Virus record (IMG/VR): IMGVR_UViG_3300035698_022074
Location: 64,001-109,994 of that record
Reading direction: 5' to 3' (one strand)
From: a virus
DNA length: 45,994 nucleotides
The notes beneath the pieces were generated by a model. It was not told the origin of the DNA. It did not search any database and saw nothing but the letters and a program-made list of their open reading frames with translations. A program made the position numbers and the translations under genes. How positions within the stretch are numbered: position 1 is the stretch's first letter; every line of letters begins with the position of its first letter. Positions 1 through 45,994 of this stretch are shown piece by piece.

Positions 1-1
1 T

Positions 2-889
2 CGCCCGTTCCAAACAGATCTAATTTTTGCAAACAATGAAGTTTCTGCTAGCAGAAACGATTTGTTTTTTGGAGATCTCGGGCGAGGGCGATCTTTTAGA
101 ACTACGATTGCTTCAACTGATGAACGATTCTATGATTCTATGCTGCCAAGCCTTAAGAAATATGGTGCATCCAGTAATGAAACTGTCTTCACACCTACAG
201 GATCTTTTATATTCGATCCAGATCCGAGTCCTGATCCAATATTAAGAGGTACACCTGACGGGTTTGCATTTAGAGGCGATGCAGTGACAGGAACACTAGG
301 CTCGCTAGGTGTCAAAAAAGCCGAACATCCATTTCTTTCCGATCGCGCACTAAATCCCTACCCCTACTCAGATAACCCAGCTCGTTTTAAAAACGAAGAG
401 ATGCAACTTGTCATAAGCAGCTCAGTAAACGATTATTATCGTGAAGTAGTAATCAACAGTGCATATATGCTGCGAACACTTCTCTTTGGAAGAGGTTATA
501 GATTGTCAGTTGAAGGTGCCGATCTTTATGACTCAAGAAAACTTCATCACAGTGTGTCAGGATCAACAGGTTACAAATATGGAATAATGAGCGTGTTTCC
601 ACAGTACCCTACTACCATCTTCAGACCAGGAAGATACGGACAATTTCGAGACATGCTTGAACAACGAAAAGATAGCAGAGTTTTCAAACAGTCAAAAGGT
701 AAAGACGATGTCTCGACAGTCCAAGGCCTTCTTCAAGCACCGGTCACAGTTAAGTTTGTTCAAAATGGAGAATTAATCGACGGTGGCGGACTTGATGTAT
801 TGAGTGGTTCTTCAAATAGAAGCAATGCCGCAACTTCTTCGCTACCATATGTAGATAATGTGTTTAACAACTGGACAAGTGTAATCTAA
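2..889 (+). CDS. 5'-truncated virion structural protein (reading frame open to window start; listed TTG at 62 is not the true start)
   Basis: Frame 2 has no stop from nt 2 up to the TTG listed at 62. The stop TAA overlaps the next ATG (TAATG). It sits in a co-oriented block of giant structural genes. Confidence 0.5.
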   Translation, partial: RPFQTDLIFANNEVSASRNDLFFGDLGRGRSFRTTIASTDERFYDSMLPSLKKYGASSNETVFTPTGSFIFDPDPSPDPILRGTPDGFAFRGDAVTGTLGSLGVKKAEHPFLSDRALNPYPYSDNPARFKNEEMQLVISSSVNDYYREVVINSAYMLRTLLFGRGYRLSVEGADLYDSRKLHHSVSGSTGYKYGIMSVFPQYPTTIFRPGRYGQFRDMLEQRKDSRVFKQSKGKDDVSTVQGLLQAPVTVKFVQNGELIDGGGLDVLSGSSNRSNAATSSLPYVDNVFNNWTSVI

Positions 890-1797
890 TGGCAGGTATC
901 TTAGATAACAAGAGCAGAATATTTGATACGATCCTGACAACTGAGGGTAGACGGCAGTTAGCTGCAGGATCACTAAAGTTTGAGTTCGCATCTTTTTCTG
1001 ATGCAAATACTTTTTACGAAGGTGATGTATCCAGCGGCTCAACAGACGCCGGCAAAAGGATATTCTTTGAAGCTACAGCTAATGGAAGAAATCAAGTTAC
1101 ACTTGTCACAAGTGATGATGGAGCGCTTGTACCATACATTGGGCCTGGCAGCTTAAAGATAGTTGGCGACAAGATAATATCTGGCACATCAATAGTAAGT
1201 AGTGATGATAATTTTGCGTCAACTGTCGATGGACTATTGGAGTCGTCCATCGACAACTTCCGAAACATGTACTTACTTGGTAGCAAAGATGTCTTCTCAG
1301 AAATTGATAGATTTTCTCTGTCAAAACAGTCTGGTTCGTTTCTCATCACAGATGAACTGCCCATAGATACAAGAAGAGGTGTAACGCAAGCATCTGTTAG
1401 TAGCATAGAGAGTTTTTATCAAGACAAACGATTGTCCCACATCCCTAACTTTAAATACCTCCCACCAGTAAATAAAGGAAAGACAAAACCGCTCGGAAAC
1501 TATCCAGTACCAAATCAGCCCGAGATCACGACATTCGATGAACTCTCTTCAGAGCTTGCTAACAAAGAAAAAATTGACATAACATTTCCATCGACATCAG
1601 CTGATAACAACCTAGTTATACAGATGTTTGAGGCTTCAAGTGGAAAAGTCATAAAACTTGACATAATTGACTTTGGAGAATTTACTGTCGGAGAAAACGA
1701 AAGCAGGACTAAGCAAGTCTACTTTGTGGGAAAAATCTTCAAAGATGAATTTGGCCATTCAACTTTTGTAAACATCTTTGTAATCTCATTTGACTAA
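889..1797 (+). CDS. Virion structural protein. Its N-terminal about 45 aa (ILDxxxxIxDTxLTxxGRxxLA...FA.SD) is paralogous to the N-terminus of the 10304..11026 product.
   Basis: ATG overlaps the upstream stop. It is a 302-aa ORF, and I see the N-terminal motif shared with 10304..11026 directly in the two translations. Confidence 0.6.
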   Translation: MAGILDNKSRIFDTILTTEGRRQLAAGSLKFEFASFSDANTFYEGDVSSGSTDAGKRIFFEATANGRNQVTLVTSDDGALVPYIGPGSLKIVGDKIISGTSIVSSDDNFASTVDGLLESSIDNFRNMYLLGSKDVFSEIDRFSLSKQSGSFLITDELPIDTRRGVTQASVSSIESFYQDKRLSHIPNFKYLPPVNKGKTKPLGNYPVPNQPEITTFDELSSELANKEKIDITFPSTSADNNLVIQMFEASSGKVIKLDIIDFGEFTVGENESRTKQVYFVGKIFKDEFGHSTFVNIFVISFD

Positions 1798-1808
1798 GGA
1801 AGTAAAGC

Positions 1809-4457
1809 ATGCCAAAATCTACTAAGACACCACCTACAAATTTTGGAAAAAGTACTTCGACTTCAAAGAAAGGAAAGTCAAAGTCAACTAGTAGCAAAAG
1901 CACTTTCAAGCCTAAATCTCCTCGACGCGGAAATTCTACTAGTGTCAAGATTAATCATAATAACGTCAAGGTAGTTAGTCAGAACTCAAATGGGTCAGTT
2001 GTTCTGTCTATTGAGACTTTAATAGATGAAAACGAAGCAATAAACAGTGATGTAAATACTCTTGAAGTCTCTTTAAGCAAAAGAGGTGAAGATCCTTCAA
2101 AAAAGAGTGATAAGTCTGCACCTGATAACGTGCTTAAAAATATCTTGGAAGCTTCGAGTAACGCTGATCTACTCAATAAGAAAGTCGAAAATCAGAGTGT
2201 GATCAAGCAAAAGACAGATATTACATCTAAGTTTAACAACACTACAGCTAAGAACAACATCGGCAAAAATTCAAATGAAGGGTTCCAGCAAGAAATTGTA
2301 AACCTTTCACCTGACTCTTTAGCATCTTCAATAGAGAATACACCGATATTACAAACACCGACTTTTTCTGGTGTCAATCTCACTGAAGACAGTAAGGACA
2401 CAAGTGAACTAAGCTTAGATTCAATCTTTATTGGAAATCTCTCGCCGACAAAAGCATCTGATGGACTTATCCCATTCTCACCTGCTGAAGATACACTCGG
2501 TGGTATACTTTCACCCATTAAGAAGAAACTCAATGATAATGTTAGTCCAGTTGACAATATTATAAGCAGCAACATTAAAGGATCTTTAAAGGACGTTTTC
2601 AAGGCATCAGATATTGGAAAGGGCTCAACACCTTTTCCTTCTCTTAGAAGATCTAAGAGAAAAAATGTTAAAATTGTATCCACAATCACAGTTAGCAGTA
2701 AAGATCTAGCAAACATAGGAAACACAGGAATACTAAAAATCGCCGCGCTTGATAAGAAAGGCAACGAAGTTTCATCAGCTGCATGTGCTGTAGACATTGT
2801 AGAAAAGATCAACGAAGCAGATTCCCTTAAGTCTCCTTTTGATAGATCAAAAGGGAAACTGCAAGGGCTTGAAAGGATTAAAAGCAACACAGATGACCTA
2901 GACTTAAACATAAACTTAAAAAGTAGACTGAATCGTGTTAATAGAGATTCTTCTCCAAGCGACACGCCGACAGATCTTAGTCCAGGCGGCGGCGGAAGTG
3001 GTCAACCAAGAACTCTCGAAAGGTACTCTAGGGTGTTCTCACAGTTCGGTCCGATGTCGGATTCAACCTGGAAGATAAGTGAAATGTTAGGCAATCCGAC
3101 TTCAACCCCTAAAGGTTCAACAACGATCGAAAGGATAATTGGTCAAGGATTTTCACCGACTGCTCCGGACTTTGATGATTTAATAGTGCCCTCTCCATCT
3201 CGAAATCTATCTACAGCGAATCCTATTTTAAGAAACACAGTTTCTGAGACAGACAATAGGTTTTTGTCTTTGTCTACTTTTTTAAGAAAGGGTGGAATCG
3301 CAATTAGACTTGACAACTTTCAAAGCAGTTACACAGTCGTAGTCGTCAGAAAAGATACAACGCTAAATGAGCAAAAATTCACACCCATAAGTGTTCCAGA
3401 ACCATACCAGGTTGTCAGTAATAAATCACCTGCAGTTACATTTGTTGACACACAAACCAAGCTAAATCACATCTATGAGTATCGTGCAAAAATATTTACA
3501 AGGAGAGGTCGTGAAATTTTTTCAACAGCGTATAGTCTCATTAAGTACGAGCCTCTTGTTCAAAACGCTGTAGATCTGATTGTGTCACAACCTGAAGTGT
3601 CAATTAACTCCCGCGGCATTCTTGATGTCAAATTTGACATCAACGTCAAGGTACCCAAGAACAACATATCAGCAACAACTGCACTCCTACAATCTTCAAA
3701 TTTAAGTACATTTTTTGAGACAGAAATCCGAAATCAAAAAGAAAAGCTTGAAGAAATTACAATTGTCGGCATAGAGCGAATTGACTTGACAAGAGGAGTT
3801 ACAGAAGATTTCGGGTTCTTTACTGAGACTAACTTTTCTGACTTTGCAAACAGAACATTCAATAATGTCTCGCAGCTTAGATCGCAAACAGAGTATCGAT
3901 ATGTCATCTCTGTCTATAGAAGAAAAATTGATGAAATACTACCCACTACTGTGAGAGAAGTAGTAGATAGCAAGACACAAAAAACTTATGCACTGCAGCC
4001 AGCTAAGTGGTTACACCCATCTACTCTGTCAAGAGGAGTGTTAAGAGCTAAGAAGACAATATTAGCTGCTCAAATAGATAGTGAATTCAAGCAAGGATTT
4101 ACAGGCGTTCAGAAGTTCGTCAATGTTAGTACAAAAACGAGCCTACCTAAGATTACTACTGGAACAGCAACGAAAACTTCTCGTGGAAACGTAGAGCTTA
4201 AGTGGATTGTAAAGGGCGATATGAAAAGAATTGATCACTTCGTTGTAATGGGAACACAACTCGGAATGAGATCAATATTAGGAAAAGCCCATGCACTTGT
4301 CAACACAAACGTAGTAAGGTTTGAAGATAGAGTACTTAGTAAGTGCGTATGCACAACAACATATTCAGTCTACCCTGTCTACCTTGATTTCTCTAAGGGT
4401 CAAGAAATCATTATTGGGTCCGAAGAAACAGATACACAAAGAATTAAGAGAAAGTAA
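1809..4457 (+). CDS. Large virion protein (882 aa) with a Lys/Ser-rich basic N-terminal tail and FN3/Ig-like segments. Possibly a baseplate, fibre or injected protein.
   Basis: RBS AAGGAAG sits upstream of the ATG. The N-terminal 45 aa are KSTKTPPTNFGKSTSTSKKGKSKSTSSKSTFKPKSPRR. YxYR-type FN3-like beta motifs occur later. The stop overlaps the next ATG. Confidence 0.7.
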   Translation: MPKSTKTPPTNFGKSTSTSKKGKSKSTSSKSTFKPKSPRRGNSTSVKINHNNVKVVSQNSNGSVVLSIETLIDENEAINSDVNTLEVSLSKRGEDPSKKSDKSAPDNVLKNILEASSNADLLNKKVENQSVIKQKTDITSKFNNTTAKNNIGKNSNEGFQQEIVNLSPDSLASSIENTPILQTPTFSGVNLTEDSKDTSELSLDSIFIGNLSPTKASDGLIPFSPAEDTLGGILSPIKKKLNDNVSPVDNIISSNIKGSLKDVFKASDIGKGSTPFPSLRRSKRKNVKIVSTITVSSKDLANIGNTGILKIAALDKKGNEVSSAACAVDIVEKINEADSLKSPFDRSKGKLQGLERIKSNTDDLDLNINLKSRLNRVNRDSSPSDTPTDLSPGGGGSGQPRTLERYSRVFSQFGPMSDSTWKISEMLGNPTSTPKGSTTIERIIGQGFSPTAPDFDDLIVPSPSRNLSTANPILRNTVSETDNRFLSLSTFLRKGGIAIRLDNFQSSYTVVVVRKDTTLNEQKFTPISVPEPYQVVSNKSPAVTFVDTQTKLNHIYEYRAKIFTRRGREIFSTAYSLIKYEPLVQNAVDLIVSQPEVSINSRGILDVKFDINVKVPKNNISATTALLQSSNLSTFFETEIRNQKEKLEEITIVGIERIDLTRGVTEDFGFFTETNFSDFANRTFNNVSQLRSQTEYRYVISVYRRKIDEILPTTVREVVDSKTQKTYALQPAKWLHPSTLSRGVLRAKKTILAAQIDSEFKQGFTGVQKFVNVSTKTSLPKITTGTATKTSRGNVELKWIVKGDMKRIDHFVVMGTQLGMRSILGKAHALVNTNVVRFEDRVLSKCVCTTTYSVYPVYLDFSKGQEIIIGSEETDTQRIKRK

Positions 4458-7400
4458 TGCCTACTGAGAAACTATTTGAAGTGACAAACAACTCGGTTTC
4501 TACACAACCGTCTAGTAAAAACATTGCATCTAGCGATGGCTCTATTACGTTTGATGTAAACGTTGGAAAGAAAGTCAGTTCTTTTAAACAGAAGGTATCA
4601 CCTGATGCAGATGAAGAAAAGATTGAAATTGACTCTATTGACAGTGTTTCAAAAATATTGCTGGCACATTCTTTAAACGCTAACAAGCCAGAAATCATAG
4701 CTATGGTTGACTTTTTAGCAACTAATCACAGAAGCGAAAAGACACCTGCATCAAGATTATTAGACACTCAATTCATGGCAAGGTCACTTAAGACTGATGA
4801 TGTATCATCTTTAATCTCTGATCTGTCAAGTGATCCAATTGCATCAATTGCATTGACAAAAGCAACCGATGCATACAACAGCCTGACAAAAGACACTAAG
4901 AGAGATCTCAAACTTTTCTCCGTTATATACCAGAACCTAGCTTCTGCAAAAAAGACCCTCGACATCAAAGACAATACAAATCAAATTGCTGCATCTGTTT
5001 CTAAACTAAGAAACTCAAGAGGCAGATCAAAAACTAACAGCACAATACAACCCACACCACCCGGAGTTTTGAGAACATTAAGAGATATTCTAGTGTGTCA
5101 CTTACTATTTAGTGATGATGCTTATGAAAGCATGTCTAATACAAAAGTTCTTTCGCAGTTGATTATCGGCCTGCGAAGTGTTGTATCAAATAGTTCGCCA
5201 AGACTATTTAACGAATTTGTCCCATCACGAGCCGAAGACAGAGACCCTGTAAACATTGCTAAGTCAATTGAGGCATCATCAGATTTTTCATTTGAACCGA
5301 AAGATCTAGCTTCTTTCCCTGTCAATAATGTAAGTAGACGACAAGGTCGAAGTACTAGAAACCCTGCACTGTTTAACCCAAACAAACAGTCAAATTATAA
5401 CAGCTTTGTAGAGTCACTACCCGTTCTTGAAAAAGATCGAATTAAGCTTTTGATCACCCTACTTTCTAAGGAGCTTCGAATCTCTGCAGGAATTGCTAGG
5501 TTGATCAATACAGATATTGGAAGAAAGTTTGCTGTCGAAAATTCTGGACAGCTAATTGAAAACATATTTGGTTCAACTGGAGAGAAGATAACAGGAGAAG
5601 TTCCGACTGACGGAACATTATCTTCTTTAGTTCGTTACGAAGATCCCGCAACAGATGGTGTAATCTTGCCATTTGAAACAAGAGAGGTGGACGATCCTAG
5701 CGACAATAGGCGATACCTTCCCGGAAATACTGCTCTTATAGATTCTATATTAGACTCTGCAATAACACCTAATCTTCTTCCAATTACGCGTCTCAATCAA
5801 CGTGCATCAAGTATCGCTAGTAGCAATATTACAATGATTAACTATTTAATGAATTTTGACAGCACAGACAATACACTTCACAGCGAAAGAGTTGTAACAG
5901 AAATCTTTAATGTCGTGTCAGAAATATCAAAAAGCTTGGGCACACTTGGAAGTGTCGACAGAACTTCCGCTATTACTACAGCGCTAATAAGAGCAGCACG
6001 AGATGACAGTAAGCTTCGTCATCTTCTGTTTAAATACACAAAAGAAATTAGAACAGGAAAAGTTACTGTAACAAAAGTTGTCGACGCTTCCGACGAGAAT
6101 ACAGGAAATGAAGAAACTGGAGGCACATCAGACGATCCTGTTGAAAACAAGAACATAGAGACGAATACTGCAAGCGATCTAGGCACAAAAGACTACGTTA
6201 AAGACTTAGAAGACCTAGTAGAAGATACAAAAAATGATAAACCACTTGAAAAGTTTGATCCCAAAGACAAGTCAAAAGGTAAAGCTGGAGCGAATCCAAC
6301 AAACAAATCTGATGAAAACTCAATTAAAGAGGCCAAGATTAATGAGTCAACAGGTGAGGTAGAGGGTGTCATTTCTTCGAACTCTTTTCCGTTTGAAATT
6401 GAAAAAAGAGTCATGGCACTGTTTAACTCTAACAGAAGAGGTAGAAGACCTGACAATAGTAAACTTTTACTTGACGTTTCTGATGGCGATATTGAGTCAA
6501 TTCTTAACAAGGGTGTGGAAGACTTCTCATCAATATTTAATGCAATTTCCTCTTTGACTGATTCACTTACATCTGATGCATTAACACTAAGCTCGAGAGG
6601 CCCTTCATCTTCTTCAAGTAGCACTGGGCATAAGACAGAAAATGGAGCAACTCGTTTTAGAAAATATACAGACGACACAGTGCTGATGATAGTCTTTGAA
6701 ATATTTTCTGCCATGATATCAGAGTTTGTTTCTGCTGATTTTGGGCCGAACCCAAAAAATTCCACACCCTTGACAATCAGCTTAATTTTAAAGCAAAACA
6801 AAACGATTGCAGACAAGATGACTGCTGTTTCTAGCAAGGACGAAAGACAATTAGAGACGTCGTCGTATAGCACACTAACATCTCTACTCGATAGTATTTT
6901 TAAGGCAACTGTGCTTGAAGACAACATTACGAGAGATCTTGTTGACATGCTTTATAGCATAACTGAGGGCATCAAGAAGAAGACAAACTCTGCAGTCATA
7001 TTCTTTGAAAATAATAACAACGATCCTGCATCACAAAGGGTCAACGAAATAATAAATGACGAAACACTCAAGAGTGCTCTTGCCAATCTCACACCTCAAC
7101 AAATTGCTTTATCATGGCAGAGCTTCAATGAAACACTATTGACGCCAGATAAATCATTAATTTCAAAGTCACAGATCACAAGTAACTCTCAAAAGATAGC
7201 ATTAGACTCGATGCTTAGAGAAAGTAGATTTGAAGAAACAGCTGCAAACAACATGAAGTTAATGGTCGTCGGTCTTCCTGCAGGTACACTTAATAAGCTT
7301 CAAAACCCAATTTTTACTGTCGGAAAGAACACTGAACTAGAGTCTTCTCTTGCAGATTTAATAACAGTCAAAGTCTTCAAGCGTGATCCTGAGTTTTCTG

Positions 7401-8389
7401 AGATTATTTTCAAGCCACTAAACTTTATTTTTGACATGTCAAGGTTTACACAGATCAACGAAAATCTTTCAAGCAGAAATAAAACTTTTACTAGACTCTT
7501 AGATGATGACTTTAAGCTCAAAAATATTGACGGAAAAGGCATTGGGCAATCATTGCTACAGTCAGACATCAAATCAGAAAAAGAATATAGCATTTTGACG
7601 CAAGAAGAGCAAGAAGAACTATTTGAAAATCACGTAGTTGACAGTATCCTTAAAACGTACTTGAAACTATTAACAGGGCTTGATTTTTCCGAATCTTCGT
7701 TTGTTGCAAACGAAGGGCAAGATGTAACGATTAGTCAAGAAATTACAGAGCTATTAACACAAATTAGCGTCACACCGTCACAATCATTTACTTCACTTCA
7801 AAAAACTGACTCTGTAAGTGGAGCACAAGGAATACTTGAGTCAATTAAACAAGGCGCTACAATTTCAAAAACTCTTACTACAGACTATGACTTTATAGCA
7901 ACAAAACCTCCTATTGGAGAAAAAGTTACAACTGGGCAGAATCCCAATACATCAAAGATAAACAAAAAGATTAAATCTGAACCTAAGAGTGCATCTGTCT
8001 CAAGCAGTGCAAAGAAGTTCCAAACGCAAAAGCAAAATGTAACACGCGTTGTGCAGTCAACAGAAGCAGCTCGACAGTTTAAGCGTTTCTTGAACTCATT
8101 GATATTTAGATCAGCAGATCAAGCAAATAAGACTATGCAGCCTAAACTATTTGAAAGAACTTTCATCCTACCTGTTGACCCTGATGATTTTATTATCGAT
8201 GAGGAGGCAACACTAAATACAGAGACAGGACGCGAAGCCTTCAACAGTCTTCTTTTAAACAGTTGTGTAATTGAAGAGAAAGACAAATTTGGAAACAGAA
8301 TCAAGAAAATTACACCAAGAAAGAAGTCAGAAGGCAGCTACGAGTTTTCTGAGATATTTGCTGTGGTTGAATTAGGAGCAAATTCATAA
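4457..8389 (+). CDS. Giant virion structural protein (1310 aa), function unknown
   Basis: Long uninterrupted ORF with TAATG overlap at its 5' end and stop directly abutting the next ATG, giving coupled synteny with the neighbouring structural genes. It contains a poly-Ser tract (SSSSSSS). Confidence 0.7.
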   Translation: MPTEKLFEVTNNSVSTQPSSKNIASSDGSITFDVNVGKKVSSFKQKVSPDADEEKIEIDSIDSVSKILLAHSLNANKPEIIAMVDFLATNHRSEKTPASRLLDTQFMARSLKTDDVSSLISDLSSDPIASIALTKATDAYNSLTKDTKRDLKLFSVIYQNLASAKKTLDIKDNTNQIAASVSKLRNSRGRSKTNSTIQPTPPGVLRTLRDILVCHLLFSDDAYESMSNTKVLSQLIIGLRSVVSNSSPRLFNEFVPSRAEDRDPVNIAKSIEASSDFSFEPKDLASFPVNNVSRRQGRSTRNPALFNPNKQSNYNSFVESLPVLEKDRIKLLITLLSKELRISAGIARLINTDIGRKFAVENSGQLIENIFGSTGEKITGEVPTDGTLSSLVRYEDPATDGVILPFETREVDDPSDNRRYLPGNTALIDSILDSAITPNLLPITRLNQRASSIASSNITMINYLMNFDSTDNTLHSERVVTEIFNVVSEISKSLGTLGSVDRTSAITTALIRAARDDSKLRHLLFKYTKEIRTGKVTVTKVVDASDENTGNEETGGTSDDPVENKNIETNTASDLGTKDYVKDLEDLVEDTKNDKPLEKFDPKDKSKGKAGANPTNKSDENSIKEAKINESTGEVEGVISSNSFPFEIEKRVMALFNSNRRGRRPDNSKLLLDVSDGDIESILNKGVEDFSSIFNAISSLTDSLTSDALTLSSRGPSSSSSSTGHKTENGATRFRKYTDDTVLMIVFEIFSAMISEFVSADFGPNPKNSTPLTISLILKQNKTIADKMTAVSSKDERQLETSSYSTLTSLLDSIFKATVLEDNITRDLVDMLYSITEGIKKKTNSAVIFFENNNNDPASQRVNEIINDETLKSALANLTPQQIALSWQSFNETLLTPDKSLISKSQITSNSQKIALDSMLRESRFEETAANNMKLMVVGLPAGTLNKLQNPIFTVGKNTELESSLADLITVKVFKRDPEFSEIIFKPLNFIFDMSRFTQINENLSSRNKTFTRLLDDDFKLKNIDGKGIGQSLLQSDIKSEKEYSILTQEEQEELFENHVVDSILKTYLKLLTGLDFSESSFVANEGQDVTISQEITELLTQISVTPSQSFTSLQKTDSVSGAQGILESIKQGATISKTLTTDYDFIATKPPIGEKVTTGQNPNTSKINKKIKSEPKSASVSSSAKKFQTQKQNVTRVVQSTEAARQFKRFLNSLIFRSADQANKTMQPKLFERTFILPVDPDDFIIDEEATLNTETGREAFNSLLLNSCVIEEKDKFGNRIKKITPRKKSEGSYEFSEIFAVVELGANS

Positions 8390-10264
8390 ATGCCTTCAAC
8401 ATATCCTTCACGAATTGCAACGCTGGTCGATGTTCCTGATCCACAGAACGTATCAGTCTCATTTCAGTACAACTACTTTACGCCTGATGAAAGAGTAAAT
8501 GACTCGGGTGACAGCGTAAGTCAAAGATCTATTCAAGACGCTGACATTATTGACATTATTGACAAGGTACCTCGTTTTGTCAAGATCACCTGGTCTCCAA
8601 TCAATATTAAGAAATGCAAAACAGACGGAAATGAAGAGGTATCAAGAAGACAGAATATTGCAAGTACAAGAGTCGAAGGTGAAGACATTTTCTCTCAAGA
8701 AAACATCGACTACATACAATCAGAACAAGCCTTTTCTAACTTTGACTTTTCGTCAATTACGTTTCAAGACACAAACATCGACGAAAAACTATTCTCTCTA
8801 GTATCAGGTTCTACAAACATTAAGAACATCGACTTGAATAGCCTAAGTGATGCTGCAAAGTCTCTCAATGACTTCACAAGAGAAACTGTAAACGGAAATA
8901 TACTTGTTGATGCTGTAAACAATAAGTCAAAACTCGGAATTCTAAGTACAGACCCAAGTCCACTCATAAGTAATCGAAAGTCATCATTTGAAGAAGTGAA
9001 AGATCTCAAGATACGAGCACAGATCAATAATAAGTTTGTTGGATCAATAATTAGAACTGTTGCTGAGGATAGCTTGAGTCCATATGCAGACGAACTATCT
9101 AAAATCATTGATATTGCAGCAGACTTACAGGATGCTTCCATAGAAAAAATGGAGTCAACTTCTGTTAGAAGTTCTGAATGGGATTCAAGCTTCGTTCCTA
9201 TTGTACAAGAGCGAATAAAATCAAACGCAAAAAGCTTCGAAGTGTCGAGCTTTGAAGTCGTAGGTTACATTATTACAAAAGTTCAGCTCGCAGCGGATGG
9301 TAGTGAAATTGCCTTTGATCCAATTATGATCAAAGGATCTCAGGCAACGACAGTAATTGATCCAGAGATTGTCTTCGGAGGCGTGTACAAATACAAAGTA
9401 AACGCAATTGCATCTGTCTCTCTAATGGGAAGGGATTCACAAAACAGAAAAGTCAAGTCAACAGGTCTCGTTGCATCACAAGCATCTTCAGTTAGATTTG
9501 TAAACTGCATTGATGCAACACCACCTCCCTTCCCTGCTGATATTAAGCCAACGTGGGATTATGGAGAGAGATCGTTTAGACTTATCTGGAGTTTCCCAGT
9601 CAATAGACAGAGAGACATCAAGTATTTTCAAATATTCCGCAGAAGAACAATCAATGAACCCTTTGAGTTAATTAGGGAATTTGACTTTGACAACAGTATC
9701 ATTCCTGTTGATAGAGGAGAAGATATTGATGACTATCTCGTATACAAAATGAAAGATCCAGTTACTTACTTTTATGATAAAGAATTCGGCAAAGATGACA
9801 CTTTCATATACACGCTGTGCTCAATAGACGCACACGGACTGACATCAAACTATTCAGCCCAATATGAAGTTTCATTCAATAGGTTTACAAATAAACTTGT
9901 GACAAAAGCAATATCGAGATCTGGTGCACCCAAAGCTTACCCAAACATGTTTTTGAAGACTTCTGCGTTCATTGACACTATAAAAGTTTCGTCTTACGAA
10001 AATATGTCTATCTTTTTCGATCCTGAATACTTAAGAGTAACAGATGATAAAAACAATGACCTGAATCTGCTTCCAAGCTCACAAGCATACAGTGAGTTCA
10101 AAGTCCAGGTAATAAACACAGATTTGCAAGCAAGTGAAACAGTTACCCTTACAATAGACGATAGACGAAGAGACAGAAACACAACAGAATCGCTCGGCGC
10201 AAGAGAATTAACTCCTACGCCAAGAAGTTTAAGACGTAATCTTAGTAGTTTACGGAAAGAATAA
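8390..10264 (+). CDS. Virion protein with two FN3/Ig-like domains (624 aa)
   Basis: It contains the motifs W..P......Y.Y.V.A and RLIWSFP...YFQIFRR...Y.YTLCSIDAHGLTS, which resemble fibronectin-III repeats common in phage decoration and fibre proteins. Confidence 0.7.
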   Translation: MPSTYPSRIATLVDVPDPQNVSVSFQYNYFTPDERVNDSGDSVSQRSIQDADIIDIIDKVPRFVKITWSPINIKKCKTDGNEEVSRRQNIASTRVEGEDIFSQENIDYIQSEQAFSNFDFSSITFQDTNIDEKLFSLVSGSTNIKNIDLNSLSDAAKSLNDFTRETVNGNILVDAVNNKSKLGILSTDPSPLISNRKSSFEEVKDLKIRAQINNKFVGSIIRTVAEDSLSPYADELSKIIDIAADLQDASIEKMESTSVRSSEWDSSFVPIVQERIKSNAKSFEVSSFEVVGYIITKVQLAADGSEIAFDPIMIKGSQATTVIDPEIVFGGVYKYKVNAIASVSLMGRDSQNRKVKSTGLVASQASSVRFVNCIDATPPPFPADIKPTWDYGERSFRLIWSFPVNRQRDIKYFQIFRRRTINEPFELIREFDFDNSIIPVDRGEDIDDYLVYKMKDPVTYFYDKEFGKDDTFIYTLCSIDAHGLTSNYSAQYEVSFNRFTNKLVTKAISRSGAPKAYPNMFLKTSAFIDTIKVSSYENMSIFFDPEYLRVTDDKNNDLNLLPSSQAYSEFKVQVINTDLQASETVTLTIDDRRRDRNTTESLGARELTPTPRSLRRNLSSLRKE

Positions 10265-10303
10265 TGAGCATATACTTACTAACAGCTAAGGAGAAATCCG
10301 AAA

Positions 10304-11026
10304 ATGGGTTTTCTAGATCATTCAACTAACAACATCATTCTTGATGCTGTTCTAACAGACACAGGCAGAGAGTTCTTAGCAAGAAACGATGGATCTTTTT
10401 CTATTGTTAAATTTGCTCTTTCTGATGACGAAGTAGATTACACTATCATCAAGAAGTTTGGACGCGCAGTCGGAAAAGAAAAGATTGAAAAGAACACACC
10501 CGTTCTCGAAGCACTTACTAATCAAAACTTTGCACAAAAATTCAAGCTTGTGAGTGTATCAAATCCTAACCTTCTTAGACTTCCTATTTTAAACTTGACA
10601 GGAGAAGGGCTTGATACAACGGGTGCAGTCCTAGCAATGGGAAGAACAGGATCAGGAAGATCTCGCAGAATAATTCTTTCACAGAACATCCAAGATGAAG
10701 ATGCAATTGACGTTGAGCTAAGAGACCAAGCCTTCCAGGTATCGATGCCTAACAACTTAATCGAAGTTACGGGTCGGACACCTGATAGTATTGACAAGGA
10801 CAACATCGCAACTTACCTTCTTACAAGGGATGCTACATCACTCTCGACAGGAGGATCTCAATTGACTCTTGACATTAGTGTTAAATCAATAACAGATACA
10901 ACGTTTACAGTTAAGGGCAATGTCAACGATAAGACAACAATTAGTACACGCGCTTCAATTACCGGTTTGCAATCTGGTGTAACTAAAAACTTTGAGATTC
11001 AAATCTCTAAGACTAACGCTGCTTAA
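10304..11026 (+). CDS. Structural protein (240 aa) sharing the N-terminal module with the 889..1797 product
   Basis: RBS AAGGAGA is 8 nt upstream. The N-terminus MGFLDHSTNNIILDAVLTDTGREFLA...FALSDDE is paralogous to MAGILDNKSRIFDTILTTEGRRQLA...FASFSDA. Confidence 0.6.
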   Translation: MGFLDHSTNNIILDAVLTDTGREFLARNDGSFSIVKFALSDDEVDYTIIKKFGRAVGKEKIEKNTPVLEALTNQNFAQKFKLVSVSNPNLLRLPILNLTGEGLDTTGAVLAMGRTGSGRSRRIILSQNIQDEDAIDVELRDQAFQVSMPNNLIEVTGRTPDSIDKDNIATYLLTRDATSLSTGGSQLTLDISVKSITDTTFTVKGNVNDKTTISTRASITGLQSGVTKNFEIQISKTNAA

Positions 11027-11037
11027 GGGACAAAATA

Positions 11038-12273
11038 ATGGCAACATTTAAAGAGCTTACAGCTCAAGATATTAAAACAAGTAGAACATTCCTTACACAG
11101 CTAATTGATGTGTTAAGAGAAGATATATCTGGATCGACTTCTAGAAAATCTTACCCAGTATTTGTCACAGGCGGAGTTGGACCAGGTGTAACGTCATCAA
11201 TCTTCCAGACTGTGTACGACCAAAACTTTAACCTACAGACTGCAAACCCAATATTTGACATGACACTTGGTCTTTATGTGTCAGGCAACACTGTCCAGAA
11301 TGCAAAGACAGGAGAGGACACATCAGGAAAGATTCTGTTTCCATCGTCAAGTTTGATGATGAGAGAAAAGATAGACGTCTATCGACAGTTTGCGCAGAAC
11401 CTTCTTGGAAATGCGTCTTCATACTTTACTGCGCCCTTTAATTCAACAGGTAGCGTAGATCAGATAGACGAAGCATTATTCTTCTCTTTCAAGCGACTTT
11501 TTGCAAGAGACTCTATAAGAAGAGAAACTTTCGCAATGAAGATGTTTACAACTGGCGCAGGAACTCTAGTTGACACAGGATCAATTGAAGACTTTCCTAA
11601 CCTGCAAGAAGTCACACCATCAGGTTCAACTATTTTCACAGACATTGGTTCTGCAGGAAACCAGCTAATTTCGTTTGGTGGAAATGTAGGTAATCTTGTA
11701 GATTCTTCACAAACAACACGAAACGTCGGTCTCGTCTTCTATGATCAGGGAATTGTAGTTTTAGACGCAAAGAAAGCATTTGACGCTAATCAGCACATGT
11801 CAGGTGCAATTGATGCACTTCTAGCTACTAGCCCAGACGGTGTTTTACCAGCAGGAAAGGAAGTCCTCGGTGGCGTAAACAGTGGAAATAGAAACGCTAA
11901 GTTTATACCGGATCTTATGGTATCAGCATCTATGGATAACATTCTAGACCACATTGCGTCTGTAAGATTCAATTCTGGTTCTTTTACGTCGATATCCTTC
12001 CAGAACACAACTAACATTAACAGCACGCTGATATTCTGCAAAGCTACAGCTGATGAATTTAATTACTCTTCAAATCCGACGTACACAGACTCTTCTAATA
12101 GACTCGTAGTAATTGATGAAGGTCAAGAAGGCACACAACAATCGTTCTCCTTCATCACAGGTATTGGAATGTACGATGCAAATGATAATTTGCTTGCTGT
12201 TGCTAAAGTTAGTAGGCCAGTTGAAAACAACCCAGAGAAAGACTTGACGTTCCGAATCAGACTTGACTTCTAA
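11038..12273 (+). CDS. Structural protein (411 aa) with a conserved C-terminal module shared with the 12311..14632 product
   Basis: Its C-terminus ITGIGMYDANDNLLAVAKVSRPVENNPEKDLTFRIRLDF aligns with ITNIAIHDENLNVVARTNLAQPIVKRSADKVMFKIKMDW. Confidence 0.65.
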   Translation: MATFKELTAQDIKTSRTFLTQLIDVLREDISGSTSRKSYPVFVTGGVGPGVTSSIFQTVYDQNFNLQTANPIFDMTLGLYVSGNTVQNAKTGEDTSGKILFPSSSLMMREKIDVYRQFAQNLLGNASSYFTAPFNSTGSVDQIDEALFFSFKRLFARDSIRRETFAMKMFTTGAGTLVDTGSIEDFPNLQEVTPSGSTIFTDIGSAGNQLISFGGNVGNLVDSSQTTRNVGLVFYDQGIVVLDAKKAFDANQHMSGAIDALLATSPDGVLPAGKEVLGGVNSGNRNAKFIPDLMVSASMDNILDHIASVRFNSGSFTSISFQNTTNINSTLIFCKATADEFNYSSNPTYTDSSNRLVVIDEGQEGTQQSFSFITGIGMYDANDNLLAVAKVSRPVENNPEKDLTFRIRLDF

Positions 12274-12310
12274 TTTGCAAACAGGTCGGGTCCGCTAAAA
12301 GGAAAGTCAA

Positions 12311-14632
12311 ATGTCAATAGTAAAGCTGACAAAAGATAAGTTTGAGAATTTTAATCTTGTCACAAATCCAAAGCGAGTTTTTGCCTCATCTTCTTTAGAT
12401 GGATCAACTGGAGATGTCAATCTTTTCGCTAGAGAGAACAGGATTGTCAAAGAAACTTCTACTTACTTCTCCGGTGGGCTTTCTTCTTTTGACGAAACAG
12501 TAGGCGTCGAGATAGAGTTAATCTCTGCAAAAAATGCTAGCAGCGGAGAATTATCTGAAAAAGTCCAGGACTATCTCGACGCTGTAAGTAGTGAATCGTT
12601 ATCTACAAGGCAAAACGCGTCGCTAGCTATAAGTAGGGTTACTCCCGGCTTGACAGTTAACAAGAACCATTTAAAAAAGATGGCCATTGTCAATACTTTG
12701 ATACCGTTTTATTCAACAAGATATCAAGACATGGACTTTAGCTATACAAACTATAGTTCACTTAACTTCTTCACAGCATCAAGTGTGCCTGAAGACACCG
12801 TCTTGATATACCCAGGCGCAACTGAGGGTGACACAACCAAGCGTTACTATCACCCATCAGGAGCATTCTCACTTGATCTCCAAATTAAACCTTCTCCCAA
12901 GTTCTTTGACAAAGATCAAGCGTTCCATGCAGGTACAGTAATGCATGTTTCTTCTACATTTGCATTGTCAATAGTTTCTGGTTCAAGAAAAGATAAGAAC
13001 GGAAACCCTGAATCATTTCGTGTTATGTTGCAGTTGTCCCATAGTGCAGACATAGAGCCTTCTTCAATAGATCTGACTGTAAGTAACAATGACAGAACTT
13101 ATCCCGAAGATCTTGTCTTTTTGTCGTCAGACAATGTTCTTTCACGAGACACCTGGCACAACGTTGTTGCTCGATGGGGGACAAAAGATTATAACGAAGG
13201 GACCGGTTCATTTGTTATTGACAGTGTTATTAAAGGTGAATTTAATGTACCGTCTGCATCAATTAAAGACACATCATCATCACAGTTGTATTTGGGAAAT
13301 TATTACACGGCACCACCCAGCAGTACACCTGAACGATTCTTTAATGCGATTGTAAATAGTAGCGAAGGACTCGAACTTCTCACTGCAGGATCAGCAGATC
13401 CATCTGGATTTTCTTTTTCTCATCCTCTCAACGCAGAAATGCATGACGTCAAAGTATTTAACAGCTACAGAACAATTAGCCAGATCTTGACATCATCGAT
13501 TCAAGGTCAAGAGTCTGTAAGCGGAATGCTCTTTTACGTGCCTGTGTTCTTTACCAGAGAATCTCCGAGTAGAGACAGGTACATTACACAATTTGAAAAA
13601 AGAGAATCCGAATCGTCTGCGCCATTTAATGTCGGCCTTGCTTTTCAAGTTGGAGGACATGAGATAAATATAGACAATTTTACTAGAGACTTTGCAAGAT
13701 CTGCATATCCACGCCAATACAACTTGACAGGAACACTTCATACACAAACTTCACTGAGTACAACAGATCGACTATACTCTGATCCTGCCTTCGCTAAAAG
13801 GAATCTGACAATTCTTCCATGTGACAACGGAAGGTTCACACCAAACTTCAAGCTATTAAAGTCAGGAAGTGAAACAGCCCTTTTCGTATCAGGTTCACCA
13901 ACAGAGAGGTTCAGATCAGATCTTGGAGTGACTGACTTTAAAAAGATTAACTTGCGAAACTTTATTAGCGATGATGTGCTGCAGACTGCTGTTTCTGGTC
14001 AGTTAGAAGATAATATTTACGGAGCATCACCTGAAGATCCGACAGTTGTCGTAGGCGCTGTCCCGACCGTATTTCAAAGGACGAGAGACTCAAGTTCAAA
14101 TCAAGTAACAATATTCAATATACCGTCTTTGTTTTACGGAAAACGAATCAAACCTGGTTCTCTAATTATTAGGGATAACTCACTGTCGGGATCAAGTGAA
14201 AGCGTCCAGATAGAACTAAGAGACAATGGTGACGGCTCACTGTATCGTCACAACGCATCGGGTACAAATGCATCATGGAACAGCGTAGGGAATATCTTCT
14301 ACAATGAGGGAATTGTCTTTATTAAGTCTCCGCACCTTAGCTTTTTTGGAAAAGGCTCATTTGAAGTAGAGTTTAACGGAGAAAGATCGATCTTTGTATC
14401 AAAAGTTAATGTAACTGCACAAGCCTCAATGATAAATTCGTCGTCAAACCCATCATACAAACATCTCTCAGCATCACTTAACGCCAATGATGAAGACAGC
14501 GAATTTGTTTACATTACTAACATCGCGATCCATGATGAGAATCTAAACGTTGTCGCACGAACGAATCTCGCTCAACCTATTGTTAAGCGAAGCGCAGACA
14601 AGGTTATGTTCAAAATTAAGATGGATTGGTGA
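12311..14632 (+). CDS. Large structural protein (773 aa), probably a baseplate or fibre component
   Basis: RBS AGGAAAG is upstream. It shares a C-terminal module with the preceding gene. Its stop overlaps the ATG of the resolvase gene. Confidence 0.7.
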   Translation: MSIVKLTKDKFENFNLVTNPKRVFASSSLDGSTGDVNLFARENRIVKETSTYFSGGLSSFDETVGVEIELISAKNASSGELSEKVQDYLDAVSSESLSTRQNASLAISRVTPGLTVNKNHLKKMAIVNTLIPFYSTRYQDMDFSYTNYSSLNFFTASSVPEDTVLIYPGATEGDTTKRYYHPSGAFSLDLQIKPSPKFFDKDQAFHAGTVMHVSSTFALSIVSGSRKDKNGNPESFRVMLQLSHSADIEPSSIDLTVSNNDRTYPEDLVFLSSDNVLSRDTWHNVVARWGTKDYNEGTGSFVIDSVIKGEFNVPSASIKDTSSSQLYLGNYYTAPPSSTPERFFNAIVNSSEGLELLTAGSADPSGFSFSHPLNAEMHDVKVFNSYRTISQILTSSIQGQESVSGMLFYVPVFFTRESPSRDRYITQFEKRESESSAPFNVGLAFQVGGHEINIDNFTRDFARSAYPRQYNLTGTLHTQTSLSTTDRLYSDPAFAKRNLTILPCDNGRFTPNFKLLKSGSETALFVSGSPTERFRSDLGVTDFKKINLRNFISDDVLQTAVSGQLEDNIYGASPEDPTVVVGAVPTVFQRTRDSSSNQVTIFNIPSLFYGKRIKPGSLIIRDNSLSGSSESVQIELRDNGDGSLYRHNASGTNASWNSVGNIFYNEGIVFIKSPHLSFFGKGSFEVEFNGERSIFVSKVNVTAQASMINSSSNPSYKHLSASLNANDEDSEFVYITNIAIHDENLNVVARTNLAQPIVKRSADKVMFKIKMDW

Positions 14633-15189
14633 TGGCTAAGAAAGTATTAGGACTAGATATATCTACGACCACAATAGGGTGGTGCACAATGACCCATGAT
14701 GGCTTTTCCTTAGAAATGGGTTACATACCATTAGGGAAGCTTGAAAATCTCTACCAGAAGGCTGCAGAATTTCGGGTTGCATTAAAAGAAATCATCAGCG
14801 CTAATGACATTACTGATGTTTTTATTGAAGAAGATCTCCAGCGATTTAGAAAGGGGTTTTCATCTGCAAAAGTCATTCGAAAGCTTTCAAGGTTTAACGG
14901 CATGGCATCACTAATTGTATATGATGAGCTTGACATGGAGCCGCAACTCATAAACGTAAACACAGCAAGAAAGCTAATTGGTTGCACTTACAATAAAAAA
15001 GATAAGTCAAAGACAACTAAAGAGAAGGTTTTTGAGTGGATCATCAAAGAGCTTCCTGATGAATTTTGGCCTACGAAAGTAATTAGCCGAGGACCAAGAA
15101 AGGGGATGGTAGTAAAGATTGTCGAATGTGGAGACATGGCAGATGCTTATGTTATGGCAAAGGCAGGATTGAAAACTATTTCTTTGTGA
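14632..15189 (+). CDS. RuvC-family Holliday-junction resolvase (in the role of a phage endo VII). I place the start at ATG 14632 rather than the listed TTG 14626.
   Basis: VLGLDISTTTIGWCT matches RuvC ILGIDPGSRVTGYGV (catalytic Asp). DVFIEEDLQ matches YFAIEQVF (catalytic Glu). The C-terminal DMADAYVMA matches DAADALAIA. Confidence 0.7.
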   Translation: MAKKVLGLDISTTTIGWCTMTHDGFSLEMGYIPLGKLENLYQKAAEFRVALKEIISANDITDVFIEEDLQRFRKGFSSAKVIRKLSRFNGMASLIVYDELDMEPQLINVNTARKLIGCTYNKKDKSKTTKEKVFEWIIKELPDEFWPTKVISRGPRKGMVVKIVECGDMADAYVMAKAGLKTISL

Positions 15190-15218
15190 CCAAGATATGT
15201 AGAGACAGGAGTTTACAC

Positions 15219-15491
15219 ATGAAGATCAAGCTTTCACAGCTAAAGCGTATTATTAAAGAAGAGATTGAAAAATCAATCGAGCCACTTGACGAAGAAGCTT
15301 CTGATTGTCGAAGAGACTATGAGGCAGGCGGACTTACTCAAAAAGAATACGAAGCATGCTTAGCCCGTTATGGAAAGTCACTAGACAATATGGACGGCGA
15401 CAGCTATGGTGGATATGGTGGCAGACCGCGACGCTACAAGGGCGGCGTCGGAGGGCATCGTAGAATGAAGAGATCAAAGAAGATCTGGTAA
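15219..15491 (+). CDS. Small basic Gly/Tyr-rich hypothetical protein (90 aa)
   Basis: AGGAG lies 9 nt upstream of ATG 15219. The upstream extension of the listed ORF (from 15126) overlaps the resolvase gene and lacks an RBS. Confidence 0.5.
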   Translation: MKIKLSQLKRIIKEEIEKSIEPLDEEASDCRRDYEAGGLTQKEYEACLARYGKSLDNMDGDSYGGYGGRPRRYKGGVGGHRRMKRSKKIW

Positions 15492-15526
15492 TTTATAGAT
15501 TTGAATGTAACTCGTTATAATACATC

Positions 15527-16540
15527 ATGCATTCAAATGACAAAAAAATAGCATTCTTGCGCCGTGTGTTTAAGGGTGCTGATGTCGCACGAGACGGCGT
15601 TAACATTGCTGTTCGTTGCCCAAATAAAAAATGCAAAAGTAGAATTGACGGAAAGAAAAAACTGTCAATTCGAATCGACACAGATCAGGCTCACTGCTGG
15701 GTGTGTGAACTTAAAACACATTCAAACTTAGTTCCTGTACTAAGGCGTGTCTGCACAAATGATCAGATTCAAGATTACATTGAAAAGTACCTACCTAAGC
15801 AGGCTCGACGCAAGAATGATTCAAATCTATTCGGCGAAAAAAGAGATGAAAGCACTGACAATGAAGTTTTGCTTGACTTCCCCGAAGACTTTAGAATGCT
15901 GGCAACTTTGATAAACTCAAGAGTACCTGATATCCAAGATACACTTCGATACCTTAAACGACGAGGAGTAAGAGAGCGAGACCTCTGGTATTACAAGCTC
16001 GGTGTTTCACGTGCGAGCAAGTTTCACAGAAGAGTTATCATGCCTTCTTTTGACAAAGACGGGTTTATCAATTACTATACAGCACGTGCTATTGATAGAA
16101 AATCTTGGCCGCCCTATGTTTTGCCACCAGTAGGTAAAGTAGAGCTTGTATTCAATGAGTGTAACATAGACTGGTCAAAAGAACTAACAATTGTCGAAGG
16201 GCCATTTGATTTGGTTAAATGCAACACTAACTCAACATGCATACAAGGAAGCGGCCTAACAGAAGACTACATTTTGTTTTGGAAGCTAGTTAAAAATAAA
16301 ACTGATGTGCTCCTTGCCCTAGACGCAGATGCTAAGAAAAAAGCAAACAAATTTGCAAAACTGCTAAATAGCTACGCTATCAATGTTAGATTACTCGACC
16401 TTGGAAAATTTGGTGATGTAGGCGAGATGTCTCACAAAGAATTCTTAGAAGCAAGAAGTAATGCAAAGCAGTGGCAGAGAATGGATGCAATTCGTGAAAA
16501 GATAATGAACATGTCTCCCACTACAAGAGCAGCATTATAA
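15527..16540 (+). CDS. DNA primase, T4 gp61-like (zinc-ribbon ZBD plus TOPRIM)
   Basis: Zn ribbon: RCPNKKCKS...HCWVCEL, matching T4 RCPVCGDS...HCYNCNY. TOPRIM: IVEGPFD followed by LLALDAD (E...DxD). The C-terminal KFGDVGEM corresponds to T4 KDVNDM. Confidence 0.85.
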   Translation: MHSNDKKIAFLRRVFKGADVARDGVNIAVRCPNKKCKSRIDGKKKLSIRIDTDQAHCWVCELKTHSNLVPVLRRVCTNDQIQDYIEKYLPKQARRKNDSNLFGEKRDESTDNEVLLDFPEDFRMLATLINSRVPDIQDTLRYLKRRGVRERDLWYYKLGVSRASKFHRRVIMPSFDKDGFINYYTARAIDRKSWPPYVLPPVGKVELVFNECNIDWSKELTIVEGPFDLVKCNTNSTCIQGSGLTEDYILFWKLVKNKTDVLLALDADAKKKANKFAKLLNSYAINVRLLDLGKFGDVGEMSHKEFLEARSNAKQWQRMDAIREKIMNMSPTTRAAL

Positions 16541-16585
16541 AACTGTCTTTGACAGTATAAGATCTAAACTAAAGGCGTGACAAAC

Positions 16586-19500
16586 ATGAAGAGCGAAAAG
16601 AAAAATGTCAGGATTGCACACTTTGCAGACATACACTGGCGTGGATTGACACGACACAAAGAGTATCGTGAAGTCTTTAGTAAGATTTTTGAAATGCTTC
16701 GTGAACAAAAACCCGATATCATTTACATTGGCGGCGATATTGTTCATAGCAAAACTCAAGGAATCTCTCCAGAGCTTATTGATGCACTTGTATGGATGTT
16801 TACAGGCTTTGCAAATATTGCTCCAACAGAAGTCATTCTTGGAAATCACGATGGTATTCTACTAAACAAAGATCGCCAAGACACAATCACTCCGATTATC
16901 ACAGCACTTAGCCATCCAAATATCAAACTCTATAAAGAGTCAGGAACGTATCCAATAGGTATTCCAGGGTTCAGCTGGAACGTTTTTTCTTGCTTCGATG
17001 AAGATAATTGGAGTAAAGTCCGCCCAAAACCTGGGGACATTAACATAGCACTATTTCACGGTGGAGTGCTTGGTTCAACTACTGATATTGACTGGCATAT
17101 TGAAGGAGAAGTTGACGTAAACTTCTTTGAAAGATTCGATTTTGCTCTACTCGGTGACATCCACAAAGTCCAGTTTCTTAACCCAAAGAAGACAGTTGCT
17201 TACTGTGGAAGCACAGTTCAACAAAACTACGGAGAGGATACAAACAAAGGGTATCTGCTTTGGGATATTAGGGACAAAGATGACTTTGATGTTAACTTTC
17301 ATAAAGTCGAAGGCCCTAAGCCGTTTGTTACAGTAAACTGGGAAGGGAATGTCCAGAAAACACTTAAGGCACTCAAAGATCTTAAAGACGGCTCAAGAGT
17401 CAGGATACGCACAAAAGAATCGATCCCGTCAGTTGAGTGGAAGCAACTGTGTAATGAACTAGAAATTCTAAAAGCACCATCAGAAGTTGTATCTAAAGAT
17501 GAACGACTTGTAGATACACAACAAATTTCAACTGAGGCTGTTACTCTCTTTAAGAACGATCTCAAAGATCCCGATGTGATTGTCAACCTACTTGAAGAGT
17601 ATTTTAAAGAGTCATCGCTCTCTGAGAAAGACTGGAACGATCTTGAGGCACTAACGAGAAGTTATGTCAAGTCAATATCACGGTCAGGTTCGTTGTCAAG
17701 AAGTCATAAGTGGTCAGTTAAGAAACTTGAGTTTGATAACACTTTCTCTTATGGCAAGGGAAACGTCATTGACTTTGACTCAATGAATGGCATAACGGGA
17801 ATCTTTGGTAGAAATGCTCGAGGTAAGTCATCAATTGTAGGTGCATTAATGTACTGTCTGTTTAACACAACAGATCGTGGTCCTATTAAAATCCTACACG
17901 TAATCAATACCAGAAAAGACTATTGCCGTGCTAAGGCAACAATACAGCAAGGTGAAAACCTGCTTAGGGTTGAGAGACAGTCTGTCAAAAACAAGAACGC
18001 AAAGGGTCACGAATCGGCTTTAACTCATCTCAATATCTTTAAGATTGATAACAATGGAAATGAGCTTGCTGATTTAAGTAAAGAGCAGAGGCGTGTAACT
18101 GAAAGGGATCTGCGTGAAAAGTTCGGCACATCAGATGATTTCTTGCTAACTTCACTCGCATCACAGGGTGAGATAAACGCATTTATCAAGCAGCGTAGCA
18201 CTGCTAGAAAGCACATGCTTACAAGGTTTTTGGGCCTTGACATATTTGAAAATCTGTTTAATCTTGCAAAAGAAGAGTCAAGAGAGATACAGACTAAAGT
18301 TAAATCTGCACCAGATCGTGATTGGGATTCATTGATTCACGAAGCAAAAAATGAAATCAAGGATTTGTCGAGTAGGGTTAACAGTATCGAAGATGAACTC
18401 TCTGAAATGAGACTCGATGAACAGAAACTGCAGATTAAACTAAGCAAGTTTGAAAACGCTGATGTTGTAACGTGTGCTGATGTTGAAAGACAGCAGACAC
18501 TTACAGATTCTGCAAAGAAGAGTCTAGAAAACCTTATCACTAGACGAAATGCAATCTTTGAGAAAATTGAAAATCTAGAAGTCAAAATCAAGAAGATCCA
18601 AGAAGTCAAAGAGTCTACTTCTATTGAAGATCTCAAAGCATCACTTAAAAATCAAAGAGCACTAGGTGCGTCTCTAGTACAAATCAAGCACTCTCATGAA
18701 AAAGAACAAACCCTCCTTAGGTCACAGTTAAGATCTGTTGCAAAGCTTAAGGACGTACCCTGTGGTGACTCTTTTCCAATGTGCAAGTTCATCAAGGACT
18801 CCCACAAAGATAAGCAAAAAATAGAAGCACAAGAAGAGAAGATTAAGGCACTTCTTGAGCATATTGAAAATGCTCAAGAACAGTTTGATCAAGTCATGAG
18901 TGAAGACCTTGAAGACAAGATTGATAAGTACGAAAAGATCATGCGAATGGAGTCAACACTTAAAATTGAATTGACGCAAAATCAAAGCAATGCTAAGTCA
19001 ATCAAAAGAGACATTGAAAGCCTTGAAAGCAAAATCACACAGAGTGAGCAAGATCTAGAAGATCTTAAATCTAAAATGGTTGACAGTGACATTGATCAAG
19101 AGCTTAATAATTTAAAGGCAAGACTCTACGAAGAGAAAAGTTTAATCTCGTCAAAGGATGCAAAGAGAATATCGTGTGCAAGTTCAATTGGACGACTTGA
19201 AGTCACACTACAAAATCTTAAGAGTGAGAAATCCAAGTATCAAAAACTTAAGCAGAAGTGGAGAATCTTTGAATACTTCATTCAGGCTGTCTCTAAGCGA
19301 GGTCTCCCTCTTCAGATAATCATGTCTCAATTGCCAGTTATTAATGCTGAAGTTTCTAAAATTCTTCAAGGCGTTGTTTCGTTTACAGTTGAGCTTGAAG
19401 CAGATCCAAATTCAAACTCAATGGATGTCTATATTAACTACGGCGACAGCAAGAGGGTCATTGAAGTAGCATCTGGAATGGAAAAGATGATCTCTTCTCT

Positions 19501-19744
19501 CGCCATTCGTGTTGCGTTAATCAACATCTCTTCTCTTCCTAAAACAGACATGCTAATTATTGACGAGGGGTTTGGTTCTCTAGATGATGTAAACGTAGAG
19601 GCATGCAATAGGCTTCTAGTCTCTCTCAAAAAGTGGTTCAAGAACATCATTATCATTACTCATGTTGACGGAGTCAAGGATGTTGTAGACAATGTTATTG
19701 ACATCACATGGGAAGGAAAGGATGCCAAGGTTGTTTACGAATAA
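16586..19744 (+). CDS. Fused Mre11/SbcD-like nuclease (N-terminal) and Rad50/SbcC-like ATPase (C-terminal) in a single polypeptide
   Basis: Phosphoesterase motifs HFADIHW, GGDIVH, GNHD, FHGG and GDIH are present. The Rad50 part has P-loop GRNARGKSS, a long coiled coil, a signature-like SGMEK, Walker B LIIDEGF and H-loop IITHV. Its C-terminus aligns with the T4 gp46 C-terminus. ATG 16586 has AAAGG 10 nt upstream, and the listed GTG 16577 is an alternative start. Confidence 0.85.
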   Translation: MKSEKKNVRIAHFADIHWRGLTRHKEYREVFSKIFEMLREQKPDIIYIGGDIVHSKTQGISPELIDALVWMFTGFANIAPTEVILGNHDGILLNKDRQDTITPIITALSHPNIKLYKESGTYPIGIPGFSWNVFSCFDEDNWSKVRPKPGDINIALFHGGVLGSTTDIDWHIEGEVDVNFFERFDFALLGDIHKVQFLNPKKTVAYCGSTVQQNYGEDTNKGYLLWDIRDKDDFDVNFHKVEGPKPFVTVNWEGNVQKTLKALKDLKDGSRVRIRTKESIPSVEWKQLCNELEILKAPSEVVSKDERLVDTQQISTEAVTLFKNDLKDPDVIVNLLEEYFKESSLSEKDWNDLEALTRSYVKSISRSGSLSRSHKWSVKKLEFDNTFSYGKGNVIDFDSMNGITGIFGRNARGKSSIVGALMYCLFNTTDRGPIKILHVINTRKDYCRAKATIQQGENLLRVERQSVKNKNAKGHESALTHLNIFKIDNNGNELADLSKEQRRVTERDLREKFGTSDDFLLTSLASQGEINAFIKQRSTARKHMLTRFLGLDIFENLFNLAKEESREIQTKVKSAPDRDWDSLIHEAKNEIKDLSSRVNSIEDELSEMRLDEQKLQIKLSKFENADVVTCADVERQQTLTDSAKKSLENLITRRNAIFEKIENLEVKIKKIQEVKESTSIEDLKASLKNQRALGASLVQIKHSHEKEQTLLRSQLRSVAKLKDVPCGDSFPMCKFIKDSHKDKQKIEAQEEKIKALLEHIENAQEQFDQVMSEDLEDKIDKYEKIMRMESTLKIELTQNQSNAKSIKRDIESLESKITQSEQDLEDLKSKMVDSDIDQELNNLKARLYEEKSLISSKDAKRISCASSIGRLEVTLQNLKSEKSKYQKLKQKWRIFEYFIQAVSKRGLPLQIIMSQLPVINAEVSKILQGVVSFTVELEADPNSNSMDVYINYGDSKRVIEVASGMEKMISSLAIRVALINISSLPKTDMLIIDEGFGSLDDVNVEACNRLLVSLKKWFKNIIIITHVDGVKDVVDNVIDITWEGKDAKVVYE

Positions 19745-19782
19745 CATGTAAGACTTAAAATGTAGTAACAGGATGTTGCTGC

Positions 19783-20091
19783 ATGTTAGAACAAGAGTGG
19801 AAAAACATTGGTCGGGGCAGACTCCTCATGAGTCACCCCGATCTTTTTTTTGTAATTAAACCAGATACAGAGTCTGACGCTGTCCCGTTTTCTTGCAGTG
19901 TTTGTGAGTTTCCCATGAGAACTGCGGATGATAATCATTCGTTTAAGACTTATGGGTGTTGTCATTTGTGCACACTTAGATGGGCTGAAAGTAGAAAAGC
20001 TGATTGGATTGCGGGATGGCGACCATCTGAAGAGCAAGTAACTGACGAGATTGCTACACGTCTTTGTAGAGTGCCCAAGCTTTCAATATAG
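19783..20091 (+). CDS. Small Cys-rich, probably zinc-binding, hypothetical protein
   Basis: The motif CSVCEF...GCCHLC is present. AGGA lies upstream of the start and the ORF fills an intergenic gap. Confidence 0.4.
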   Translation: MLEQEWKNIGRGRLLMSHPDLFFVIKPDTESDAVPFSCSVCEFPMRTADDNHSFKTYGCCHLCTLRWAESRKADWIAGWRPSEEQVTDEIATRLCRVPKLSI

Positions 20092-20107
20092 AAGTCTTGT
20101 ACGCTGA

Positions 20108-20530
20108 GTGATAGTTAATGGTGTAACTCTATTTCGGGAGAGTATTGTGTTATCAACAAAAGAAGTAAATTGCTTGGGCCAAGTCCTTGATACAACTTGG
20201 GGAAGATCTTCAACGATGGGATCTCCAACGATGTCAATGAAGGGTAAGCTTCAAGGAGATGTGTTAACTGTGATATTTACAACTATTGCAACATTTGCCT
20301 CCAACGTTGCAATGAGCCAACAGATTCCAAGACTCGTAGACGAAGGACAGAAGGCATCTAACAAGTATTTGACGTTTATCAAGGACGAATACAAGGATGG
20401 ATGCGGAAAAACGCTCAGAACAACAAAGGTGAGTCACGATCATTCTGTAGAAGTAATAAGCCTACAAGGACACGTATCTCCAAAAAGAACTGTACTCTTT
20501 AGATTCACATCAATGCACGAAGTGAAATAA
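20108..20530 (+). CDS. Hypothetical protein in the position of the terminase small subunit (GTG start, start uncertain)
   Basis: The ORF exactly fills the gap and its stop overlaps the TerL ATG (TAATG), but its composition is atypical for a TerS. Confidence 0.35.
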   Translation: MIVNGVTLFRESIVLSTKEVNCLGQVLDTTWGRSSTMGSPTMSMKGKLQGDVLTVIFTTIATFASNVAMSQQIPRLVDEGQKASNKYLTFIKDEYKDGCGKTLRTTKVSHDHSVEVISLQGHVSPKRTVLFRFTSMHEVK

Positions 20531-22155
20531 TGGCGAGTGGCACTACACAGCGCCAAGTAAAAGAGATAATCAAGTGCGGCAAAGATCCAGTCTACTTCTT
20601 TAACAACTACTGTAAGATCCAACACCCACTTAAGGGTGTTATTCCGTTTGAGACTTTCCCGTTCCAAGACGACTGTGTCCAAGATTTCATTGATCATAAG
20701 TTCAATGTTATACTGAAGTCAAGACAGTTGGGAATATCGACTCTTTCTGCTGCCTATGCTGTGTGGCTTGCACTGTTTCACAAAGATCAAAACATACTGA
20801 TCATCGCTACAAAGAAAGCTGTTGCTCAGAACATCATTAAAAAAGTCAAGGTTGTACTTAATAACTTGCCAAGATGGCTGTTCTTTGTTAATATAGTAAC
20901 GAACAACAGGCAGGAAGTAGAGTTCGCCAACGGTTCAACAATTAAAGCCGTTCCAACGTCTGATGACGCCGGCCGTTCAGAAGCACTATCACTTCTAATC
21001 ATTGACGAAGCAGCATTCATTAGAAATTTTGAAGATCTCTGGACTGCTTTGTATCCTACACTTTCAACAGGTGGACGAGCGATTATTTTGTCAACACCTA
21101 ATGGTGTTGGTGGGACCTATCACGATATTTACTCCAAAGCAGAAGCAGGACTCAATGAGTTTAATGCTATTAAGCTTCCATGGGACGTGCAACCAGAACG
21201 TGATCAGGTGTGGTTTGAATCACAAACTGCAAACTTTAGTGAACGCAAAATTGCTCAAGAGTTCTTGTGCGACTTCCTTGCATCTGGTGATACCTTTCTA
21301 AGTGCAGGCGAAGTAAAGTGGATTGCAGGAACGACAATGCCACCAATTAGAAGGACTGGCCCTGCGAACAACGTCTGGATATGGAAAATGCCATTGTCCA
21401 GGCACAAGTATGTTATTGCAGCTGACGTATCTCGAGGTGACTCTAAAGATTTCTCTACATTTGTAGTTCTCGATGTAACTGAAGGTGAAGTTGCAGCAGA
21501 GTATAAAGGAAAGATACGACCCGACAGTTTGGCAGAATTGCTATCTGAATACGGCGAAAAGTACAATTCAGCCCTAGTTTGTCCCGAAAACAACTCATAC
21601 GGATACGCAGTTTGTATGAAGCTTAAGGAGCTCGGGTACAACAATATGTACTATCAATCAAACAAAGCTGTATTTATTGGCGGGTATACACCACCACAAG
21701 AGCTTTCAAAGGCTGGGTTTAATACTAACGGAGCTTCAAGAAACCGCGTACTTGCAAAGCTTGAAGAGGTCATAAGAAACAAAACGATACGCTGTTATTC
21801 TACTCGATTTGCTGATGAGCTAAAGACCTTTGTCTGGCATCATGAAAAAGCACAAGCCATGAAAGGCAGGAATGATGACCTAGTAATGGCAATGGCGATC
21901 GGAGTCTGGTTATATGATTCGGTAGGCGGATATAGCCAAAACAGTGTAGCAGAAAATATGGCAATGCTGGCAGGAATGAGCACTACAAACAAAGAGTTTA
22001 AGCAACCTGCAATTAAAGGCTCCGGAATAAAGCAAGTAAATCCATTTATACCAATTCAGCCATCAGGAAATAGTTTTGTTGGAATGAACAAGAAGACGAG
22101 ACGAGAGACAGGCGCAGTATCTGATCTTAGATGGCTTCTTGATAAAAAGAGGTAG
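20530..22155 (+). CDS. Terminase large subunit, T4 gp17-like
   Basis: Walker A KSRQLGIST matches T4 SRQLGKT. Walker B with downstream LLIIDEAAFIRNFEDLWTAL...STPNGVGG aligns with T4 IYIDECAFIPNF...TTPNGLN. A C-terminal RNaseH-like nuclease motif VIAADVSRGDSKDFSTFVVLDV is present. Confidence 0.95.
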   Translation: MASGTTQRQVKEIIKCGKDPVYFFNNYCKIQHPLKGVIPFETFPFQDDCVQDFIDHKFNVILKSRQLGISTLSAAYAVWLALFHKDQNILIIATKKAVAQNIIKKVKVVLNNLPRWLFFVNIVTNNRQEVEFANGSTIKAVPTSDDAGRSEALSLLIIDEAAFIRNFEDLWTALYPTLSTGGRAIILSTPNGVGGTYHDIYSKAEAGLNEFNAIKLPWDVQPERDQVWFESQTANFSERKIAQEFLCDFLASGDTFLSAGEVKWIAGTTMPPIRRTGPANNVWIWKMPLSRHKYVIAADVSRGDSKDFSTFVVLDVTEGEVAAEYKGKIRPDSLAELLSEYGEKYNSALVCPENNSYGYAVCMKLKELGYNNMYYQSNKAVFIGGYTPPQELSKAGFNTNGASRNRVLAKLEEVIRNKTIRCYSTRFADELKTFVWHHEKAQAMKGRNDDLVMAMAIGVWLYDSVGGYSQNSVAENMAMLAGMSTTNKEFKQPAIKGSGIKQVNPFIPIQPSGNSFVGMNKKTRRETGAVSDLRWLLDKKR

Positions 22156-22159
22156 CGCT

Positions 22160-22750
22160 ATGTTGAGAGAACTTATAAATCTTACTCTTGAGTCAATAAG
22201 TGTTTCTGACAATCTTAAAGAAAGAGGCGTCGATACTAGCAAGACACGTGTAATAGTTAGTGAAGAAGAAAGCACAGCAGTTTTCTTGCTTTACAATTCT
22301 TCGGGTCAACTAGTTGGATATCAACAATATAGGCCTGGTGCTTCTAAATCACAAAACAATGATCCTAAAGCTGGACGCTATTTTACCTTCTTAGGAGACG
22401 AAGGGAAGGGCAAGAAGATTGGTGTTTGGGGGCTGGAAACTATTACACCTTCTACACAGACAGTGTATATTGTAGAGGGAATCTTTGATGCAATTAAAAT
22501 TGCAAACTTAGGAAAAGCAGTACTTGCTGTCTTTACAAATAATCCAAAACACCTTACAAACTGGCTGTATTCACTTAGTATGAAAATTATTGCAATTTTA
22601 GACAACGATGAGAGTGAAGTAGGAAAGAAACTCGGCAGATTTGCTAGTGAGTCCTATATTACACCAGAACCCTACAAAGACTTAGGTGACATGCCTCAAA
22701 GTGAAGTTTCAAGCTTCATAAAGGAAATTGAAAGTGGCCAAAGAAGATAA
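22160..22750 (+). CDS. Primase-core (TOPRIM) paralog lacking the zinc-binding domain
   Basis: YIVEGIFD with AILDNDE (TOPRIM E...DxD), and KDLGDM, all parallel the primase at 15527 and T4 gp61 (LEGPID, VLDNEP, KDVNDM). The N-terminal MLRELINL...KERGV matches primase MLATLINS...KRRGV. RBS AAGAGG precedes ATG 22160, and the listed start at 22139 overlaps TerL. Confidence 0.7.
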   Translation: MLRELINLTLESISVSDNLKERGVDTSKTRVIVSEEESTAVFLLYNSSGQLVGYQQYRPGASKSQNNDPKAGRYFTFLGDEGKGKKIGVWGLETITPSTQTVYIVEGIFDAIKIANLGKAVLAVFTNNPKHLTNWLYSLSMKIIAILDNDESEVGKKLGRFASESYITPEPYKDLGDMPQSEVSSFIKEIESGQRR

Positions 22751-25700
22751 TCAAAATCTATTTCAGAGACTCACAACGCTGTTTCGAAGCGGTCCAGTCA
22801 TTAAGAGAAAAGTCAAAGCATTTAAAGAGCCTTCGGTCTCGTCAGCTAATCAAGTTTTTAAGAAGTCTCTGAGCACAAGTTACAGTACAGCAATGAGTGC
22901 TTACGGCACTTATGATAGAATGTCAAGATATAGTGACTATGCAGAGATGGAGTACACACCAGAAATTGCAAGTGCACTCGACATTTACTCTGAAGAGACT
23001 GTTGCTAACGATGACAAAGGTAGAGTGCTAACTGTCTATTCTGAAAACAGACAGGTTCAGAGACTACTCGAAGAGCTATTCTACGACACACTAAATGTTG
23101 AATTCAACTTGACGCCCTGGTCAAGAGACATGGTTAAACACGGCGATTTCTTCTTGTTTAATGACGTGTCGCCAGAATATGGGGTGCTTAACGTATTCCC
23201 AATTCCTGTTAACGAAATAGAAAGAGAAGAAGGGTACGATCCACAAGATCCGATGGCTGTAAGGTTTAGGTGGATCACAAACGGAAACACTATTCTCGAA
23301 AACTGGCAGATCACACACTTTAGGCTTCTGGGTAATGATGCATTCTTGCCATACGGTACATCAGTCTTAGAGTCAGCAAGAAGAATTTGGCGACAACTAA
23401 TACTCATTGAAGACGCTATGCTAGTCTATAGAATTGTTAGATCTCCAGAGCGAAGAGTCTTCTACGTTGACGTCGGAAATGTGCCACCAGAAGATGTTCC
23501 TAACTACATGGAGCAAGCTAAGACAATACTAAGAAGTAACCAAGTTGTCGACAGTCAAACAGGAAGAGTCGACTTACGATACAACCCATTACCTGTCTGG
23601 TCGAAGACACCAATTCCTCTACTTGATGGTAGAACAATTGCTATCAAAGATCTTGCAAAAGAGTTTGATGAAGGTAAAGAAAACTGGGTTTACTCAATTC
23701 AAGACGATACACAGAAGATCGTTCCAGGAAAAGTAGTTTGGTGTGGTAAGAACTATACTGCAGAGAAGTTAATTAAAGTATGGCTTGATGATGATACATG
23801 GGCCATGACAGCACCAGAGCACCCGTTTGTACTTAGGGATGGTTCTAATAAGCGAGCTGATAAACTTACGGCGGGCGATCGACTAATGCCGCTATACAGA
23901 AGACTAAGTAACAAATCTGACGGTGATTATGTTGATGATTACGAACAGGTCTACGATCCACATACAAGCAGGTTTATTTATACCCACAAGGCAATTTCAA
24001 GAACTGCGTGTATTGATCACGACAGAAAGCTTAAAAACAAAACGATCCATCACGTAAATCATAAGAAGTGGGACAATAGACCTGAAAATCTGCAGGCGAT
24101 GACATGGTTCGAGCACAAGGCACATCATGCATCTGCAAACAGAACTCAGGCACATCGCGATCTTGTTTCAATGAATAACAAGAAGTACAACAAGGGCCAA
24201 AACATGGCTAAAATGTACAATGGAAGTCTACTTCACAAGCAGCATAACGAAATCAGAAGTAAGGTTCAGTCAAGCTACTGGAATGATAAAATACACAGTC
24301 GTAATAGATGCAATAACATGTCATGGAACATACCTGCATCAATCGTAGAGTTTTCTATTCATAAGGCTCAAACAAACCCAAGGCTAACAAGAGAAAATCT
24401 CACGGAAGCCATTAGAAACAACAAAACGCTAATTGAAGATCTAGCTGTTGCTAACAGTGAAAATAGACGAGATCCTGATCTTTTTAGCTCTGCTGCAATT
24501 ATAAATGCATTCAAGCGAAATGGTGTTTGCAATAATTGGACAGAGCTCAGAGCACTTATGTCAGAAGGAGAGATTGAGTACAAGAATCACAGTGTGTCTA
24601 GAGTTGAAGAAGTCTACAAAAACGAAGATGTCTATTGCATGACCGTAGTGGGTCCGGACGGTCAAGACGACAGACACAACTTTGCAATGCAGACTATTCA
24701 AGAAGGTTCCAAGGAATCAACTCTTAATTCACTAGAAGGATTAGTTCGTCAGGACAAAAACTTAACACCATCATCGGGAAGAACGACTCTACCGTCCGGT
24801 ATCTTTGTAAAGAATTCCGTCGATGAGGATTACTTCATTCCAACTAGAGGTGGAGAAGGAGGATCAAAAATAGAGACTCTAGCAGGTGGCACAAACGTAA
24901 CTGCAATTGAAGATGTTGAGTACATCCAGAAGAAGCTATTTTCTGCGCTAAAGATTCCTAAGGCTTACTTGGGATACGATGAAGCTATCGGATCAAAGGC
25001 AACACTAAGCCAAGAAGATATTCGATTCTCAAGAACAATCAACAGAATACAAAGAACTGTCATCTCTGAGCTTAATAAGCTTGCGATTATACACTTGTAC
25101 TCAAATGGATACGAAGGTGAAGATCTTCTAGACTTTGAGCTTAATCTATGCAATCCATCAACTGTTGCGCAGCAACAGAAGCTTGAAATCTACAGAACAC
25201 GACTTGAAATAGCAGGATCCGCTCCTGAGGGTGTTGTTGACAGATATTGGATTCGAAAGAATATCATGAACCTCACAGATGATGAAATCGATCGTATCGA
25301 AAAGGGTCGCGTTGACGATAAGACATCCGATCTTAAGATTGAAGGTATCTCGCAAGAAACTAGCGGTGAATCCGACGATTTCTCTGGCGGTGGTGGAGGA
25401 GGATTTGGAGGCCTAGGCGGCGGCGGAGATTTTGGAGAAGAAGGCGAAGGAGAGCCAGGCGAGGAAGGTGAAGAACCTGCCGATGGAGAAGACGCTGGCG
25501 GAGATGAAGATGATGGAGATCTTGATGATGATCTCTTTGCATCACAAACCATAAAGGGTCTTACTCTAATAGACGAAGACGACGATGACACTGATGAAGA
25601 GTTTACTTACTCAATTAATGATGGCGATGCACCAATTAAAGCACAAGCCCAATTGGACAAAGTTCTTAAAAATAGAAAGAGAAGAAAGACTCATGGCCCA

Positions 25701-26006
25701 GAAAAGACAGGAATCCCTGATTTTAAGCGTATGGTAAATCACGAGAGACCTGGCGATTCTTTGACAGATCCTTATGATACACATCGCCTTAATCAAATAG
25801 ATCCGATGAAAGAGATTGTCGGCAGAGAAGATCCTTTTGACGCATTCCTCAATAGAAGTGTCAAACAACAAGCTAGAATATCACTATCTCTAAAGTCAAC
25901 GTTAAAATCACTTAAGAAAGAGATAAGTAAGAAGGCGCCCAGAAGTATTATTACTGAATCTGATGCTGAGGGTAATAACACGGAGAGTGAAGACACTAAT
26001 GATTAA
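22728..26006 (+). CDS. Portal protein, T4 gp20-like, carrying an about 375-aa intein-like insertion and a long acidic/Gly-rich C-terminal extension
   Basis: LILIEDAMLVYRIVRSPERRVFYVDVGNVP aligns with T4 gp20 [30 protein letters not shown]. After the insertion, DEDYFIPTRGGEGGSKIETLAGG aligns with [23 protein letters not shown]. The start is TTG 22728 or GTG 22734. Confidence 0.9.
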   Translation: MKVAKEDNQNLFQRLTTLFRSGPVIKRKVKAFKEPSVSSANQVFKKSLSTSYSTAMSAYGTYDRMSRYSDYAEMEYTPEIASALDIYSEETVANDDKGRVLTVYSENRQVQRLLEELFYDTLNVEFNLTPWSRDMVKHGDFFLFNDVSPEYGVLNVFPIPVNEIEREEGYDPQDPMAVRFRWITNGNTILENWQITHFRLLGNDAFLPYGTSVLESARRIWRQLILIEDAMLVYRIVRSPERRVFYVDVGNVPPEDVPNYMEQAKTILRSNQVVDSQTGRVDLRYNPLPVWSKTPIPLLDGRTIAIKDLAKEFDEGKENWVYSIQDDTQKIVPGKVVWCGKNYTAEKLIKVWLDDDTWAMTAPEHPFVLRDGSNKRADKLTAGDRLMPLYRRLSNKSDGDYVDDYEQVYDPHTSRFIYTHKAISRTACIDHDRKLKNKTIHHVNHKKWDNRPENLQAMTWFEHKAHHASANRTQAHRDLVSMNNKKYNKGQNMAKMYNGSLLHKQHNEIRSKVQSSYWNDKIHSRNRCNNMSWNIPASIVEFSIHKAQTNPRLTRENLTEAIRNNKTLIEDLAVANSENRRDPDLFSSAAIINAFKRNGVCNNWTELRALMSEGEIEYKNHSVSRVEEVYKNEDVYCMTVVGPDGQDDRHNFAMQTIQEGSKESTLNSLEGLVRQDKNLTPSSGRTTLPSGIFVKNSVDEDYFIPTRGGEGGSKIETLAGGTNVTAIEDVEYIQKKLFSALKIPKAYLGYDEAIGSKATLSQEDIRFSRTINRIQRTVISELNKLAIIHLYSNGYEGEDLLDFELNLCNPSTVAQQQKLEIYRTRLEIAGSAPEGVVDRYWIRKNIMNLTDDEIDRIEKGRVDDKTSDLKIEGISQETSGESDDFSGGGGGGFGGLGGGGDFGEEGEGEPGEEGEEPADGEDAGGDEDDGDLDDDLFASQTIKGLTLIDEDDDDTDEEFTYSINDGDAPIKAQAQLDKVLKNRKRRKTHGPEKTGIPDFKRMVNHERPGDSLTDPYDTHRLNQIDPMKEIVGREDPFDAFLNRSVKQQARISLSLKSTLKSLKKEISKKAPRSIITESDAEGNNTESEDTND
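23601..24728 (+). mobile_element. Intein-like Hint domain with a nested HNH homing endonuclease inside the portal gene
   Basis: Block A-like SKTPIPLLDGRTIAIKDL. Block B TAPEHPF (TxxH). HNH motif HHVNHKKWDNRPENLQAMTWFEHKAHH. Block F VYCMTVVGPDGQDDRHNF. The likely C-terminal junction is STLN followed by S. The flanking extein sequences align contiguously with T4 gp20. Confidence 0.6.
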
Positions 26007-26853
26007 GCACAATAAAAAAAGAAATGTTGGCATCATTTATGAGCTTCTTCTTAGGCATGTCTCGAGCTGCATTGTAGAAAATAAGCAGCAAGAAGCAGAT
26101 GTTGCAATGTCAATTGTCAAGCGTCATTTTAAGAAAAGCTCTGAATTATACAAGGAGTTTCGTCTATTCAATGCATTAGTGAAGACAACAGCATCGTCAC
26201 CGTCAATAGCTAATACAATCCTCTCAGAGGCTAGAGAATACGCACAGACAATAGATCAAAAGAAACTATCATCTGAAAAGACAAGTTTGATTCATAGTGT
26301 CAATCACAATCTGATCCGAGAGACATTCTATAAAAGGCATTTGCCAGAATACAGAATGTATGCGACAATTCAAATTCTTTTAAATGACTGGAGATCTCTA
26401 AACGAAAGTCGCAACTTTACTAGAATTGCTGAATTTGAAGAAAAGGTTAGAACATGGCTAATCAAAGAAAAAGTACAACAGCCTAACATTGAAAACATGA
26501 CAAATCCCGACGCTGACAAATTGGTCATTCGAATCATGTCTGAAAAGATTGACAAGAAATATCAATCGTCCCTTAACGAAGATCAGAAAAAGATTCTTCG
26601 TGCATACGTTCTATCAAGTGAAAATGAAAACAAGTCTGAGCTTAGAGAAATGCTAGAATCCGTAAGGGCAGATACATTAACGACGCTTGGCGACTACTTG
26701 ATTCGAGAAAACAATGCAGTTCTTAATGCAAAAGCAGACAGAGTTATTAACGACGTAAAGAGTGTATCAACAGACCAGATTAACGACAGTACAATCACAA
26801 GGTTCTTGACGATTTCACATCTCAATCGTACAATTACAGAGGAGGGCTTGTAA
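25999..26853 (+). CDS. Helical hypothetical protein between portal and prohead protease (possible head assembly or core protein)
   Basis: ATG 25999 overlaps the portal stop (ATGATTAA). The listed alternative start at 25963 lies inside the portal gene. Confidence 0.55.
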   Translation: MIKHNKKRNVGIIYELLLRHVSSCIVENKQQEADVAMSIVKRHFKKSSELYKEFRLFNALVKTTASSPSIANTILSEAREYAQTIDQKKLSSEKTSLIHSVNHNLIRETFYKRHLPEYRMYATIQILLNDWRSLNESRNFTRIAEFEEKVRTWLIKEKVQQPNIENMTNPDADKLVIRIMSEKIDKKYQSSLNEDQKKILRAYVLSSENENKSELREMLESVRADTLTTLGDYLIRENNAVLNAKADRVINDVKSVSTDQINDSTITRFLTISHLNRTITEEGL

Positions 26854-27461
26854 TGAGCACTGGCGTACTACTCACATCATGGACACCCTTTAACTACTCA
26901 GATGAAATGATCAGAGAATCAAGGGAAGAAAACAATGGCAAGATCATCCTCAAAGGAATCCTCCAGAAGGCAGATACTCTCAATCAAAACGGAAGAATCT
27001 ATCCGAGGGCTATTTTAGAGAGAGAAATTAGAAACTACCAGAAGTTTATCAAAGAGCGCAGAGCACTAGGCGAATGTGATCACCCTGATTCTTCTGTTGT
27101 CGAGCTCAAAAACTCATCACATATTATTCGTCGTGCCTGGATGGAGGGCGATGTAGTTTTAGGTGAAGTTGAGCTCCTAGATACACCGTCAGGGAAAATA
27201 CTTCAAAGCCTTGTGGAATCCAACGTCACGTTAGGAATTTCCTCCAGGGGCGTTGGCAGTACAAGAAGCGAAGGCGATAGACAAATCGTACAAGAAGACT
27301 TCCAGTTGATATGCTGGGATTTTGTTAGTGAGCCTTCTACACCTGGAGCATTTATGATGCGCGAAGGAAAAGAAGTCAGATCAGCAGATCTAAAGAAGCA
27401 CTTCACGACGTCTGATAGGGTTGACAGAATCTTTAACGACATACTCGGATGGGAAGAATAA
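26853..27461 (+). CDS. Prohead core protease, T4 gp21-like
   Basis: TLNQNGRIYP, GECDHP and LGISSRGVGS resemble remembered gp21 motifs (NGNGRYYP, ELDHP, LGVSSRGLG). It sits downstream of the portal as in T4. Confidence 0.75.
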   Translation: MSTGVLLTSWTPFNYSDEMIRESREENNGKIILKGILQKADTLNQNGRIYPRAILEREIRNYQKFIKERRALGECDHPDSSVVELKNSSHIIRRAWMEGDVVLGEVELLDTPSGKILQSLVESNVTLGISSRGVGSTRSEGDRQIVQEDFQLICWDFVSEPSTPGAFMMREGKEVRSADLKKHFTTSDRVDRIFNDILGWEE

Positions 27462-27462
27462 A

Positions 27463-27846
27463 ATGGCATTAGACAATCCAAGGCTTTGGATCAATAGCGC
27501 GAATGAATATCTGTTGTCAGGTGTTCCTTGGGTAACTTCTTCTGCAGTTGCGGCTGATGCGATAGAAGCAATTAATTTTCCTAAAGTGACAAAAGACGTT
27601 ACGATCAAGTGTAATTCTGGTTCTTTAGCATTTGCGTTCACAGAAAATGGATTTGATTCAGGGAACTTTTTTGACCTATCGGTCGGCGAAAGCTTTACAG
27701 GAGAGCTTAGAGTTAGAAAGGTATTTGTCAAAGGCACACTTGCGTCAGATTTTAACGTTTTAGCTGGCTTAACAAGAATTGATATGTCAGCTCTATTAGG
27801 CGCAGACGAAATAACAGGATCCAACGGTTTTGAAGGTGTTGGATAA
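27463..27846 (+). CDS. Hypothetical beta-rich head-module protein (127 aa)
   Basis: ATG 27463 lies just after the protease stop. The listed start at 27421 would overlap the protease gene. Confidence 0.5.
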   Translation: MALDNPRLWINSANEYLLSGVPWVTSSAVAADAIEAINFPKVTKDVTIKCNSGSLAFAFTENGFDSGNFFDLSVGESFTGELRVRKVFVKGTLASDFNVLAGLTRIDMSALLGADEITGSNGFEGVG

Positions 27847-27858
27847 TAGGAGGCTGAG

Positions 27859-28281
27859 TTGGCAAAAGTAACTAGAAACATGATCAAGTCGATTGTGAAA
27901 GAATGCTTAGTAGAAATAATGACAGAGGGCTTGGGACAAGATACTTCGCTTGTAGAGTCTTTACAGACAAAACCAAGACCAAAGATTAGAAGAAAAAGCA
28001 GAAGTGTAACACAGGAAGAAACAAGAAGTGTCAAGAACAGAAACTTTGACAACACAATTAAAGAGAGAGTTGGTGTATTAACTAACGACTCTGTTTTAAG
28101 TTCAATTCTCGCAGACACAGCTAGAACTACACTTCAAGAACAGATTGCCGGTGAAGCGCCAGGCAATGCTGCGCCCCAAGATTTAATATCAGACGATGCT
28201 ACAGTTTCTCAAAGTGCTGTTGATAGCTTGATTGACGACAACGCAGATCGTTGGAATCATTTAGCTTTTGATGGACAGTAA
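27859..28281 (+). CDS. Hypothetical head-module protein (possible prohead core or internal protein), TTG start
   Basis: A strong SD, TAGGAGG, lies 6 to 7 nt upstream of TTG 27859. The sequence has LxE-type motifs such as VEIMTEG. Confidence 0.5.
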   Translation: MAKVTRNMIKSIVKECLVEIMTEGLGQDTSLVESLQTKPRPKIRRKSRSVTQEETRSVKNRNFDNTIKERVGVLTNDSVLSSILADTARTTLQEQIAGEAPGNAAPQDLISDDATVSQSAVDSLIDDNADRWNHLAFDGQ

Positions 28282-28312
28282 GTTTAAAAGCGTAGTTAAA
28301 ACTACTCGTAAG

Positions 28313-28326
28313 TCGATATGTAATAG
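28313..28326 (+). promoter_or_regulatory. Recurrent intergenic motif TCGATATGTAATAG upstream of the small coiled-coil head gene
   Basis: This is the same core as at 40211 and 36571. It lies in a 75-nt intergenic region. Confidence 0.2.
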
Positions 28327-28356
28327 TGCGAACCCCCGCCAAATTGGAGTTTTACA

Positions 28357-28611
28357 ATGAGAATCAAGAAGTTGACAGCAAAGAGACTGCACAGTCTTGT
28401 TTTAGAAGAGAAAGCTAGATACAATTGCGATCTTGAGAAAGAAGCTAAGAAGACAAAGAGAGTAGAAGCTGACGGCTATGCAGATACACTTGAAAAAGAT
28501 ATCGATCACCTCGCTGCACTTAAGATTAAAGAAGCGCAGAAGAAGATCGAGCTTAAGCGGATTCAAGAGCAGAGCAATAAAATCAAGCGTCGTCTTAGAC
28601 TTAAAAGCTAA
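28357..28611 (+). CDS. Small basic coiled-coil protein (84 aa), possibly a prohead core protein
   Basis: GGAG lies upstream of the ATG. It is heptad-rich and Lys/Glu-rich. Confidence 0.5.
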   Translation: MRIKKLTAKRLHSLVLEEKARYNCDLEKEAKKTKRVEADGYADTLEKDIDHLAALKIKEAQKKIELKRIQEQSNKIKRRLRLKS

Positions 28612-28630
28612 TTTAAAGGAAAACTAATCA

Positions 28631-29101
28631 ATGCCTACACACGATCAAAAAACAGTCGATGCAGTAATTTCTGAGCGCGGTCTCGGGAAGTCTGATACTT
28701 CGACACTTCAATCAATGTTCCCTAACTCTCCGATTCACTCGGGTGAGCTTACTAGAGCAGTTGTTGAAGAGCTCGGTAATGAACTGCTTGTAGGTACTGA
28801 AGTCAACGACGGCGGTCACACCTTCGGCGTATTCAATAGAGACTACGCTGACGCTCCTGTTATGGGTGACGTTAAGATCGGTGGTGGCGGGCTTCCTGGT
28901 TCTCCTTATGCACCTGCACCAGGTTCGCCTGGTCCTGGAAGCATGAACCCGACAGACATCCCAGAGCCGCCGAGTGAATTTCCATCACCCGCAGGAACTG
29001 AGTATGGTTCTGGCGAAGGTGGATTAGCGTCACCTGATAAAACAACGGTAGCTATTGCTAAGCAGACAATTGGTGATTACGTCTTTGGTTCTTCATCATA
29101 A
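28631..29101 (+). CDS. Gly/Pro-rich hypothetical protein (156 aa)
   Basis: RBS AAAGGAAAA is upstream. It has a low-complexity GGGLPGSPYAPAPGSPGPGS segment. Confidence 0.5.
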   Translation: MPTHDQKTVDAVISERGLGKSDTSTLQSMFPNSPIHSGELTRAVVEELGNELLVGTEVNDGGHTFGVFNRDYADAPVMGDVKIGGGGLPGSPYAPAPGSPGPGSMNPTDIPEPPSEFPSPAGTEYGSGEGGLASPDKTTVAIAKQTIGDYVFGSSS

Positions 29102-29114
29102 GAAGTAGCAGCTA

Positions 29115-29720
29115 ATGAAAAATAAACTCAACGAATTCGCAGCTGCCGGCCATGATGCAAATCAGGGCGGTGGCTATGGAAGAATAGGAAAGCCGAAAGG
29201 CGCCGGAACGACCTGGCTAAAAAACACCTCTTTTCCATATGATGAAGAAGTTGAAGAGTTTGACGAAGATGAAGAAGGCGTGCTTGATGGACCTGCTATT
29301 GCTGATCGGTTTGTCAACAAGATGTCAAATCACTTTTACGGCGGATCTAAGTCAGGCGGAAGAAATCAGAAGCGAACTGACAAAAGCTCGTTTGCACACT
29401 CTTCAACTCGTGGATTAGGTGAAGCAACGGGAATGGTTCCATTCCCTAATATGTACAAAAACAGAACAGCTACAGCGGGTGGAACATCTCCGTCCGTCTA
29501 TAAGACACGCCCTGGAATGAAAGGCGGCGTCGGTTCTAAAAAAGGTTGGTCAACACGACCTCCTCCGCTAAAGCATGATGAAGACATGGATAACGCTTAC
29601 CATTTGGACGATTTTTTAACAGATGATGAGAAGGCACTCGATAAGGCTTCAAAAACGCATGATCGCCTTGTAAAAGAGTTCAAACAGCTTATTAGAAGAA
29701 TCTCCACGGAATCAAAATGA
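29115..29720 (+). CDS. Gly-rich basic hypothetical protein (201 aa), possibly a packaged core protein
   Basis: Its stop overlaps the ATG of the S21 gene (ATGA). Confidence 0.5.
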   Translation: MKNKLNEFAAAGHDANQGGGYGRIGKPKGAGTTWLKNTSFPYDEEVEEFDEDEEGVLDGPAIADRFVNKMSNHFYGGSKSGGRNQKRTDKSSFAHSSTRGLGEATGMVPFPNMYKNRTATAGGTSPSVYKTRPGMKGGVGSKKGWSTRPPPLKHDEDMDNAYHLDDFLTDDEKALDKASKTHDRLVKEFKQLIRRISTESK

Positions 29721-29938
29721 AAAAGAAACCTTCACATGTCACTGTCAAGTATGACAGAAAATACAACACAGCAGAGAAGATGATTCGTCGTTTTTTAAAG
29801 CTTTGCAAGAAAGAAAGAATTGTCGAAGAGTACAAAGACGGCAGATTTTTTAAATCTAACTCCCAAAAGAAAAGAGATAAGATTGCCAGATCAGAAAGAA
29901 GAAGAGCAAGAGAAGAAAAGAAGAGTAAGAGAAGGTAG
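29717..29938 (+). CDS. rpsU: Ribosomal protein bS21 homolog
   Basis: HVTVKYDRKYNTAEKMIRRFLKLCKKERIVEEYKDGRFFKSNSQKKRDKIARSERRRAREEKKSKRR aligns with E. coli S21 [62 protein letters not shown] (RRF, C.K, E..+..+F.K...++KR, basic tail). It is 73 aa, close to S21 (71 aa). Confidence 0.75.
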   Translation: MKKKPSHVTVKYDRKYNTAEKMIRRFLKLCKKERIVEEYKDGRFFKSNSQKKRDKIARSERRRAREEKKSKRR

Positions 29939-30003
29939 TCGATTTTGTCAACTTACAGTCTGAACGAATATGTACGTTAGTAGTCACAGGGGCAAACACA
30001 ACA

Positions 30004-31527
30004 ATGTCTGATACATCAATTTTTAACGATGCACTTCTCGATGCTAAAAAGCTTCGATCCATTGCAGAAGACAATGCAAAAAATGCACTTGTCGAAGCAA
30101 TCACACCTCGTATACGCGAGATGATAGAAAAACAACTACTTGGAGAAGACACAGATGCTAGTTCTGATGTTTTTACCGAAGTTGCTGATGAATTGCTGGG
30201 AGATAACACAGAAAATCTCTCAGAAGGTTCTAAGAGCAAAAAAGATATTCTTCTAAATGAAGAGGGTGCAAAAATTCTAGCATCTTTACTTGAAGGTCGA
30301 GACGCCGTTAAAGGGGCTGAGACTCTAGAAGGCATTAAAGAAAAGTATGACCGCGTCACTATTAAGCTGCAACTCGCTAAGGAGCTCGCAGAATCAAATA
30401 CTTCTAGAGGCGGCTACGGTAAGCAAATACTTGATCGTTTAGTAACCAAAATGCTTAGCGAATCAAAAAATTTGGAAAACGATGTAATAGGTATAGTTCG
30501 AGAGGGCTCATACGGCAATCATGCTGCAATGAGTTCTGAAATTCAAAAAGTTCGCAAGGAGATTGTTGAAATGGCTTCGCGTAAGCAGAAACTAAAAGAA
30601 AGCAACGAGGTATTTAATGTCGACCTCGCTGAACTTGGTCTAAATGAAAGTGACATTGAAGACGACATGGACATGGACGACGAAGATGACTTCGACATGG
30701 AAATGGATGATGAAGTTGAAGACGACGATATGGACGTTGAAGACGACATGGACATGGATGTAGACGATGAGGAAGGTGGCGACCTTGAGATCCCTGAAGA
30801 TCTTGCACAGCAGCTTCTTGACGTCCTACAGGGTTCCGTCGACGATGACATGGACGATGAAGAAATGGACATGGACGACGAAGATGTCGACGACATGGAC
30901 GACGAAGATGTCGACGACATGGAAGATGATGAAGAAGACGACGATGAAGTCGTTGAAATTGACGAAGCAATGCTCAAGAGAGAGCTTGCTCGCATGAGGT
31001 CTTCACTCGATGAGGGTGACGGCGTTACAGATTTCGGAGGAGCAAAGAAGGATCGTGAGGCTTTCGTCGATAGCGATGATAGTGACCTTAACGTTCATGA
31101 CACGCTCAAGAAGAAGCTTAAGAAAGAGAACCGCCAGAATCGAGTTCTTCGCAACCAGGTATCCGGATTGAAGAAGGTAACTTCTAAACTCCGTGAGCAC
31201 CTTGAACAGATGAATCTGTTCAACTCTAAGTTACTCTACGTGAATAAGCTTATGCAGAATGAATCAATTTCCAAGAGATCTCTCAAGAGTATCGTGGAAG
31301 CGGTTGATGTGGCTAAGACTTTGAGAGAAGTTAGATTGATATACAAGACTGTTAACGAATCAGCAAGTGGCAAGCGTCGTAAGACTGCTAGTTCTTTGAA
31401 TGAAGGTGGACGTCGTAGTTCCTCGTCAAGAGCCTCTAGGGGTGGCGGAAGCTCACGTACACTATCTGAAGGTTCTAACCAGACTGAACGATGGGCAACA
31501 CTTGCAGGCATCAAAAACAACAAGTAA
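30004..31527 (+). CDS. Prohead scaffolding protein (gp22-like position) with a hyper-acidic D/E/M repeat insert
   Basis: It lies immediately upstream of the MCP gene. It has coiled-coil N- and C-terminal parts and an acidic region DDMDMDDEDDFDMEMDDEVEDDDMDVEDDMDMDVDD... Confidence 0.55.
   Translation: MSDTSIFNDALLDAKKLRSIAEDNAKNALVEAITPRIREMIEKQLLGEDTDASSDVFTEVADELLGDNTENLSEGSKSKKDILLNEEGAKILASLLEGRDAVKGAETLEGIKEKYDRVTIKLQLAKELAESNTSRGGYGKQILDRLVTKMLSESKNLENDVIGIVREGSYGNHAAMSSEIQKVRKEIVEMASRKQKLKESNEVFNVDLAELGLNESDIEDDMDMDDEDDFDMEMDDEVEDDDMDVEDDMDMDVDDEEGGDLEIPEDLAQQLLDVLQGSVDDDMDDEEMDMDDEDVDDMDDEDVDDMEDDEEDDDEVVEIDEAMLKRELARMRSSLDEGDGVTDFGGAKKDREAFVDSDDSDLNVHDTLKKKLKKENRQNRVLRNQVSGLKKVTSKLREHLEQMNLFNSKLLYVNKLMQNESISKRSLKSIVEAVDVAKTLREVRLIYKTVNESASGKRRKTASSLNEGGRRSSSSRASRGGGSSRTLSEGSNQTERWATLAGIKNNK
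30874..30921 (+). repeat. Perfect 24-nt tandem duplication (GACGACGAAGATGTCGACGACATG, twice) inside the scaffold acidic region
   Basis: I read this directly in the sequence at 30874..30897 and 30898..30921. Confidence 0.8.
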
Positions 31528-31560
31528 GCGAAGAAATTAATTCTTTAGGAGAAAATAGAA

Positions 31561-33486
31561 ATGGGTAAAGATTTTACATTAGAGCAGCTGACTGAGGGTA
31601 TTCGCTCTCGTCACCTAAGAAATGGTGGTCAGCGATTGGTTGAGAAGTGGAGCCGTACAGGTCTTCTTCGTAACCTAGGGGAAGAGAAGCGCGAAGTTAT
31701 GTCGCGTCTCCTTGAAAACCAGGCGTCTCAGCTTCTTAGAGAAACCAGCACATTGTCAGCTGGCGGTGGTGGCGGAACAGGATCTGGCGACATCAGAGGA
31801 TTCAGTAACATTGCGTTCCCAATCGTTCGTCGTGTTTTCGGCGGTCTCGTAGCGAATGAGCTCGTCTCAATTCAGCCAATGAGCCTTCCATCTGGCCTCC
31901 TATTCTACCTTGACTACACGTATGGTACAAATGTCGGTGGTGACGCAAGTCTCCAGACTGGTGCTGAAGGCGCTGCGTCGGCAGAGACTTACCGTGCAGG
32001 TCAGTCGATTTACAACTCTCCAACAGGCAAGGGTGTTCGTTCCGGTTCACTTGCAACTGGTGGACAGTACGACCTCGTAGGTTCTACGTTCTCGAAGGTA
32101 CACGCAACAACTACTGGCAATGAGCTCGCGCTTCTTGCTTCTGGTTCTTGGGGTGTTGGACAGACGCTTACTGGTGGTGCTTTGATGCACGCAACTGGTA
32201 CAGACGGTCGTCTTACAATGTTCGACCCGCAGATTGGTACGCTAATCGAAGAAGACGCAGCAGATGGTGCTTATGACGCATCTGGCCGCTGGCAGTTCCT
32301 CGTGTTTAACCTTAACCAGGTTGGATCTGATGTTGACCTTAGTAACATCAAGGACTTCTCCGTATTCTCAGCAGCTCCATCTGCTGCAGGTCTCGCACCT
32401 CTTACAGACACCTTCCAGGGTGGCAAGAACATTCTTAACCTACGTCGTCTCAACCAGCTTGGTACGTACACAGGCGGAGTCTTCACACCTAACCCACTAG
32501 TTGGGCGTTCTGATACAGGCGCTGCGGTTCTAGTTGTCGTCTCCGGTGCTTATGCTCCGACGAAGGCTGCTAACACTACTGCTGCTGTTGGTCTCACAGG
32601 TTCTTACGCAATCGGTGCATCCCTTGATGTAGACAGTGATGCTTCAACGCTCACTATCCCAAGTTTCGAGTCTGACTTCGCGACTTCACCATCGCCACAG
32701 ATTCCTGAAATCGACATCAAGGTTGAGTCAATTGCCGTTACAACAACAACTCGTAAGCTACGTGCTCGTTGGTCTCCAGAGCTTGCTCAGGACCTCAACG
32801 CGTACCACAGCGTCGACGCAGAAGTTGAACTTACACAGATTCTTTCTGAGCAGATTGCTCTTGAGATCGACCGTGAGATCCTCAACGACCTTCTAACTGA
32901 AGCTCGTGGTGCAAACTTCTACTGGTCACGTGCTCCTGGTAAGTTCGTTAACAAGACAAATGGCGTAGTCCAGAATCTTTCTAGCACACTTGCAACAGGT
33001 CCTACATTCACCGGTAACGTCCGCGAATGGTACGAGACGCTAACTGAGACAATCATCGACGTTGCTAACCAGATTCACAGAAAGACGCTTCGAGGTTCCG
33101 CGAACTTCATCGTGACTTCACCTGACATCTGCACCATCCTTGAGTCCTCCGTGCTTTACAAGCCGCAGCTTTCAATCGATGGAATGGGACAGGTTGGCGC
33201 GCCATTCAGCATTGGTGCAGAATCCGTTGGTACACTTACTAACAGATTCACGGTCTACAAGGACCCATACTTCCCACGCCAGAAGATCCTTGTTGGTTAC
33301 AAGGGCGGTTCATACCTCGAGACTGGATACGTCTATGCTCCGTATGTCCCACTCATCGTGACACCAACAATCTTCGCTCCGGAAGACTTCACACCACGTA
33401 AAGGTGTTATGACCAGATACGGCAAGAAGATGGTACGTGCCGACTTCTACGGTACAGTTACGGTTCTCGACCTTAACATTATCTAA
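31561..33486 (+). CDS. Major capsid protein, T4 gp23-like, with an enlarged insertion domain
   Basis: PIVRRVFGGLVANELVSIQPMSLPSGLLFYL aligns with T4 gp23 GMVRRAIPNLIAFDICGVQPMNSPTGQVFAL. LRARWSPELAQDLNAYHSVDAEVELTQILSEQIALEIDREI aligns with LKAAYSIELAQDLRAVHGMDADAELSGILATEIMLEINREV. VGYKGGSYLETGYVYAPYVPL aligns with VGYKGPNEMDAGIYYAPYVAL. Confidence 0.95.
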   Translation: MGKDFTLEQLTEGIRSRHLRNGGQRLVEKWSRTGLLRNLGEEKREVMSRLLENQASQLLRETSTLSAGGGGGTGSGDIRGFSNIAFPIVRRVFGGLVANELVSIQPMSLPSGLLFYLDYTYGTNVGGDASLQTGAEGAASAETYRAGQSIYNSPTGKGVRSGSLATGGQYDLVGSTFSKVHATTTGNELALLASGSWGVGQTLTGGALMHATGTDGRLTMFDPQIGTLIEEDAADGAYDASGRWQFLVFNLNQVGSDVDLSNIKDFSVFSAAPSAAGLAPLTDTFQGGKNILNLRRLNQLGTYTGGVFTPNPLVGRSDTGAAVLVVVSGAYAPTKAANTTAAVGLTGSYAIGASLDVDSDASTLTIPSFESDFATSPSPQIPEIDIKVESIAVTTTTRKLRARWSPELAQDLNAYHSVDAEVELTQILSEQIALEIDREILNDLLTEARGANFYWSRAPGKFVNKTNGVVQNLSSTLATGPTFTGNVREWYETLTETIIDVANQIHRKTLRGSANFIVTSPDICTILESSVLYKPQLSIDGMGQVGAPFSIGAESVGTLTNRFTVYKDPYFPRQKILVGYKGGSYLETGYVYAPYVPLIVTPTIFAPEDFTPRKGVMTRYGKKMVRADFYGTVTVLDLNII

Positions 33487-33507
33487 TTCTGGCAGCACTT
33501 TAATCAA

Positions 33508-33542
33508 GGCGTCCTCTTTGCAGAGGACGCCTTTTTTGTTTT
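33508..33542 (+). terminator. Rho-independent terminator after the capsid gene
   Basis: GGCGTCCTCT ttgc AGAGGACGCC forms a perfect 10-bp GC-rich stem, followed by TTTTTTGTTTT. Confidence 0.75.
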
Positions 33543-33608
33543 CTCGATCATTGATGTCATGATACCTATACAAGGAAGTAAGTCTCAATAGAATGTATAG
33601 AGGTCTAA

Positions 33609-35678
33609 ATGTCACTTAACTATTTAAAACTGTTCGATGATCATACATGCAAGCTCTGTGAAAAGTATTGTAAAAATAGAAGATCACTCGGCAATCACCT
33701 TGCAAGATCACACAATGGATACGATATTCAAAGTTATGTCTTGCAGTTTTACCTTAACGGAATTAATCCGAAGTGTAAATGCGGTTGCGGAGAAGACGTC
33801 AAGTGGAAGAAGACAAAGTATTGTTTTGGCGAATACGTCAATGGGCACAACAATAGATTCACAGCAAACAAACAGCCTACGTTTACGAAAGAACAAGTCA
33901 AAGACAGAAATGTTGCAATTAGGCGTGCTTATAAAGAGAACAGTAAGTCAATAAAGGCAAAGATCTCAAAATCACTAGAAGCAGCCTGGCAAGACAATGA
34001 AAAGAGAGAACGTTGGGAGCTTAAAAGAAAGACACAATATGTAGACAATGGTTGGACCACAGAATCTATATCAAAACTGCGTAAGAAAGTCTGGCGAGAG
34101 AACTATGATGAAATGTACAAGAAGATTTTCACAGATGAATTTAAGAAGAAGATCTCGCTCGCAAACATGTCAAGAAATCTAACAAACACATCGAAGAAAG
34201 AACAAGCTTTCATCAAAGTATTGACAGCAGCGTCAAAGAATGATAAAGTAGTTGATAGTTACTGGGTCAATAGTGCAGAATACACGAAATGTTTTGACGC
34301 TTTCATACCTTCACATAACTTGCTGATTGAATTCGATGGCGTATTTTGGCACGGCTTAGATCGAAGCGAGAATTTCACAGTCTCACAACTATCAGGAATG
34401 ACAAATGATCTTAAAAAGAACGAGATCGCAAAACTTGAAGAGAAGTCACTGATACGAATCAACAGCACATGTAACTGGAAAAATGCAACAACAATCCAGG
34501 AACTCATTGACTTAGCATATTATCACCAGGACATATCAGGTTCTATCATTAAAGATGAAAGACAAAAATTCGATGACAAGACGCGCTTTTTGACGCGAAG
34601 CAAGCTTATTGAACAAAACCATGTAGAACTTGGAGGCAAAGGGAAAGAGTGGACAGAAAACGTTTATCTGCCTGCTATACGAGAGTTTATGAGAGCTTTT
34701 GTAAGCGCTAATGATTGGTTCTATCCCAAATCAAGGAAAAGCCTGAGAGAGACTCTGGTAAGTGTCAGAAAGATTGGTCTGCGAGATTGTCACAAAGAAC
34801 CGATTAGTTCACTCGGAGTCGTTGGAAATGCATATCTAAAGGAACACATCAAATCTTTTTGGCATGTGTCTGATGGTCCTGTGGCATCTTTTATGGATGA
34901 TAAATCATTCAATGCAGTGCTTAGATATCGTCTCGGAATAAACAACTCAAAAAAGTACGAATATCAACTTGACAATGGCGAAATGTTTTCTACTAACGAA
35001 CACTTCGACATAAGCTTTAGCACAATCAGACGGGGATTTATTGTACAAAGAAAAGCTGTGAGTTTTTTCAAGCCAACTGCCGCTGCCGTGATCTATCAAA
35101 GGTTTTTAGGGCACTTAGAAAAACCCTCTGTGTGGGATCCTTCTGGCGGATTCGGCGCTAGAATGCTTGGATTTGCAGCGATGTTTCCCGAAGGTTCTTA
35201 TACGTGTACAGAACCTGGTGTGTCTTTGTCTCATGAATTAACTACTTTGGGCAACAAGCTCAAAAAAGGGAAATTCATCAATCAAGTTAGTGTCATTAAA
35301 TCGGGTAGTGAATGTGTCAAATTTGATGAGTACAACAGTTTTGACCTAGTATTTACAAGCCCACCGTACTTTGATCTTGAAAAATACTTTGATGAACCTG
35401 GACAATGCTGGAGAGATTATCCGAATATTGATGCCTGGAAAGATCTGTACTTAGTGCCTACGCTTACACGTGCTAAAAATCATTTAGCACATAATGGAAG
35501 GGTCGTCATCAATATCTCACGTGCGCTTGAGCAGGACGTGATTGAATCTGCTAAGTCTGCTGGTCTTGAGCTCGTTGAAACCTTTTACTTGAGTGCAGGT
35601 CGAGATCATTTCTCTCGCAAAAAGTCAGTTAGTAAGCCTCTTACAGAACCGATCCTCGTATTTATACCCAGACAGTAA
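33609..35678 (+). CDS. Multidomain nuclease-methyltransferase. It has an N-terminal C2H2-like zinc finger plus a CxCGCG...GHN module, three NUMOD3-like DNA-binding repeats, a Vsr/DUF559-like PD-(D/E)xK nuclease motif, and a C-terminal amino-methyltransferase domain (motif I then SPPY).
   Basis: Zinc finger CKLCEKYCKNRRSLGNHLARSH, with KCKCGCGE...YVNGHNN following. Repeats NSKSIKAKISKSL, TESISKLRKKVW and EFKKKISLANM. Nuclease motif LLIEFDGVFWHGLD (Vsr FvhGCFWHgH-like). MTase motif I VWDPSGGFGARMLG and motif IV VFTSPPYFD about 70 aa later (gamma-like order). Confidence 0.7.
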   Translation: MSLNYLKLFDDHTCKLCEKYCKNRRSLGNHLARSHNGYDIQSYVLQFYLNGINPKCKCGCGEDVKWKKTKYCFGEYVNGHNNRFTANKQPTFTKEQVKDRNVAIRRAYKENSKSIKAKISKSLEAAWQDNEKRERWELKRKTQYVDNGWTTESISKLRKKVWRENYDEMYKKIFTDEFKKKISLANMSRNLTNTSKKEQAFIKVLTAASKNDKVVDSYWVNSAEYTKCFDAFIPSHNLLIEFDGVFWHGLDRSENFTVSQLSGMTNDLKKNEIAKLEEKSLIRINSTCNWKNATTIQELIDLAYYHQDISGSIIKDERQKFDDKTRFLTRSKLIEQNHVELGGKGKEWTENVYLPAIREFMRAFVSANDWFYPKSRKSLRETLVSVRKIGLRDCHKEPISSLGVVGNAYLKEHIKSFWHVSDGPVASFMDDKSFNAVLRYRLGINNSKKYEYQLDNGEMFSTNEHFDISFSTIRRGFIVQRKAVSFFKPTAAAVIYQRFLGHLEKPSVWDPSGGFGARMLGFAAMFPEGSYTCTEPGVSLSHELTTLGNKLKKGKFINQVSVIKSGSECVKFDEYNSFDLVFTSPPYFDLEKYFDEPGQCWRDYPNIDAWKDLYLVPTLTRAKNHLAHNGRVVINISRALEQDVIESAKSAGLELVETFYLSAGRDHFSRKKSVSKPLTEPILVFIPRQ

Positions 35679-35680
35679 TT

Positions 35681-35746
35681 ATTGATGCGTTTTTAGTTAT
35701 CTACCCTGATACAACCATAAGGGCAAGAAGACAAAAACGCATCAAT
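35681..35746. repeat. Perfect 14-bp inverted repeat (ATTGATGCGTTTTT ... AAAAACGCATCAAT) with a 38-nt loop that contains an inner CCCT/AGGG stem, located 2 nt after the nuclease-MTase stop
   Basis: I read this directly: 35681..35694 pairs with 35733..35746. Confidence 0.7.
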
Positions 35747-35950
35747 ATTTGCCTTTACAAAATGTGTTTCTCTAGTTTATTGACAGTCATGACGTGAACG
35801 GGTACTTATCGGTGTTGGCTTTTAATTGACATAAGTGGTGTAGAATTTACTCGAGAGACTTTTAAATTTGTCTCTATATGTTTTACAGTATTTGATGATA
35901 AAAGCCTGACATCAGAAGCTGCCTATCCATATTCACAAAAAGATGGTCGC

Positions 35951-36529
35951 ATGTTTGATGTAACGTCAGGTAGCATTAACATTCGATTAAACATCAACGG
36001 GACGAGTAATAACGCTGTTGAATCAGATCTTCCAGGGCATGTTACAAGTACAGTTAATGGTGTCAACGGATACTGGGCGCGTCTTAAGGTTAGTTCTTCG
36101 ATTACTGCCTCACCAACTATTAGTCTTACAAAACTAGGAAGAAGCAGAGTTCAAATAAACAGTGACGGATTTTTTGAAAAGTTCGGACGCGCTGTCGATC
36201 TAAGAGCATTCCCAAGTGTCAGACTATCTACAGCAGATGACTTAGTTTCTGCAGGAAATGTCAAGTTAGATCTCTATATTGCGGAGTCTTTGAGCGAGGG
36301 CACTAATGTCGACACACAAGCTGTGGCAGACAAATTGTATTCAAAGACAAGATCAATCTTAACGACAACAGCTGGAAAACTATACATTGTAGAAATTCCC
36401 TTCTTTCTAAACAGCACAAATGATGGTAACTTTTGGGCCTTCGCGCTTAAGAGGGTCGGGAGCGCTGATTCTTTCTCCGGTGCTATTAAGCTTTCTTTCC
36501 TAGAGGTTATTGCTTCATTCTGGAAATAA
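35951..36529 (+). CDS. Hypothetical beta-rich protein (192 aa). By position between gp23 and gp13 it might be a tail-completion (gp3-like) protein.
   Basis: This is the only ORF in the interval. It has a weak RBS. I recognise no sequence homology. Confidence 0.45.
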   Translation: MFDVTSGSINIRLNINGTSNNAVESDLPGHVTSTVNGVNGYWARLKVSSSITASPTISLTKLGRSRVQINSDGFFEKFGRAVDLRAFPSVRLSTADDLVSAGNVKLDLYIAESLSEGTNVDTQAVADKLYSKTRSILTTTAGKLYIVEIPFFLNSTNDGNFWAFALKRVGSADSFSGAIKLSFLEVIASFWK

Positions 36530-36570
36530 AGCCGACATTGCTGATTGTTAGAGAAGTGAGGACTTAGACA

Positions 36571-36584
36571 CGATATGTATTAAT
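36571..36584 (+). promoter_or_regulatory. Recurrent intergenic motif CGATATGTATTAAT upstream of the gp13-like gene
   Basis: This is the same core as at 40211 and 28313. Confidence 0.2.
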
Positions 36585-36604
36585 GTCGAGTTGGGAGCCT
36601 TTAC

Positions 36605-45994: not shown

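Follow-up and report, generated by a model that had tools for sequence, protein, structure and literature searches.

Based on profile searches, motif conservation and a structure model, the gene at positions 16,586–19,744 of the 45,994-nucleotide viral window (the whole stretch of DNA analysed here) very probably encodes a DNA-end-processing machine of the R555-type fusion family, Mre11-Rad50 (SbcD-SbcC) in a single chain, carried by a marine phage with T4-type head genes. A preliminary description had placed both enzymes in one uninterrupted frame of 1050 aa. The frame is intact on the plus strand, starting at GTG 16577 or ATG 16586 and ending with the stop codon at 19742–19744; counted from the ATG, which has an AAGG about 10 nt upstream, the protein has 1052 aa. 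Every phosphoesterase, ATPase and apex motif quoted in that description was located in the translation of this single frame, which comprises the following parts.

16586..19744, + strand: complete fused Mre11-Rad50 gene (1052 aa plus stop; intact ORF)
16607..17305, + strand: Mre11/SbcD phosphoesterase (nuclease) domain, aa 8-240 (Pfam, motif conservation, Foldseek)
17306..17551, + strand: capping domain, aa 241-322 (AF2 beta-rich domain 247-322; Foldseek)
17552..17707, + strand: short linker, helix-loop-helix and 8-residue linker (AF2 secondary structure)
17708..18235, + strand: Rad50 N-terminal ATPase lobe, aa 375-550 (Pfam AAA_23, PDB SbcC/Rad50 matches)
18236..18751, + strand: ascending coiled-coil arm, aa 551-722, with breaks at 621-629 and 678-679 (AF2 helices)
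18752..18805, + strand: coiled-coil apex DVPCGDSFPMCKFIKDSH, aa 723-740, C-x6-C (translation, AF2, conservation)
18806..19291, + strand: descending coiled-coil arm, aa 741-902, with breaks at 772-774 and 831-837 (AF2 helices)
19292..19741, + strand: Rad50 C-terminal ATPase lobe, aa 903-1052 (PDB Rad50 C-lobe matches, conservation)

Pfam, PHROG, a PDB sequence search, an AlphaFold (AF2) model and Foldseek were concordant on the Mre11 plus Rad50 identity. The best family match in the PHROG search was the SbcC-like phrog_77 (E 4.5e-57), and the PDB profile search returned E. coli SbcC (3.3e-22), archaeal Rad50 and T. maritima Mre11. The model of the fusion monomer (pLDDT 83.2 overall) comprises Mre11, coiled-coil and Rad50 parts, and its top Foldseek matches were Rad50, SbcC and Mre11/SbcD structures. 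Each half was also recognised by Pfam above the gathering score (Metallophos over aa 9-194, E 8.5e-13; AAA_23 over aa 380-605, E 3.5e-14), in agreement with the domains initially assigned from motifs.

The two-metal ligands of Mre11/SbcD lie in motifs I–V (DxH, GDxx[DH], GNH[DE], H, and GHxH). The fusion protein carries HFADIHW (D15, H17), GGDIVH (D51, H54), GNHD (N87, H88), FHGG (H158), and GDIH (D191, H193), with every metal-ligand position of the phosphoesterase domain occupied. Residues D15, H17, D51, H54, N87, H88, H158, and H193 are about 100% conserved in 241 sequences. H54 of motif II is invariant among relatives, as is D191, which stands in place of the first His of motif V. Foldseek matched the nuclease domain to SbcD 7dog and to Mre11 4o43 and 3qg5; about 340 columns were aligned with the SbcD nuclease plus capping structure 7dog (TMt 0.69) and about 400 columns with T. 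maritima Mre11 3qg5.

In the Rad50 half, the N-terminal lobe contains Walker A GRNARGKSS (G405-x7-G413-K414-S-S) and the Q-loop residue Q527, conserved in 269/269 (K414) and 267/270 (Q527) sequences. The C-terminal lobe contains a variant signature motif (SGMEK, 963-967, vs the usual SGGE/Q), Walker B LIIDEGF (D993-E994), a D-loop (D1000), and the H-loop IITHV (H1026). Conservation of K414, Q527, S963-G964-x-E966, D993-E994, D1000, and H1026 is 98–100%. Pfam SbcC_Walker_B matched aa 955-1012 below the gathering score (E 5e-4), and PDB matches to Rad50 C-lobes ranged from 1e-11 to 1e-9. Between the lobes, the arms of the antiparallel coiled coil in the AF2 model run for about 170 residues each, with ascending helices at 552-574, 580-620, 630-677, and 680-722 and descending helices at 734-771, 775-830, and 838-902. 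The breaks pair up between the arms, lying about 40 and about 95 residues from the apex on both sides, and the top Foldseek match was the coiled-coil Rad50 7zr1_C (E 2e-19). Sequence identity in the ascending arm is 0.27; low identity is typical of coiled coils. Scores against the curated NCBIfam models were far below their cut-offs (SbcD TIGR00619: 29.1 bits vs 77.65; SbcC TIGR00618: 84.3 bits vs 478.5; Rad50 equivalogs: 33–64 bits vs 700–1087), which places the protein on a distant branch rather than among the orthologs of cellular SbcCD.

Immediately upstream of the fusion gene, the window encodes a RuvC-like resolvase and a primase, neighbours that fit a role in replication and repair, and it also carries the T4-type head genes TerL, portal (gp20), protease (gp21), and MCP (gp23). 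The block from RuvC and primase to the terminase around the fusion gene was conserved in every contig inspected. One related contig of 322 kb (ERZ23486784 scaffold_1) has the same order (RuvC-primase-fusion-TerL-portal-protease), which points to a jumbo-phage lineage. We found no near-identical DNA among deposited phages, and the exact fusion protein of the window was not on record in the assembly index. A promoter and terminator scan gave counts at chance level.

A Rad50-like head could also belong to a Lamassu-like (LmuB-type) or other SMC-like ATPase-nuclease that acts in inter-virus or virus-host conflict, for example by destroying competitor or host DNA. The PADLOC LmuB model PDLC03859 covers the Rad50 half (375-1043; E 4.6e-34) with a stronger match than that of NCBIfam SbcC, and Lamassu LmuB and Wadjet JetC are among the Foldseek structure matches (about 1e-11). 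LmuB is itself Rad50-like, but is characterised by Gln in place of the Walker B Glu, and it works with LmuA and LmuC (bioRxiv 2025.03.14.643221). The fusion shares with LmuB a Rad50-like head, a coiled coil (short in LmuB) and a tip hook, whereas its Walker B glutamate (E994) is kept in 267/267 sequences and its N-terminal partner is a bona fide Mre11 nuclease, with capping domain and helix-loop-helix, rather than an LmuA effector or LmuC. The best family match is phage SbcC-like phrog_77, and the neighbours are the conserved primase, RuvC and terminase block. We rejected the LmuB reading on the Walker B glutamate and the gene context, and consider a conflict system of this kind very improbable; the end-processing assignment is retained.

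The fusion is widespread. Relatives comprised 2018 cluster representatives at E<=1e-30, the best 150 of which were mostly full length, and were found on at least 591 IMG/VR viral contigs; homologs came from Tara, ENA, JGI, and IMG/VR. The best 120 matches of the first search were all fusions of about 1045 aa at 99% coverage. In a MAFFT alignment of 270 sequences (the best-scoring relatives, from independent samples and assemblers), 245 had the full-length uninterrupted fusion, down to 32% identity, and an uninterrupted ORF of at least 1000 aa was present at 77 of the best 80 IMG/VR loci. Full-length homologs share 32–68% identity with the window protein.

These counts bear on whether separate sbcD-like and sbcC-like genes were merely joined into the single frame, either as an artefact (assembly, sequencing or frameshift) or by a recent read-through. 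One deposited protein resembles such an event: in Listeria phage LMTA-57, a 1009-aa protein labelled 'recombination exonuclease' runs through an apparent intergenic spacer (...KRRRKR-M-FTFKK...), and the Herelleviridae related to this phage keep separate genes. However, end-to-end conservation in hundreds of independent assemblies, including all of the best 120 matches, answers the concern, raised in the preliminary description, that a frameshift had merged two genes. The junction DNA (17520–17760) is likewise clean, homopolymer runs, stop codons and internal ribosome-binding sites being absent. Among 234 full-length homologs, the junction shows few indels and no stop or indel-rich break (mean identity 0.26), and in the AF2 model it is filled by a folded helix-loop-helix (329-339, 347-366) that follows the capping domain and precedes the first Rad50 strand (375). 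At the level of the family, an artefact is effectively refuted by these comparisons, and we assign it a negligible probability.

LMTA-57, with its look of a spacer read-through and a classical CPTC hook, is therefore no relative of the C-x6-C fusion family. 'Rad50-only' representatives were rejected as an ancestral unfused state on one inspected case (P0264, locus L090), which shares the gene order; its linker is interrupted by one in-frame TAA, beyond which homology resumes in the same frame, and judging from the sequence, this split is a derived disruption or an error. A class of about 860 aa was likewise rejected as unfused Rad50, its proteins beginning inside the Mre11 domain just past motif V, the point at which a TnsA-like endonuclease ORF divides the gene in the huge phage LR756508.

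Natural Mre11/Rad50 fusions were described by way of Mimivirus R555 (Yoshida, Claverie and Ogata 2011, Virol J 8:427, PMC3175470), and the occurrence of a fusion here is therefore not a discovery in itself. That study described R555 as Mre11-then-Rad50 with GDxxH as motif II and Asp at the position of PfMre11 His206 in motif V, and reported abundant marine viral-fraction homologs on scaffolds with phage primase and endonuclease genes, with the fusion confirmed in just a few long GOS fragments (PMC3175470). The window protein has the same polarity in one polypeptide, the same GDxxH motif II (H54) and motif V Asp (D191), and a capping domain plus helix-loop-helix region between its halves. Like the marine homologs of R555, it is of aquatic viral origin and has primase and endonuclease (RuvC-like) neighbours. 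It differs from R555, a 1351-aa protein of a giant eukaryotic virus, in its length of 1052 aa and its position beside T4-type phage head genes. We regard it as a new member of the R555-type fusion family, an assignment made by these shared features and the 2011 description; R555 was not among the database matches listed or in the phage and plasmid collections. For the plasmid-borne fusions named in the same study (PMC3175470), tblastn against PLSDB gave weak partial matches to ordinary SbcC/SbcD.

Other systems differ more clearly. T4 gp47 (Mre11) and gp46 (Rad50), with which the fusion presumably shares a role in end processing for recombination-dependent replication, are two genes; they also differ by their classical CxxC hook, their GHxH motif V and their far shorter coiled coils (general background; see also PMC7752040). 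No close sequence relationship to T4 was detectable; tblastn matches to T4-like Vibrio phage gp46 had <30% identity. E. coli SbcCD (PDB 6s6v, 7yzo, 7yzp) provides the best solved-structure sequence match for the ATPase half and Foldseek matches to both SbcC and SbcD chains, and its ATP-driven clamp and nuclease mechanism presumably applies, even though SbcCD consists of separate subunits with a CxxC hook. Among uncultured huge phages, LR756501 (735 kb) also encodes an Mre11-Rad50 fusion (1202 aa). LR756508 (484 kb), the nearest relative among deposited sequences (about 30% identity; MCP 49%), shares the primase-then-MR gene order, but its gene is cut past motif V by a 305-aa ORF with a TnsA-like endonuclease domain. 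Unlike the window protein, LR756501 and LR756508 have classical hooks (CVTC and CEYC, respectively).

Two chains would presumably form the usual M2R2-like assembly, held together by the Mre11 dimer interface, the apex and the ATP-dependent engagement of the heads. By binding and hydrolysing ATP, this assembly would clamp DNA ends and license the nuclease, which would yield recombinogenic ends for recombination-dependent replication and repair, as happens with T4 gp46/gp47. The covalent link would enforce 1:1 stoichiometry and hold the Rad50-binding helices at the coiled-coil base of their own chain. The helix-loop-helix, positioned as in T. maritima Mre11 (PMC3175470), is presumed from the model to be the Rad50-binding domain of Mre11, here covalently joined to Rad50. 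Its location, the one expected of that domain, makes it reasonable that the link would tether this region to the coiled-coil base, as suggested at the outset.

The apex of the coiled coil sets the family apart. From the sequence of the window alone, PCGDSFPMC (C-x6-C) had been noted where a CxxC zinc hook was expected, and the alignment extends this to the relatives: C726 (18761–18763) and C733 (18782–18784) are present in 269/269 sequences, both at the exact centre of the coiled coil, with a spacing of x6 in about 262, x7 in 3, and x8 in 3, and CxxC occurs at the apex in 0 of the 269 aligned. No segment of the fusion protein is more conserved than the apex (regional identity 0.72); apex residues 723-733 are non-helical in the AF2 model, with lower confidence at the apex (pLDDT 67–75). 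The six other phage homologs compared all have a CxxC hook. To our knowledge, the CxxC hook is generally treated as universal in Rad50/SbcC. A search of the accessible literature on natural MR fusions and non-CxxC hooks returned no description of a C-x6-C variant and, among later work, nothing beyond PMC3175470, which has 0 mentions of hook, zinc or CXXC; the variant is apparently undescribed so far.

Judged from these alignments, the C-x6-C apex is real, invariant and clade-specific, and we presume it to be a variant zinc hook. The two invariant cysteines of each chain would most likely share one Zn2+ with the pair of the partner chain, giving the classical arrangement on a loop four residues longer. 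We tentatively propose, as a distinct possibility, that P-C-x6-C (with few x7/x8) is a separate, expanded type of Rad50 zinc hook that replaced CxxC in a very large marine-phage fusion clade and alters the geometry of tip dimerisation or the choice between cis and trans; any functional consequence of the altered hook is our inference.

The apex might instead be an intramolecular metal site or a purely structural cap, with tips that do not dimerise through shared Zn or that use another contact. This is rather unlikely in our estimation, even though the loop exceeds that of any classical hook by four residues and potential extra ligands are frequent (D728 in 221/269, H740 in 209/268). These two positions carry non-ligand residues in more distant relatives, whereas just two cysteines, the number in a classical hook, are invariant over all 269 sequences, and strongest conservation at the apex is as expected of an interface. 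In LR756508, the closest CxxC-bearing relative, CEYC lies near the middle of the Rad50-like part (compared by position), which suggests loop expansion of a classical hook. A subclade of eight sequences has the apex C-x-C-x2-H-x3-C, with four potential ligands within one chain, and might even bind zinc intramolecularly instead.

These surveys document fusion as the standard arrangement in a very large lineage of marine phages. With about 1050 aa and its catalytic motifs intact, a single-chain MR would be convenient for structural and single-molecule work because its stoichiometry is fixed. The invariant C-x6-C tip, with related clades that keep CxxC, provides a natural test of how important hook geometry is. 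If the expanded-hook reading is true, these phages would offer a natural series for testing the contribution of the hook to MR function.

The Mre11-Rad50 fusion gene is a single unbroken ORF, and all ten motif strings named in the preliminary description were found in its frame (16586–19744). Counted from the ATG, which has an AAGG about 10 nt upstream, the window protein comprises 1052 aa. Within the junction DNA (17520–17760), homopolymer runs, stop codons, and internal ribosome-binding sites were all absent. Antisense ORFs within the gene are unremarkable (none >104 aa).

Features of the fusion gene
16577 (GTG) or 16586 (ATG), plus strand: alternative starts
18752–18805, plus strand: apex peptide of the coiled coil, translated as DVPCGDSFPMCKFIKDSH
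19742–19744, plus strand: stop codon

Pfam searches identified an Mre11-type domain (Metallophos, aa 9–194, E 8.5e-13) and a Rad50-type domain (AAA_23, aa 380–605, E 3.5e-14) above gathering score in the respective halves, in agreement with the preliminary description; SbcC_Walker_B (aa 955–1012, E 5e-4) fell below it. Among PHROGs, the metallophosphoesterase family matched aa 8–218, and phrog_77 ('SbcC-like subunit of palindrome specific endonuclease') matched aa 254–1051 (E 4.5e-57). Using a profile built from 24 family members, a search of PDB sequences recovered E. coli SbcC (3.3e-22), archaeal and T. maritima Rad50 heads, and Mre11/SbcD of T. maritima, Pyrococcus, and E. coli. The curated NCBIfam models of SbcC, SbcD, and Rad50 also matched, with scores far under their cut-offs, so that sequence comparison places the window protein on a distant branch of the SbcCD/Rad50 superfamily. 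An AlphaFold2 model (118 homologs as input, mean pLDDT 83.2) laid out the nuclease, capping domain, Rad50 lobes, and coiled coil in one chain. Foldseek comparison to the PDB returned Rad50 (7zr1_C, E 2e-19), SbcC (7yzp_C), T. maritima Mre11 (3qg5, ~400 columns aligned), and the SbcD nuclease and capping domains (7dog, TMt 0.69).

Layout of the window protein in the AlphaFold2 model
aa 8–240: nuclease domain
aa 247–322: capping domain
aa 329–339 and 347–366: helix-loop-helix, then an 8-residue linker
from aa 375: Rad50 N-lobe
aa 552–722 and 734–902: coiled-coil arms
aa 621–629/831–837 and 678–679/772–774: paired coiled-coil breaks
aa 723–733: non-helical tip, 11 residues
aa 907–1048: C-lobe

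The fusion is genuine and widespread. A word-indexed protein search returned 2496 proteins (E ≤ 1e-5). Its 120 top hits are all about 1045 aa long (49–68% identity, 99% query coverage), originate mainly from marine metagenomes on contigs of up to 322 kb, and in several cases are labelled 'SbcCD ATPase subunit/SbcCD nuclease subunit' by JGI. An exhaustive search of cluster representatives gave 10,544 at E ≤ 1e-3 (2018 at E ≤ 1e-30), and the best 150 of the 10,544 were mostly full-length fusions, with identity down to 32%. Relatives are encoded on at least 591 IMG/VR viral contigs. The longest ORF was an uninterrupted fusion of at least 1000 aa with GNHD, P-loop, and DEGF in 77 of the 80 best IMG/VR loci; among the other three, one is truncated by a contig end and one is the split form described below. 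Full-length relatives in the protein, representative, and IMG/VR searches rule out an artefactual fusion for the family and, with the intact 1052-aa ORF, bear out the claim of a single polypeptide. Across 234 full-length sequences, the linker and helix-loop-helix region has few indels (mean 3.5 residues) yet only 26% identity.

Several relatives are split, enlarged, or read through. The homolog of huge phage LR756508 (484 kb; locus L003) is cut just past motif V (GDIH).

LR756508 locus
L003 2944–3675: N-part
L003 3665–4582: intervening free-standing ORF, Cys-rich, 305 aa, TnsA-like endonuclease domain (E 5.8e-6)
L003 4584–7169: C-part

Because ~17 representatives of roughly 860 aa start at this same point, recurrent insertion of a mobile nuclease that leaves a two-piece gene is suggested. 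Four representatives of 1400–1779 aa (P0202, P0205, P0213, P0249), whose matches break at query ~92 to 414, near or upstream of the P-loop, suggest large insertions, possibly inteins; three of them break at the Walker A P-loop (query 411–414). In a relative on a JGI 3300033143 contig (L090, 2230–2400), which has the gene order of the window, one in-frame TAA interrupts the fused gene in the linker that joins helix-loop-helix to Rad50 (...ESLVKK*LTDIT...RNVKWHIKRMEFDN...), so the gene caller gives a 674-aa 'Rad50-only' protein; an error, a nonsense mutation, and a natural split restarting at the next Met are all conceivable explanations of this TAA. In Listeria phage LMTA-57 (KJ591605; L001 2995–6024), the annotated 1009-aa 'recombination exonuclease' (junction ...PQLFLLTFLVKYSILKLQIKRRRKRMFTFKK...) seems to result from reading through the spacer that divides an sbcD-like from an sbcC-like gene; in related Herelleviridae the two genes remain separate.

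Natural fusions have been described (Yoshida, Claverie and Ogata 2011, PMC3175470). Mimivirus R555 combines an N-terminal Mre11 and a C-terminal Rad50, and twelve more fusions were listed from bacteria, plasmids, eukaryotes, and a Bacillus phage. Close R555 homologs occur on 249 GOS scaffolds, enriched in viral fractions, with mostly phage genes as neighbours, notably primases and endonucleases. In R555 the last Asp of motif II is replaced by His, and the position of P. furiosus Mre11 His206 is occupied by Asp. The ~28 Å from Mre11 C-terminus to Rad50 N-terminus in the T. maritima complex makes fusion in that order sterically reasonable. Given the features shared with this description (GGDIVH, GDIH, primase neighbour, marine origin), the window protein most plausibly belongs to the R555 family, as a full-length representative carried by a phage. 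No later treatment of natural Mre11/Rad50 fusions was found in a further literature search.

In 270 sequences aligned with MAFFT, the metal ligands (D15, H17, D51, H54, N87, H88, H158, D191, H193) are 99–100% conserved, and K414, Q527, S963, G964, E966, D993, E994, D1000, and H1026 98–100%; the ABC signature is SG[M/A]EK, not SGGE/Q. The Rad50 half matches one PADLOC model of LmuB, the Rad50-like ATPase of the Lamassu defence system, over its full length (E 4.6e-34), which raised a Lamassu-like reading. Against this reading, the defining traits of LmuB are Gln in place of the Walker B Glu and the partners LmuA and LmuC (bioRxiv 2025.03.14.643221); in the present family this Glu does not vary, a fused Mre11 serves as partner, and the gene lies in a replication-to-packaging block. 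Retention of the Walker B Glu suggests that the Rad50 half hydrolyses ATP.

The order RuvC-like gene, primase, fusion, two small ORFs, TerL, portal, and protease is the same in a 322-kb contig and the window. No near-identical DNA was found in the phage collection, and the nearest deposited relatives by capsid protein are LR756508, Flavobacterium phage immuto, Microcystis phage Mel-JY01, and Rhodothermus phage RM378; the window therefore stems from a divergent phage that carries T4-type head genes and is probably a jumbo phage. A jumbo-phage survey found SbcC and SbcD nearly universal in jumbo myoviruses and said nothing more on these proteins. Other genes of the window have features of their own.

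Other features of the window
62–14632, plus strand: 8 successive large ORFs of 275–1310 aa (including 882, 1310, 624, 411, 773) 5' of the RuvC-like gene, without Pfam/PHROG match at E ≤ 1e-3; the 773-aa ORF has a faint Laminin_G hint only and a 1067-aa counterpart in the 322-kb contig
22728–26006, plus strand: T4-type portal gene gp20, 1092 aa versus 690 aa in a related contig, with an intein (Pfam Intein_splicing, aa 297–642) containing an HNH_3 endonuclease (aa 436–460)
31561–33486, plus strand: gp23-type major capsid protein, 641 aa, with a ~240-aa Gly/Ala/Ser/Thr-rich insertion (roughly aa 110–345; no intein or other Pfam match found; local GC 0.47–0.50 versus ~0.40 elsewhere)

The coiled-coil apex departs from the classical CxxC hook as first noted: C726 and C733 are present in all 269 apex-covering sequences (spacing x6 in ~262, x7 in 3, x8 in 3), and CxxC was found in none of them. 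The apex (aa 723–740; consensus L-x-[DE]-V-P-C-G-D-x-F-P-x-C-K-F-I-K-D-S-H) is the best conserved region of the protein (mean identity to the window 0.72, versus 0.53–0.65 in nuclease domain and ATPase lobes and 0.24–0.27 in the flanking arms) and lies at the exact centre of the modelled coiled coil (arms of 171 and 169 residues). We infer that the expanded loop is a derived trait of this clade, because all six other phage Rad50/SbcC homologs compared have a central CxxC.

Central CxxC hooks of other phages
Bastille: CPMC
phage G: CNFC
Staphylococcus NHSP6: CPVC
Listeria LMTA-57: CPTC
LR756501: CVTC
LR756508: CEYC

Only the two cysteines are invariant at the apex (D728 and H740 are common and replaced in distant members), which favours a putative Zn(Cys)4 site shared between chains, as in classical hooks, over an intramolecular or non-dimerising apex, which we consider less probable. 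In an 8-sequence subclade (P0046, P0058, P0078, P0097, P0105, P0110, P0118, P0121), the apex sequence is P-C-[DES]-C-F-E-H-L-P-S-C, i.e., C-x-C-x2-H-x3-C, giving four potential metal ligands per chain, not two, that could form a putative in-chain metal site. The hook goes unmentioned in the paper of Yoshida, Claverie and Ogata, and a review from 2020 gives CxxC the status of defining motif. Descriptions of the fusion as such go back to 2011, and marine viral data contain it very frequently; the window protein is a further representative of that type. As far as found in the literature, its conserved C-x6-C apex is apparently undescribed, and what novelty there is lies in this apex alone.

Follow-up and report, generated by a model that had tools for sequence, protein, structure and literature searches.

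We found that the portal gene of this virus carries an in-frame insert that is probably a functional and mobile intein of 408 aa, located in the clip region of a T4-type portal protein and spliced by the class 3 route. The window analysed here is a 45,994-nt stretch of viral DNA, and the positions of all features (Table 1) refer to it. Judging from its residue pattern, the insert probably splices by the class 3 mechanism, and Cys-start sister inteins at the same site that also carry a Cys at position F:4 suggest, at the level of sequence, a natural transition from class 1 to class 3.

The gene matched Pfam Portal_T4 (PF07230, E=1.2e-70) in two stretches flanking the insert, and the spliced portal sequence matched the gp20 structures 3ja7 and 6uzc in the PDB at E ~3e-28 (3ja7, E=2.5e-28). 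A preliminary description of this DNA had proposed a gp20-like portal on both sides of an in-frame insertion, and these matches bear it out. The true portal start is probably the GTG at 22734 (MAKEDNQNLF...), two codons downstream of the TTG that opens the ORF, as supported by the N-termini of homologues (MAKQTNDNLF) and by an AAGGA motif upstream of the GTG. A minus-strand ORF at 24368-24583 (71 aa) was rejected for want of support. Predicted masses are ~124 kDa before splicing, ~77 kDa for the ligated portal and ~47 kDa for the intein.

Six intein-less homologues (P0031, P0057, P0092, P0101, P0111 and P0120), whose extein cores are 80-85% identical, read DLRYNPL/SVDEDYFIP across the site (here and below, the slash marks the junction). 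Because they join DLRYNPL directly to SVDEDYF, the insert corresponds to portal aa 289-696, or nt 23592-24815, and its removal restores the sequence of the intein-less homologues. The boundary is unambiguous: neither a one-residue shift to the left nor one to the right works, since L288 is not matched by N696, nor P289 by S697. The intein therefore begins at Pro289 (PVWSKTPIPLLDG), which the alignment places in register with Cys1 of the same-site sister inteins, and ends in ...GIFVKN, with Ser697 following. The predicted ligated junction of the spliced portal is ...DLRYNPLSVDEDYFIPTR, and the intein-less sequence L002 reads ...CGTTACAATCCCTTG/AGCGTTGATGAAGACTAC around the insertion point. These limits revise the earlier span of 23601-24728 (about 375 aa): the first residue is Pro289 instead of a Ser or Thr (Ser292 or Thr294), and the TLN/S previously favoured as the terminus falls between blocks F and G, inside a variable loop. 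The GC content of the insert is 0.38-0.42, the same as that of its flanks, so that base composition gives no sign of a recent foreign origin.

The insertion site maps to the clip domain of T4 gp20. The portal clip is the docking place for the terminase and the neck, and it adjoins the inner clip loop that contacts DNA (PMC4493910). Given this location within the clip domain, we conclude that the insert must be excised.

Table 1. Features of the portal gene and its intein (positions are those of the window)
Feature	Position	Strand	Remarks
Portal (T4 gp20-type) precursor ORF	22728..26006	+	1092 codons from TTG, uninterrupted; ORF list and Pfam Portal_T4
N-extein	22728..23591	+	Portal aa 1-288, ends ...GRVDLRYNPL; contiguous with the C-extein in intein-less homologues
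Intein	23592..24815	+	408 aa, portal aa 289-696, ~47 kDa; HINT splicing domain, nested HNH endonuclease, helical domain
Block A	23592..23630	+	PVWSKTPIPLLDG; Pro289 = intein residue 1, scissile bond Leu288-Pro289; sister inteins CLSLKTLIKLQDG in register
Second Cys (intein C51, portal C339)	23742..23744	+	In VVWCGKNY; specific to the Pro-start clade
Block B	23799..23831	+	WAMTAPEHPFV; Ala362 = B:7, His365 = B:10, Phe367 = B:12
HNH endonuclease motif	24048..24128	+	HHVNHKKWDNRPENLQAMTWFEHKAHH; nested between blocks B and F; Pfam HNH_3, PHROG and I-HmuI match
All-helical domain	24147..24563	+	After the HNH motif; presumed DNA-binding
Block F	24627..24683	+	DVYCMTVVGPDGQDDRHNF; contains VYCMTV; Cys637 at F:4
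Cys637 (intein C349, F:4)	24636-24638	+	Proposed initiating nucleophile
Variable loop between blocks F and G	24684..24794	+	Length differs among homologues; pLDDT lower, 57-72
Block G	24795..24818	+	SGIFVKN/S; Val694 = G:5, Lys695 = G:6, Asn696 = G:7, Ser697 = candidate +1 nucleophile
C-extein	24816..26006	+	SVDEDYFIPTRGG... to the stop codon; includes a Gly/acidic low-complexity tail

The insert matched Pfam Intein_splicing with 44.1 bits (cut-off 35.8; E=2.4e-11) as well as NCBIfam intein_Nterm, which confirms the Hint similarity noted in the preliminary description; the motifs quoted there (LLDGRT, TAPEHPF, HHVNHKK...HKAHH and VYCMTVVGPDGQDDRHNF) are all present. A single-sequence phmmer search of the PDB with the insert gave only spurious SET-domain matches, and it was the family profile that reached the NrdJ-1, PolII and DnaE inteins (~3e-5) together with I-HmuI (PDB 1u3e, E=0.04). 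The nested HNH endonuclease, likewise proposed before, was recovered by Pfam HNH_3 (25.9 bits, cut-off 24.8) and by PHROG HNH endonuclease families (E=1e-10). In the structure model, the HNH region adopts a strand-strand-helix arrangement consistent with the beta-beta-alpha fold. The HNH motif is intact here, and its His residues are at least 97% conserved among relatives.

We extracted 220 related inteins from 236 proteins, of which 145 start with Pro and 75 with Cys; in a separate tally, Pro1 occurred in 163 relatives. The register of block B was set by the TPDH motif of the Cys1 relatives. Cys occupied F:4 in 145/145 Pro1 inteins and in 30/75 Cys1 inteins (Fisher p=4.6e-27, uncorrected for shared ancestry), the Cys-start relatives having Cys, Asp or Asn at this position. 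B:10 was His in every one of the 145 Pro1 inteins, the His of block F, like the terminal Asn, was invariant or nearly so (Asn at G:7 in 138/145), and His was found at G:6 in none (0/145). Ala stood at B:7 in 124 of the 145, compared with Thr in 70/70 inteins of the three tabulated Cys1 groups. Within the Pro1 clade, B:12 was F in 107, Y in 12 and W in 10 inteins, and G:5 was V in 74, L in 48, I in 11 and T in 4. The +1 residue was Ser in 108, Thr in 8 and Cys in 2; the profile left 27 without a call, some of them at least being Cys+1 at another portal site. Further residues set the clade apart: the position of C51 is Cys in 93% of the Pro1 group and in 5% of the Cys1 group (there mostly Ala), and in block F, position F:5 is Met, Asp-Arg precedes His-Asn-Phe and there is a loop of 6 residues. 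The JGI contig L001 differs from this DNA by a one-codon indel and, after alignment, by 15 codons; the next relative shares 59% aa identity in the intein.

Class 1 inteins require Cys, Ser or Thr at residue 1, where the insert has Pro289. The portal host, the Ser at +1 and the invariant Cys at F:4 also depart from the class 2 (KlbA-type) pattern. Three features of class 3 are present, namely the lack of an N-terminal nucleophile (Pro1), a Cys at F:4 (Cys637) and a Ser at +1 (Ser697), alongside features general to inteins and conserved in the relatives (terminal Asn696, Ser697 at +1 and the block B His365). Two class 3 residues are absent, Trp at B:12 being replaced by Phe367 and Thr at G:5 by Val694; the penultimate His is missing as well, with Lys695 at G:6. 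Trp-to-Ala mutations abolish splicing in tested class 3 inteins. Among known class 3 inteins, B:12 deviates in 6.1% (PMC7891396), and mutating the Thr at G:5 had effects ranging from minimal to about tenfold in the inteins tested (PMC5222942, PMC7891396). Moreover, splicing was shown for a class 3 intein whose triplet deviates (MCT) and which has no His at G:6 (PMC7891396). The working definition applied to 1701 class 3 inteins is the absence of the N-terminal Cys together with a Cys at F:4 (PMC7891396), and the insert falls within it. The preliminary description had listed an active intein with unusual chemistry among its readings. That reading is supported, but the reasons given for it, the Ser/Thr start and the TLN end, are not; what is unusual is the combination of Pro1, Cys at F:4 and Lys in place of the penultimate His, and the earlier text had quoted block F while missing its Cys.

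We infer the following route for splicing. Since the first residue is Pro, the usual N-terminal (thio)ester is ruled out. Instead, the thiol of Cys637, helped by the block B His365, would attack the Leu288-Pro289 bond and generate a thioester-branched intermediate, from which the N-extein would be transferred to the hydroxyl of Ser697 at +1. Cyclisation of Asn696 would then free the intein, and an O-to-N shift would yield the native ...RYNPL-SVDEDYF... portal of ~77 kDa. In co-infections, the nested HNH endonuclease, together with the helical domain that presumably binds DNA, may cut intein-less portal alleles and so lead to the element being copied in. In a ranking of the portals by the identity of their exteins, sites with and without the intein were interspersed, with a patchy distribution among close relatives. 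Same-site mini-inteins of 203-276 aa have kept the splicing blocks and lost the HNH domain. This patchy occupancy and the mini-inteins indicate homing; in addition, Pro1 inteins of the clade were found at two or more other portal sites, at least three in all.

An alternative way to splice from Pro1 would be that of the archaeal KlbA inteins, with Ser697 directly attacking the Leu288-Pro289 amide and Cys637 being merely structural. The exclusion of class 1 chemistry by Pro1 would suit this proposal as well, and so would the absence of the Trp and Thr that belong to the class 3 triplet. Furthermore, some Cys1 sister inteins carry the F:4 Cys, and there it need not act as a nucleophile, so that its presence alone is no proof of such a role. 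We nevertheless regard a class 2-like route as unlikely. Known class 2 inteins are found in KlbA only (PMC3196547) and start with Ala1, the one studied from Mja KlbA having Cys+1 (PMC2807308). Ser is a weak nucleophile for direct attack on an amide. In the class 3 inteins tested, neither Ser+1 nor a natural Cys+1 replaced the Cys at F:4 (PMC5222942), and the contrast between 145/145 Pro1 and 30/75 Cys1 inteins is the pattern expected if this Cys became obligatory once residue 1 was lost. The non-nucleophilic start and the missing penultimate His might instead point to a degenerate insert that no longer splices, either retained as an additional portal domain or marking a non-functional gene; the preliminary description had likewise considered a degenerate or fixed intein. 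This appears improbable to us, given that between 145 and 163 divergent relatives retain Pro1, Cys at F:4, the terminal Asn and the His residues of block B (B:10) and block F, the catalytic positions being invariant in the 145 Pro-start relatives. The insertion is precise, intein-free alleles exist, and both the ORF and the HNH motif are intact. The clade occupies at least three portal sites sporadically, and both its spread and its sporadic occupancy need viable hosts. In addition, twelve 47-kDa inserts in the clip, where terminase and neck dock (PMC4493910), should block packaging, and the class 3 prototype splices efficiently with Pro1 (PMC2807308).

The two remaining readings concern what the element is and where it ends. 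Ser292 and Thr294 are both potential nucleophiles, and an Asn-Ser is present at aa 667-668, so that a class 1 intein could be drawn from either residue to TLN/S, with extra residues left in the mature portal. We consider this very unlikely: the conserved RYNPL-SVDEDYF would not be restored, intein position 4 (Ser292) is unconserved among relatives (S, K, R, E, H, W...), and Thr294 is Thr6 of the intein, an ordinary non-catalytic Thr of block A found in Cys1 inteins too. The TLN/S itself falls in a length-variable loop of low confidence, upstream of the conserved final beta-strand GIFVKN. The probability of a bacterial intein-like (BIL) domain, also raised in the preliminary description, is in our view close to negligible, because the insertion is precise, interrupts a conserved motif of an essential protein and is missing from the intein-free alleles, because the element ends in Asn before a +1 Ser and has a homing endonuclease nested in it, and because its best sequence and structure matches are true inteins.

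The class 3 assignment invites comparison with the prototype, the 'DnaB' intein of the mycobacteriophage Bethlehem (MP-Be; Tori et al. 2010, PMC2807308), which we located in gp11 through its published flanks VSQDQ/TKNTF and not in the annotated DnaB-like gp62. In this prototype, which has Pro1 and Ser/Thr at +1, the Cys at F:4 is obligate, and both B:7 and the penultimate His are dispensable (PMC2807308). The portal insert is likewise phage-encoded and shares with it Pro1, Cys F:4, His B:10, the terminal Asn and Ser/Thr at +1, and it lacks the two dispensable residues, the Thr/Ser at B:7 and the penultimate His. In contrast to the prototype, it has Phe at B:12 instead of Trp, Val at G:5 instead of Thr and Lys at G:6 instead of His, resides in a portal rather than a P-loop ATPase, and shows, with its clade, the additional Cys51, Met F:5, Asp-Arg pair preceding the His of block F, and 6-residue block F loop. 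Its endonuclease is of the HNH type, whereas 82.5% of the 1701 class 3 inteins carry LAGLIDADG (PMC7891396). Sequence similarity between the two is undetectable: the family profile scored a non-significant -2.4 bits on the prototype and, in the PDB at E<=1, found class 1 chains and none of the solved class 3 inteins. These profile results therefore lend no support to membership in class 3 by descent. According to Tori & Perler 2011, as reported in PMC3196547, the class 3 clade is monophyletic. The AceL NrdHF intein (class 3, MCT triplet; PMC7891396, PDB 6zgq) is unlike the portal insert in being split, endonuclease-free and hosted by NrdHF; it keeps the Thr at G:5 and has no block F His, which is invariant in the portal clade.

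Closer relatives are found among the Cys1 HNH inteins of the same family, which occupy this portal site, further portal sites and the DNA polymerase of Rhodobacter phage RcKickapoo. They have the same architecture of HINT, HNH and helical domains with 32-37% identity over the whole length, and some share the exact insertion point RYNPL/SVDEDYF. Unlike the portal insert, they have Cys1, Thr at B:7 and mostly His at G:6, and at F:4 they carry Asp (canonical class 1, as in RcKickapoo, VYDIT...VHN/S), Asn (with a terminal Gln) or Cys. Inteins within phage portal genes are also known from actinobacteriophages (Kelley et al. 2016, PMC5050341; bioRxiv 10.1101/2025.01.02.630785). In the survey of these inteins, the portal inteins placed in the trees are class 1, LAGLIDADG-bearing and in unrelated portal families, class 3 inteins are listed in only four host proteins, and in-frame HNH inteins are called rare. 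The penultimate His of phage inteins is often Lys, Gly or Ser, Lys being the residue of the portal insert.

How the Pro-start portal inteins arose is a separate matter. We tentatively propose, as a possibility somewhat less probable than its converse, an independent or ancestral-like conversion of an HNH intein from class 1 to class 3, distinct from the WCT/LAGLIDADG class 3 lineage and with its steps extant at a single site. The canonical class 1 form (Cys1/Asp-F:4/His-Asn) has two cases at this site and otherwise occupies other portal sites and the DNA polymerase of a cultured phage, and the form Cys1/Cys-F:4/His-Asn is the sister group at this portal site. Under such a conversion this sister group would be pre-adapted, and the form Pro1/Cys-F:4/x-Asn would have been reached with compensations at B:7 (Thr to Ala) and G:6 (His lost), together with Cys51, Met F:5, the Asp-Arg pair and the block F loop. 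A neighbour-joining tree of inteins of the same family (156 HINT columns, 100 bootstraps) grouped the Pro1 inteins with the Cys1/Cys-F:4 inteins in 58% of replicates and the Pro1 inteins alone in 25%, a sequence-based grouping that is suggestive, not decisive. A conversion from class 1 to class 3 has been held too improbable, pointing to a separate origin of class 3 (Beyer et al. 2020, PMC7664689); if true, the conversion proposed here would provide a natural answer to this open dispute. Cys-start sisters occur at the same site with either Cys or another residue at F:4, and the family thus offers a natural series for testing the evolution of class 3 from class 1.

Inteins in phage portals, inteins of class 3 and inteins with an HNH domain have all been described before, so the element is of a known kind. 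In the searchable literature, a very large intein family from uncultured phages appears to be undescribed, and so does its Pro-start, Cys-F:4 clade, located in the portal clip domain, with HNH and without the class 3 Trp and Thr. The family may supply class 3 scaffolds for protein engineering that are independent of the WCT triplet. With the family profile, a limit of E<=1e-3 gave 8019 cluster representatives and one of E<=1e-30 gave 1905. Where portal genes of these phages reach 1000-2800 codons, they should be annotated as multi-intein precursors, not as giant portals.

We found that the insertion in the portal protein can be delimited to the residue. A search of the protein database returned 6983 homologues at E<=1e-5. 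Six intein-less portals (627-692 aa), with extein cores 80-85% identical to the window portal, all read ...GRVDLRYNPL-SVDEDYFIP..., and the window portal reads ...GRVDLRYNPL / PVWSKTPIPLLDG ... LPSGIFVKN / SVDEDYFIP... The uninterrupted junction of these homologues therefore sets the insert limits listed in the table, and only one register is possible, since L288 and N696 are different residues, as are P289 and S697. The preliminary description had rightly recognised an insert with portal sequence on both sides, borne out by the two Portal_T4 stretches with the insert domains between them, and all the motifs it quoted are present. Its coordinates were less accurate, the start (Ser292, nt 23601) falling 9 nt late and the end (nt 24728) 87 nt early. 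Likewise, the first residue is not Ser or Thr but Pro289, as set by the intein-less homologues, and the proposed TLN/S terminus is part of a loop that separates blocks F and G, varies in length and is modelled with lower confidence, the true end being GIFVKN/S.

Coordinates of features in the window (nt, window positions; aa, residues of the portal precursor ORF)
Feature	Position	Strand	Remarks
Portal precursor ORF	22728..26006	+	single uninterrupted ORF, 1092 codons
Insert	nt 23592-24815; aa 289-696		408 aa
Intein_splicing	portal aa 297-642		Pfam; between the two Portal_T4 stretches
HNH_3	portal aa 436-460		Pfam; between the two Portal_T4 stretches
Cys339 (intein Cys51)	23742-23744		in VVWCGKNY
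Low-complexity tract	25377-25607; aa 884-960		portal C-terminal extension
Large terminase	20530-22155		T4-like head module
S77 prohead protease	26853-27461		T4-like head module
203-aa ORF	22139-22750	+	between terminase and portal, overlapping both
296-aa ORF	25963-26853	+	between portal and prohead protease; 44-nt overlap with portal end
1055-aa ORF	16577-19744	+	phosphoesterase-ATPase fusion
Tail sheath protein	40269-43331	+	1020 aa

The Hint and HNH assignments of the preliminary description hold up in profile searches: scanned alone, the insert clears the curated cut-offs of both Intein_splicing (44.1 vs 35.8 bits) and HNH_3 (25.9 vs 24.8 bits). NCBIfam matches comprise intein_Nterm and an intein-containing RtcB model, and the family profile also matched the HNH homing endonuclease I-HmuI. 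An AlphaFold model of the insert, built with an alignment of 22 same-site inserts, reached a mean pLDDT of 82.8. Of its 34 Foldseek matches in the PDB (E<=1e-3), 33 are inteins of solved structure and the other is a bacterial intein-like domain. The model runs from N-lobe strands through a strand-strand-helix, an all-helical domain and C-lobe strands (block F) to a short helix and the last strand (block G). The strand-strand-helix segment, bearing HH...N...N...H, would fit a beta-beta-alpha fold. Fold and profiles identify the insert as a HINT domain within which an HNH enzyme is nested.

Alignment places Pro1 opposite Cys1 of the sister inteins at the identical site (PVWSKT-PIPLLDG vs CLSLKT-LIKLQDG), which excludes class 1 chemistry. 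Block F reads DVYCMTV..., placing Cys637 at F:4, usually Asp in class 1 inteins; Pro1 with Cys F:4 is the combination by which class 3 inteins are recognised. The class 3 prototype, the mycobacteriophage Bethlehem intein, has Pro as its first residue and Thr at +1; its Cys F:4 is strictly required, and the B:7 residue and the penultimate His are dispensable (PMC2807308). The 1701 class 3 inteins of a later survey were defined solely by the absence of an N-terminal Cys and the presence of Cys at F:4, and that study proved class 3 splicing for an intein whose triplet is a deviant MCT and which lacks His at G:6 (PMC7891396). The window intein falls within this operational definition. Compared with inteins carrying the WCT triplet (Trp B:12, Cys F:4, Thr G:5), it differs at two of the three positions, with Phe for Trp and Val for Thr, and bears HNH rather than LAGLIDADG.

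Searching 1.84 billion cluster representatives with the profile gave 8019 relatives at E<=1e-3, of which 1905 reached E<=1e-30. We aligned 220 inteins from 236 proteins to the profile (Pro1, n=145; Cys1, n=75). Cys F:4, His B:10 and the block F His are each present in 145/145 Pro1 inteins, and 138 of them have Asn and four have Gln at G:7. His never occurs at their G:6 (0/145; K 51, R 20, G 14, S 12, L 10, W 7...). Their B:7 residue is Ala in 124 cases and Thr in 19, the B:12 residue is mainly F (107), Y (12) or W (10), and G:5 is occupied by V, L or I, Thr being found there in only 4/145. Cys1 inteins instead show C 30, D 28 and N 12 at F:4, Thr in 70/70 at B:7 (three tabulated groups) and mostly His at G:6. 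The association of residue 1 with Cys F:4 gave a Fisher p=4.6e-27, a value that ignores shared ancestry. Furthermore, Met F:5 (98% vs 1%), an Asp-Arg pair before His-Asn-Phe (92-94% vs <=4%) and a six-residue block F loop mark the Pro1 clade, whose majority signature the window intein carries. Cys F:4 is optional with Cys1 and invariant without it, and the constraint on Thr B:7 and His G:6 loosens in parallel, which is the pattern predicted of an obligate block F nucleophile. A class 3 splicing route via Cys637 is likely.

A second Cys, Cys339, occupies a position that is Cys in 93% of Pro1 vs 5% of Cys1 inteins, nearly all Cys1 relatives having Ala. The F:4 Cys of Msm DnaBi1, a class 3 intein, forms a redox-regulated disulfide with a non-catalytic Cys (PMC6195587).

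When portals are ordered by how closely their extein cores match that of the window portal, allele states interleave (Pro1 at 88% identity, empty at 85-80%, Cys1 at 80%, Pro1 at 79.7%, etc.), and same-site mini-inteins of 203-276 aa keep the splicing blocks and have lost the HNH domain. The Pro1/Cys-F:4 clade also occupies two further portal sites, WVRNL/.../CKYGDFF (Cys at +1) and TLPGGQF/.../TGDIDD. Up to four or more inteins occur in a single related portal, and one such portal (P0121) reaches 2818 aa; in a 484-kb uncultured phage (LR756508.1, 264-4424) the portal has no intein at this site but three Cys1 inteins elsewhere. Alignment of the spliced sequence to T4 gp20 puts the site between M328 and S329, where twelve unexcised 47-kDa inserts should be incompatible with packaging. 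Altogether, we consider the insert a genuine intein, probably active and mobile, and it is very likely splicing-competent with the boundaries given here.

The portal family shows intein hot-spots at roughly ten distinct insertion points (P0121, P0122, P0123, P0085 and other portals). About 25 Pro1, Cys-F:4 inteins have Cys at +1, many also with Trp B:12 and Thr B:7; examples at WVRNL/CKYGDFF are P0064 445-889 and P0113 137-588, and the equivalent window site (near aa 133-134, nt about 23124-23129) is empty.

As to origin, a neighbour-joining tree from which the diagnostic positions were left out (156 HINT columns) grouped the Pro1 inteins with the same-site Cys1/Cys-F:4 inteins (best bipartition Jaccard 0.98; 58/100 bootstraps). 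Tentatively, the Pro1 clade might record how a class 1 intein was converted to class 3, either independently of the canonical WCT lineage or at its ancestry, and the Cys1/Cys-F:4 form could, with similar reserve, be the intermediate still extant at the same site. Such a conversion bears directly on the disagreement between a single phage progenitor of class 3, as outlined in PMC3196547 (citing Tori & Perler 2011), and a separate origin, conversion being held improbable (PMC7664689).

Inteins in actinobacteriophage portals were already known. In one survey, those included in its trees are class 1 with LAGLIDADG, class 3 inteins occur in four host proteins only, and in-frame HNH inteins are termed rare (bioRxiv 10.1101/2025.01.02.630785; PMC5050341). 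Lys, Gly or Ser commonly replaces the penultimate His in phage inteins (PMC5050341). The family profile of the window intein gave no significant score against the Bethlehem prototype, recovered from gp11, and in the PDB it matched class 1 inteins and no class 3 chains. The same family of HNH inteins includes a canonical class 1 example (Cys1, VYDIT, VHN/S) in the DNA polymerase of the cultured phage RcKickapoo. The window element is a variation on a known kind of intein rather than a novel type.

The portal ORF matches Portal_T4 (Pfam, E=1.2e-70, split) and PHROGs portal and HNH endonuclease families, and lies in a T4-like head module with large terminase and prohead protease. Its nearest cultured relatives are all distant (Microcystis phage Mel-JY01, 41%; Flavobacterium phages, 36%), and a near-identical portal occurs on a 69.5-kb JGI metagenome contig. 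The portal probably starts at GTG 22734 (MAKEDNQNLF...) rather than at the listed TTG 22728, given an upstream AAGGA and homologue N-termini such as MAKQTNDNLF; the JGI call for the near-identical contig starts later still, at Met56. The low-complexity tract is Gly-rich, then strongly acidic, with GC up to 0.50 vs ~0.40 around, and homologue tracts are alike in character, unlike in sequence.

For the 203-aa ORF the sole match was to the Toprim portion of a phage DNA primase family (PHROG 849, E=1.4e-31, covering positions 149-334 of the 435 in the profile), and a Pfam scan gave none; since terminase is directly followed by portal in an intein-less related contig (L002), it looks like an inserted gene, possibly mobile or truncated. 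The 296-aa ORF, with no confident family match, may by position encode a scaffold or head-core protein. The tail sheath protein is unusually long, its sheath domains matching only ~200 C-terminal residues. Finally, the 1055-aa ORF, a calcineurin-like phosphoesterase (Metallophos) domain fused to an AAA_23/SbcC-type ATPase, is a Mre11-Rad50 (T4 gp47/gp46-like) pair on one polypeptide.

Follow-up and report, generated by a model that had tools for sequence, protein, structure and literature searches.

Why would a phage carry a gene for a ribosomal protein among the genes that build its capsid? bS21 is the most common phage-encoded ribosomal protein in viruses, and a candidate bS21 gene lies between head genes on a viral record from IMG/VR (IMGVR_UViG_3300035698_022074), of which we analyzed a stretch of 45,994 nucleotides (the “window”). 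The ORF (29717..29938, + strand; coordinates are those of the window) starts with ATG and encodes 73 amino acids. Its start codon overlaps the TGA of a 201-aa gene directly upstream (29115..29720, + strand) in an ATGA start/stop overlap (29717..29720, + strand), and both the coordinates and the overlap given in the initial annotation were confirmed. The predicted protein has 30 Lys or Arg residues (41% of the total), 10 Asp or Glu residues and a pI of 10.8. A 99%-identical copy is present on four other contigs, and the same gene arrangement was found on five independent contigs. Comparison with one such copy (L001) revealed three nucleotide differences across the gene, two of them synonymous and one resulting in a K to R substitution. 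The recurrence of the 99% copy on four other contigs, together with relatives at 118 viral loci, argues that the ORF is a real gene and not a chance ORF.

When searched as a single sequence, the protein scored below the family thresholds. It matched PF01165 (Ribosomal_S21) with 25.8 bits (E = 8.9e-6), just under the gathering score of 27, and TIGR00030 with 22.3 bits (cut-off of 28.95). The Pfam alignment places residues 15-63 on positions 5-54 of the 55 profile positions and so covers almost all of the profile. A search of PDB sequences returned five matches, all bS21 and all weak. Three proteins, each already annotated with PF01165, came from the word-indexed protein search: the 99% copy and relatives with 51% and 62% identity. 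PHROGs contain no family for the ORF or for its five upstream neighbors. A tblastn search of 50,697 phage records detected no match for the window bS21 (E<=0.01) or for its relative P0003 (E<=1), probably due to the low-complexity filter on a short query.

Profiles built from relatives gave a clear assignment. A profile based on an alignment of four sequences (A1) was scanned with HMMER against 1.84 billion representative proteins and identified 609 proteins at E<=1e-3; among its PDB matches, 33 of 34 were bS21. A second profile (A2) was based on an alignment of 39 of the 609 proteins, 38 of which match PF01165 at E<=1e-3 (best 1.2e-14). All 28 matches of A2 to PDB sequences at E<=1e-3 were bS21 (best 1.1e-11), with gammaproteobacterial bS21 ranked first and the bS21 of F. 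johnsoniae (7jil_z) the weakest (6.3e-6). The 39-sequence alignment shows the bS21 signature, i.e., an N-terminal strand, E-x-M-I-R-R-F-x-K-K-x-K-K-E, Y-x-K-P-S and a basic tail. Mean column identity in the family is just 31-33%, with F26, K31, S49 and V10, all S21 signature positions, near-invariant, a pattern that we read, like the few changes relative to L001, as a sign of constraint. The window protein has R24 R25 F26, K31, F44 F45 K46 and S49, as well as a K/R-rich tail. The proline of the family KPS motif is replaced, so that residues S47 N48 S49 read SNS.

An AlphaFold2 model, computed with 77 family members, has a mean pLDDT of 91.2 and helices at residues 19-33, 35-43 and 48-72. Its predicted N-terminal strand, two short helices and long C-terminal helix are compatible with the S21 fold. 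Foldseek found no significant match for this very small model (E about 5), and the best TM-scores were also with ribosomal S21 chains. The family-level profile matches are both significant and exclusive to bS21, and neither of the two outcomes that the initial annotation named as refuting (no significant match to the S21 family, or an incompatible predicted structure) was obtained. We therefore conclude from sequence and predicted structure that the ORF encodes a genuine bS21 homolog.

Every convincing gene in the window is on the + strand, and the content is essentially structural and packaging genes alone. The order is TerL (PF03237), an intein-containing T4-type portal (PF07230), the prohead protease, five small ORFs, bS21, a scaffold-like gene and the major capsid protein (MCP). 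The gp21-type prohead core protease (26853..27461, + strand; PF03420 2e-25, phrog_207 1e-49) is six genes upstream of bS21, with TerL and the portal further upstream, and the gp23-type MCP (31561..33486, + strand; PF07068 1.1e-76, phrog_138 1e-74) is two genes downstream. The protease-to-MCP block in T4 comprises the genes for core and scaffold proteins. Between the protease and the 201-aa gene, ORF calls and tblastn synteny identified four small head-module ORFs of 127, 140, 84 and 156 aa (27463..29101, + strand). The 140-aa ORF has a TTG start preceded by an AGGAGG SD sequence. To the eye, its product is similar to the immediate upstream neighbor of bS21 in most marine relatives. The IKSIVKECLVEIMTEG motif of this ORF looks, by eye only, like MKKSDLKELIKPLVKECIHEVLIEEG of locus L006.

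The ORF following bS21 (30004..31527, + strand) encodes an acidic, coiled-coil, scaffold-like protein of 507 aa in the gp22 position. No significant Pfam match was found for it; its C-terminal part has a counterpart in the gene immediately ahead of MCP in the phages immuto and Mel-JY01. These phages are also the best isolate matches of the window MCP (Flavobacterium phage immuto, 46%; Microcystis phage Mel-JY01, 45%). In immuto, the closest isolate by MCP, we found no bS21 among the small ORFs of the head module. The 201-aa protein had been labeled a core protein in the initial annotation, which is not supported, as it has no match in Pfam or PHROG. It is nevertheless the conserved immediate neighbor of bS21 in the closest clade: homologs with 30-33% identity are directly upstream of bS21 at loci L037, L062 and L082-L084, and at L087 a comparable ORF of 200 aa takes this place, though it was missed by tblastn at 1e-4. 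The 201-aa protein has no detectable relationship to the 141-aa protein encoded ahead of bS21 in marine relatives.

We searched 80 retrieved loci with the window proteins using tblastn. A gp21-type protease was found in 69, in each case 0.4-2.5 kb upstream of bS21 and in the same orientation; in the remaining 11, the sequence available ahead of bS21 is shorter than 1.6 kb. The MCP was found in 34 loci and is downstream and co-oriented in every one of them. The small genes vary in order: the gene preceding bS21 encodes a protein of 141-144 aa in most marine relatives, with an ATGA overlap or direct abutment, and one of 200-214 aa, again overlapping or abutting, in the sub-clade of the window (L062, L083 and L087). 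A start/stop overlap or direct abutment upstream of bS21 was seen at L006, L005, L083 and L087. The placement between prohead genes and scaffold and MCP genes in a co-oriented block thus holds for the window, as first annotated, and is conserved in relatives. These comparisons indicate that bS21 is a fixed, co-oriented member of the head block in a large clade of aquatic T4-like myoviruses, in the order TerL, portal, prohead protease, bS21, scaffold and MCP.

The subtype motifs EKMIRRF and KKERI were scanned in one genome per species for 185,579 bacterial and archaeal species. The four-sequence alignment was used for this genome scan, as the 39-sequence alignment is too diverse. We confirmed 118 loci of the subtype in IMG/VR and one in the 185,579 species genomes. 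The latter is on a “Methanobacteriota” MAG contig where genes for a T4-like portal and protease precede bS21; the contig is therefore a mis-binned virus. Within the limit of a scan that needs exact patterns, this bS21 subtype looks virus-specific.

The head-gene block is closed by a strong predicted intrinsic terminator after the MCP gene (about 33506..33543, + strand), with a 12-bp stem (7 GC pairs) and a T-run. We found no strong terminator inside the block before the end of MCP. The intergenic sequence ahead of the 84-aa gene contains the motif CGATATGTA (28314..28322, + strand), a candidate (late) promoter that could open a unit ending with bS21. A one-mismatch copy, GAATATGTA (29966..29974, + strand), is a second candidate promoter motif and is found in the 65 nt that separate bS21 from the scaffold-like gene. 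There are three exact copies of CGATATGTA in the window, all intergenic and all on the + strand. Allowing up to one mismatch, 15 matches were found vs. 6.5 expected, a number reached in none of 100 shuffles. The T4 late-promoter consensus TATAAATA was not enriched in the window (two matches vs. 1.3 expected, both on the minus strand), nor were sigma-70-like promoters or CTATTTA, a motif that follows bS21 in relatives.

The strength of SD sequences was calculated as the duplex energy of the anti-SD (ACCUCCUUU) with positions -21 to -4 at 32 gene starts. An energy <= -4.4 kcal/mol was found at 56% of these starts, compared to 13% of random positions and 9% of internal ATGs (Mann-Whitney p about 7e-10). 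The initial annotation had described several late genes with TTG/GTG starts and strong SD sequences. The SD part is borne out by the enrichment (56% vs. 9-13%), but the non-ATG starts are mostly products of the longest-ORF rule, the TTG at 27859 (AGGAGG 6 nt upstream) being the sole well-supported one. By the same measure, the value is 71% of 21 starts in Mel-JY01, which encodes bS21, and 5% in a Flavobacterium phage without bS21; the suggested link between bS21 and SD use draws on these three phages. The host phylum of the Flavobacterium phage largely ignores SD sequences (PMC9976891). Among relatives, 54 of 67 distinct sequences have an SD and ATG just downstream of bS21. The SD of the bS21 gene itself is weak (-3.5 kcal/mol), which fits re-initiation through the ATGA overlap. 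Translation of bS21 is, judging from this overlap, coupled to that of the 201-aa gene.

A second feature of the protein bears on SD use. In the bS21 of F. johnsoniae, Tyr54 stacks on the anti-SD. Extending the HMM alignment by one residue, this tyrosine probably corresponds to about R61 of the window protein. The window bS21 has no F, Y, W or H after residue 45, and aromatic residues occur in at most 7 of 77 family sequences in each of alignment columns 50-73. Thus, a Tyr54 equivalent is absent, which agrees with F. johnsoniae bS21 being the weakest PDB match. Given SD-rich mRNAs and no Tyr54-type residue, the phage looks adapted to a translation system that uses SD sequences. The window contains no tRNA genes that could hint at the host.

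What, then, might the protein do? With moderate confidence, we favor a reading in which bS21 is made with the head proteins, takes the bS21 site of the host 30S subunit and favors SD-led late messages. It builds on features that are directly supported, namely the bS21 homology of the sequence and of the predicted fold, the virus-specific distribution of the subtype, its strict synteny, the operon context and the SD-rich phage genes. Given its co-orientation, the ATGA coupling and the absence of a terminator up to the end of MCP, bS21 would be made together with the head proteins. It would bind the host 30S platform at the bS21 site, beside the 3′ tail of the 16S rRNA, and either replace or join the loosely bound host bS21. 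Initiation would thereby shift toward the SD-rich late phage mRNAs at the time of high demand for structural proteins, and the SD-richness of the phage genes is compatible with such a bias.

Several steps of this scheme draw on other phages. Late expression of the window bS21 is likely by analogy with other bS21 phages, for which lake metatranscriptomes show bS21 transcripts alongside those of late structural genes (Chen 2022, ISME Commun 2:31, PMC9723584). Its entry into ribosomes may be expected from HTVC008M, whose phage bS21 was incorporated into E. coli 70S ribosomes (Mizuno 2019, Nat Commun 10:752, PMC6375957). Cellular work cited in the same study suggests a role in SD/anti-SD pairing: bS21 is loosely bound and exchangeable, and natural mRNA binding and SD/anti-SD pairing need it (PMC6375957). 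The only phage bS21 to have been tested functionally reduced the in vitro translation of E. coli ribosomes to about 5% (PMC6375957), so “boosting” of translation cannot be taken for granted. Ribosome takeover, with replacement of host bS21 to favor viral transcripts, has already been hypothesized (PMC6375957, PMC9723584).

A purely ribosomal role does not require that the gene reside among prohead-core genes, and a packaged protein would fit this residence equally well. The main rival reading, possible though on the whole unlikely, is that bS21 is built into the prohead core with the small core proteins, is injected with the DNA and acts at the start of the next infection. The gene is always within the block that corresponds to the core and scaffold genes of T4, its translation is coupled to that of a head-module gene, and its usual upstream neighbor of 141-144 aa has an N-terminus that is visually like that of the 140-aa head-module ORF of the window. 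The protein is also very basic (pI 10.8), and encapsidation was raised explicitly as a possibility by Chen 2022 (PMC9723584). However, we recognized no T4-type capsid-targeting peptide at the N-terminus, which is a basic extension of 6-7 residues of the normal bS21 strand. There is an I-x-E motif at residues 35-37, but it is inside a conserved bS21 helix and is therefore no evidence for protease processing. No virion proteome with bS21 came up in our literature search. As a prohead-core passenger, bS21 could act before any phage gene is expressed, and the head synteny of this virus-only lineage would be the footprint of packaging; we give this version marginally less credence. If packaging were true, the phage would arrive with its own ribosome-reprogramming subunit.

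The same virus-only distribution and fixed place among head-assembly genes could also reflect a bS21 descendant that no longer binds ribosomes and serves as a basic, nucleic-acid-binding head protein, which might neutralize DNA charge or assist scaffold exit. The Lys and Arg content of 41% and the change from KPS to SNS in this member are consistent with such a role. We nevertheless consider it improbable, as the viral family conserves the very positions by which cellular bS21 is recognized (RRF, K31, the serine of KPS and the N-terminal strand), and a generic polycation needs neither these positions nor the full bS21 fold. Moreover, another phage bS21 does enter ribosomes (PMC6375957).

Two further explanations are effectively excluded. 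The first, very improbable, is that a fresh host rpsU landed in the head operon or that the contig contains cellular contamination. The bS21 of HTVC008M was inferred to derive from its Pelagibacter host, and multiple host-to-virus transfers have been proposed (PMC6375957), but the subtype in the window is common in viral contigs and essentially absent from the 185,579 species genomes. Further, the gene has kept its position among phages whose bS21 have diverged to 41-57% identity, and the arrangement recurs on five independent contigs. Finally, chance resemblance of a small, compositionally biased K/R-rich ORF to the S21 profile, as might be suspected from single-sequence scores under the PF01165 and TIGR00030 cut-offs, has a negligible probability and is refuted by the exclusive family-level matches to bS21 (1e-11 in PDB; PF01165 in 38 of 39 relatives) and by the specific fold match.

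Viral bS21 genes are well documented. Mizuno 2019 counted 1310 viral genomes or contigs with bS21, of which about 90% were aquatic (PMC6375957). Chen 2022 described bS21 in a conserved TerL/portal/protease/MCP region of freshwater jumbo myophages that infect Bacteroidetes, and among 900 published bS21 phages, a prohead protease is within ten genes of bS21 in 310 and an MCP in 154, typically 2-4 genes away (PMC9723584). The description of phage S21 as functionally unexplained in the initial annotation is fair; its head-gene neighborhood and late expression, however, had already been documented (PMC9723584). The window locus is thus a further instance of a published pattern that it mainly re-finds, its differences are variations within a known kind, and on its own it leaves the current picture of phage bS21 unchanged. 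Its value is as a clean example of a virus-only bS21 lineage with three useful properties: the gene is part of the head operon on the coding strand, the Bacteroidetes-type anti-SD clamp residue is absent and the phage mRNAs are SD-rich.

As in the window, the phages of Chen 2022 encode bS21 a few genes from TerL, portal, prohead protease and MCP, and their bS21 was suggested to be a late product that takes the place of the host protein in ribosomes. In those phages bS21 is on the strand opposite the structural genes, whereas it is on the same strand in the window, where it has the ATGA overlap, and in all 69 relatives with a protease. Their bS21 resembles that of Flavobacteriia and retains an aromatic side chain where F. 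johnsoniae has Tyr54; the window bS21 shows neither this residue nor the similarity to Bacteroidetes bS21. The SD-rich mRNAs (56% of starts) also set the window phage apart from those clades. Their genomes are 293-331 kb with 31-34% GC, in contrast to 41% GC in the window and 179.6 kb for a near-identical contig.

Pelagibacter phage HTVC008M is likewise an aquatic T4-like myovirus with bS21, for which purifying selection and entry into 70S ribosomes were reported (PMC6375957). Its bS21 is 54% identical to that of its host and was inferred to be host-derived, whereas the subtype in the window appears virus-specific and locked in the head module. Relative to cellular bS21 (rpsU of E. coli, Acinetobacter and Pseudomonas), the window protein adds the basic N-terminal extension of 6-7 residues and has SNS for KPS, and its gene is in a phage capsid operon rather than at the host rpsU locus.

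A cultured parallel in layout is Microcystis phage Mel-JY01 (PP395634), an isolated T4-like phage whose MCP and protease are 45% and 51% identical to those of the window. Its annotated RpsU (WWT39311) is co-oriented with the head genes and occupies the same slot, ahead of scaffold and MCP and two genes downstream of the prohead protease. The two bS21 proteins are only about 26% identical, and the Mel-JY01 gene is separated from its upstream gene by a short gap, whereas the window bS21 overlaps its own. The host of Mel-JY01 is a cyanobacterium. With this cultured relative of the same layout, the locus offers a practical system in which SD-tuning late in infection could be weighed against capsid packaging.

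Three exact copies of CGATATGTA occur on the plus strand of the window (28314-28322, 36571-36579 and 40212-40220), and all of them fall in the rare intergenic gaps, with a start codon 25-48 nt downstream. Two further gaps contain copies with one mismatch (29966-29974 and 15193-15201). When up to one mismatch was allowed, 15 matches were detected in the window against 6.5 expected, a count reached in 0 of 100 shuffles. The T4 late-promoter motif TATAAATA showed no enrichment in the window. We regard CGATATGTA as a candidate late-promoter motif that would take the place of the T4 sequence.

A different motif was found downstream of the bS21 gene in relatives. In 49 of 67 distinct relatives (from loci L014-L093), the first 25 nt beyond the bS21 stop codon contain the start of CTAYTTA, mostly in the form CTATTTATA; a Shine-Dalgarno (SD) sequence and then the next gene come after the motif. 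The string ctatttata is also present upstream of several genes of Flavobacterium phage immuto. Within the window itself CTAYTTA is not enriched. CTAYTTA/ctatttata is probably the late promoter of this T4-like superclade.

The share of SD-led gene starts (anti-SD duplex energy <= -4.4 kcal/mol) was 5% in phage immuto, whose head module lacks bS21, 71% in the bS21-bearing Microcystis phage Mel-JY01 and 56% in the window. The contrast among these related head modules is sharp, but with n = 3 phages it establishes no correlation and serves as a lead.

The bS21 homologs of the closest sub-clade (loci L062, L083 and L087) are 82-91 aa long, are encoded near positions 7900-8160, and contain a basic insert, about 15 residues long, that separates the N-terminal strand from the first helix. 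The ORFs of L083 and L087 start with TTG or GTG and overlap or abut the upstream gene. A phage-type bS21 is also encoded, along with a prohead protease and a T4-like portal, on a 19 kb contig (PBHR01000019.1) labelled "MAG: Methanobacteriota archaeon isolate SP3024", which is almost certainly a phage contig mis-binned as an archaeon.

Several other genes of the window deserve mention. An ORF with a start near 15219 (MKIKLSQLKRIIKEE...) lies in the 337-nt "gap" at 15190-15526. Upstream of it stand AGATATGTA and a GGAG that resembles an SD, and the ORF is probably a real small gene. A 157-aa protein (37819-38292) matches ART-PolyVal ADP-ribosyltransferase at 28.5 bits, below the cut-off of 31.2; its neighbors, as called on the near-identical contig L001, are gp13-like (neck) and, faintly, gp15-like. 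The T4-type portal gene (22728-26006, 1092 aa) is split at about residues 297-642 by an intein with an HNH endonuclease (PF14890 2e-10, PF13392 2.2e-5), a layout that the window shares with L001.

Finally, the window encodes a 1052-aa fusion protein (16586-19744) in which an Mre11-like phosphoesterase (Metallophos, residues 9-194) is followed by a Rad50/SbcC-like ATPase at residues 380-1012 (AAA_23 and SbcC Walker B). Whereas in T4 the Mre11-like and Rad50/SbcC-like parts are encoded by two separate genes, gp47 and gp46 respectively, here they are joined in a single protein.

Follow-up and report, generated by a model that had tools for sequence, protein, structure and literature searches.

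The question raised by this locus is what a protein that joins a zinc finger, a nuclease and an amino-methyltransferase in one chain is doing between the capsid and neck genes of an uncultured T4-like phage. The reading frame, which we call ORF X, occupies positions 33609-35678 of the window, the stretch of 45,994 nucleotides that was analysed. It starts with ATG, encodes 689 amino acids and lies on the strand and in the module of the late structural genes (all features given below are on this plus strand, apart from the hairpin at the end of ORF X). An earlier note on this DNA had quoted a series of motifs from the reading frame, and each of them is real and correctly placed: CKLC (residues 14-17), HLARSH (30-35), CKCGCG (56-61), GHN (79-81), LLIEFDGVFWHGLD (238-251), VWDPSGGFGARMLG (508-521) and TSPPY (583-587). 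We found 77 homologues, nearly all of them full-length and 37-56% identical to ORF X, and an alignment of 40 sequences of the family shows no variation at either zinc site, at the nuclease residues or in the methyltransferase motifs. Given these homologues and this invariance, chance can be ruled out as the source of the motif features read from the sequence. The invariance of the catalytic residues of both enzymes in 40 sequences at 37-56% identity also shows that ORF X is under purifying selection, as does the comparison with strain L189 given below.

The alignment, the fold searches and the AlphaFold2 model of the protein (pLDDT 88.9, pTM 0.71) bear out the order that had been proposed, a zinc finger followed by a Vsr-like nuclease and then by an amino-methyltransferase in which motif I lies ahead of motif IV. 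The protein itself reached no Pfam cut-off, the NCBIfam search gave no match for it or for an orphan ORF downstream, and PADLOC returned a single weak MTase_II match (E 1.8e-4). We conclude that the best explanation of ORF X is a two-unit enzyme in a single chain, each unit of which also stands alone in related phages.

The flanking genes place ORF X between capsid and neck genes, as the earlier note had it. To the left is the gene for a gp23-like major capsid protein (31561-33486; Pfam Gp23 1.1e-76, phrog_138 1e-74) and to the right that for a gp13-like head-tail adaptor (36605-37813; phrog_211 6.2e-13), the ortholog of which in the relative L175, 85% identical, has Pfam Phage_T4_gp13. The intrinsic terminator previously recognised after the capsid gene is present (33506-33533; 12-bp stem, 4-nt loop and T run) and forms the left edge of a variable island; in six relatives that were inspected the stop codon of the capsid gene is likewise followed by a GC-rich hairpin and T run, an arrangement seen in L098, L163, L113, L110 and L175. 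A further hairpin (35677-35750) overlaps the stop codon of ORF X. It had been described as a perfect 14-bp inverted repeat, which exists but understates its size: the arms (35677-35694 and 35733-35750) are 18 nt long with one mismatch, include the perfect 14-mer and enclose a 38-nt loop. Folded as RNA this hairpin has -31.7 kcal/mol (z -7.0), and it is probably a terminator or a stability element. The remainder of the island (35751-36604) includes the orphan ORF (35951-36529, 192 aa), which has no family match and no homologue in the relatives and falls outside every cluster of ORFs from this slot. An Rfam scan of 33000-37000 gave no intron and no other RNA family.

It can be seen from the relatives that the island is hypervariable and that the slot is a hot spot for homing endonuclease genes. 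As little as about 150 bp or as much as about 10.5 kb separates the capsid gene from gp13, the cargo is unrelated, and the island holds several nuclease genes of different classes (TnsA-like, Vsr-like and GIY-YIG). In many phages homing endonuclease genes cluster near capsid genes (PMC10055350). Strain L189, which is 98.9% identical, is a carrier; its ORF X has 8 nucleotide differences, 2 of them non-synonymous, and its capsid gene has 18 nucleotide changes that lead to 13 amino-acid changes. In this strain the loop of the capsid terminator is flipped from TTGC to GCAA, the 38-nt loop of the hairpin 3' of ORF X is inverted (an exact reverse complement), window positions 35818-36009 are missing together with the start codon of the orphan ORF, and about 170 additional nucleotides are found at 36250.

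That all homologues of ORF X sit at this slot suggested that the gene might be universal there, a possibility that was ruled out by a capsid-anchored survey. Comparing the gp23-to-gp13 content of relatives, as the note had recommended, we found ORF X in none of 51 IMG/VR capsid relatives with a readable slot and in only 2 of 44 from metagenome contigs. ORF X is therefore not universal at this position, and we conclude that it is a dispensable accessory gene, carried as cargo and patchily present at one fixed slot. The note had called it a mobile cassette; the accessory character stands, but mobility finds no such backing, the gene being always at the same slot. From 98% down to 35% capsid identity ORF X keeps its place immediately 3' of the capsid gene, and recent transfer is not shown because at this constant slot the divergence of ORF X tracks that of the capsid gene (r 0.975 over 15 non-independent pairs), with ORF X identity always below capsid identity. 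No pair had an ORF X more similar than its flanks, and the metagenome scan gave no near-identical genome lacking ORF X, the carrier L189 alone being returned. At capsid identities as low as about 35% the fusion is still complete and neither active site varies; shortened or split forms also occur, lacking the zinc modules (L015/L002), the helical repeats (L004) or the nuclease (L020). No bacterial or archaeal relative of ORF X was found in one genome each of 185,579 species.

The N-terminal part of the protein begins with a C2H2 zinc finger (33642-33713, residues 12-35) that has the C-x2-C ... H-x4-H ligand pattern of such fingers. Its ligands C14, C17, H30 and H35 are invariant in the alignment, and the model gives the unit a strand-strand-helix arrangement (strands 11-13 and 19-21, helix 24-34); matches to C2H2 entries in Pfam and the PDB are weak and below threshold (E 0.028-0.5). 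A second putative zinc module, CxCxC..GHN (33768-33851, residues 54-81; C56, C58, C60 and H80 invariant), belongs to no named family and is also present in the TnsA-like and Vsr-like nuclease genes at the same slot in relatives. It is followed by five short helices (33888-34133, residues 94-175), modelled at 94-110, 112-128, 130-146, 151-164 and 166-173 with pLDDT 64-82, which presumably form an extended DNA-binding region. The three NUMOD3-like K-K-I-S repeats reported earlier were not upheld. ORF X contains only two K-I-S strings (118-120 and 181-183) and one I-S-K (154-156), the Pfam profiles for NUMOD1, NUMOD3 (PF07460) and NUMOD4 gave no match at E<=1, and the place of such motifs is filled by the zinc modules and the five helices. 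The same tool picked up a true NUMOD3 in a GIY-YIG gene at the same slot in L074. The KKISLANMSRN stretch (181-190) belongs to the Vsr domain itself, as its conserved N-terminal segment, and aligns with the Vsr sequence SKNMRAI.

The nuclease domain (34134-34514, residues 176-302) has a Vsr-type catalytic fold (PD-(D/E)xK clade VSR/DUF559), with the Pfam Vsr match beginning at residue 176. Residues N186, E198, D230, D243, H248, D267 and K270 are invariant, and among them the E, D, H and D residues of the EDxHD catalytic set (E198, D230, D243, H248 and D267) are the same in 40 of 40 sequences; the catalytic residues are intact. In an alignment of low probability and consistent register, D230 pairs with Vsr D51, D243 with H64 and H248 with H69. 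The string at 238-251 had been put forward as a Vsr/DUF559-type motif. The Vsr fold is confirmed, and D243, W247 and H248, the equivalents of Vsr H64, W68 and H69, are all inside the string, but the metal-binding aspartate equivalent to Vsr D51, D230, lies upstream of it.

PDB sequence searches with the protein, the nuclease profile and the full profile gave no nuclease match, and none to 3R3P itself. The nuclease is identified solely by fold comparison and by a profile match to AR9_g079 (hhalign with nuclease profile A2, 96.3%, E 1.6e-9), whose annotation is that of a VSR homing endonuclease from a group I intron and which is located within a gene in three pieces. Its best structural and sequence relatives are the DNA enzymes Vsr, I-Bth0305I and the AR9 intron endonuclease; Vsr-like RAP/FASTKD4 domains, which bind RNA, take ranks 2-4 and 8 in the fold comparison. 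We conclude that the first unit, residues 1-302, is best explained as a predicted free-standing nuclease of the homing-endonuclease type, with all of its catalytic residues intact. When palindromes of 4 and 6 nt were counted across the window, observed against expected, none proved to be absent or strongly avoided, and there was no hint of a recognition site.

Beyond the nuclease is a linker region (34515-34826, residues 303-406) of two short strands followed by helices, which is confidently modelled and has no structural match. The next region (34827-35072, residues 407-488; YRLGxNNSK..Y.Y..E.FDI..R.GF.VQR..VS.F) is the most invariant stretch of ORF X; it accompanies the methyltransferase core in stand-alone forms and is therefore presumed to be the target-recognition part. 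The core itself (35073-35675, residues 489-689) is a class I Rossmann amino-methyltransferase whose final strand is also the end of the chain (modelled strands 653-663 and 678-687). Both the FxGxG-like motif I and the (S/D/N)PP(Y/F) motif IV of PF01555 enzymes are present, the former at 35130-35171, where residues 510-516 hold DPSxGFG, and the latter as TSPPY at 35355-35369 (SPPY being residues 584-587), with T583, P585 and P586 invariant and S584 and Y587 found in at least 90% of the aligned family.

The proposal that the C-terminal part is a DNA methyltransferase is favoured by sequence profiles and fusion partners, but the core is nearest in fold to tRNA m2G enzymes and not to DNA methyltransferases. 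The PF01555 profile gave no match to ORF X at E<=1; it matches 26 of 40 family members (best E 2e-9), and the relatives P0138, P0161 and P0163 score 28.8-33.1 bits for a cut-off of 26.7. The sequence neighbour of the full profile is TTHA0409, a putative DNA modification methylase (E 0.0058). A motif IV that reads S-P-P-Y is what N4-cytosine DNA methyltransferases typically have, and in Vibrio phages the core has stand-alone homologues that bear the annotation N4-cytosine DNA methylase; some homologues of ORF X carry the database name tRNA methylase. Fold searches with the full-length model are swamped by generic Rossmann methyltransferases and did not classify the substrate; it is the profiles (PF01555 and TTHA0409) and the fusion partners, not the fold, that suggest DNA as the methyl acceptor. 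We conclude that the second unit (residues about 354/407-689) is best explained as an SPPY amino-methyltransferase preceded by a conserved extension that belongs to it, most likely one that would act as a DNA N4-cytosine or N6-adenine methyltransferase. None of the outcomes that the note had named as contrary to its reading, a C-terminal part that is not a DNA methyltransferase, a nuclease devoid of catalytic residues or a gene universally conserved at the slot, was found outright.

The methyltransferase family is large, with 3,129 cluster representatives at E<=1e-3 and 846 at E<=1e-10. A census of 250 unit-bearing proteins, the composition of which is biased by the queries, gave 101 zinc-Vsr-methyltransferase proteins, 22 Vsr-methyltransferase proteins, 16 HNH fusions and 67 with the methyltransferase alone. 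The zinc-Vsr nuclease is found without the methyltransferase after gp13 in relatives (for example L042, 270 aa), and the methyltransferase unit alone constitutes L020 (411 aa) and many proteins of 330-370 aa. A nuclease gene adjoins the stand-alone methyltransferase in five of seven contexts: an overlapping HNH_3 gene lies downstream in three (P0087, P0094 and P0089), an HNH_3 gene directly upstream in P0080 and an Endonuclease VII gene downstream in P0084. Because several contexts come from related phages, these five adjacencies represent about three independent arrangements. Several stand-alone contexts share a gene of ~230 aa directly upstream, in three cases with a preceding gene of 620-710 aa as well; no adjacent nuclease accompanies L020, P0109 or P0111. 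Nine of ten long relatives sampled were fused to HNH_3 and NUMOD4, in either order, or to HNH_repeat, and across the superfamily the fusion partners (HNH_3, NUMOD4, HNH_repeat and C2H2/ROS_MUCR zinc fingers) are modules of DNA homing endonucleases. We conclude that the methyltransferase has been paired repeatedly with homing-type nucleases of three catalytic classes, Vsr/EDxHD, HNH_3/NUMOD4 and Endonuclease VII, and that the coupling is not obligatory, each partner occurring without the other. The literature searched contained no description of a homing endonuclease-methyltransferase fusion; ORF X belongs to a large class that is undescribed there and known so far only from viral and metagenomic sequences.

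We infer that both units act on DNA. The nuclease would cut DNA carrying unmethylated target sites, that is the genomes of co-infecting relatives without the cassette and possibly host DNA, and the linked methyltransferase would mark the same or overlapping sites on the carrier's own replicating DNA and make it immune. Fusion would stop recombination from parting poison and antidote, and the break in a rival would either be repaired from the carrier, copying the cassette into the same slot (homing), or simply remove the rival. The patchy presence of ORF X at a single slot is indirect evidence for such cleavage and homing. ORF X, a virus-only two-unit enzyme, would then be a self-immunising homing or restriction-like cassette that serves as both weapon and self-protection, a reading in which we place about as much belief as doubt. 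More broadly, one methyltransferase family may have been captured repeatedly by at least three classes of homing-type nuclease, through fusion in either order or as overlapping genes, to give methylation-immune homing endonucleases if the mark blocks the partner; we advance this tentatively, at a little under an even chance. A different account, which we regard as rather unlikely, makes the methyltransferase an orphan anti-restriction enzyme directed against host restriction and the nuclease a selfish neighbour or partner that mobilises it or hitch-hikes with it, with no shared target and no mutual immunity. This would agree with the methyltransferase being alone in many phages (67 of the 250 census proteins; L020, P0109 and P0111), with the annotation of the Vibrio phage enzymes, with the nuclease having its own DNA-binding modules and therefore needing no help from the methyltransferase, and with a general hot spot at which homing endonuclease genes turn over beside any cargo (PMC10055350). 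However, neighbourhood alone explains poorly the fusions to two unrelated nuclease classes, the HNH fusions in both orders and the overlapping HNH start and stop codons, and the full fusion with invariant active sites is retained down to a capsid identity of about 35%.

A site next to the capsid gene, on its 3' side, that does not change between 35% and 98% capsid identity, the parallel divergence of ORF X and capsid (r 0.975), the purifying selection and the strand and module shared with late structural genes could instead point to a vertically inherited late enzyme for phage DNA transactions, for example nicking or processing with methylation before packaging, that is often lost and is neither selfish nor competitive; Vsr is itself a nicking enzyme (PMC3239194). 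We give this a low probability, since ORF X is dispensable (missing from 51 of 51 IMG/VR and 42 of 44 metagenome slots, with some gaps of about 150 bp), shortened or split forms exist, and the same methyltransferase is found with interchangeable nuclease types in unrelated phages. An enzyme directed at RNA, in which the methyltransferase would modify RNA (at an exocyclic amine in tRNA or rRNA, for example) and RNA would be bound or cut by the Vsr-like domain, is suggested by the ranks of the RAP/FASTKD4 domains and by the tRNA methylase names of some homologues. Set against the PF01555 and TTHA0409 profile matches, the DNA enzymes that are the closest relatives of the nuclease, the homing-endonuclease modules among the fusion partners and the SPPY form of motif IV, it appears very improbable.

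The usual view keeps homing endonucleases apart from restriction-modification systems, as two kinds of selfish DNA-cutting element linked by nothing more than common nuclease folds. In the phages considered here, one methyltransferase family is again and again welded or tightly linked to homing-type nucleases. If the mark blocks the partner nuclease, enzymes such as ORF X would occupy a functioning middle ground between homing endonuclease genes and restriction-modification. An immune carrier, having no need to mutate its own target, could direct the nuclease at invariant sites of essential phage genes, and immunisation by methylation would explain how the invariant sites of rivals are attacked without self-cutting. 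The self-immunising cassette would be a further means of phage-against-phage competition and gene drive, and its enzymes would be compact, with units for DNA binding, cutting and marking that can be separated. Even with a methyltransferase that is no more than cargo, the locus is a clear example, from uncultured T4-like phages, of homing endonuclease genes gathered in an island beside the capsid gene.

The genetic coupling of a Vsr-fold nuclease to a DNA methyltransferase is a feature that ORF X has in common with Dcm-Vsr of E. coli, where vsr and dcm overlap in K-12. However, Dcm is a C5-cytosine methyltransferase and ORF X an amino-methyltransferase, and Vsr repairs T:G mismatches that arise from deamination of 5mC, whereas ORF X has presumed sequence-specific DNA-binding modules and the context of a selfish element. 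The likeness to Type IIG/IIL enzymes that the note had drawn goes as far as an N-terminal nuclease and a downstream amino-methyltransferase in one polypeptide with motif I before motif IV, as in the Type IIG/IIC enzymes MmeI, BpuSI and DrdV. Type IIG membership was nevertheless rejected on the features compared: motif IV is SPPY and not the NPPY of gamma-class N6-adenine enzymes, the C-terminus lacks a target-recognition domain that nuclease and methyltransferase could share, the Vsr/EDxHD nuclease has separate DNA-binding modules of its own with zinc fingers, and ORF X has no cellular relatives (185,579 genomes) and sits in a phage structural module.

The comparison of the slot with that of seg and mob genes in T4-like phages holds, since in T4 the homing endonuclease gene segD is directly 3' of gene 23, the equivalent position; like free-standing homing endonuclease genes and 'HEG islands', ORF X belongs to a variable island, and its presence or absence differs among relatives. 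The seg and mob genes of T4 encode GIY-YIG or HNH enzymes that no modification enzyme accompanies, and their self-immunity comes from differences in target sequence or from hypermodified DNA, not from a linked methyltransferase. With the EDxHD (Vsr-like) homing endonucleases, that is the prototype I-Bth0305I (PDB 3R3P), the phage Hef-type enzymes and the AR9 intron-encoded enzyme, ORF X shares an N-terminal DNA-binding region followed by a Vsr-fold catalytic domain, conserved catalytic residues, carriage by phages and patchy occurrence among relatives. The word methyltransferase is absent from the I-Bth0305I paper. Unlike the intron members, ORF X is free-standing and lies in neither an intron nor an intein, with no Rfam intron match and intact flanking genes. 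Its DNA-binding part is made up of a C2H2 finger, the CxCxC..H module and helices, with no detectable NUMOD motif, and unlike the EDxHD enzymes it continues into a C-terminal extension of about 390 aa that contains the methyltransferase.

X, an ORF that joins zinc modules, a Vsr-type nuclease and an SPPY methyltransferase, consists of two separable units, each with an intact active site and each under constraint. The position given for it in the earlier note (33609-35678, + strand, 689 aa) was correct and all of the motifs quoted there are present at their residues. Its placement between capsid and neck genes was likewise borne out, with the gp23-like major capsid gene (31561-33486; Pfam Gp23, 1.1e-76) and its terminator (33506-33533) on the left, and on the right a gp13-like adaptor gene (36605-37813; phrog_211), the ortholog of which in the related locus L175 has Pfam Phage_T4_gp13. 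The whole 46-kb window is a structural module on the + strand without tRNA genes, and no Rfam families were found within 33000-37000. The inverted repeat 3' of X, described as 14 bp, proved to be longer, each arm (35677-35694 and 35733-35750) measuring 18 nt, and folds as RNA at -31.7 kcal/mol (z -7).

The stretch that follows (35751-36604) is prone to indels, and its ORF at 35951-36529 (192 aa, no homologue anywhere) may not be a gene; L189, a near-identical strain that also carries X, lacks 35818-36009, including the start codon of this ORF, and has ~170 nt extra near 36250. In five related loci (L098, L163, L113, L110 and L175) a TATTTA-containing motif that may be a late-promoter element lies ~15-50 nt 5' of the gp13 start; the window has ATGTATTAATG at this place and ATGTATAGAGG upstream of X.

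The homologues of X (n=77) are nearly all full-length, show 37-56% identity and all derive from metagenomes. In A1, a 40-sequence alignment of the family, C14, C17, H30 and H35 of the C2H2 finger and C56, C58, C60 and H80 of the second zinc module are invariant, as are N186, E198, D230, D243, H248, D267 and K270 of the nuclease, and the AlphaFold2 model built from A1 was confident (pLDDT 88.9, pTM 0.71). The nuclease-domain profile aligned with AR9_g079 of Bacillus phage AR9, which is annotated as a Vsr-type homing endonuclease of a group I intron (probability 96.3%, E 1.6e-9), and weakly with authentic E. coli Vsr (probability 4.6%) in the expected register (D230=D51, D243=H64, W247=W68, H248=H69). 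On the strength of these two alignments we assign the X nuclease to the Vsr-like 'EDxHD' homing endonuclease lineage; it has the membership features that were tested, with cleavage and homing only predicted. In Vsr-like EDxHD homing endonucleases the modules that bind DNA precede the catalytic domain (PMC3239194), and X shares this arrangement. The supposed NUMOD3-like repeats were not confirmed: NUMOD3 was not detected in X, and what had been read as the third 'KKIS' repeat is a conserved part of the Vsr domain, its N-terminal segment. One homologue, a 970-aa ORF (L018 9929-12841), has an extra C-terminal glycosyltransferase domain (Glycos_transf_1, E 5.8e-7).

In the model the C-terminal 200 residues of X fold into a class I Rossmann core of seven strands in which motif I precedes motif IV and the chain ends at the last core strand. 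D510, P511, S512, G514 and F515 of motif I and T583, P585 and P586 of motif IV are invariant in A1, with S584 and Y587 conserved in at least 90% of sequences. Sequence comparisons disagree with the fold search, which placed the core nearest to tRNA m2G enzymes. PF01555 (N6_N4 DNA methylase) matches 26 of the 40 family members (best E 2e-9); the top PDB match of the family profile, through a common TSPPY-x5-Y-x-D/E-x-PGQ stretch, is TTHA0409 (E 0.0058), putatively a DNA modification methylase, and PHROG and PADLOC gave weak DNA methyltransferase matches. Because of these matches the substrate is probably DNA. Residues 303-488 were confidently modelled, yet matched no solved structure, and residues 407-488, the pre-methyltransferase region, are the most invariant stretch in the family.

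The methyltransferase is linked to homing-type nucleases far above chance-neighbourhood frequency. A query with the methyltransferase part only recovered many proteins of 330-370 aa made up of the pre-methyltransferase region and core. Seven genomic contexts of this stand-alone form were examined. The methyltransferase gene has its 3' end overlapped by an HNH_3 gene in three (P0087, P0094 and P0089), an HNH_3/NUMOD4 gene immediately before it in P0080 and a double Endonuclease VII gene after it in P0084 (phrog_2633, 1.6e-33), and P0109 and P0111 have no neighbouring nuclease; since several contexts come from related phages, the adjacencies amount to about three independent arrangements. When 1.84 billion representatives were searched exhaustively, 3,129 relatives of the methyltransferase unit passed E<=1e-3, and 846 passed the stricter E<=1e-10. 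Of ten long relatives that were sampled, eight carry an HNH_3 fusion, usually together with NUMOD4 and on either side; in one the fusion partner is a set of four repeats associated with homing endonucleases, and in one it is a ROS/MucR zinc finger. A census of 250 unit-bearing proteins, its composition biased by the queries used, comprised 101 Zn-Vsr-MT, 22 Vsr-MT and 12 Zn-MT proteins, 16 HNH fusions, 67 methyltransferases alone and 31 with an unassigned extension at the N-terminus. In one phage (L184 4001-6475) another DNA methyltransferase gene, of the ordinary PF01555/D12 type (phrog_67, 1.2e-35), comes after the methyltransferase-HNH pair.

Every full-length X homologue with visible upstream sequence lies directly 3' of a capsid gene; these X-anchored contexts were IMG/VR contigs, one Logan contig and a 484-kb 'huge phage' record, with capsid identities of 35-98%. 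None of 80 IMG/VR relatives (capsid identity 63-73%) had full-length X: it was absent from a fully visible slot between capsid gene and gp13 in 45 and probably absent in 2 more, and 8 had only an N-terminal-like gene. Among 80 capsid-anchored metagenome relatives X was present in 2, absent in 33 and probably absent in 3, with N-terminal-like fragments in 6 and the remainder too short to judge. The gap ranges from ~150 bp to ~10.5 kb and variously holds a widespread gene of ~150 aa, a non-specific endonuclease (Endonuclease_NS, 2e-51), a GIY-YIG/NUMOD3 homing endonuclease, a weakly tubulin/FtsZ-like protein of ~430 aa that recurs at L095 2753-4054 and six related loci (GTPase match below the Pfam cut-off, E 8.7e-5), a weakly sulfotransferase-like protein, a GP88-family protein, and nucleases with the N-terminal zinc modules of X on a TnsA-like domain. 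In T4, segD occupies the equivalent place. As most relatives with a readable slot lack X, the cargo varies and T4 has segD here, we conclude that X is an accessory gene, sited in an island where homing endonuclease genes abound.

The zinc DNA-binding module is shuffled among nuclease types, the C2H2 plus CxCGCG..GH[NS] modules being joined to a TnsA-like PD-(D/E)xK nuclease at L096 12027-12815, L154 12052-12849 and L020 6845-7816, all directly 3' of the capsid gene. A second site of accessory insertion lies just after gp13. In relatives gp13 is immediately followed by the next conserved gene; in the window an ART-PolyVal-like ORF (37819-38292; Pfam E 3.1e-6, below cut-off) comes between them, and L175 retains no more than a 44-aa remnant of it (70% identity, L175 13936-14067).

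Recent transfer of the proposed mobile cassette is not demonstrated: pairwise X identity tracks capsid identity (r 0.975, 15 non-independent pairs) and is always lower, the nearest distinct relative, L175, shows 87% identity in capsid, 85% in gp13 and 56% in X, and a scan of metagenome sequences for near-identical genomes that lack X turned up none. Carriers fall into at least four clades of the capsid tree, nested among non-carriers; this pattern is compatible with ancient residence and many losses, and equally with homing that stays within relatives. Forms that look decayed lack the zinc modules (L015/L002) or the helical repeats (L004), or retain the methyltransferase unit only, with separate nuclease genes nearby (L020). 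Between the window and L189 (98.9% DNA identity) X has 8 nt differences giving 2 amino-acid changes, and the capsid gene (31561-33486; L189 7624-9546) has 18 giving 13.

Ten of the 13 capsid changes lie at residues 208-418, which suggests that part of the protein is under diversifying change. The most variable stretch between these genomes is the gene for a scaffold-like protein 5' of the capsid gene (30004-31527), which contains a long run of D/E/M repeats; 46 differences fall in the 500-nt bin 30417-30916. In L189 (compared over 11743-11813) the 38-nt hairpin loop after X (35695-35732) is the exact reverse complement, and the capsid terminator likewise differs in its 4-nt loop (33518-33521), where TTGC of the window reads GCAA; both flips are small inversions between inverted-repeat arms.

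A reading of X as methylation immunity, with its own DNA marked, unmarked rival or host DNA cut and the cassette copied, has in our judgement an even chance of being right. The methyltransferase would mark carrier DNA at sites that the nuclease would otherwise cut, the nuclease would cut unmarked rival or host DNA, fusion would stop recombination from separating the two activities, and a cut rival, in being repaired from the carrier, would gain the cassette at the same position. There are also Zn-Vsr nucleases that lack a methyltransferase; their typical insertion point is just after gp13 (e.g. L042 3965-4777). That the methyltransferase is anti-restriction cargo and the nuclease an unrelated selfish element we regard as rather unlikely. 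That X is a domesticated late DNA-processing enzyme, considered alongside both the constraint on its units and the many relatives that lack it, seems distinctly improbable, and an RNA-directed enzyme, set beside the DNA methylase matches, very improbable indeed.

Targeted literature searches, of incomplete coverage and leaving an earlier description possible, found no description of homing endonuclease-methyltransferase fusions. The likeness to Type IIG systems suggested in the earlier note holds for architecture and not for membership, which we reject: X differs in its SPPY motif IV, it has no C-terminal recognition domain, its nuclease has DNA-binding modules of its own, and its family is without cellular members (none among 185,579 cellular genomes). 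What X does share with Type IIG enzymes is that both activities reside in one chain.
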